The notes under the pieces are model-generated. The model ran no database searches. It was not told where the DNA came from and worked only from the letters and a program-made list of their open reading frames with translations. Shown here piece after piece: positions 1-64,000 of a DNA stretch of 64,000 nucleotides; the first letter of the stretch is position 1; each line of letters opens with the position of its first letter. The stretch spans positions 12,824,213 to 12,888,212 of the forward strand of contig OZ234493.1 of NCBI GenBank assembly GCA_965153455.1. The letters run 5' to 3'. The position numbers and the translations under genes are program-made. The stretch is from Sphagnum compactum. Lineage: Eukaryota.

Positions 1-1496
1 CAATGTCATTCATTACTCATCAAATAAAGTCTTTTAATCTTTTTTGTCTTCCATTCAAAGACTATGGTGATCTCAAGGCTCACCTCACCTCACCTCACCT
101 TATGGCAGGAGGAGAAAGAAACCCATCTTTCAAACTGAGAATATGAGATCCATCTTTGTTGCCTAAACCCTAACCCTAACCCTGTGCAGTGTGGGGTGGG
201 GGGAAATTGCCAAATTAGTGTGCAATTAAGTCATGTGCCACACAATTTTGGGGTTTTTATTTGCCATTTCAATCACTTGAATTGGATTTTCACTTGCTTT
301 GGTTCTATTCTTCTAGGTGTGAGAGAATTTGAGTTACCTCTACCCTAAACCCTAAAACATATTTGTTTTTTTTTTTTTTTTTTTGGGGATGTCCATTTTA
401 GTTTTTTTGGGTGATCTCCTAAGTATTAACCTTTGGTTCTATTCTAGTTCTAAGAGAGTTTGGGTTACCTATATTGTTTTGTGATATCCATGTTTTTTGG
501 GAGGTGTTATCTTGACAGTTAGCCCTCCATTCTATTCTCGGTTTGCGAGAAAGGGTGATTGTACAAACTCAACAAACCTACAAACTTCATATTTGCCACT
601 TTGCCAACTACTTTTGATTCCACCTCAATTTGCATGTTGCCATGAGGATTCTCACCTTGTCACATGTATGTCATGTCTATGTTTCTATGCACCTTTCTTG
701 GAAAGTTATACTTCATAGGGCTTTACATGAGCTACCCCATGAAGTAACTCCGCCTTCTCTATGCAATGTGTCAAGCATCATTACTCTTCTTCATACCAAG
801 CAATGCCATAATAGATGTGATCGAATTTGCATTAGGAATATCATTGTGCCTAAGGAAGTGAATGTCTTCGAAGACTTGATGTTATTGGGTGTCACTCCTT
901 TGATTAAGAATATGTAGTAATTTCGAATATTTGAACTATTGCAACTATTGATCATCATCTACACTCCTCTACATCCATATTCCACACAATGGAAAATCAA
1001 TGTTGTGATAAAAATAAAATCACTACAATAAACAAAAGTGCCCACAACTACCAAAAGGCCATTCCAAAACACAACGGTGGGTCTTTCCTGACCCAGCTTT
1101 TTAAAGTCTAATTCAAACTCAACCAAGCAGGGTCAAATGAAAAATCCTGACACATGAAAAAAAAAAGAGCTAACAATTCACCCAACATAGAGCAGAACAA
1201 AGATAAACAGAAATGACAGAAATAACCTGAACCCGATTATCACAAACACAATACAGTACTAAACTTGAAAGGGAACAGCAGAGTGTGTAGCTGCAGTCTC
1301 AATACCCTCATATATTTTCAATAAACTCAAAAGACTCTCCCCTCTCCATTGGGTCCCTAACCCAACTCCGCAAAAACATTTATTTCAGGCAAGAAAACAA
1401 ACGATTCGTACTCAAAGATTTGGACTTGGGTCATCCTGAAATGAGGAGAAGGAGACTTCTTCACAGACAGAGCGAGGCTTCACCCAACTTATATTA

Positions 1497-4400
1497 TTAG
1501 ACCATGTCTTCGTTTTCCAGTGATGATGGCAAGTTCTCTGTCGAAAGTACTTTTGTTTCGGCTTTTGTTACCGAACCCAACCTCTCCTCCAATGCCCGGG
1601 CACCTCGCTCCCTGTGTCCACCACCCAATCCCATGATCAGAACTATCTACTGACAATACATGTCCAGGCAGATAGTATCAACATTCACACAACGTACTGG
1701 ACAAGTGGATGCTGCACTCACAATTTGATGAGAACTTAACCAAACAATTTATTTACCTTCTGCGGTTGGCCTCCACAGGGTCGGAACCAGGAAGGGGCTT
1801 TCCAAGGTCAAAGTCCTGCCCTTCCTCCAGCACTTGATTCCTCCGCCCACAGAAGATCTTCTCAAAAACAGCAAAAATGGGATCGACAAGAGGTCTGCAC
1901 CCGAAAGCAAGGTACTCACAAAGTCAAGACCAAGAAAGGCTCTTGCGGGAACTGGAATGTGCAAGCAGCCTCCTGTTGGAACCAGAACTGGAACCCAGAA
2001 CCCGAAGGTCTATTTGGAACCCAGAACTAGACAAAAACTGGATTAGATGTGCCAGCACAAGAGAACATCAAGAGTGCTCTTTGTCTTGTGCTGTTGTAAC
2101 CAACAAGACAAAGAGAGATGATTCACACAAGATGATGCACTGATCCAATGCATAATGCTGAGGTTTACTTACTGTAAGAATCCTGGGAAGAACGTGGTGA
2201 GGGCGAATTCAGAACTCGCATCACCTTTGAAACCCGCCTCTGGTTTCCTTTGAAGATAGCGCAAGTAAAGCCAGGCGCCATAAGTACCAAACACAATGAA
2301 TGGCACAAAATGCATAGGCTCGTTTAAAATGATGCTAGCAATGAGCGCTGACAGCACAAACATTGAGGGTAACCACTGCAATCATCAAACCATACTATTG
2401 ACTGTCAGCAAACCAAAGCATGCAAAAAACTTTCTGGTACATCTCCAGCATGCAAACTGTCTGATACATTGCCGTCACAACTGCCACACGATTTGAAAAT
2501 CTAGACCTTGGAGTTGGGTCTTTTCATAAGAAACTCCTGACCCATCAGAGCAGTGACTAGTCACATATATGGATGATGCTTTCTTTACCTTGGCACGCAG
2601 CTTCAACAAGAATGGTACTTCTTGATCTGGCATTATCTGCTTCACCGCCACCAAAAAGCCAGCAATTACTCCATGAAATCCTGATACAGACACATACCTG
2701 CATAACGTGACATGCCAGTCAATGACCCACAACAAAAAAAAACAAAAAAAAAATCCTGAATGGGTATCAGGAACCTATTTCCTCATTTGTCTTTCTAAAT
2801 GACAATCTTCTTCTGACATTTCACAAGTACCTAAGCAAGCTTGTATCTGCAGAACTGTTTGTCACTCATCTCAGTGGTCCTGTCTAGACTCCTTGATTAT
2901 GTTCTCATCAATTTGTTTCAGCGGTATTAGATAAGAGACTTCATTTTTATGCAAACCCTAAAAAATCGTAAATGCACACAGAGAGAGAGTTAAGTGAAGC
3001 ATGTGGACTCACAAAAAGTCCCCCCTTCGTGAGACATAGTAGAGGAAGACGGCCAGAACAAAGGTGTTTGCAGAGGCAAAAAAGTTCACAAAGACAATGA
3101 ACTTAAGGAACTCCTTGGAACCCCAAAATGGCTCGAGCAACCTTCCAACAATAAGAAGAGCAGCAATGCTCACAATCAACTGTTGATACCCATAAAAAAG
3201 ATGAGGTGTAAGGACAAGTTCTGTCACAATTGTTCAGCACTCTCTCTCAAATTGCCAACCAGCAGAAAATCAAAAAGACACAGCAGCAGAAAATGGGTCA
3301 TAAAGATGAGAAAGAGACAAACATCTAGAAGAGCCTTTTACCAGGGAAGGAAGGAAGGAGACACTTACACTGAAGACGGATCTCTCTAGATAGCCCGCTG
3401 TCAAGACAGTCCACACAAAAGGAATGGATCTGCACCCACAACATGTTGTCTGTGCACGATCAGAGAAAGCAACATCCTCGCAGGAGGATGAGGTTTAATA
3501 GGAGAGCATTTGGCAACAAGTGTATGGTTCAGAATGCCCAAGCTAGATGTGCGCACTTCACTAATCATCATAAGGTCTTCATTGAAATGCAATGATATGA
3601 ACCCTAAGAGCAACACCACCAATGCACCACCGTATAGCAAGTTTTGGATGAAGAAAAGACAAAACATGCTGGTTTGGCTCAGCAAAATGGTTCTGGCCCA
3701 GCATTTTTGCACAGGATGTTGAGGCTGGCAAAATACACGGCAATGCCTAACACAGGTCTGCTGTTGACTGGCTATATGGTTTGATTGGTCCAGATGGGTC
3801 TATTGGTAGTCTCTCTCACCTTTTGCAATCCCAGTTCCAGTTTTATTGGAGAGTTTGGGAAAAAGTAAATAACTAATCTTGGATGTGAGAAATAAAGGGT
3901 CACGCATACTGAGCATGGGTGGAGCTGCTCTAAACCCACAATGAACCACCCTAAACCTTGCAATGACACAAGAATCTGAAGTTGGAGCATTACCTTCCAG
4001 GAATCAACGCCAGGTATTCCACAGGGAAAGGGAGTATGGAAGTCAAGAGAAAGCCAATTGCCAACAGTACAGCTAACCCTTTAGAAAGCCTTGTGAAGCC
4101 TGTAAACGGTCCTGCACCACCCTGCACAAGACACTCACAGAAGAAGCATCACATATGAACTTCCACAATGTATGTCCCATGGTTTCCTATCTGGACAAAC
4201 ATATCGACAACATAAAAACTAAATTTGGGTCATCACTCAAACTCAACATACTAAAGTTCAGGAAGTTCATACATCAAACTTGTGTGACAAAACCATAAGT
4301 TCATGAGCTTTATATCAGTGGGGTGTTGGTTGGAGTGTGACCCTTAAGCCTGATCCAGGCCGAAAATTCACATTTGTGAGTGGAAAAGCTCTGCAGTAAT

Positions 4401-5039
4401 AGGAAACCCTAAAATTTATAAAAATTATGACAAACCCAACTTCTATTTCTTGGTCTTGGGTTCTGTTTCAGTTGATTCTTAGTACCCCTTTTCTCTTTCT
4501 TTTTCTCTCCCAAGAAGAAGAAAGAGAATGGAACCAAGCTCTGCAGATCAAGGACACTTTCATAACTGCCACCTACGAAAAAGCTCAACAGAACAAAATG
4601 GGGTCCCTAACAAAGCTTGCAAGAGGAACTTAGGTTTAACATGAACATAGGGTTTTGAAGCTAGATTTCCCCATCCACACACATCATCAACAGCGGTAAA
4701 AATGCTAAAAGAGTTCAAAGAGAAGAAAGCCGCCTCATACTTAAATCCCCATCTCAAGAGCAATCTACAAACAGAGAAAGGATGACCACGAATGAGTGGA
4801 GTTCACAGAGATACACAACAAGCTTCCATTCTAAACCCCCTGAACTCCATGATCTACTTCTTGGGCATCCCCAATAATCACAAAAAAAGAGAACCAAAGG
4901 AAAAAAAAAAAAAAAAACCCTAACACCACAACACAATACTTTCCCACCAAGAAATCCAATAACAACAACAGAGCTTGGCATTGGGGTGGAGGACTTAGTG
5001 AATGAAGAAGAAGAAGAAATCATTTTTCACCTTTGCCAT
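1497..5039 (-). CDS. RBL19: Rhomboid-like protein 19 / TMEM115 family membrane protein, 8 coding exons
   Basis: Exons join at GT-AG sites: 5039-5031 (MAK), 4121-3994 (GGAGPFTGFTRLSKGL), ~3429-3369, ~3179-3012 (LLEPFWGSKEFLKFI), ~2697-2589 (GFHGVIAGFLVAVKQIMPDQE), ~2375-2173 (WLYLRYLQRKPE...FFP), ~1894-1756 (PLPGSDPVEANRRR), ~1612-1497 (ERGARALEERL...TAA). Motifs match plant RBL19. The 9-nt first exon is inferred from phase and context. Confidence 0.9.
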
Positions 5040-5499
5040 GATAGAAAGAAAGCAACCCACAAAACCAAAAACAGCAAATCTGTTGTCAGTTTTTTTCCAG
5101 TCACCCTTCCCTTTCCCTTCCTTTCCTTTCCTTCTTTCCTTGTCTGCAAAGAAACCCCAAACTCTCCACAGTCTTCTTGTCAACTCTTTTGAGAGCAAAT
5201 ACTCTAAGAAAAGGTATCAACTTGAGGAACACAACACTACTACTACTACTCCTACAAAATAAGTCAACAACAACAACAACAACAGAATGCAGAAGATGAT
5301 GATGACAAACTTGCCTGGAAAATGGGGAGTTTTCCTTATGAGGATATAAATGGGTAAGTTACACAAGAATTTTTTTAATAAAAAATTGTGTATGTCAAAT
5401 GCATGCATGCATACATGTATGTATGTATGTATGTATGTATGTATGGAGTCCAGGTTACATACATCCATCTAAGTGTTCTTGTTCATAGATGTGAGTGTG

Positions 5500-6230
5500 T
5501 CTGTGTGTATGTGTGTGTTTCTTTTGTGCTCATTTTGTGTACATATGTTGTTGAGTTTTTGTGTGTTTTTTGTGCTCATTTTGTATACATATGTTGTTGT
5601 GTTTTGTGTGTTTTTTTGGTGGCCATTTTCTGTTCATATGTTGTGTGTGTTTTTTTTGGGTGCTCTTTTTTGTGTTTTGTGTGTTTTTTTGGTGTCCATT
5701 TTGTGTTCATATGTTGTGTGTTTTTTTTGGGTGCTCTTTTTGTGTGTTTTTTTGGTGTCCATTTTGTGTTCATAAGTTGTGTGTTTGTTGGGTGCTCCTT
5801 TTGTGTGTTTTGTGTGTTTTTTGGTGTCCATTTTGTGTTCACATGTTGTGTGCTTTTTTTGGGTGCTCATTTTGTGTGTGTTTTTTATGTCCATTTTGTG
5901 TTCATAAGTTGTGTGTTTTTTTTGGGTGCTCCTTTTGTGTGTTTTGTGTGTTTTTTTGGTGTCCATTTTGTGTTCATATGTTGTGTTTTTTTTTTTTTGT
6001 GCTCTTTTTGTGTGTTTTTTTGGTGCCCATTTTGTGTTCATATGTTGTGTGTTTTTTTTGGGTGCTCCTTTCGTGTGTTTTTTTGGTTCCCATTTTGTGT
6101 TCATATGTTGTGTGTTTTTTTTTGGTGCTCCTTTTGTGTGTTTTTTTGGTGCCCATTTTGTGTTCATATATGTTGAGTGTGTGTGTTTTTGGTGTTCATT
6201 TTGTGTTGATATGTTGTGTGTTTGTGTGTG
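5500..6230. repeat. Degenerate T/G-rich tandem minisatellite, units ~45-57 bp, roughly a dozen copies
   Basis: The core GTCCATTTTGTGTTCATATGTTGTGTGTTTTTTTGGGTGCTC recurs throughout. It produces the repetitive Cys/Phe/Val ORFs in the track. Confidence 0.95.
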
Positions 6231-9211
6231 TGTCTTCCCATGATCCATCGCGAACATCTTTTTGCACCAACTAAATCAATAAGTTTTTAACTAAGGTTTA
6301 ACAAAAATAATAGTGTAGTGAATTGTCTTAATGTGAATTCAATTTGTATTGCACATAGATCTAATGGATGTTAACATAACATTCAAATGCAACATGTAAC
6401 TAGGTACACACTTCCATTTTTTGATTCTATGGTTTGTGTGAAGGTTGGACAATGTTTATTTTGCCATTCAACCTTTGTAATAAATCATTCAAATAATGTT
6501 GAACTTGTGTTAGTTTTATGTTTTCTTAACATGTCAAGTTTTATAAAAAGGGGTTTACATTTCATATCAATAATATTTTGAAAAGATTGTAAGGTTTAAT
6601 ACAATTGTTAAACCATCCTTCTGTGGTGGTGGGTGTTCTTGCATCAACCAAAACATCTAATACATTGGACATTCAAGGACTTATGACAAAATGATACAAC
6701 TATGTTATGTACATGATAGTGAAAGTGCTTCAATAACAAACAATTTCAAACATTGAGTTTTTAGACATTAAGTTTTCAACCTTTTAGTACATTTTAGTTT
6801 AATTCAGTTAGTTTGTTTTTAAAGTTTATTGATATTTTCAATTTTTTTTATTCCATATCATCACATTTCCTTTGACAAATAACATAAATTTCTTTTTCTT
6901 CTAATGCATCAAGTTGATTTGCTACAACACATAATTGGACTATTGGAGTTTTTTTGGTCCTTTTATTGTTTACTATTTTATATGGCATTTACAAATAATT
7001 GTCAAAAATCATTATTGAGTTTTTTCATTTTTAAGAATAAGTTTGCTTTTCTAAATTCATTTCTATAAAACAAATTTATAACTCATTTTTGTTATATATT
7101 TATTTATTTAAAATATTTTTCTAGAGGCTTGATGGTTTATAATATATAAGTTCTTAATACTTAATAATTATCTTAATTCATTTGTTTAATGTTAGATTTC
7201 TCTTTAGCTATCAATGCTTGCTTTTCAAATGGAATGGTATTAGGTTCACAATTAATTGACCATGTTTAGTGAAGCAAATTGTCTAAAAATTACACAATGG
7301 GAAAAGCTTAATATGAAAAATGATTAACTCAATTGAACAATGCACATATTGAACATCAAGAACAATTAAATTTTCTAGATAAACGATAAAACAAGTTAAT
7401 TGTGCATTTTATCATCTCTCATAATTTTGTTTGACGTTAAAATAAAAGGCAAAGCCATTATGTGAAATTGTTTGTTTTTTATGTGCACCACCACAATTAT
7501 GTATATTTTTGGAGGAAAATTTTGGCCATATAGGGACCTTAAAAAAATTCCAATCTCATTCATACACAAAAAATTTATTTTAAAAATGGGCCAAATTAAG
7601 TCACCATATTTTGAGGATTTTTTTCCCCTAAAATTACCATATTTAGATGTAAAGCATCACTAGTTTTTACTCTTTGTAGTTTTAGTACCTTCTTTTGGCC
7701 AAATAATTCTTTGACAACCTATTCAAATGACTTCTGTGGGGTGGAAGGTACCTACCAATTTGGCAAAGGAACTTCCACAAATGGGAAGTTATTGGTCGGG
7801 TTTTTTTTTAAACTTTGAAATTAATTTTTTTTCCTTTTGGATTTTTATTTTTTTATTTTAAAAAATGATATTAATTTCATTTAATTAATTATATTATTAA
7901 TATTATTAATTAATTGTATTTTTATTTTTTATTCCATTTTAATTCATTTAATTAATTCAATTTTCCATTTTTCTTTTTATTTTTCTTTTCGTTTTTTATC
8001 ATTACTTCTACAATGTTTTGTTTTCTATTTCAAGGTATGAAAATATTTTTCAAAAGAAACAAAACTTCAAGGCAAAACATATAGAAAACAAAAGTCCTTT
8101 TATTTGTCAAAGTGGCAAAATTACAAATTCAATATCACAAGGTCAAAATAATGAATTTGATGTCATTATGTTAAAATCAAATGTAGAAAGGATTCATAAG
8201 AGGAATCAATTATTGAAATCAAATGTACAAAATAAAAGATTTGTAAGAAGAAATGTTGCACAAAATCAATTCTTTTAGTGTTCACATGTCTTGGATACCA
8301 TTCACCCAATCCCAAATCCCATGAAAAATTATGAAAATAGTTCAAACTTAGAAGAAACAAATTCTAGAAAACCTCCCAACCTCCCCTTTCATGAGCAAAC
8401 ACCATGACAATCCCAAATCGTAACAACCCAAAACAAGACCTTGGGCATTTTCATGGATCCAAGACATTAACCTAATGTTACACTTTTTCCACAACTTTTC
8501 CCCCTAATCCTTTATTATGCAAGTGTTACAAACAAGAATCAAAGTTATAAAATGAAGTTTGTCAAAAATATAAAGCATCCAAAATGAACCAAAATTAGAC
8601 CTTATCTCCTACATTTGATATTCCTAAGGTGGCGAGAGACTTAAGATCAACTACATATGTAATGATAATAGGGCAATTCTGCAAATGGCTAAAGACATGG
8701 TCGAAGGTAGTGTTAACATTAATCATCTCAAGAAGGCAACATAGAAAAATGGTATCCAATTAATCCTTATACTTAGGTAGTTTTTTTTCAAACATGGTGT
8801 TCTAAAATGAATTTTTTGAATCCATTGTAGATCTAGATCTGTCGAATCTATCAATGCAAAAATTTTACAACTTGCACCACATTCTCCTCTCCATCCATAA
8901 AACCAACACCAATTGCACCAGGAACTCGACAGACAATCTTTCCTTAATTTGCAAAACCAATAGTAACATTACAACTAAAAGAAGGAACCCCAATAAGGAT
9001 GTCAAAAAGAGGTCCTCCAAATGCAACAACAATGGAAGAATCATGAACTCGAGGTATAGGAGAACTTCTAGCTACACCATTAAACAAAACACCAATAACA
9101 CTAATAGTATCAAAATGCGTTTTTCCAACAAAATCACTGTAAACCTACAAAATCAAAAATTATATAAGGAAAACAAACACAAAAACAAAAACATAAGACA
9201 ACAAGTCACTT

Positions 9212-11010
9212 ACCTTTTCATCCACCTATTTTAGTCTTTTCATATGCAACCTTCTCCTCGCTAAAAGCCTTTTCAAGATGCAGTAATTGGCTAGATCTGA
9301 ACTCACCAGAAATAATTTGCTACATCGCTCTATCATGTAAATATTTTTAATTTGGTTATACCTACAGAAATAACAAGTTGCCATTTCAGAAAAACATTAA
9401 ACAAATTCTAAAAAAAAAGTTCAAAAATTTACTTGCCACATGAAATAGGCTCCATGGGGCTTGTTACTTCCATACCATACTCATGAGGTACAAGTGCCTC
9501 TTCCATTCTTGTAATTCCAACACCTTGGTCCATCTTATACGACAACATTTTGTCACAAAAATCGAAGAAATCGACAGTTAGCTTGTCCACAATTAGACGA
9601 AACTGGTGACAACTAATAGGAATAGTCATAAACCATACCTCATTAGAAGCCTTCCATTTAGGCTTAGGACGTAGAAACAATAGACGTGGACCTAATTTTT
9701 CACCAAGCCACTAAGATAGACGTTGACAAGCAAGCTTTTTAAAAATCTCAATCACATTAGAAACCAGGCAATCAACTACAAGTTGATGTTGATATGTAGA
9801 ATATTGGATATGTCTATTATCTAGTTTTTAGAAATGCCCTAACAAAACCTTAGAACAATGCCAATAGATAAAAACAACAAATTGAACTCATCAAAATCCA
9901 CATCACAAAGTTCAAAACATCCCCTTATGAAAAAATTCCACAAGTAAAAAATCTTAACCACAAAATTAGGCCAGATGGGGAAATAGGTTAACACATTGTT
10001 TGTGCTAGCATTTGAGAAGATTCCACAATATCTTTAAAACAACAACAATAAATTGTGGAATTTTCACAAATTAATATCTTCATCAAGTGAAAGTTGTTGG
10101 TGATGAAACAACTTTGCAATCTTCAACAACAGGTCTTAATAAAACTATCAAAAAGTCAGATGTTCTACCTATTCAAGAAGACAGCAAAATGTTAGCACAA
10201 TTGTGAAGATTCCACAATCTTTTCGAATTTGTGAAGATATTAAATGGAACAACATGTGCTTGACTTGATTCCATAATTTGTTGTTGTTGCCTTTGCCTTG
10301 TCAAACATCCAATACCTTTTATAGTAAATTGGATATTACAAAAAGAAAAAACAATCAAAATGCAAATAACATGATTTTTGCAAAACATAAAAATTAATTA
10401 GAACAATAAATAATAATTAGAAAGCTAAAAAATAATTAGGTGTAGGGTTTCAAATTTAAGTCCCAAATCATATCAACTACAACATAGAAAGTTGTAGCAT
10501 GCCTTGAATAATTTGGAAAACTTGAAAATAAAAAATGAAAACAAAAAAAAGTAGAAATAAAAAAATGTCATGTTTTCTATAGAAGAAAACCTTGATTAGT
10601 CTTCCAACATAAAAACTACAAAGGCAAAAAATAGTTAAAATGGAAAACAAACTACAAAAAATTATGTACATAGTTTTAGGGTTTGGGAAAATCTCATAAA
10701 ACCTTAAACCTTAAAACAATTGCAAAAATAAGACAATAATTTAATTTAAAACAAAGGTGGGTAGAGATTACCTGGTTGGAGGATATAAGCTACCATCTTT
10801 TTTTGCAACTTGCAAAACAAAAGATGAAAACATATCAACCAAATCCTTAATAGAAGATTCATCCTCTACAAGATCTACGATTGATTTTGTTGTGTCAAGA
10901 CCACAAAAGATCTTCCACTCATCAAATGCATTTTTCGCCCAAAGTTCAACATGCTAGATAATTCTTCGACCTCCTTTGTTTACACTTTCAACTTCCTTCT
11001 CATCAATATG
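9212..11010 (-). pseudogene. Crypton-type tyrosine recombinase remnant with introns
   Basis: Minus-strand blocks in order: LWAKNAFDEW...LVDMFSSFVLQVAKKDGSLYPPT (10773-10950); IQFTIKGIGCLTRQ...FNIFT (10230-10335); SPSGL...FFIRGCFELCDVDFDEF (9880-9985, box I Arg); FLRPKPKW...WF...GITRMEEALVPHEYGMEVTSPMEPISCGK, then intron 9432-9362, then YNQ (Tyr codon at 9360-9358). In-frame stops are present. Confidence 0.8.
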
Positions 11011-11124
11011 CAAAAAATGACTTTTTGGAGGAAGATTTCTAATAGAAGAGTTAGGGCCTTTCCTTTCTCCAATATCAAATATAGTAACAATGAAATCACA
11101 GGTAGTAGTCAACTAACAATCAGA

Positions 11125-11335
11125 TGGACAAGAAACACAAACAAAGGTAGGATAGAGAATGGAATCAAATGTAAAACACACATTAATAAAAGTAAAAGAG
11201 AGAACGGAATCAAATGTAGTAGACGCACTAATAGAGGTAGGATAGAAAGTGGAATCAAATGAAGAAGACACATTGACAAAGGTAGGATAAAGAACAAAAT
11301 CGGATGCAAAAGAAATAACATTAATTATAAAGGAT
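11125..11335. repeat. Imperfect 45-bp tandem repeat, ~4-5 copies, inside the Crypton-like element
   Basis: AAAGGTAGGATAGAGAATGGAATCAAATG-like unit recurs at about 11143, 11188, 11233 and 11278. Confidence 0.8.
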
Positions 11336-12618
11336 GCATAAAAAAAATTGAAAAACATGAATTCAAAGGAATATCATACTCATCAAGGTTTAAAGAAATC
11401 TAAGGATAAAATATATGACCAAATAAATTGGGATTACATTTAAGAGGAGAGAACACATGAAATTGATAGACATTTTTAATGAGAAAACAAGAATCAATAA
11501 ACAATTCATTACTACAACAATAATCAACAAAGATGTCAGAACCATCAGTTGACCACATTAATTTACAAGCATCAGAAGTAAAACCGAAAGGAAGGCTAAC
11601 AAAAGGACCACTAAACATTATACAAAAACACAAAACAAGAGGGAAAGAATACTTCACAGGACAATGCTCATGGTTGCAACCACACAAACATTTGTGCCAT
11701 AAAAATACACAATAAAATTGAACTCCTGATTTTGCAAAACAAAACAAAGCGACATTAAAATCAATGCACACAACAAAACAAACAAAACTTGTAAGAAAAA
11801 CACCAAGGTATACATCCTTGCAAGACAAAATCACACGTGTGATGTTTGTGAGGTTACAATCACAAGATTGAGAAACCTGCAAAAAACACATAAACACATA
11901 AATTAGAAATAACACAAGTTGCACCAAAAAAAAAAAAGATTCCATGTTGTAGAAGAATCAACACTGTAAGAACAATTGCAATGCAAGAACATTTGTGATA
12001 GAAAAAATCAACGATGCAAAAGCAATTATGATGCAAGGACATTTGCGATGTAAGAATAATTGTAATGTAAGAACATTTGTGATGCACCAGAATCAACAAT
12101 GTAGGAGTGATTGTAATGTAGAAACACACGTGATGCACAAGAAGCTACAATTGAACAAAACCCATGGAAATCGTGCAATGAAACATAAACACGACTACAA
12201 TATTGAAACCACAAAGATAAACAACCACAAAGATAAACCCATAGCACAATGGAGCTGCAAGAGATGTTGAGTGAAAATTTCGCAAAGAAGCAACAATACA
12301 AAACAACAATAATATTGCTCTCACAACCAAAAACAAAGATGCAACACCAAGAGAGCACAAAATTCGAAGACAAAGAGACGATGCAAATGATAGAATGAGC
12401 AAATCGAAATGAACTTTGTTCCAAATTCAAAACCTTTTGCATTGTGGGATTTGCTTTTGCAAACATTGTGCGATCCATTTTTGGCAAAAGCGATGCAAAG
12501 TACTTCCCACTTATGGTGAAACAATGAGGGCCGTGAGATGATCGAATCCGACGGTGGAAATGTGATGACAAACAAGAGTCGTTGATCTTATGATCTAAAA
12601 AAACAGATGACGCTTTCC

Positions 12619-12733
12619 ATAGGTGAAGGGCATGTGTATGGGACCTTCCGGATTTTCGACGCTGACCCTTGGCCTCTTGGCCTCGGGCAGGATCTCAAAT
12701 CCGGAAGGTCCCATTCACAGGCCCTTCTCCTAT
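12619..12733. repeat. Inverted repeat / hairpin with 37-bp arms (34/37 paired) and a 41-nt spacer
   Basis: ATAGGTGAAGGGCATGTGTATGGGACCTTCCGGATTT (12619-12655) versus AAATCCGGAAGGTCCCATTCACAGGCCCTTCTCCTAT (12697-12733). Confidence 0.95.
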
Positions 12734-14365
12734 ACAATAATAGGTTGTAGCTGGTCCCCAAAATTTAGCAGAATTCTTAAGTTTTCCTCACTTTCCTATC
12801 TGAAAATAGCCAAATTTGGCTAATTCCTCATGTGGATAATTGCAAGCGTAGCCACATCCACCCCCCTCCCCTCCCACCCCAAAAAAAAAAAGAAAAAAAG
12901 AAAAGAAAAAAACTGTGCTGATAATTTCTTGTGTTTTGGGCAGACCAATCACCCGAAAAGAAAATAACTATGATCTAAAAAAGTGCACTAGTTAGCTTTA
13001 TTTTGTGCACTTTTTGCACTTTGCACGCCCAGGGAAAAAAAATAAAATAAAATTACAGAAAAGTGCAAAAGTGGGCCGGAATCTCAAAATCTTCAGCCCG
13101 TAAAAAAATATTTAAAAAGTTTGGGAAATTGGTAGCCGATTTTACTACGTGGCAAAACCTGAAAAAAATGTTTTTGTTCGGGGACCACCCATCACGGGCA
13201 CGAGTCACATGGGCAGGGGGCGAATCTCGCAAACGCCCCGCGATTTCTCGACAGGTCAACAATCCTTATTAGCCTCTTATTAAACTAATATGGCCATGGC
13301 CCACAGACCAAGGACCGCAAAAACCGATTTGGACCAATCTGAGATTGCCACCTATGCCTTGGCCGACAGGCCGCAAAGGGAAGGGCAGAGCGCCATTGTC
13401 GCCGGCCCTTTCCTTGGCCATGGCGATGGCGCTACGAAGCTTTCACTTGCACCCGGAGCTTGAGCTTTGCGGTTGTTTCCGCAGTAATCAGATCCAGAAC
13501 TGCGCTGCACGCGAGAGGAGACACTCTTTTTTTTCAAAGCTCCTTAAAAATCTAAGCTCAAGGAGCTATTTCCGGTGCGATTTGTCCTCGTAGGTCGCTT
13601 GTTTCGGTTTCGGAGAAGAAGATCAGATGAAGAGGCTGTGATTTTAGAAGAAGAAGAAGCAGCAGCAGCAGCAGTGGTGTTGTTTTTGTTGTCATTACAG
13701 TAACCTAGTCTGGCCGTGAAGGAAATTGCGTGGTTTCTTGATCGGATGAAGGATATTTGCGAATTTGCAGCGCTGTGAAGAGCGCCCTGGTGAGTCGCCT
13801 CCCGTGCCTGATCTTCCGTTTGTGAAGCCGGCTTTTGCGCTGTTTTATCTTTTGAACTCAAGCTTTATCAAATGATGTTCGGGTTGTTTTGCTCATTTTC
13901 TAGTTCCAGTAGACTTCTTTGTACCGTGAAAGGTTTTTGCGGGAACCGAAGAACAGAAGAGCTGAATGTATGAGCCGCCGGTGTGCTGCGCCAATGTCCG
14001 TGCAATCGTGTGTCTAGTGCAGAAAAATCAAGCGAAAGACGAGCTCTAGACGTAGATCGGTTCTTTTCTTGTGGTTTGGAGTGAAAAAATTGATCACATG
14101 TGTCTGAATCTTCTTCCATCAGCGAGGTCTTTCTTGTGTCCGCCTTTGTGCATTCTTTGCTGGTGAGAGTAGTCTGCTCTGGCTCATGCGTTTGGATAGT
14201 GAAAGCCCCTGAGAGCCAGAATCGGTGATCGACAATCCTTTGATTTTCCTTCTGACGTTTAGCTGCAGTGTCTGTCGTAGTGGATACCGGAGCATAGCTA
14301 CGTCCGCTCGCTACTTTTGCAGAAGAAGCTGCCGGGCCAGACTTCGTGCAGGAAGGATCGCGAAC

Positions 14366-20640
<6,275 letters not shown>

Positions 20641-22016
20641 TCTTCAAGAAGCTCTGTCTTGAGGAACACATCAATTTACGGATCTATGATCAAATCTTTT
20701 CTTTTACTAGCAAATCAGTAACTGGTCAGAGTGAGAGCCCACCTTGTAGTTGAACCTAAGCAAGACACGTGTAACTGCCATCAATTCTCTGGGCCTGGGT
20801 AAGCATCTGAATTGTTTGGACTTCTGCGGATTACAAAGTCTCTTCAGTAGATACTGCAGCTGTGCTCCACTAAGGACACAGGATTAGGAAGATAAGCTGT
20901 GCCATGCATTTTTCCATCAACTTCTTTATCATGTCTACATGAGAGAGAGTTGCTCTGGGAACTTGTGGCATGGATTTGTCAGATGAGCCCCAACAACAGA
21001 ACTTTATCAGGATACCAGCAAATGCATAAGATTTGCAACCCATCATCCAATTTAAACCATCTTATTATGTGGGCCATCCTGTTGGTCCATGATTAATTGG
21101 TGGTGATTGTTCTGCGATTTCTGAGGAGGATTATTGTTGGGTATAATCCCAACCCTCTTTTTCTCAGTCTGCTCCTGCACTTGAATGTTCAGGGTATGAC
21201 TTCAAGTCAAGGTTGTGGAACTTTGCAAGTTCAACAAAGATCCTTGAAAGTTTGGCTACTTTGTCCAAAAAGACAGGAAGCAATGAAATCCCTTGTTTTC
21301 AGAGTAATAGCAAAAACCATGGAACAAGATTATGAAGTAGACTCTTGTTCTTTATCATCTTACTACGATATTTAAATCCAACAGTAAGGAGTAATCTGAC
21401 GTTGCAAATGATCTTTGCATCCATCAAATGTGTGACCAAACAAAATGGTTTAGAACCTGTATAGCATTTGAAGTATTAAGGCAGGAACAAAATGTATGAT
21501 TCCATGTTTTGTTTCTGCTAACTCTGAGGTAGCTTCATCAAGTGAACTTTGCATTTATAGATCTATTCTCAGAAACTCCTCACCATTTGCAATGTGAGGG
21601 ATTAAGGAGTGCACATGAGTGGCTTCAGAGGCAGAACTTCTTCATTCACAGGAGTGAGAATATGTGAGGTACTGTGTTTGGCTTGTGTACACTTCATAAT
21701 GAATTCCAAAAAAGAGTAGGGAGCAGAATCCACTCTGCTAACATGCGGAGTGCATCACTCACTTTGTGTTCCTCTGTACACAGCCTGTTTAAACCATATG
21801 CAAGACTCTATGAATGCATCCTTACAGAAGTCTTATGGAGTATTTTTGAGCTTTTCTCTGAGGGCAATCTAAGATAAATTATTTCATGTGAAACACCGTC
21901 TAGTGTAACCTTGAAACAAATGATCTCAGTGAATTTTCTTTGAAATCTTCACCAATACAGCAAAAATTTAGTAGTCCTTTGCAAAAACCCTTTAGTCTGG
22001 AATAAAACATTCCTGG

Positions 22017-24019
22017 TTACTTTTTGAGGAAAAACTCAATATTCCGCAGCCAGCGGATGTACTCTCGCTCCTCTTTGTCCTCTAAGAGATCCAGAAGATA
22101 GTTTGAGAGCTCTCCATTGATTCCTCGTGCATCTAAGTACCTCTCGAATTGCTCCTGAAGACTCTCGTCAAGTGTCCTGGAAACAAACATAGTAGCAGCA
22201 AGTAAGAAAAAGTTTAAAAGAGAACCCAGTGCATCTCAATTACCTATCAAATTGCTTCTGACGACTCTCAAGTGTTGTGGAAACAAATACAGCAAGTAAG
22301 AAGCTGATGAGAACCTATTACAGAACGTAGCATCAAATACCCCACGACATGAATATTGCTTAAAAGAAAAACCATGTCAGAGCATTATCATCAGTTGACA
22401 TCTTAACAAGTGGATTAGCATTGACTTGTCACTATGACCATCGAGACACAAGAGATGATCTAGAGTTTTGGGTGTTAAGAGAGACAGCAAATGACTTAGT
22501 CACTATGACCACCAAGAAGGCACAGGAGATGATCTCGGGTTTAGGGTTCAGAGATAGCACTGATGTTGTCACTATGACAGAAGATGACCTAGAGTTTTGG
22601 GTTTTAGAGACAAGTTATTGATGACAGAAGATGGCCTAGAGTTTTGGGTTTTAGAGACAAGTCGTTGATGACAGAAGATGGCCTAGAGTTTTGGGTTTTA
22701 GAGACAAGTCGTTGATGACAGAAGATGGCCTAGAGTTTTGGGTTTTAGAGACAAGTCGTTGATGACAGAAGATGGCCTAGAGTTTTGGGTTTTAGAGACA
22801 AGTCGTTGATGACAGAAGATGGCCTAGAGTTTTGGGTTTTAGAGACAAGTCGTTGATGACAGAAGATGGCCTAGAGTTTTGGGTTTTAGAGACAAGTCGT
22901 TGATGACAGAAGATGGCCTAGAGTTTTGGGTTTTAGAGACAGCAATGACTTGTCACAATGACGACCGACAAGACACAGGAGATGACCTAGGCTTGAGGGT
23001 TCAGAGATAGCAATGACTTGTAACTATGACCATCAAGACACAGGAGATGATGTAGGGTTTAGGGTTTAGAGATAGCAATGAGTTGCCACACTGTCTATGA
23101 CAAAGAAGAAACAGGAGATGAATCTAGGCTCCAGGGTTTAGGGTTTAGAAAATGATTACGAGAATTCAGGCCCATCATAGAAAGTGTCCTTCAAATCTTT
23201 GCTCTCCACATAGCATACATGCTCAATGGCAAAGGAATCTGGTTGACAGAGGCAGCTGAATTCAAGGACTGGCTGGTCGGCACCTTTGGTCACAGACACC
23301 TTGACATTCACAACCCTGTGTTCATCTGGATCTTGGTCCCCATATTCCTCGTTATAACTATCTCCTCCTCCTCCTCCTCCAAAGTCGCTTGGTTGAGTCA
23401 CACATGTCAATGCAATGTCTTCCTCGCCAAACGACCTTCTCAATATCACCTCCGGTTTGCCTGCTGTGTCCGTCAAGGTAAATGGCCGTGGCGGACCTCT
23501 TGCCAAAATCTGCACTAAACCCGATACCACTATGTCTCAACAGCCAGATCCTAAACCCTGCTGTGCCATAGGAAAAAAGTTTCCAAACCAAACGAGAGGG
23601 TTGCATCAATTGGCCTTGAAGATTTCCTATTCAAAACAGGGGAAAAGAAACAATCAATAACTACTTTACTCAACAAAAAGAAATGGAAAGAGGAAGAAGA
23701 TGTCGATTACTCGAGGGGGGTCGTAGGCAACATCCTCGTGTTCAATCTCCGCCTTTAGAACCCGCAGCAATCCCCGATCATCACCACTTGTATGAGAGAC
23801 AATCTCCGTCGACGCCAAACGCACTTGTTGTTGAGCCCAACAACCTAAACCCAAACTCCAAAACTCCCTTGTTCTCTTAACCACTAAACTCTGATTCTCC
23901 AGCAAAACAGAAAAACCAGCTGAGCTACTACTAGAACTCCCAACTACTTCCCGCTGTTGCATACAGCTTTTGATCCCTTTCCGCAACGCTGCCGCCACCG
24001 TTCGTCGCATCATCGCCAT
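22017..24019 (-). CDS. Mitochondrial glycoprotein, MAM33/p32 (C1QBP) family, 3 exons, ~272 aa
   Basis: Exons 24019-23711, 23509-23160 and 22176-22017 total 819 nt and are in frame. Arg-rich presequence, then LLRVLKAEIEHE, VILRRSFGEEDI, YDGPEFSTLDESLQEQFERYLDARGI, KEEREYIRWLRNIE. Confidence 0.93.
22573..22941. repeat. 47-bp tandem repeat, ~8 near-identical copies, in intron 2 of the MAM33-family gene
   Basis: GATGACAGAAGATGGCCTAGAGTTTTGGGTTTTAGAGACAAGTCGTT starts at 22620, 22667, 22714, 22761, 22808 and 22855, with a partial copy at 22902 and a variant copy at ~22573. Confidence 0.98.
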
Positions 24020-24345
24020 CGCCGTCTCCTTCTTTGCAAAGCTTCCCCTAAACAAAAAAACACACCCGGGAAAACTTACAAAGACCTTATTCCAGCAGCC
24101 CATAAGAAGCTCCTCCTAATTTCGTAATCAGCCAGCAGCAGATTACAAAACATAATGATGCTCTTAATGACCTAATTATGAAAATAATCTGTGTACCAAT
24201 TCTACTTATACGCATGTTCTGGAATATACAGTGACCCATTTTTCTCTGTAATTTAACTTATTGAAGGAAGTGGCAGAATTGGAATCTCTGGAAAAGCTAT
24301 TGAAATCTTGTAATAGGCTCTCTCTCTCTCTCACACACACACACA

Positions 24346-24380
<35 letters not shown>

Positions 24381-24473
24381 GAGTCTGCCATGAAGACTTT
24401 GAGCAACCCTTTCATCACTTTGAGGATCATGAGCATTGTGTGCACCATCTGGACTCATAGCCCCCACCACCAT

Positions 24474-24617
24474 CACCACCATCACAAGGAAGGATTGGGT
24501 CATCACCACACCAAGGATTGTGACAAAAGATGGAAAGCCCAGGGCATCACCACCATCACAAGGAAGGATCAGATCATTACCATACCAAGGATTGTGACAA
24601 AAGATGGAAAGCCCAGG
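24474..24617. repeat. Two-copy ~74-bp tandem duplication in the divergent intergenic region
   Basis: CACCACCATCACAAGGAAGGAT...CCAAGGATTGTGACAAAAGATGGAAAGCCCAGG appears at ~24474 and ~24548. Confidence 0.9.
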
Positions 24618-25443
24618 AGGGCATCACCATCACCACCACTAACTACTCAGCAAGCAAATCACAATGACCATCATCACAAAGAAGCTTTTTGATTTCAAGA
24701 GCATCATCATAATTCTCATGACTGTCAGTCACCATTGTCATCATCCATAACAAGTCAGGTCCCAAAAATCCAGGTCCCCAAACTCATTGAGATGCAGGAT
24801 CCGGAAAGCACCTAGAAAAAATGCGAAGACTTTGAGATGTCGTCACCTCGACCCAGTCACCACCGTCGGTCCACCCGGGGACACCTCCACGTGGGCTCCA
24901 TGCAGCCAGTCACCGGCGGCGGCGGCTCCGTCTCACTGACCGGCTGACCGGGGTTCATTGACGAACTGGTTTACCTGTAAAGCCGAGCTTTACTACGCAA
25001 CCGGTGTTTGTGTTCGTGAACGGCTGCTGGGCCACCAGCCCTCCACCAGTTTCCGTCCCGTTCTACCCCCTTCCTCCCCTCTTCTCTCTTCTTTCTCGTA
25101 GTTGTCGTTCTCTTCTTCTCTCTCTTCAAGCCCTTGTGTTCTTGCTGCTCTTTGTCGTCGCGTCCTTTTGTCGCTTGCAATCGCCGCTATCTTCATCGGC
25201 AACTCTTGGATTAGGCCTGGGACTCCACTGAGATGGAGCTTTAGGCTTGTGCTTGGCATGGATTGTCGTGCTTTTCCGTTTTGTTTCAAGCTTTACATGC
25301 CGTGCCGGGCTTCTTCTTGAGGACGGACGGACGGACGGGACCTAGGTTTCTTTTGTGAAGCTTTTGTTTGTTGCGCCTTTTTTCGGTTTTTGAGTTTTTG
25401 GTATCCCTCTCCCCGCCGCCGGGCGTCAACAAAACCTCCTTCC

Positions 25444-31422
<5,979 letters not shown>

Positions 31423-32947
31423 ATTAACTAGTGTCCGTAAATCAAAGATTTCGGTAGTCTCTCAGCCAGAGTCACATACCATCACCCAAGTTAAATTTCT
31501 TCACAAGTTGAGGAGCACAATAGCTCTTCTAGTGGGCTGAAAACTTACCTGCCGTTAAAAGAAATCGGTTGCTCAAGGCAAGAATTTTCTTGCCTCTCTC
31601 ACTGACAACCTGCAGCCTTGACTATTGCTCAAGCCCCGAGTGTGGCTTGATCATCACCTCAACTAACTCTATACATGGCAAGAGCCAGGACAAGCTCTTC
31701 CAAGGGAGAGAGGACCAAGGATTTTAGTTGGGCTGCTTTCCACCAAAGGTATTTGCCACTGAGGAGGAAACATCCTTGGTGTTCTGCAGGTCTGGAAATC
31801 CTTTTGCATTGCTAAATTTCTTTATTTGCATGTCATGCTCCACGGGTTTTGCTTACTGGTGATAATAGTGGGTTGAAGGTTTGCTTCTTATTGGATATAT
31901 TTGGTATTTGATGTCAGAATAATCGTTTTGTTGGCATGGTGGAGTATATGGACTGCTTCCTTTGTTGCATGTAGGTAAAAAAAAAAGCCATTTCAATTGC
32001 AGACAGAGAGCTTCTGAGGCCTCCTCCTCTTGCCAGGTCTTTTGGCTAGCTGTGGCATATCACCTTAGAAGAAAGGTAGTGAGTGATATTGGGTTTTCGT
32101 CCGTAGAAATGAAAAGCTTCCAAGGGCAAGGGGTAGTAGGCTTGATAGATAGACTAATGTGGGTCCGTGCTTGAGTAATATGTATGTAGTAGGTCTACGG
32201 TGTTTGCATAAGGTCAATAGTATGTAGACAACAGATTCAAATATGGAGAGAGAAATTCTCCGAATTGCTGTGAAACCACTCTTTGTAATTAAAGCCAATT
32301 TTCTCAAGTCAGATGATGATGATGATGATGATGATGCAAGTATTGGTGATGGTTGTGGCCCTTGTTCTGTTGTCTCTACAAAAGGCAAAGATCTTGTGTT
32401 TAGATTTCATTATAGACTTGCTTGTAATTGTACTACTCATTAAGCATAAATTCAATAATTAATTAATTAATTTTTGAAAAAGAAAAAAAAAACACAGAAA
32501 TAGTGAATAATTGTTGAAGTAAAATAATTTAAGAAGTGTAATACTTTTTATTTTATGTATTTATTTATTGATTTATTTATTTACTTACTTACTTATTTGT
32601 TTATGCAAAAAGATTTCATGGACAGTTGACGAGGACCAAAAGTTACAAAAACTGCGAACAAATATTTAATTAATAAATAAATGACGGCGAGGTTTTATTA
32701 GGCTCGGAAGAAAGAGGCTCGGAATTTTAGGTTAGGAGGATGAGATCGACGATGGAGATAGCTACGGATGAAGATCGGACGGTCAGGAGGGAGAGAGCCA
32801 GAGTAATAGGCTCGCAATCTCTGTCTCTGTATCGCTCTCTCTCTTTCTTGCTCGCTCGCGCGCTGTGTCGCACTTGCTCGCTTGCGCTCGCTCTCTCGTT
32901 GTGTGACGACGCGCTTGGATCCGCAACTTCCACACCAGCTCGGCAAC

Positions 32948-35647
<2,700 letters not shown>

Positions 35648-36194
35648 GTGAGTGACCTCGCTTGACTATTGCCTTATTCTATGATATGTTGCAATCAGGT
35701 CAATCCCAAGTAACAAGATGACAACACCTACTTTCTGTCCATTGCCCTGTTTAATCTCTTGATGGTCTCCCTTTTTCAGGGTCAGTAATCTCAGCATTGT
35801 CCCATCAAGAACCAGATAGATTACAAGAACCAGTTGCCTTTGCTTTGGGTGAGATCTTAAGAAAGGTATATGTCCAATTAATAGCAGTAAGTCATTGTGT
35901 CTCATCTGTGTGTTTGAAAAGGACAACCTAAAACTGATTGAGGGATCCTCCTTGTATTGTAACGAGCAGGTGGAAGATGAAGAAGTTGTCATATGGGGAG
36001 CGAAAGGCAGTCTTGATTTCCCAGCTCAATGCCCTAAAGGAGCAAGATGATCAAGAGAGAAATTGACACCTGCTGTGTCATGAGCAGATGTTATCTTCCA
36101 CTCTAGCTGACAATCAAGGTATCACATTTCATTTCCTTGTCTCATCAAGAGATCGGTCCAAAATGAAGTTGAGCAGCTTAGATTCACTCCAGTA

Positions 36195-37014
36195 GACTCT
36201 TTTGGCGGCGGCATATACCCAAAAACCTCTTGCGAGTTGAATTGTACATCTAAAGGCTTCTCTTGTAATTTCTTGGATCTAACTGTGAGCCAAAGTCCTC
36301 AAGGTTTATTCTGTAACATTTTTGACAAACGCTCTCAACCAGAGTATGCAGTTATTGATATGATTAGAATGCCGCATATTCATTCTAATATCTCAATGAC
36401 TGCAAAGCTGGGGGTTATCAATAGTCAATTTTACAGGTTCTTGAGACTTTGTAGTTGTAAGAAGTTTTTTGTCTTCCAGATGGTCAATCTTATTACCTTT
36501 CTGAAGGCAAAAGGCTACCCTTTTAAAGTTCTTCTAAAGAGAACTAGAGGGTTGGTTCTTAACGAAAAATTCCTGTTTGGAATTTCGGCTTTTGGCATTT
36601 TCAGAATGATTTTGCTTCGGGTCAGGTAAGTGGGGAGCTTCTTGTAAGCCCACTTGCTCTTAGTCTTCCCCTGTTCTTTTCCCTTTCTGTCTTTCTTTGT
36701 TTCTTTGTCTGGTCTTCGTTGTGGTGTTTGTTGCTAGCCAGTAGTATGGCTGAGTCTTCCCGTTGCTTCCGGAATTGCAGCAGAAACTCAGTTCGCAGGC
36801 TGGTGCTTGTCACTGTCCTTTACCCACTGTAGGGAGCTGATGAAGTCAGTGGGGAAGATGTGATAGTTAAGTCACTATCATACATGCTACTGTTGATGGT
36901 CCCTGAACAGGTGTGAGACTGGCACTTTCGTTCATACCGCTGTGTGTTTTTCGTGTTTTGTTTTGTTTAGTATCTCCCCTTGTCTGGTTCTTTCTGTGGC
37001 TTCCTGAAGAAGTG
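36195..37014 (+). mobile_element. 5'-truncated Penelope-like retroelement: RT C-terminus/thumb plus 3' UTR
   Basis: Open frame DSFGGGIYPKTSCELN...CNFLDLTV...NIFDKR...RMPHIHSNIS...GVINSQFYRFLRLCS...LKAKGYP ends at TAA 36627-36629. The IYP / FLDL / DKR / SN / SQxxRFxRxCS / GY series is the PLE RT-thumb signature. The 3' boundary is approximate. Confidence 0.8.
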
Positions 37015-38699
37015 TTAACCTTGCTGTTTTCTTCTTTATCGTGAGAATGGAGATTTCTCTTTTCTTATGAAAGATATTTGATGGGGCTCCTTGATTGGCC
37101 TATTATTACACATGGTTTTAGTTGTTTCTCTGGCTTTTCATTTGGCCTACGCATGGCTAGCAGAGTATAACTTTGGGCAAAGAGTATGAGATAGATGGTG
37201 GGAGCATCGTAAGTTCATACAGGATGGAATTCTATTTGGAATGTATTAGGGAACATAATCAAAGACATTTGATAACAGGAATGTGCATGGACACAAGTTT
37301 GGAACACATTGACCCACACAACTACACATTTCTCTAATCTAAATTTGATCCTTCTACTCACCTTGATAAGTGATTTCTCAACTGGATTTAGAGTGTCAAC
37401 AACTAACAATTGTGTATACGCAGATGAATCCTTGTGGGGTCAAGTAAGGTTGAGGGTAAATGATGTTGGGAGAAATTGTAGGTCTACAGGATATACTTGA
37501 GAAGAATTGCCCACCATTCTGAAGTTGTATATGATGGAATAAGCAATTTTAATATGGTAATTCCTTTCCTTCTACAAATGTTAGTGCCTTTTTGGGTCTC
37601 TTTCAAATAAGCAAGTACTACAAGCCCTTTTGCCCCATTCAAAGATCCAAATGTCCAAATGGTTCACCGGGTCCATTGAATGCTCGTAATTGGATGCTCT
37701 TGGGCATTTTTGCACAATGCGTTTTAGGTGTTTTAGATACCCTGGGCTTTGGTCAAGCGCTGTGCCTTCACCCTTTGCTTCAATTTCGTGAGCATAGCGA
37801 AAATTGAAATACTTGTTTTTAGGGATCCTGGTTTTTTTGTTATCTTGGTATGATTGTTATTAAGATTTGTCGTTCAAAGAAGACACTGTGATACTCCATT
37901 GGAGTCTTGCCAAACACACTCGGGCTAATATCCCACTTACATCTCACGTTCACAAATTATAAATAAATAAATTTTTTTCTTTGTTCAATTGTGTCTCGAA
38001 GACATGGTTGGGTATTGCCCATGGGTTGGCTATTCCCTATGACTCCCTTTCACAACAAGCTATGTTCTCCATTGGAAGTTTGTCTCATTGGGTGTCTCTA
38101 GTAGTATATCTATTAGATAATTTATGCTCGTGTTGTTGCAGACTTCTAACACGTCTCATTTGTTTGACACAAATGAGCACTTTATTCGGTGACTTTGCGA
38201 TCACCCTCAATAAATCATTAACTACTATAATAGGCAAGCTCAATAACAAGGACTAAACAAGCATTGATAATGTATCTTTGATATTCTTAATTGCCAATGC
38301 TAAACATTTTGGACTTGGATGTTCAAGATGTTTGAAGTCTATGTGATCAAGCATAGGTTTTGATGCAAACCATGCCCATGGTTATAGAGAACCCAACACA
38401 TGATGTTATTACTGCATATAAAACAACGTTTGGTCACATGGACTTTAGCTATGATAATTCTCATAGGGATTATGTTTACTTGTAGGAATAGCCTATAATA
38501 TTGGAGTGAAAAATCAAATGTATTAGCTTCTAATGGAGGGATGTGCTACTAAGTAGCAATTTACAACTCATGTGGAAGAATGGATAGGAATGTTTATGCA
38601 CTTTAAAATAGTTGTAGTCCCACTTCAGTTCCCTTGTTTTAAGGGTTGAGAGAAAACAAGGTTAACAACCATGTTGTGTGACATGGGTAGTGTATTTGA

Positions 38700-41600
38700 A
38701 ATGGTATCAATTTATTACCTAATAATTTATCTCAATATAAGTCATTAAACATATATTAGGGTTTTAGTGGTCAAACTTTGAATAAGGTTTTAGTTACTTG
38801 TGTATTGATTTTAGATATATTAAATTTTTATTACATATTTATGGTTTTATTATGTTCCCCAAAATTAATTATAATTGAAAAGTGATGTTAGATAAGAAAA
38901 AGATATAAAACTCTTGAATTTCATTCAGAAATTGAATCATCTTTTTATTTGTAATATCCTCAATTTGTTCCAATTGCCATCCTCAATAAAATTCATCAAT
39001 TGTGTAAAATCATAATAGTAAAACTTGGTTAAGGATTGATGTTATTTTGATTTGTTGCTTCTATTTTCTTAATTAACCTTTTTTTTTTCCTTTTCGTTAC
39101 ATTTTAGTTTGATTATTTGGTCCACGTATTGTAGATTTTCCATTCTAGCTTACACATTGCATTCAAGTCTTTTAACCAATGTTATACTTTCATTGAATTA
39201 TTGTTAATGGTAAACATTTGAACATAAACTTTTGTTTGATCGTTTTTTAGTTTTTTTTTGTCTTGTTATTTGATATTTCCAAAACCTTTTTAAAAAAAAG
39301 GAATGCCATGTTAATGTATTGTTGATATTTTTCCCATGTTTTCTAATTTCTTGGCAACTTCACATATAAGCAAACATGAATTGAAAAATACTTGTTTTTC
39401 ACATTGGTTTTGTGGAAACAAGATTAAGAAAATAAACTATGAAAGGATTAAAATCATATGTTTAAACCTTTCTAAGGGTGCGCAATGAATGAATGAAATG
39501 TCAAAAAATGCATGGGCATTTCCACATATTTTATTATAAATGAAAAAAACATTAATAATGGGTGTTAGGTGTTATGGTTTTTTGTTTGATGTGTCACATT
39601 AATTATTTTCATTAATAGGGCATTAACCGATAATATCCACAATGCCATGATCTATTTATTGCAATATCATAATACCTTTACCATTTCGGCAACAAATTGT
39701 TGAATAGTTATTTAAATTTGAAATCTCAACTTTGGCACTTGGTTTTTTAATTTTGAAATTTTTGGCAATTAATGGTTATTAGATTTTATTTTATTTTAAA
39801 TGTTTTGTCCATGCTATGAAGTAATCTAATGTGTCTAGATTACCTTTGGTTATAAGTCATTATCATGGAAGGTCTATGGTTCAAATCTTGACATTTGAAC
39901 TTTTAAATTTATTAAGAGTTTGGCACAAATAATGAATAGTTTTTCAAAATTTTGGCAAAACGAAAAATAATTTAATTCATGCTGAAATGGTAAAGGTATT
40001 ATGATATATGATTTTTTTTGGAAAAAACATTTAAGTTTAAGTTTTTTTTGTTCCAATGATGTTTGTTATGTTAGATTGTGTTTTTTCAAAGATTTTTTTT
40101 TTTCTTTTGGTTGAAATGATCAATTATTTAAAAATTAATCCTTATGTCATAACATAAAAGTTTGACCATTTTACTTGCATTATGTCTCATGTTGCATAGA
40201 TTTTTATATATATATATAATAAAATATGTTAAGTACTTCATTACTATTGATTCATTGGTTATGGATTGGAAGTGAAATTTATTGTTTGGTTGATAAATTC
40301 AATTTTATTCAAATTGAACTTTGTGTGATGAAAAGAAAGTTGAACCTCTTCAATTACAGATTAAATGTGCATAATTTTAAGTGAAATCATTAATGCATAT
40401 ATGAATATGAAATCCAGAATAAGTTTCAATATTGATTAAAAAATCTTTCAGTAATTATAAATTTAATGAAAAGGTTTAATAACATGCTTGACATTTATTT
40501 TCAATACAAAGTTTTTTTTTTAAATCATCTTTAAAAATGATTAATATATTTGATTGAATACATTCAATGTATTGAAAATGATATATAATATGTGTTTTGA
40601 ATGTGATTTGTTATTGCACAGTTTTCAATTTTACACTACACATTTGATTACAAAACTTCTATGGATCGGAGATGGCAAGTGAACGACATCGCCTATGTAA
40701 CTTTCTCGTCCATAAAGTTCTTTCACACCTCCAAACAACCATTCAAATGAATCATCTTTGGCAAATTTAGTATGTAACATTTTATGCTCAAATGCATTAA
40801 TACACATTTTTCGAACATGAGTGGATGTTATAGAGTGAATATACTATACGTTTGAAATTTGAAGGTTTGACCTAACTAATGAACCTCGTGATGAAAAATA
40901 TATATTTCGGAACTTTGGACCAAAATGATTCAATTCAACTTTGAAAAATCATTTACAATACAAAAAATGTGAGTGTTGGTGTTTAATGATAGCCCTAATT
41001 CCATTAAATGAAAATAAATGTAATTTTGTGTTAAAAAATACCAAGCAAAAGTTCCTTACTAATAATGAATCGATTCAAATTATTTTACGATTATAACTAA
41101 AATACCAAAAAAATTGCAAGCAATATTTGTAATGTTATGAGAAAAATCAAAATTATTGTAAATTATTTTTATAGGCAAGAACTAGCAACTTCACTGAGGC
41201 CCAAGAAATTTTTTGTCCAACATGTTGTGTGATTACACAAATGATTAATTCCATAGCTTTGTTAAGGAAAGTGAAGAGGTTGATCATACTATACATGGAT
41301 GGGATTTTATTGTAGGGATTGATGTCATTTTTGTTTTGAATACTTCACATGAAAACATGAAAGTTAAAATGGGGCTCCTAAATTTGATTGAGCACAAAGA
41401 ATTACAAAGAAATGTCATACTATTGCATGATGAAAAGATTGTGATGTTGTTAAAAACATCACTAGTATGTACTACATTACACATAAGTGGTCCTTGATTT
41501 TAAGGATTTGGAATTGTTTTATAGACCTTTACACTTCAACACTTTCTTGTTGTATGAGTTTTGAGCTTGCAAACACAATCATAAGCAAATTATATCATTC

Positions 41601-42347
41601 AAGTTGATTTTTCACTTGATTTCATTCATTGAATTTTTTACACATTAAACATTTCACTTTTCATTTATTTTGATTTTTGCAGATTGATTATTATGTTTGT
41701 TTCATTATAAAAAAATTTGTGTTTATGTTATTTACATTTATATAATTATATTTATCCAAGAAAAAAATTATAATCTTTTCATGTGTGTTTCTCATCAAAT
41801 CACACTTACACATTTGGTGTATAGTTATAATTTTTACAAGTTTATTTATTTGATTAATTATATATAAAGGCTTATAAATATATATGTTTAATAATTAAAT
41901 TTATGCCCTTATTAAACATTAATATAAGAAACCTTCAAATATTCAATTATAAAATCAGAATGTAAGAAAAATTATTTTTTTTAATATTTGGCAAAAAACA
42001 CATATAAGGTTTATTATGAAAAAATCAATTATTCAAGTATTCAAATAATCTTTTATTTTAAGTGATGCATTTTAATGAAAATCTATTGTCCATTTCGTTT
42101 ACATTTTAAATTTAGTTGAAATCTATTATATATATATTTATTTATTTATTTTAAATGTCATTAACCTAATGTCAAATAAATCAACATATTACTAAAAGAA
42201 AATAAAAAGGTGAGCAAATGTTAGTGAATATTAATTTTTCATCCTCAATTCTTATGCTATTTTTTTTTTTGACAAAACTTTCATCACTCATGTTGCACTA
42301 AATATATATATATAAATATATGAAAGACGATTAAAATGAAAATGTTA

Positions 42348-42385
<38 letters not shown>

Positions 42386-45300
42386 TTATTTTTTAAAGTG
42401 TGACATAATGTATTGTCCATTAATATCATGCAAATTTTATTTTATTTTAATTTTAAAAATGTTATTTGAATCATGTAAATAATGTTGGTTAAAAATGATG
42501 ACAATGGCATTCAATTTTTTAAAACCCCCTAAAAATAAACCATCAACTCATGATTTTTCTTCACATGCACAACATAAATTATCGAGTCATGATTCTTCTT
42601 CACATGATTTGCTTCTATTGATTGTTTTACAATTGATTTGTTTGAATTTATTTTCCTTTCGTTGTTTGTCATATATATTGATTGAAATTTGTTAAATTAT
42701 GTGATTTCTTAGTTTAGCGTCGCAAAAAAATTCTATAATTTCTTTTTTCGTTTTTTGGACATTTTTAAGGTTTAAATTAGGTTTTTGTGAATTGTTTGTT
42801 TTATCGATATTCAATTGGTTATTTCAACCTCAACTTAAAATGTTTATTATAAAATTTAAATGTTTAAAACATTATAACACATATGTGTAATACCAATGGC
42901 ATCAATAGACATGTGTTTTGTATGTGTGCTACAAGCTTCATAAAGGTTATATGAAACATTAAAAAAAGACAAAAAACATTGGTATTATATTGGATCACAA
43001 GATGTGTCAAACACCTTTTCTTCCCATGATTGTCACCTTCTTTTTATTTTGTTGTCCTTTTACAACAATTGTTGTCAACATTGTTAAACATAAGCTAACA
43101 ACTAGCAACTTGCTATGAGGTAGTCACAAAATTCAAACTAACCACAAACAAATCACCAACCACTAGTTATGAACCGTTGTTTTTCTTCTCATGATTGTCC
43201 TCCCTTGTTTCTTATTTTGTTTTCCTTCTATAGAAGCTCCTAGTAGGATTGTGAACCAACAAGCCACCAACCAACAAACAAGTAAAAACTAATCATTAGC
43301 CAACCACAAGTTAGCAAATGTTAACCAACGAAAAGGTCCACTTTTCACTTTTTGTGTGTTTTTTCCTTCTTGTTCTCCTTCACTTTTCCTTACTTTTTTT
43401 TCTCCTTCGATGGCAACAACATTTGTTTTTTTCCCTTTTCCTTTTATTCCCATGATTTTCCCTTCTTTCTTTTATTTTGTTCTCCTTTTATAACAAATGT
43501 TAGCAACATTGCCAATCACAAGCTAATAACAAGCAACTTGCTACGAGCTAGTCACAAGCCATTAGCCACATGTTGCCAACTATGAGTTTCAAGCTAATCA
43601 TGAGCAAACCATCAGCTAGCCATTATCCAACCAATATGTATTTTATTTATATGTTGATTAACAATTGTATCAAAAGCTAATGAAAATATTTAAAGCACCC
43701 AACACATGCCCATTAAAAATATTGTACACCTGGCATATACTTGTGATAACATTGAGCAATGTAAAAATTAAGTCTTATTGTTAATCCAAGGTGTAAGGTT
43801 CAATTCCCTACATTCTCAATATCTATTTTTTCATGATTTTGGTACCTTTTACATTAGAAAATTATTATCATCTTCATAATTTTTATTGATCTATGCTTAT
43901 TTGTAGTAATGGAAAACATATTCAAATCAAAATAAATATTATATTTTCAAGTTATCTCAAACATTATTTTAAATTTGTTTTTGGTAGTTTCAATGAATCA
44001 ATTAATGAAGATATCAACGATTAATCCTACACAATTACAATGACGTATATTATTAATAATTATTTTTATGTTGTAGATGTTTTGTGATGTATATTAATTA
44101 AAATTATGTGTATTTATACATATTATTCCTATTTAGTTCATAATTTCATAGGCTTATTTTTACTTTATACATTGACATTCTTATAATTGAGTTTATATGA
44201 TGTTATGTCATGAATTGATTTTGTAATTGTTCATCACATAATCATGCATTTGCCACATTACGATGAATTTCAAAATATAAATTTTTTGAACATTTATTGA
44301 TATAATTCATATTGAATATTTTTTCATTTAAAAAATATTTTTTCCTTTTGAATTAGTTATCATAAAATCACAAACCAATTTTTAAAATTTCATATTTTTT
44401 TAAAGATTTATTCTTATAAACAAAAAAAATTCATATCAAAATATTGGATCAATCTTAAATTTTTAAAAAACAATAACCTTAAGTAATTTCTATTTTGTTA
44501 GTTAAAAGTAACAAATTTCTCCACTTGTGAACAATGTATAAAAAAATTTAATGGAATTTTTCATAATCATTAATTATAATTTTTGATTAATTTAGTATGT
44601 TTAAATAATTATGTACATGCAAATGCATGAAGGGCATTTTAGAAAACATCAATAGAATTTTCAAAAGTGAATGTGACTAATAATAAATCTTCTTACTAAT
44701 TTTATATGTGTTCATGGAATAATTAGATGTTATTGACTACAACAAATCAATAGTTCAAATATAGGTGATCATATGTTAATTTATGAAAGGAGTTTTTTTT
44801 TAATTTATTAAAAAATGAAAAAATTGTAATGACAAAAATAAATTATAAACAATAGTATATTGAAGTTATTTGAACCTTCCCTAATTTTATTTCACGATTT
44901 AAATCTTTCATAATTTTATTTTATTTTGTTTCATTTGAGTATTTTGTAATCTTGAATTACTTATGTTGCCATTGTTTATTTTGTGATATAATCGCCATGT
45001 ATTTGTAGTGGTCATCTCGTAAATAATTCATTTAATTTCAAAAAAATATTAATAATTCAAAATAAATTTTTCATTTATTGTTTTATCCATATATTAACAT
45101 AAATGGGAATTCACATGTGTTTAAATGAAATTTAAATGAATGGTTAACATGCGCCAAAAAAAATTAAAATTAAGATTATATTGCCAAACAATATTTCAAT
45201 TTTCAATTTTTCTTGGAAAGGTTAATAAAACCAAACCTTAATCAAAATTTGTGAAGCTATAAGAAAACATTCATGTATTCAAACCTTTCTACATCAATGT

Positions 45301-47800
45301 GTAATATTATTCAATAGTTGTTTTGATATTCATTGTGTATTTTTTATTATTATGATAAATTAATTTAACATTCAAAGTTTAATTCTTAATCGAATTGATT
45401 AAAGATATTTTATGATGTGTAAACTTTGCAATATATCAACTTCCCCATATTTTGAAAATATTTTGTTGCACATTGGATAATCAAAACACATAAAAAAAAG
45501 TGTAAGTGTCAAGTTTTGTTTTATTTACTTTCATAATGACTGCAATGCATTACGAATATAAATAAATAAATTTTCCAAGGATTAAATTTTGAAAACGAAA
45601 AACATATTTCTCTAAGTGCAAAAGTTAATTACTAGTGGGTGTATCTTACTTGAATGTTCATAAAAACCTAGATAACAATGACATGCGTTTCATTGTGTGC
45701 TTACAAAAAAACGAGTTATATATTTTTAATTTACACAAGTGTAATGAAATCATGTTTATACATTTTTTTACACATTTTTAGATTGGGGCAATGTAAAATT
45801 AAACACAAAGAAAAAAACCACATTTTTGGCCAAAATATGATGTGAAATTAAAAACACACAATGGAACAACATTCGTGTTTAGGATTGACATAATTTTACA
45901 TTGCACAATGAAAAATTGATTAGGAACAATGTATGGGATAAATGGTTTTTAGAAAAGTTCCATTTTCGATCATTTTATAAACTTGAAGGTTTTTAAGTAA
46001 ATAATTGTTTTTCATGTAAAAGTAATTCTATTTTAAATTTAACAACCACAAATTGAGGGTTCATAATTTTATCTCTTACATTTGAAAGGCTTGTAAATTA
46101 AGTAAACCAATGTTTTGTGTCTTTATTTAAGGTTGTATGGATTTTATTTTTTTATAGATTTAATTCCAAATATGAATTTCATGTTAAAGAGCATCCATCA
46201 AGAAATGCATTGCAAAAGATATTTATAGAACATTTTTGCACCCGTGGAAATTATGCCATTGGAAATGAATTGGATTTTTTATAGCATTATTTACACAAAG
46301 CATGAAATTTTGTGTTGTGTATGGAAATCTTTCAAAGGGAAAAAAATTGTTATGGAAAATATGGATGGATTTTTTTATATGTTTGGACATAAGTGATTAG
46401 TAATATGATTGTATTTTTTTCTTGTGTCAATTTATAGAAGATGAAAAAATTACATTTCATAGAAATTTAATCTCGGCACATATATTTCTTTTTTAAAAAG
46501 TGTACATATTTTTTATAATGAATGTTAAGTTATACAAGCTTGTAATCATAGAAATAAACACATGAACAAATAATGTAACCAAATCTTTTGCTTGTAAAAC
46601 TTGTCATCTTTAGTGCACAAGCTGGAAACATTTAATTTCTTTTCAAGTGAGGATTTAAAATGAATTCTAGCTTTTAGCTCCTCTTTAATTGACATAAAAT
46701 GTTGTTGAACAATAGTAGTTATTTGAAAGAAGCCATCAATAACATTAAATTCACTTGCAAAACCAAGAAGTGGGCTAGAAAAAACCTATTCTAGGTTCTC
46801 AATGTTGGGTAATTGTTCTTGCATTAAGCACTTATATGTAATTGTCTTTCATTTCTTCCAACGGAGATAACTTTTTTTGAATTTTTTGAACCATATTAAC
46901 TTGGGTTAAACCCACTTTTTTTTTAAAAAAATTATGTGGCATTAATGCAAGTATCTTAATATGGCCTTCACAATTACCAAGTTATCTATTCATGAAATAA
47001 TTCAAAACAAAACAAAATAAGAATGAAATGTGGCAATTATTGGAATGAAAATGTGAAGGTGTTAATATTTCTAAATGGGCAATAACTTCAACATGCTTTT
47101 AATTTTTTTAATTAATTCATAAAATAAATTCAAAAATTAACCTTTCCTACCCATTATGATTATGATTAATGTTGGATGGGTTTCATTGGGACCTTCGTTT
47201 TGAAATCAATTCTCACAATGAAATTTGACTAATATCACATTTTTATCCTTCCTATTAACCAAGTACATATGTTGTAATCTAGGGACAATTTCACCACATG
47301 TCTATGAAATAACTAGTTAATTTTGCAGATTAAATATCAAATAATATATTGAAAAAATATTCCCAAAGTTTTTTTTATGGTTCTTTGTAAATTTTTGTTT
47401 GTTGAAATATGTGAATTTACAACATTTCTACAAAATAATTATAACCCCGTGATCAGGGAAAAAAACTCTAGATTAATTGAAGGTTATTTAATGTCAATTC
47501 AAGAATTTCATATTTGAAAGTAATGATTATATTTGCATATAGTGATATTTTCTTTCCCATTGCAAGCAAATTTTGGTTAATAAGTAGACACCTTATCATT
47601 TAAGCTTATTTTCCTATAAAAATACCATTCACATCATTAGTCTTTTTATATTTCTTGCAATGCCACACAACTAGAAAAGGTCTCCAAGGCATAAGACCAG
47701 GTAAAAACTTTAATACACTAATCATTACTAATAACAACATACACAATGATAAATTTATTTAACATAGGAAACACCTTTTTTTTGTCAAGACCATTTTTTG
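38700..47800. other. Very AT-rich, CpG-poor intergenic block, probably decayed transposon debris
   Basis: Almost no ORFs of 60 aa or more, long A/T runs, (AT)n at ~42351-42381, and dispersed degenerate repeats at ~43021, 43185 and 43447. Confidence 0.6.
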
Positions 47801-47885
47801 GATGGAATATACATGTTTTTGTGAAAGGTTAAGTAAAGTTGAGTTCATATTAATTTTCAAAAAATGTCATAAAAAGACTTTTGTA

Positions 47886-50800
47886 CCCTTGATCAACAAG
47901 CCAATGAAGTAGGCCTGTAATGACATTCTTTGTTACAGAAAAACATGAGAAAAGGCAATTTGGCTACACGGGCCGAGGATCAAATCTTCTTAAAACACAT
48001 GCTACTATATTTATCACTACCTCCCCATTCTTGTATGCACACACCTACACACAAATTTTTATTAAAAACTATGCAGCTTAAACTTCATAGCATATGTCCT
48101 TAACCCTTTACTCCAATTGAAATGTAATGGGTGTGTGGATTTATTCAAGTAGAATTTTTTTTGAACATTTCCAATATCTACTGATCATTACGCATCATAA
48201 ATACAAAACAAATATCTTTTGAGGGTGACCATCTTTACCCATATTTTTTGAGACAATTTTATTTGGAAGAAAACACTAAGCCACACTTGAACCCCAAGCA
48301 CTTGTTGTTTGAGCCCCAACTCCACTAAAAGTTCCCAAAATTTTGTTTTAGTTGAAGAGTGTGAGGGGGTGTTACAAATCCAACTTGAGATTTCCAGCAT
48401 GCATCCACTTTTCACTACATTGCCACTACACAGCCATGTGAGAGTAATCAAAATCAGCACAAATTGTTGTAGGGAAACCTTCTTAGAGAGTGAGCAATTA
48501 CATCACAATGTAGGGCAAAGTTGAGTCAGGTGGTTAAGTCCTATGACTCAACTAATCAATGGAAGACTGCACCATGAACAAAAAGTCTTATTGGGGCAAA
48601 TAACCAAGAAATCTTTAGGGAACCTAGGTGGACATCCCTTCTATACCATGTGCAAAAAATGAGACCACTACTATAAATCACTCTTTAACTTAACATGTCC
48701 AAGGACACAAATTGAATGCACCATTTACAGATGATCTTGTCCTTCAAATTAAGTTTGAAACTAGTCAACATGTTGCATGTACCAAACAATCCATTTTGCT
48801 TGCTTGGGTGCAAAGAAAACCACAATCTTCCTGCAAGATGAATTATTATCCTGGTTGTCACTCAGTCTTTACTATGCATAACATCTAACCCTTCCCCAAG
48901 CTGAAAAAAACATACCTACACAAAGCCATTTTTGCAAAGGGATGCATAACCTCAAGATACACAATTCGAGCACCAAGCAAAGATGATAGACCTACAAGCA
49001 TTTTTGAAAGGAAGAACACCTTGCTTGTTAAAGAAATACAACTAATGTAATTGTGATGCGCAACCATTATATTGAAAAACATTGTATATATTTCTATGTG
49101 AAAATAAGTCAAGTGTGGCCCTGAGCATAAACCTATAATTAGTAATTGTGAGTCATTAACTGCGTAGTAGATCCAAAACTTGCATGAAAAACACAATATT
49201 TCCAGGAAAACCATCCGCATGCTCATCACAATACAACACAAAATAGTTCCAAATTTGTAGTGGCAATATATGTTGGCAAAATATACAAGACAAAAGTCCT
49301 ATAATTTCATAAACATAAGGACTTGTAGCTACATAGATGTTTTGTTATCACATGGGACTTTAAGGAGCAATTTATAGAGAGTAACTTCAAGCAAATTAGT
49401 TGAAGGAAGTTTTATCAACAAGGAGAATGCATGAACAAAAAATAGTCCCTTATTATAAAATACTACTTTTGGCATAACCTATATCAACTTAGGGTGGTAA
49501 ATTTCCATTTCAACTTTTTGTTATATTATAGCCAACATTGTAGCATAACATACTACATGGCAATATCTCCTGGAAAGAATATTAATTAGGTCTTGATGTA
49601 TTGACTTGGATTGAAGAGTTCACGGTGGGTGTGCAAAGTATGTTCCATGAATGCCCTACACAAATTGTTCAACTTTGTTCTCTTATTGCAATTGAATTCA
49701 CTAGATATCTTCATGAAGACAATTTAAGTCAAACTGGAAAAAGTTGAAAAATTTATGAATATTTCAAATTGGACATCAAATCGGCAACAATTGGCAAGCA
49801 TAAAAAAGAAACCTTTCATTCAAGAAAAGTGAAACAAAACCACGAGATATAATGAACAACAACAATGGTCATATGCATGTTCCCAAACCTTCAACAACAA
49901 CATGTATGGTAGTGACCAACTACCTTAACAACCCCACTGACTTCATCAGTTCTTGGCAATGAGTCAAACACTAACCATCAAACTGAGTTTTTATCACAAG
50001 ATTGGCAATAATAGGAAAATTTAACCATGATGCTAGCTAGTTCAACAAACCTTTAAGAGATAAAAAAAGACCAAGAGACCCAAGAGGAAAAAGGACAATA
50101 GAAAGGAAAAATGCCAAACAAAGAAAACTCAAAACAAGAAAAAAGAAAGAAAAGAAAAAACAAAATGAACTTGAAAACTTTGAAATAAAAACTTTAGAGG
50201 ATAACAAAATGCAATTCAACAAACATGTGAAGGTCATCATACAATTGAAAACTAAAGTGTGGATTGAACAACACATTGGATTCCTATGAAGACTTGATGC
50301 ATTTTCTTCCTCTTTTTGCTTGTCCTAAAACCGTTTCATACATTCATTTCTTTCCTTACTCCACTTATCCATATCTTTTTGCAACCCATATTCATGAACC
50401 AAAACAAGAAGCCCACTCAACCTTGAAATTATTACAGCAACTGTGACTAAATTATGGAATCTTATAAGCCTCCTTTAGTCATAAACCAATAGAATGTGAC
50501 CAAAATACATTTGATTCTATAGCCAAAGGTTTGTGTCAGATGATTAATTATTTGTGGGACAATAAACCTTGGCCAAGTCTTAAAGACCTCACAAAAGGTA
50601 AACACCAAAAAATTGGTTAGTTCCACACATTTTTTCTGGTCGCGTCTCCATGTGCTCAAATGCAAATGAACCATGAATGAGACATGTTGAGATGTATATA
50701 TCTGTTTTCTAGAGTAATTTTAACTAAAGAAAGAAAGTAAAGTTGTAGAAAGTTGATGTGACATAATTCAAAAATCTTCTTCATTTTTGCAACATTTTGT

Positions 50801-51385
50801 TCATGCCTCATTGAAATTTTGTTTTGGTATTTGCTAGAAGCAAGACCAACAACATCACAATAACACAAGATTGTGGGCATCTTAGCTCTTAGCTTTCAAG
50901 TGGTTGATGGGTCAAAGGGAATTTACAAATGCCATTATATTAGAGAACCTTGTCATAGACATGAAAATATAAGGAACCTTTTGTTACCTACTCTAGGCAA
51001 AGCTTCAAAAAGACAAACATACCTGGGATTCCTTCCCTGGAATGGAACAACAAAAGAATAAATTCATAATCACCATAACATCCTTTGGCATGTCCATCCA
51101 GAGCTTCAACCCTAATTCAACAAATGATGACAAAAGTGTAACATAATCACCCAGCACAAAAAAAATTCAACCAACATTACCAACCCATTGAAATATCCCA
51201 CTTCAATTAGCATAGGTGAAAAAACTCACATTATTAAAGATTCAAGAAAATAAGTCAAAATACCTCTGCGCAGGCAAGAAACATTTTCAGAAGTGCTTGC
51301 TTTTTAGAAATTGACAAGTGTTTAGTGAAGCCAAAATCTAGAAGAATGGGTTTAAAAAGGGACTCCTTGCTCACAAGAAAATTTC
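47886..51385 (-). pseudogene. Intron-retaining fragment of an ABC1 atypical kinase / beta-lactamase-domain fusion gene (At5g24810-like)
   Basis: Collinear exon remnants: GNFLVSKESLFKPILLDFGFTK...MFLACAE (51385-51264); GDYVTLLSSFVELGLKLWMDMP (~51150-51023); FPGDI (~49570); GLSSLLGARIVYLEVMHPFAK (~48990-48916); WICNTPSHS...LVELGLKQQVLGVQ (~48380-48286); RFDPRPV*PNCLFSCFSVTK...HWLVDQG (~48005-47886; SxxK motif, TAG at 47966-47964). Confidence 0.85.
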
Positions 51386-52194
51386 CTGCATACACCCATA
51401 ACATACCTCCAACTTTTTCTAAAATAAAGCAAAGAGATTTGAAAAATACCTCAGTCTTGATGAGCTCTTGTTGAGTGATTGTGATGTGCACAAGGAACAA
51501 CTGTGACTATTGTTGCCTTACATAAGTCTCACAAGAAGTACAACAAACTTGCTTTGATACCTCTCCAAAACTAGATAATCTTCGTCTTCTTCTTCTTCCT
51601 TTTCAACTTTCAAGCCTTTTGTGCTCTAGCGACACTCCAATAACACCAAAGCTTTCGTGAGAACCGATTGATGATCATGACGATAAAAGAAGAAAGGTGT
51701 GCAATCGATGGTTTGTTGTTGGAAGGGAAGAAAAAACAACCTTCGAATCTTCCACAAAGATTAAGGTTTGATCGTTCTGAAAAAACAATAGTCTCTTAAC
51801 AACTACCTCAATTATTTCTATTTCAAAATTGTCTTTATTTTTTTGGTTATAGTCTTAAAAAAAGTCAAGGACATTTTGAAAAAAAATGAAAATCAAACAG
51901 TGCATCTTTTGACATGTAATTAAAACCAAGTGTGTATTAAGGCGCACAAATATACAAGACTTGAAATCAAATACTCTGGATATAAATCCAAAGAATATAA
52001 TTAGTGTCAAAGTTGTTAAGGCATTATGGTGTGTGTGTCCCATTAGTAATTTAACTCCTTCTGATTGATAATTGTTTGTTAATTTAAATGAGAAAATTTT
52101 GGGCTATTCCATTGGTGAGTATTTGCTAACTCGGTTCTAAAAGGATTTTTGGATTTGATAAATATTTTTTGTTAATTTTAGGAGGAAATATGAT

Positions 52195-52830
52195 ATGTCC
52201 TTCCAAAGCACCTACCTTTGGAATCCCTTTTTCCCTTCCCTAATTTTTATTCCAACTTCATTTGAATGAATTATTATTTTTATGAATGGAATTTTTTTTG
52301 ATGCAATTGGAGTAAATTAGCATGAAATTGAACTTTACGAATGTATATGTCTTTTAAGTAAGTCCCTTTTTGGAGTCCCCTTTGTTCCCTTTTTATAATT
52401 TCTTTTACTTCAATTTCATCAAAATTGAAATAAATTTGGATGAAGTTAAATAAATTTAAATGAAGTTGGAATTGAAAAAAATGTATATGCCCTTGGAGTA
52501 AATACCTCTCCATTTGGAGTCCTACTTTGATCCCTTCCTTAAATTTATTTATATTTCAACTTCATCATATTTGGATGAAGTTGGAATTTAAAATAAATGA
52601 ACATGTCTTTTGAGTACCTCTTTAATTTGAAGTCCCCTTTGTTCATTTCCCTAATTTACTTGTAATCCAACTTCATAAAAAATTAGAATAAGTAAAGTTC
52701 AAATTAAATAGGATGAAATTGGAATTTTGAAAAAATGTAGATGTCCTTCAAAGAGGCATGTAACTCCCTTTGAAGTCTGCATTTTTGCCTAATTGTTACT
52801 CCAACTACATCAAAATTGGAAAAAATCAAA
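52195..52830. repeat. Five degenerate ~120-150-bp tandem units with internal inverted repeats
   Basis: ATGTCCTT...TTGGAGTCCC...CCTAATTT...CCAACTTCATC...GATGAAGTTGG-like units start near 52195, 52347, 52487, 52603 and 52741. Confidence 0.7.
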
Positions 52831-54849
52831 TTAAAAAAAATTCAAATAATATTGAGTGAGGTTCATCATTTTATTTTTGGGGGGGGTGAAACTTCAGTAT
52901 TTGGTGACCATAAAAAAAAGCACTGCAAAAAATAAAAAAAATATAAAGGAAAAATGTTCCAAATTCACCATATTTGAAAAAGAAAAACTAAAATCACTAT
53001 ATTAAAACAAGTTCCATAAGTTGTTGCTTACACATAACAAAAGTCCTAAACTTTTTGTAAAAACCCTCCAACAAAATTTAAGATTTGTAATGTATTTGGA
53101 GGAATTGTTAGGTATTTATTGTAGGAAGTTAGTTTTTTCATAGTTCAATATTTATTGTTAGAACCAAGTTCAATCTGAAAATGGTTTAGTATTTATTTAA
53201 TTTATTGTTATTATTATTATTATTATTTTTGTGTTTATGAGGTTATCTCATGGTGTAGTTATATATAGTTTCATTGTGTTGTGTTTTGAGATTTCAAAGC
53301 ACACACAAGGACCAAACTTGTACTTTGTAAGATCTTGAGCTTTGAATTCTTGCAATTTGTAAATGAGCTTTTTTTTAAAAACATAAAAAAATTTAGATGT
53401 ATGTTTTCATGCGTACGACTTTTTTAGTTTCGATAATATGAAAAGCATTAATCTTGAAATGCACAACAAAATGCTTATCAAATATAAAAACTTGCAAAAC
53501 ATTTAAAAATATGAAATGCTCACACTTGTCTTGTGATTTAAAAAAAAATAATGTAGGTTTTAAAAGAAAAATAAAAAAAGGGTAAAAAAAACCATCGATT
53601 TTTACACTATATTATGCCCTCAGCCATGGGTATTATTTGAAATTGAGCTTTGCTTTTGGCTCTACCTCTCATGGGCCCTTTTTATTTTGGTAAATGCTCA
53701 AGGCTTCAAGTGTTTAACCTTACACTAGTTAATGTTCTCTCGGAGGATGATGATGTATCTAAATAGGGACATGGATGGAGGGCCATTCCTGGTTTATTTT
53801 CTTCTCATTCTTGGTGGGCAGAAAGCTGTAGTGTCAGACTCAGTAGAGGGATGGTGTGCAACCGGCAACCTCGGAGCTTTTAAGGCGTCGATTCGCATGG
53901 ATGACGGGACGGATGGACGACAGAACGAATTCAAGGGAAGTTTCATTTTTCATCCCGACATCCTTTACTATATGTAATGTGACTAAATCTTCTTGTGGAT
54001 GATCTTCAACCTCCATTTTTACTTCTTCACAAAGTTGAGAAGAAAAACTCTTTATGATGAAGTTGGATTCAAAAGAATAAAAAATATAAAAAATTAGGAT
54101 TGTGAACAAAGAAAAGGGGGTACTGAATCCAAAGGGTACGAAGGGAGGAAGGAAGGAAGGAAGGAAAGGAGTCCAAAACAAGACGAACATATTTCCGTGT
54201 GGATGGTTCTGGCGGCATATTTTAGGGTTACCACAATTCGCCCCCCTTTCTTTCGTACTTTGCGCACTTTCGTAAACTTCGCTCAATTTCTGCCCCCCCG
54301 TGTTGTGCTCTGCTATCGTTCGCGTTCTTCTCGCAAGAGGCCATTGATCCGCGACAAACTCGCAACTCTTGACCTCTTCTCCATCTTTGTCATCATCGTT
54401 TCTCCATTGATCTCCCCCTCTCTCTGTGCTGTCGTGTGCTGTCCGTTACAAGTAGTGGGTTCGGCTATTTTGGTTTTGTTTTTGGGTTTGTATTGTTTTT
54501 TTTTTTTTTCCCCTTTGGTGTTCTCTCTCTCTCTCTCTCTCTCTCTCTAGGTTTTCAGAAAGGGGGGGGTGGGCGGGCGAGGGGTAGGAGCTTTGGTTTC
54601 GGGCACTTTTGTTGTTCTTGGCAGTTCTTTGGGTTTGTTTGGATTTTTAGACCCAGACTGCGATCTGGGGTTGTTTTGTTGGTGGTGGTATTATTCGGAG
54701 GTTTCGGATCTTGTTGTGAGGAGGAGGGCGGCTGCTGCCGCTGACGGGGAAGGGAAGGACGACAGTTTGTGCAAGCCTTTTCCCCTGCGTTTGCAACGGG
54801 AGTAGACGGTAACTTTTCTCTTTTTTGTTTTGGTTGTGGTTGATGGGTA

Positions 54850-54854
<5 letters not shown>

Positions 54855-54900
<46 letters not shown>
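54855..54900. repeat. (AG)n microsatellite in the 5'-UTR intron of the G3BP-like gene
   Basis: About 23 AG units. Other SSRs: (CT)n 54522-54548, (CT)/(CA) 24318-24372, (GTAT)n 5418-5445, (GAT)n 32312-32336. Confidence 0.95.
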
Positions 54901-54905
<5 letters not shown>

Positions 54906-54976
54906 ATCAACTGGGAGAATGGGTATTATGGGCCATGTTTGTCTGAAAGGTCTCTTGTAGGTTTTTTGCAGGAGCT

Positions 54977-57900
54977 ATGGCGAATCATCCGGCAAATGCC
55001 GCTGCTGCCATCCCAGCAGCAGCACATGTGGTATGCACTGGGATTCCTGCCCGACTCACATATCATTGCAACTTTTGGGTAGAAGCATCAGATTTGATAA
55101 AAGACAGAACTCTCCTCTCCCACAGTTGGGTTGATGGATCATCCTCCCTTTGACGCTTGGGTATTATCCTTTTATTAGAATAAATGAGCTGAACTTAGTT
55201 GAGGGTTTGGGAGTGCAGGTTGGGAATGCATTTGTGAACCAGTATTATAATGTGCTCCATCAAAGTCCTCAGGTGGTGCATCGGTTTTACACTGATGCCA
55301 GCCTCTTCACCCGAGCTGAGGCTGGTCCTGATGGTGCAGTGGACACAGTAATGACACAAGATGTATGTCTACTTGAACCTGCAACCCGTTTGATTTTCTA
55401 TCAACGAGGTTTCCAATTGCCTCTGCCTATGGTGTCGTGTGATTCATGTTTCTGACACTCTGTATTGCTTGTTGATTATGCAGGAGATCCACAAAAAAGT
55501 TATGTCTTTGGATTATGGGGACTTCAAAGCAGAGATTAAGACCGTGGATTCGCAGGATTCCCTAATGGGGGGTGTTCTTGTGATGGTCAGTGGATCACTT
55601 TCCTGCAAGAGCACTGGCAACAGGAATTTCACCCAGAGTTTTTTCCTGGCCCCACAAGAGAAAGGCTACTTTGTGCTGAATGACATCTTTCGTTATCTTG
55701 ATGAGGCACCACCACCAGTCTCAAAACCAGCTCCTAGTTTGCCAAATGGTGTGCCAGAGCTCCCACGTGCACCAGAGCCAGGTACTTCTCCAAGCTATCA
55801 TGTATCCAAGTACTGTTTGTTGTGAACATTTTAACTAGTGTTGTACTAAGGTTATTTCTTAACTTGTTTTTATGTGGTGTTGTAGCTATTGAAGGACATG
55901 TGGTGGTGGAAATGGAATCAAGGGAGGTTGTATCACCACCATCAATTGACAGTGAGGTCGGAATGGAGGAAAAGGTTGATATCACAGAGCAGGAAGCTTT
56001 AGAAGTACAGGATAATGAACCTGCAGAGGATATAGCCCAGGTTGATATATCGTCACCAAACAATGAGGAGCCTGCTTCCCCACCTGTCCAGATTTACAGC
56101 TCACCTTCACCTACTTCACACCCTCTTGAAGAGGACAGCACCTCAACTGGAGAGAAGCCAAAAGTGTCATATGCCTCTATTGTAAGTTACAGCTATGCCA
56201 GTTCCTTTAGTGTCACAGAGTTATGGAACTACGATGTCCATGTGGATAGCTGAAATGTCTGGTTGGGTGGTTTCATAACAAGTGGACTGTGTCTGGTTTT
56301 GCATCCAGCTACGGTTGAGAAATGCAGGAGGCTCAGCTGCACCTGCATTCCATAGTGCACCCAAAGCTGCACAACCTGCACCAGAAGCTTCAGCTGCTCC
56401 AACAGTCTCTTCATCATCTCCTGCTTCAGGCGATACACATAATACGCTTGATGAAAATGCCCCACATGAGGCTGAAGGTTCATCTCCCATTGTTAAGAGC
56501 AGTCCCCATCAGCAATGTAGTATTATTCAATTTGGAGATAGTGATGTTGGCAGAATCATTGGTCTGCTTTTGTCATTAATGGTAGGTGATGAGGCACCAG
56601 CAAGGCTGCCCTGTAAATGATGTCCTTTTGTCTTTCCATGTGTCTTTGCAGCTGATGGCCATTCAGTGTACATCAAGAATCTGCCAATCAACATAATGCC
56701 AGCTGAGGTTGAGGAGCAATTTGCTCAATTTGGGCCAATCAAGCCTGGAGGTGTTAATGTCAGAAGTCAGAAGGTGGGTTCGAACTCTGGTGTGTGAATA
56801 TACCTATCTGCAAAGATTTTAGTATCTATGAGGTGAAGGTTGCTGACATAATTTCTGTCTGTCATCAGCAAGGTGTATGCTACGCATTTGTGGAGTTTGA
56901 AAGTTCAATCTCCGCTCAAAATGCAATTGAGGTACTCTTGCTCACAGAACTTCATTCCACTTTTGTAGAGGAGTTTGAGAGTGTCTGCCATAGAAAAACA
57001 GTTATGATTGGGGAGCAATCTCAAAAGTGTCAGATTATTTTATTGAATCAGACATGTTTGTTTTCAAGACCAGCTGATATGTTATACCATTATGGTTCTT
57101 CAAAGCCTGTTGTGGGATTCGAGGCTGAGCTCTCAGTGCTTGAAAGTTGGGATTCACATGCAGAATGCAGTTCTTTGTGACAAAAATTGCTGGGTCTTGG
57201 TGCATTGTAGGCTGATGGGTAGTGCTGCATGTCATGCAGGCCTCCCCTGTGTCAATTGGTGGTCGCCCAGCATATGTTGAGGAGAAGAGACCCATGGGAT
57301 CACGAGGTCCAATAGCCTTACCTTGTTATTCTGTCCTCCAACCTAATAGCCTATATCTGAACCATTTTCTGTTATCCAGCATTAACACATACTGAAGAAC
57401 AGTTGAAATTGGTCCATTCTAAAGCAGTCATTGAAATTGTTTTTTTCCTTTCCTGAACTAGGAGAACTGGACTGCGATTGTTTTATTCATTAGACATCGT
57501 ATTGACTTGGTTGTGATTATGCAGAGCAATTGTGTTTCAAATGACAGAAATTTGAAGTCAGAAGATTGTGTCTTTATTCTGTGTGATTCTTGCATAGAGC
57601 AAGCTTGTGGCTCTTGTGTATATTCTTGAGTTGAGTTGCTGACAAACACTGGAAGGGTGGTTTGGGTACACTTAGTTCCGAGACAACGGACGCAGGAGGG
57701 AAGGAACGAGCGTCCTTACCGCAGTGATGGGATTCGAGGACGTGGCTCATATTCTGGCCGCAGTCTAGGACGTGGGTCGGGCCAGGAGCGGGATCGGGAT
57801 ATGTCTAACAGAGGAAGAGCTCCTGGAGCACCTCGTGGAGGATTTCTGGGTGCTAATGTTGTAGGTGGGGCTTCTAATAGCAATGGCATCAATAGTGGTG

Positions 57901-58043
57901 CTGATGCCAACCGCCGTGCTGATGGACAAGGTGGGAATGCAGCTGGGCTAAGGCCTTCCAGGCGTGGTGCTGGTAACCAGCTCCCCCGTAATGGGTCTGG
58001 CTCCTTCCCTCGCAATAGCCCTTCAACACCCACTGCTGTGTAA
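54977..58043 (+). CDS. G3BP-like protein (NTF2 domain, acidic/Pro linker, RRM, RGG-rich tail)
   Basis: MANHPANAAAAIPAAAHV|VGNAFVNQYYNVLHQSPQVVHRFY, FTQSFFLAPQEKGYFVLNDIFRY, KVSYASI, RRM motifs SVYIKNLP and CYAFVEFE, YVEEKR, RG-rich last exon ending at TAA 58041-58043. Introns are GT-AG. Confidence 0.95.
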
Positions 58044-59459
58044 GGTCAGACAAGATTTTGGAAGGAATTCTCTCATATGTGGAGCAAAAGAAAGTGGCAT
58101 AGAGTAAGGGGTGAGGGGTAGTGGATATGATAGAAGTGGGTATCTCTGGGCTAGGCTACCATGAAAGGACTGCAGCAGCAGCAGCAGCAGCAGTGAACTT
58201 TTGTTTAGCAATTCTTCATTTTCCTTTGGTTTGTCAGGTGATGAGTCACTGATAACAGTGTGTGCATGTGGGAGGTAACAAGGCCTTGGAAGGGGAGCAG
58301 TGTAGGTTGATGCAACATTTTCTTCTGAATTGCAATTTTGCCTAGTAAATGGTTACCCATAGGGTAATCCTACTTTTTTGGAAGATGTGTACTTTGGCTT
58401 TCTAAAATTGAAACAAGGATGTAGCATGTAGGGAAGTCACAATTCGAGACTGGTCAAATCCTTCACAAGTGGGTGCCATGTTGAGTATTTGATATGTAAA
58501 CCTCTACTGGATTTTGTTCTCTTTTCAGGTTATTGCTCTCAGCATTTTCATTTAGTCAGGACTTTTGTTGACCTTCCCGTAAGAATCTACTTCGGAGTTG
58601 GGTGTCAGTCTCATACTGTTTGATTATGTGTTCTAATTCTTTTCTCCCTCCTCTAATCTGAAGAGCTGAGGTAGCTCATCTGTTGACAATAATCCTGGCA
58701 AGTTCAACATTTCAGTGTTGAATAATTATTTATTTTGAAGATTCCATTTTGAGAGATAGACTATTTCAGAATATTCTAAAGTAATCTCTATTTTCCTTCA
58801 CAAAAATTTGAAACTTTCAACATTTTTGAAAATGATATTAAGTGTCAAACAACACATGTTACTGCAGTATTCCAGATTATGCTGAAATTGTAGTCAATAG
58901 TCTGTATTATAGTTTTTAATGCTTTCTAGGTCAGAGTTCTTCACAGCAAATTGCAGGAGCAAATGGACATAAATCATTTGTAGTAAGTTAAGTTTTGTGG
59001 TTTGGATCCTCCCACACAAGGGCAAGTACATTATAAAATTCTTGGGTTATGTAAAAGGCCAATCCAATGCTTTAGTTCTTCATGCTTTATTTTACGATTT
59101 TGTCCACTTATTTTCCAAAGGTGTGTTTAAACCTCTCGTCATGACTTAGCACTAATCTACCATTGTTTTCAAAGTCTTGAAATACACACCTTGCTAGGTA
59201 GTATTGAAATATTTCATAGTTGTTATTTGTTTCTTCCAGAAGCATCAAGAAGTCTAAAGTCATTATGTTGGCTAGCACTTGAGACAGTAATAATTTTATC
59301 TAGCAGACGGATTTTGATATACTTTTTCAGCAAGTGCAAAGATATGCATCACTTGTCAATAGTGACAAAAACAATCAACAATGTACTACACAAGACCTGT
59401 CAATTATTTGACAGAATATCCTAAATTTTGACTTCTCAAGAATGTCTAAATGGTGACCC

Positions 59460-62400
59460 TCAATCCCCTTGCACCATAATTTTCTTTGTTATCTGCAGTG
59501 CCTTAGTCTGCTGAATTCTTCTCATTGGTCCATTGACTGCTTGTGTTTGGACATTACCTCTAGCTCGTTGCTTCCCCCTTGTTTTCTTTGTCAAAGTGCT
59601 GCCTGTAGTCATTGGCGACAATATTCCATCCCCCACCACATGCAATGGTTGTTGGATTATTGTCTCTGAAGATTCTGGACTATCTCCATTTTGGAGATCT
59701 TTCTGTTTTTCCAGTGACATACTTCGTGGTTTCCTTCGGCTTCTCTTTGAAGCAGTTCTGCCCATATTTGACTGTACCATAGACTCATCCCCACCAGCGT
59801 CCAACAATATTTCAATTCCCTCAGTTGATTCAAGGAAGTCTCCATCTTGGAGACCTTCCCTTCCCTCCACCGTTTTGCTCAACTCCTCATCTTGTTCAGC
59901 ACCAGCCTGATTTCTCATGCTTCCTGAAACTAGAGTTTCGGTTCTGATCTCTTCAACACAAGTAGAGCCTTCAATTTCCACGGCCTGATTCCTTGCAGTT
60001 CTCAGCAACACCTCCACATCTTCTGAAACCAAAATACCTGACAGGCCCATTTCAGAGGGATATTCAGCTGCAAAATCCCCAGGAACACTCAACTGTTGTT
60101 TTGAAGGCACATCTGTCCAAGTCTGTAATTGTGATTTTGGGGCCACCTCTTCCACTTCAGTGGGATGGAAAGCATAGACATCATCCTGAGAACTCCCCAG
60201 CACCAAACCAAGAGAATCTTCAAGTTCTTTCACACAGGGCACTTCCGATGGATCCATCAGGTACTGGTCCTCCCAGGAAGGACTAGAATCTTGGTCAGAG
60301 CCACTTCTGCCTTGAGAAATCCCTAACTGTTCTTCTGCAGATTTCTGATACATGTTGCCCTGTGATTCCTTGGCAATGCCCAAGGAATGTTCAAACCCAG
60401 GCCCACTGGGTTCTAGGTCCAAAGATGATTCATTGGGTTGAATAGAGATCAGGCTAGGACACTGTTTTGCAGGTATCAACTCTGGTTTCAAGACAATCTC
60501 CTTCACAGTGAAGGCTCGCTCCAGAAGCTTTATAGCTGGCATCTCAAGGTCCCTTAACACACATGCAAACACATATGCAAGCATATTTACATCCACTGCT
60601 GCTCGGTGCACATTCTTGACAGGTGGGAGGTTATAGACATTGTTGTATAGATGAGACAGAGTACAGTTTTTGACCACACCTGTGTAGAAAACATTTATGT
60701 CAGCACATTCAGATACAGAACAGATACCCTAAGCCTTTGATGAAAAGGTCAGACAAAATGCACATATTTGCAACAAAATATGTTGAAGCAAGCATCTTAC
60801 TTACCTGTTGTCTTTTTCTGTGCCTCTCTTGCAAGAATCAGGGAGTCCACAAAGTACCAATGAGACGGGACTTGCATTGAGCATGCATAGCACTCCTTCA
60901 TGATGAAAGGTACATCGAAACCTCTCCCATTATGTGCAACCAGGATGACTGGCTCATGGCCTTTACGTCGCCCTTCCACAAAGTTCACTATTACTGGCAT
61001 GACTTCCTCCCAACTGGACCCCAGCAAACAACCCTCCAAACATGGTATAGTTTCTCAACAGAGTTTTGGAGCATCATATCTACGGGATTGCAGAGAAAGC
61101 TCCACAATAACACTTTGAAGGCAACCATTCTGTCAGTTCCAGCAAAACCAAACTGAGCATGACAAGAATAGGTGCAGAATAAGTGTCACTGACAAATCTT
61201 GCCTCAAGAAAAATGTGGATATGGGCCATGCTTGAAAGTAATAGAAAGCACCCCCTGGTAGCGAAGTTTTCTAAAGACTCAAAGACAACTGGTTAACGGT
61301 CCCTCGGGCTTACCTTGGAACACCTGCCTGGTTCACCATTTCAGTGGTGATATTGTGAACCTCTGTGCTTCTCTTGGGCACTTCTTGGTTTGGATTCACC
61401 AGTGTTTGCATTGTACTGCATTCTCCACCTGCCAAATCACGGCAAGCAAACTCGAGAATTTTGGTTCCAGACACTAGAAAACCTGTCGTCTCTATGTCGA
61501 AGACAATGACTGTTGGATCCAGAGATGAATCCAGATATATTGAAGAAGTTTCTTCAGTGGAGAAGGTCTGTTCCACTTCACGTTTTAAGGTCTCCTTGCT
61601 ATTGGATTCCTTGCTGATCATCCTCCCCATAAATGGCCTTGTTGCTTCAGGTTGAGGGTCACCATGTGCTGCTTTGGGGTTCTTATCTTGGGTTCTAAAC
61701 TGCTCCTCATTCCAAGCTTCCATATGAGAGGAAGGTCTAGGGCCAGATGGGGAAAAGCTCGCATTCAAAGAGAAAAGTGTGCTGCTATTGCTTATGAGGA
61801 TATTATTGTGCAGTGCTGAAAACTGTCTTCTTAATTGTGAACCCCTCTTTGAAATCCTTGAAAAACTCTGCAAACTTGTGGCTTCATGTTTCTGAAACCC
61901 TAAAACTGCTGCTGCAGGTGAAAAACTCTGTATCCAAGATGGTTGCAGAGTGTTTTGGTGCACAAGTCCAATGTTACCACAGAAACCTAACCCTATATCA
62001 GGACAGGGCCTCTGTCCTGTCTTGCTGATCATGTCGACCCTGAAACTTGTGCACATGCTGCTCATTCCAGGGCACCTAATGCAACAAGGAAAGCTTCTAA
62101 TTGGTAAAAGCTCTATTTCATTGGCACCATATGAAAGATGCAATGGAAAGACCCTCTCATCATTCAACTGAGCCATCTCCTTGCTCATCATAGAAGAGCC
62201 CCCCTGCAAGACAAACTTGCTGGACTTCCGAGGACCTGATGCATTGTAGCCTGTTTTTGGCCATAGTGCTCCAGTCAAGTTCTTCAAGTTACTACGCATG
62301 GCACAATGATGTCTGTTTATTCTCAGAGCACATTCCGAGCTTGTCTGACAGGTTCCTTTTGACCTTGCTTCAGTCTCCCACACCTTATTCTTGTGGTCAC

Positions 62401-62509
62401 CCTCACTAACAGCTTGCATGGCACCATTCCGCAAACTTGCTTGCTGGAAAACTGCCATCCTCTCCACTGCCGAAGCACACCAGTGTTGCGGGAGCCATCT
62501 GTATGTCAT
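59460..62509 (-). CDS. DPD1: DPD1-like DEDDh 3'-5' exonuclease with long N- and C-terminal extensions, 3 exons, ~874 aa
   Basis: Exons 62509-61314, 61013-60805 and 60679-59460 total 2625 nt and are in frame. ExoI VFDIETTG, ILEFACRDLAGG..STMQTLVNP, ExoII VAHNGRGFDVPF, ExoIII HRAAVDV. The start codon used is uncertain. Confidence 0.85.
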
Positions 62510-64000
62510 CCTTGCACCTCATTGCCTCCTCTCATTCTGACAGCTAGCTAATTTTGCAATGGTTGATAGAATCCATCAGACATTATTATTTTCCATTGCA
62601 ACAATGCAGAAAGAGTTGAAACTCATTCAGAGCTCTGTACTGTGTCCAGTGCTGCTCATCCACTCCATTTGTCACAGCTGACCCCTACCCAAATAGAGCA
62701 TCAGTTCCACCTGCTCATCAACAAGTGACATCAGGAGACATACAAGTAGACAAGACCACCATGAGGAGAATCATTCAAGTGAAAAATCACATGAAAAAAG
62801 AAAGCAGCTGATGCCCAACAACATACTTGGCTTATTAATGGATGATCTCTTTTTGCCGTTGCAAGCTTCTGCTTCCTTGTTGGAGGTGGACACAATCTGG
62901 AAAACATGCCAAAGACAACAATGGTGAGGATGAGAGTCCTTCACCAAAAAAACCAACATCCCCACTATGACTTCTAACAGAAAGCAAATCAAGGACACAG
63001 AGAGAGATAAGCTATGATACTCAACCAGAGAATTCTTTAGGCAAGAGCTGATCAACTGGATGGGTGTAAAAATTGCAGAGTGTCACAACAACATCCGAAT
63101 CATAAAACCTGCGAAGAATGCACCCAGGACATGTCAGTTGACAGACAGATTTTCTGGAATCTCCTCTCTTATGAAACCATTTTCTGTGTCAGGGTTTTGT
63201 TCTTGACTGCTGCAAAAGGAACAACCTTTGCGGTTTTTAAGCATGCTGGATTTATTGAACTATAACAACATTTCAAAGGATTGAAGAAGAAGACGAAGAA
63301 GACGAAGAAGCCTGACTGAGGGAGTTCGAGACTACAACAAGAACAAAAATCGCTCTCTTCAACAAATGCAAATCTCACGTCTCCTGGTCTCATCAGATCT
63401 TCCTCGTCGTCGTCCCCTCCTCGGTAAGATGCGAGATGTTTTAGACGAAGATGATGTCCAGAGTTGCCGCGGAAGCTCTCACCTTTCGCTTGTTTTCAAC
63501 GCTGATGTGTGTGTGTGTGTGTTTCTGTCTCTCGCCAGAGCAAAGCTTGTGGTAGGGTTTGATCAATTTCCTCGCCTCATTCTTCCACAAAGTTGCTTAT
63601 GACATAAGAGATTTGCAAATATGGATGCATTGCTTGTCAGGACAGCAACTAGCTAACTGATCGAGTGATCCACACCAAATTTGTAGCAGGATGGTTGTTG
63701 GTGCCTTTCTTGATGCCTTCCAGAGTACGGCAAGGGAGCAGAATATACTACTGTAAAGATGTTATGTTCTTGTTCATGTTGTAGCTGCAGCAGCAAGTAA
63801 CCAAAGAAAGAAAGAGGAGGATCAAGTCCACATTATCATTAATTTTTCTTCCTTTTGAGTACTATGGATTGTGCTGATTGTCAAAACCAATCTAAATTCC
63901 AGATATGGATAATGGTTATGGATATGTCAGTCTTCAAGTTTTGGTTGTCCCATCCACCTTAGGTGATGGTTACCACCTGCATTAGGAGTTGAACGATGGG

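Follow-up and report, generated by a model that had tools for sequence, protein, structure and literature searches.

A probable Crypton/DUF3504-type DNA transposon, now decayed, with a predicted intron-containing tyrosine recombinase gene in Sphagnum compactum

Cryptons, among them the DUF3504-related CryptonA lineage of animals, are transposons of a few kilobases whose only recognizable gene encodes a tyrosine recombinase; they contain introns, they have no reverse transcriptase (RT), terminal inverted repeats or long terminal direct repeats, and the protein domain DUF3504 is derived from their recombinase (Kojima & Jurka 2011, PMC3212892). The portion of that survey available to us names fungi, oomycetes, a diatom and animals as hosts, with Chlamydomonas the only plant entry in its species key. 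A second paper, again going by the part at hand, calls DUF3504 proteins "widespread in Opisthokonta" and reports, in 2026, Glomhopper, a set of DUF3504-encoding CryptonA elements of Glomeromycota that include intron-containing copies, are in their majority truncated or decayed, and have boundaries and repeats that are hard to define (PMC13465315). DIRS and Ngaro elements encode a related tyrosine recombinase, and a circular intermediate is supposed for them as well, but they carry RT/RNase H in addition, together with inverted terminal repeats (ITRs) that have an internal complementary region or with split direct repeats. The domesticated animal DUF3504 genes (KCTD1, KIAA1958, ZMYM2-4, QRICH1, WOC) share the Pfam domain, have lost catalytic residues, and persist in their hosts as conserved single genes on which selection acts.

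The window, by which we mean the whole 64,000-nt stretch of Sphagnum compactum DNA that was analysed, contains a locus that we read, with a probability of roughly 80%, as a decayed copy of a Crypton/DUF3504-type DNA transposon family of about 5 kb (Table 1). Its sole recognizable gene is, by prediction, an intron-containing tyrosine recombinase gene, and the locus agrees with Cryptons in this and in the other structural traits listed above; the one Pfam family that recurs among its relatives is DUF3504. It differs from them in having a plant host, in carrying Lys for the His of the HxxR motif, in possessing a conserved palindrome of roughly 115 nt at one terminus, and in that the expected 4-6-bp terminal direct repeats are not demonstrable. 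With Glomhopper, to which it is likened by description, it has in common a transposon-borne DUF3504-type recombinase, introns and widespread decay; the fungal copies, however, retain His and Tyr whereas the window copy is without the His, and element boundaries are definable in the window family. Neither RT/RNase H nor the repeats typical of DIRS and Ngaro occur in the window element, which, unlike the domesticated genes, is one of many decayed and dispersed copies.

Table 1. Features of the element and of its predicted gene (positions in the window)
Feature	Position	Strand	Basis or remark
Whole repeat unit (transposon copy)	7651..12735	minus	5,085 bp; blastn confinement, boundary comparison and terminal motifs
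5'-terminal palindrome	12619..12733	.	49-nt arms, 17-nt loop, 84% complementary; repeat search and DNA folding
Irregular 17/50-nt repeats, 5' non-coding part	11945..12134	.	family D2, 5 copies
45-nt tandem repeats, about 5 units	11073..11342	.	family D1; just upstream of/overlapping the start of coding homology
Exon 1, N-terminal domain	10772..11196	minus	..FLHIDEKEVESVNKGG.., WAKNAFDEW, FVLQVAKKDGSLYPPT; predicted, tblastn
TAG stop, exon 1	10956-10954	minus	Lys in relatives
Intron 1, 436 nt	10336..10771	minus	predicted; GT donor 10771-10770; acceptor AA in window, TAG in L002
Exon 2, remaining N-terminal part and catalytic domain	9433..10335	minus	predicted; tblastn, relatives' alignments
TAG stops, exon 2	9841-9839, 9823-9821, 9713-9711	minus	
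Intron 2, 71 nt, GT..AG	9362..9432	minus	predicted; phase 2, inside the Lys codon before the catalytic Tyr; conserved among copies
Exon 3, Tyr codon TAT (9360-9358) and C-terminal tail	9218..9361	minus	..RAM*QIISGEFRSSQLLHLEKAFSEEKVAYEKTKIGG; predicted, tblastn
TAG stop, exon 3	9322-9320	minus	
Possible further exon or conserved 3' part	8947..9144	minus	after a GT..AG interval, 9213-9145; uncertain

The coding homology, which is only a part of this larger repeat, corresponds to a predicted gene of about 480 aa in three exons. All of the blocks that the earlier note had named lie on the minus strand, where it had placed them; it had overlooked the beginning of exon 2 at 10335, the block at 9779-9714 and the larger repeat around the coding part. 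WAKNAFDEW and FVLQVAKKDGSLYPP fall within a stop-to-stop ORF (10768-10953, minus strand), and tblastn aligns three relatives with exon 1: P0003 at 11196-10771 (E 2.5e-44; the alignment runs through part of the 45-nt tandem repeats), P0001 at 11106-10774, and residues 26-71 of P0096, a protein of the liverwort Riccia, at 10917-10777 (E 3e-10). Exon 2 contains, in order, the block IQFTIKGIGCLTRQRQ, which aligns with residues 73-96 of P0096, FFIRG (9934-9920, minus strand), a further block at 9779-9714 (VVDCLVSNVIEIF...), LFLRPKPKW (9680-9654) with WF at 9635-9630, GITRMEE (9518-9498), and the GMEVTSPME block, whose TSPME lies at 9464-9450. Residues 240-274 of P0096 and 191-225 of P0114 align with exon 3 at 9340-9239, and the TGA at 9220-9218 may be the natural stop. 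The DNA of the possible further exon is conserved with a distant copy, L015 (9101-8960), and holds an open frame; we found no protein homology for it.

Splicing is predicted from conserved GT..AG sites and from the reading frame that their removal would restore. Joined as AG|T, the sequences on either side of intron 1 would read LYPPTS-IQFTIKGIG, versus LYPPVS-LQGLFRGIG in Riccia P0096. The 71-nt intron proposed by the earlier note is right to the base: its donor is GGCAA|GT with the G at 9432, its acceptor AG ends at 9362, and G 9361 completes a Lys codon that is followed directly by TAT for Tyr. Among ten distinct copies, the window's included, the donor is GT in seven and AT in three, and TAG|G TAT follows in six of the seven copies that have an acceptor within 110 nt, the seventh having TGT.

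Identification of the protein as a tyrosine recombinase is supported, at the level of sequence, by transitive homology through its relatives. A search of 1.84 billion representatives with a 93-aa block of exon 2 (9429-9710) gave 89 proteins at E<=1e-3, of which 21 were at <=1e-10 and the best at 1.2e-31, and a 61-aa N-terminal block gave ten relatives (E 3e-23 to 4e-7); judged by their E values these matches are far above chance expectation. We take three of the 89 (P0062, P0072 and P0092, which carry unrelated repeat families) to be spurious. The recombinase profile that the earlier note had foreseen is reached one step away. The window's own exon 2 block scores 12.1 bits against Pfam DUF3504 (PF12012; E=0.21, profile positions 126-160 of 162), for which the gathering threshold is 29.7 bits; no window exon reaches a Pfam threshold, and the N-terminal and box I blocks have no DUF3504 match. 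DUF3504 is matched by five of the 88 relatives scanned (P0082, P0068, P0029, P0071 and P0096; E 2e-7 to 2.4e-3), with P0082 above the cut-off (31.7 bits, E 2e-7) and P0068, P0029 and P0071 at 26.1, 22.2 and 20.8 bits. The chain runs from the window exon to P0082, P0029 and P0068 (E 1.2e-4 to 2.4e-11) and from these three to DUF3504 (E 2e-7 to 1.6e-4); the C-terminal part of Phage_integrase is also matched, by P0068 (E 0.007) and P0090 (E 0.026). Single-block Pfam matches to Kgd4-YMR31 (0.012) and zf-P11 (0.14), and an H2TH match in one of the 88 relatives, were set aside as chance.

The closest named relatives are hypothetical proteins of Riccia fluitans. A search with Riccia P0096 returned just one additional Riccia protein, and neither that search nor a profile search among longer proteins yielded a full-length named relative; scans of viral and prokaryotic contigs likewise found no relatives. 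In the ESM Atlas, P0096 lies near DUF3504, Phage_integrase and QRICH1 clusters (score 0.92), which we treat as a lead only. Structure comparison was uninformative: the family profile had no sequence match in the PDB, the AlphaFold2 models were poor (pLDDT 69.4 for P0068 and 60.5 for P0029; pTM 0.27-0.28), and Foldseek with the P0068 model returned no recombinase and one meaningless match (E 4.1). Elsewhere in the window, a PAP-like ORF scored 0.81 in the Atlas to unrelated JmjC clusters, two host ORFs gave nothing informative in PDB searches, and Rfam and tRNA scans of the whole window found nothing.

The catalytic residues are partly preserved. The window copy keeps the box I Arg (9925-9923, in FFIRG), a Lys at 9829-9827 (GISKN) and the Tyr codon; at the HxxR position it reads K..Q, with the Lys of KxxR kept (9536-9534) and the second Arg replaced by Gln (9527-9525), and the His is replaced by Pro (9458-9456). 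The R-H-R-Y tetrad is thus incomplete, and the intact set for which the earlier note proposed to look is not to be had from this copy. The Lys in place of the first His of the classical HxxR belongs to the family, being present in nearly all members of the window's recombinase family, and in the relatives' alignments K59 of the 93-aa block varies hardly or not at all. P0068 and P0082 retain Arg, His and Tyr, and P0090 retains Arg, His and a tail that ends in ..KY. The relatives have a His-to-Tyr spacing of nine residues (GHRDxKSYxKY), with which the catalytic Tyr falls exactly on the post-intron TAT. We take this spacing to be the same as that in Cre, XerD and lambda Int.

When positions 5000-16000 of the window were compared by blastn with 22 loci, which collapse to 14 distinct ones, all from metagenome contigs of related sources and not from the window's own genome, matches were restricted to 7642-12737. 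The 5' boundary is common to L001/2, L003, L005/6 and L008, which with the window's gives four independent junctions, and the 3' boundary to three groups of loci and the window, which makes three independent ends, the window again counted. In these 14 loci and the window the element extends about 1.5 kb beyond the coding part at either end, into non-coding DNA, and the flanks are unlike between locus groups. One pair, L003 and L005/6, has flanking sequence in common on both sides, so some copies seem to have spread by larger duplications. Just 5' of the element stands (A/T/G)TTG at the four junctions, and (C/T)TTTA at three 3' ends; both motifs are AT-rich and very short, and no target-site duplication can be demonstrated from them. 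A repeat search of 7400-13000 found no LTR, ITR, terminal inverted repeat or split direct repeat, and nothing that joins the two ends of the element beyond low-complexity A/T runs.

The palindrome lies within 4 nt of the 5' end, and its counterpart is absent from the other end. Folded as DNA it reaches -45.7 kcal/mol (z = -11.4), and for the matching stretch z is -5.4 in L003 and -7.0 in L008; six of 41 predicted pairs are kept through two-sided changes in a comparison of four copies. It is retained in divergent copies, and we suggest it as a candidate cis site at which the recombinase may act. Termini are rarely definable for Cryptons; here they are, which makes the terminal palindrome a concrete candidate for a recombination site. 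On the published Crypton model, the recombinase of active ancestors of the element, using box I Arg, a beta-hairpin Lys, Lys-x-x-Arg, His and Tyr, would have excised them in circular form and re-integrated the circle by site-specific recombination, with no reverse transcription involved.

The window copy is a fossil without present function, and the earlier note was correct in calling it dead. Five in-frame TAG stops interrupt it, four of them at positions occupied by Gln in relatives; there are at least two frameshifts (near 9821-9810 and between 9358 and 9340), the acceptor of intron 1 is lost, and 130 nt of exon 2 (10071-10200) are inverted, all in addition to the replaced catalytic residues. 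The same stretch of exon 2 is open, without those stops, in P0011, which is 82% identical. No intact copy was found among the 14 distinct related loci: over the stretch examined, twelve of them carry in-frame stops and the remaining two a frameshift or other alteration. Methylation-driven decay, which would show as a GC-to-AT bias, was considered and dropped: the 207 window-specific changes (67 C>T/G>A, 79 T>C/A>G and 61 transversions) have no clear bias.

The recombinase was formerly under selection, to judge from distant copies. On 93 codons in a protein-guided alignment with saturated dS, dN/dS is 0.12-0.39 for all pairs with dS>1, and the close pairs window-L002 and L003-L005 have values of 0.91-0.97. 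Neutral change between close copies together with constraint between distant ones is the usual pattern of a transposon family, and it speaks against the thought that the locus is a pseudogene of domesticated host DUF3504-type genes spread by segmental duplication. There is some basis for that thought: most animal DUF3504 domains are, in the part of the survey available, domesticated and without catalytic activity (PMC3212892), the Riccia relatives have been annotated as gene models, and L003 and L005/6 have the common flanks noted above. Yet the boundaries are sharp in the 14 loci and the window and enclose non-coding DNA on both sides, the remaining flanks are unrelated, and not one of the 14 loci appears intact. 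The single-copy syntenic host gene that the earlier note had set against its own reading is not what the loci present, and we regard a host pseudogene as quite unlikely.

Our reading as a DNA transposon must also be weighed against retroelements, since DIRS and Ngaro are given as the main non-Crypton eukaryotic transposons with a tyrosine recombinase (PMC3212892, in the part at hand). The locus might be a remnant of such an element, or of a larger recombinase-bearing element whose other genes are lost, and RT and RNase H ORFs do lie near the recombinase remnant in two of the 14 loci, L010 and L016. In L016, however, an H2C2 zinc finger and an rve DDE integrase accompany them, and they lie on the other strand, just where the recombinase copy breaks off. 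In L010 the element is split into two halves, of which one is inverted, and the RT lies between them. Both arrangements look like nested insertions of Ty3/gypsy type. Among 143 ORFs of at least 50 aa on both strands of four full copies (the window, L002, L003 and L005) there was no RT, RNase H, integrase or transposase, the only family match being a not credible one to Asp1 (E 0.0084), so the adjacent RT/RNase H that the earlier note had warned of is missing from the element. The introns are repeated along with the rest of the element and sit at the same positions in its copies, and RNA-mediated copying would tend to remove introns; nor are there ITRs with an internal complementary region or split direct repeats. 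The lack of RT in four full copies and the introns in the repeated DNA point to a DNA element and not to DIRS, and we consider a retroelement origin, or loss from a larger element, quite improbable. Plant Helitrons capture intron-containing pieces of genes, and a large palindrome close to one end only could recall the terminal hairpin of a Helitron-like element that had picked up a fragment of a recombinase gene. Such capture is very improbable in our view: all full copies hold the whole recombinase gene and not a fragment of it, purifying selection acted between subfamilies, the ends of the element are not the TC...CTRR by which Helitrons are known, and Rep/helicase was found in none of the copies.

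With the Crypton/DUF3504-type reading preferred, the question of novelty arises. The earlier note held that Cryptons have no regular place in land-plant repeat catalogues, which is only partly right; what stands is that a review of land-plant transposable elements omits Crypton in the portion accessible to us, and that it excludes DIRS, known according to it only from green algae, so that tyrosine-recombinase transposons are treated there as absent from land plants (PMC9033089). It is possible, if somewhat doubtful, that land plants, at least a liverwort and the window's own lineage, harbour an undescribed DUF3504-type Crypton lineage of their own, marked by the Lys-x-x-Arg variant and by a terminal palindrome that serves as a folded or duplex recombination site; such a lineage would perhaps still be active in some bryophytes, and horizontal exchange may have taken place between it and arbuscular-mycorrhizal fungi, in which Glomhopper elements encode the same domain.

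The locus in the window is itself only a fossil, and its value lies in the family to which it belongs. A family of this kind in plants, its ends defined, its introns conserved and its recombinase once under selection, would carry the DUF3504/Crypton lineage beyond animals and fungi, would offer repeat annotation a template for sequences at present left unclassified, and would add a tyrosine-recombinase mechanism to the transposition repertoire of plants.

The repeat of roughly 5 kb that carries a tyrosine recombinase (YR) gene on the minus strand of the window is, judged from its sequence, a fossil member of a transposon family of the Crypton/DUF3504 type. When the minus strand was read across 8800-11500 and its stop-to-stop frames were listed, every recombinase block named in the earlier note was found (see the table), and tblastn of these blocks against the window returned a single copy. 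The observation is confirmed, and its interpretation as a Crypton remnant with predicted splicing is supported. The 71-nt intron proposed there is correct to the base: the donor is GGCAA/GT (G at 9432; the slash marks the splice site), the acceptor AG ends at 9362, and G 9361 restores a Lys codon that is followed by TAT at 9360-9358.

Coding blocks and predicted exon structure of the recombinase gene in the window copy
Feature	Position	Strand	Reading or content
WAKNAFDEW and FVLQVAKKDGSLYPP	ORF 10768-10953	minus	stop-to-stop frame
FFIRG	9934-9920	minus	frame reading
LFLRPKPKW..WF, GITRMEE, GMEVTSPME	ORF 9429-9710	minus	frame reading
Exon 1	about 11196-10772	minus	N-terminal domain
Intron 1	10771-10336	minus	436 nt
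Exon 2	10335-9433	minus	N-terminal remainder and catalytic domain
Intron 2	9432-9362	minus	71 nt
Exon 3	9361-9218	minus	catalytic Tyr and C-terminal tail

The three-exon model was built by mapping relatives onto the window and aligning the DNA of the copies. Splicing of intron 1 is predicted to yield LYPPTS/IQFTIKGIG, a block absent from the earlier list, to be compared with LYPPVS/LQGLFRGIG in the liverwort Riccia. Intron 2 has a GT donor in 7 of the 10 distinct copies and an AT donor in the remaining 3, and its acceptor reads TAG/G TAT in six of the seven copies with the acceptor in view (the seventh has TGT); we regard it as a predicted intron conserved across the family. The 5′ part of the element also holds about five 45-nt tandem units (11073-11342), which adjoin or overlap the start of N-terminal coding homology, and irregular 17/50-nt repeats (11945-12134).

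A search of 1.84 billion representative proteins with the 93-aa catalytic block gave 89 matches at E ≤ 1e-3, 21 of them at E ≤ 1e-10, the best being P0011 (E 1.2e-31, 82% identity). Three matches (P0062, P0072 and P0092) were taken as spurious because they carry unrelated repeat-rich families, and were excluded from later alignments. A 61-aa N-terminal block has 10 relatives (E 3e-23 to 4e-7). The matched relatives are mostly short ORF fragments ending at splice sites; the named ones are three hypothetical proteins of Riccia fluitans (P0096, P0090 and P0114). By itself the window exon reaches DUF3504 at E = 0.21, and the remaining window blocks found no credible family in Pfam. Among 88 family members scanned singly, DUF3504 was the sole recurring family, matched by five: P0082 (31.7 bits, E 2e-7, exceeding the Pfam cut-off of 29.7), P0068 (1e-5), P0029 (1.6e-4), P0071 (4.2e-4) and P0096 (2.4e-3). 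H2TH and Phage_integrase had one match apiece, and the C-terminal third of Phage_integrase was touched by P0068 (E 0.007) and P0090 (E 0.026). In the Atlas, P0096 adjoins DUF3504/Phage_integrase/QRICH1 clusters (score 0.92), which we treat as a lead only. P0068 is a better-preserved relative, with Arg and His kept and a tail ..SFKKY. Two members of its cluster, P0100 and P0101, occur letter-for-letter on 17 and 15 contigs in IMG data, a pattern suggesting that another organism harbours a younger family that may recently have been active.

Better-kept relatives share the consensus ..NK(T/S)GRxxGITRMEExxVPxxxGMxxTGHRDxKSYxKY, in which nine residues separate the His from the second Tyr. Cre, XerD and lambda Int have the same spacing. 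This spacing places the catalytic Tyr at the TAT that follows intron 2, where the earlier note had put it. The classical HxxR His position is Lys across the family, and K59 of the 93-aa block is invariant or nearly so. The window copy keeps the box I Arg, the hairpin Lys and the Tyr codon; its second Arg has become Gln (9527-9525) and its His Pro (9458-9456).

In JGI metagenome contigs, a pattern scan found 22 related loci at 50-69% protein identity, which collapse to 14 distinct loci. When window 5000-16000 was compared with these loci by blastn, matches were confined to 7642-12737. The 5′ end, GTATAGGAG.. at 12735, recurs at four independent junctions (the window, L001/2, L003 with L005/6, and L008), and the 3′ end, ..GTGCTTT at 7651, at three. 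Flanks differ between loci save L003 and L005/6, whose shared flanks on both sides mark one larger duplication. Identity to the window is 79-81% for full copies and 64% for L008. Purine-rich and poly-A/G tracts (GGGGTGGGAGGGGAGGGGGG, A/G-rich runs) lie immediately outside the 5′ end at 12740-12920. Just inside that end is a palindrome (12619-12733) with 49-nt arms and a 17-nt loop, folding as single-stranded DNA at -45.7 kcal/mol (z = -11.4); its equivalents in L003 and L008 have z = -5.4 and -7.0, and across four copies 6 of 41 pairs stay paired through changes on both sides. We suspect that it is a putative cis site of the recombinase. The available text of two Crypton papers (PMC3212892, PMC13465315) describes no comparable terminal palindrome.

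A DIRS element, a YR retroelement with reverse transcriptase (RT) and RNase H, would be the alternative, and both genes do occur among 150 ORFs of at least 75 aa around more distant copies, in L010 and L016 only. In L016 they (RVT_1, RT_RNaseH, Integrase_H2C2 and rve, 10792-13067) lie on the opposite strand, exactly where the recombinase copy ends; those of L010 (RVT_1 and RT_RNaseH, 6020-7363) lie between two separated element halves. Both look like nested Ty3/gypsy-type insertions. No RT, RNase H, integrase or transposase was found among 143 ORFs of at least 50 aa on both strands of the window copy, L002, L003 and L005; a repeat search of the element found no LTR, ITR or split repeats joining its ends; and the introns are part of the repeated DNA. 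These features argue against DIRS and fit a Crypton-type DNA element.

That the window copy is dead, as proposed, is borne out by TAG stops, frameshifts, a lost acceptor, an inversion and the replaced Arg and His. Exon 1 has TAG (10956-10954) where relatives have Lys, and the intron-1 acceptor is AA, as against TAG in L002. TAG also stands at 9841-9839, 9823-9821 and 9713-9711, where P0011 has Gln, with a frameshift near 9821-9810; exon 3 has one frameshift and TAG at 9322-9320. Within the catalytic exon, about 130 nt (10071-10200) are inverted relative to L003, L005 and L008, flanked by a 23-26-nt motif that is present three times (10009-10034, 10047-10071 inverted, 10198-10223) and missing from other copies; 10009-10223 resembles the product of a small inversion or of template switching. 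In-frame stops interrupt the counterpart of the 93-aa block in 12 of the 14 distinct loci; of the other two, L010 is frameshifted and L012 open but altered, and none of the 14 is undamaged. By the Nei-Gojobori method on the 93-codon block (66 pairs, 54 computable), dN/dS is 0.97 (window-L002) and 0.91 (L003-L005) in close pairs and 0.12-0.39 in every pair with dS > 1, the region being short, its alignment protein-guided and dS saturated. This contrast is the pattern that would be expected of constrained active lineages that leave decaying inserted copies.

Elsewhere in the window, long open frames encode a poly(A) polymerase RNA-binding domain (29268-30362, plus strand; PF04926, E 4.8e-7) and an RNase_T exonuclease (61310-62518, minus strand; PF00929, E 4.2e-9), so the fossil sits in gene-bearing DNA. 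Positions 38001-48000 are very AT-rich (GC 0.22-0.29 vs 0.40-0.48 in adjoining DNA).

As described in the available sections of Kojima and Jurka (2011; PMC3212892), Cryptons are elements with a YR alone, lack TIRs and long direct repeats, carry 4-6-bp terminal direct repeats and gave rise to DUF3504; those sections report no land-plant Crypton. In the accessible parts of later papers, DUF3504 proteins are widespread in Opisthokonta (Glomhopper paper 2026; PMC13465315), and DIRS is excluded from land plants and Crypton unmentioned (Mhiri et al. 2022; PMC9033089). A literature search on Crypton, DUF3504 or YR transposons with land plants or bryophytes, Repbase Reports and supplements being outside its scope, yielded no description of such a plant family. 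The Crypton/DUF3504 type is a known kind of transposon, present here in a host group for which it is uncatalogued.
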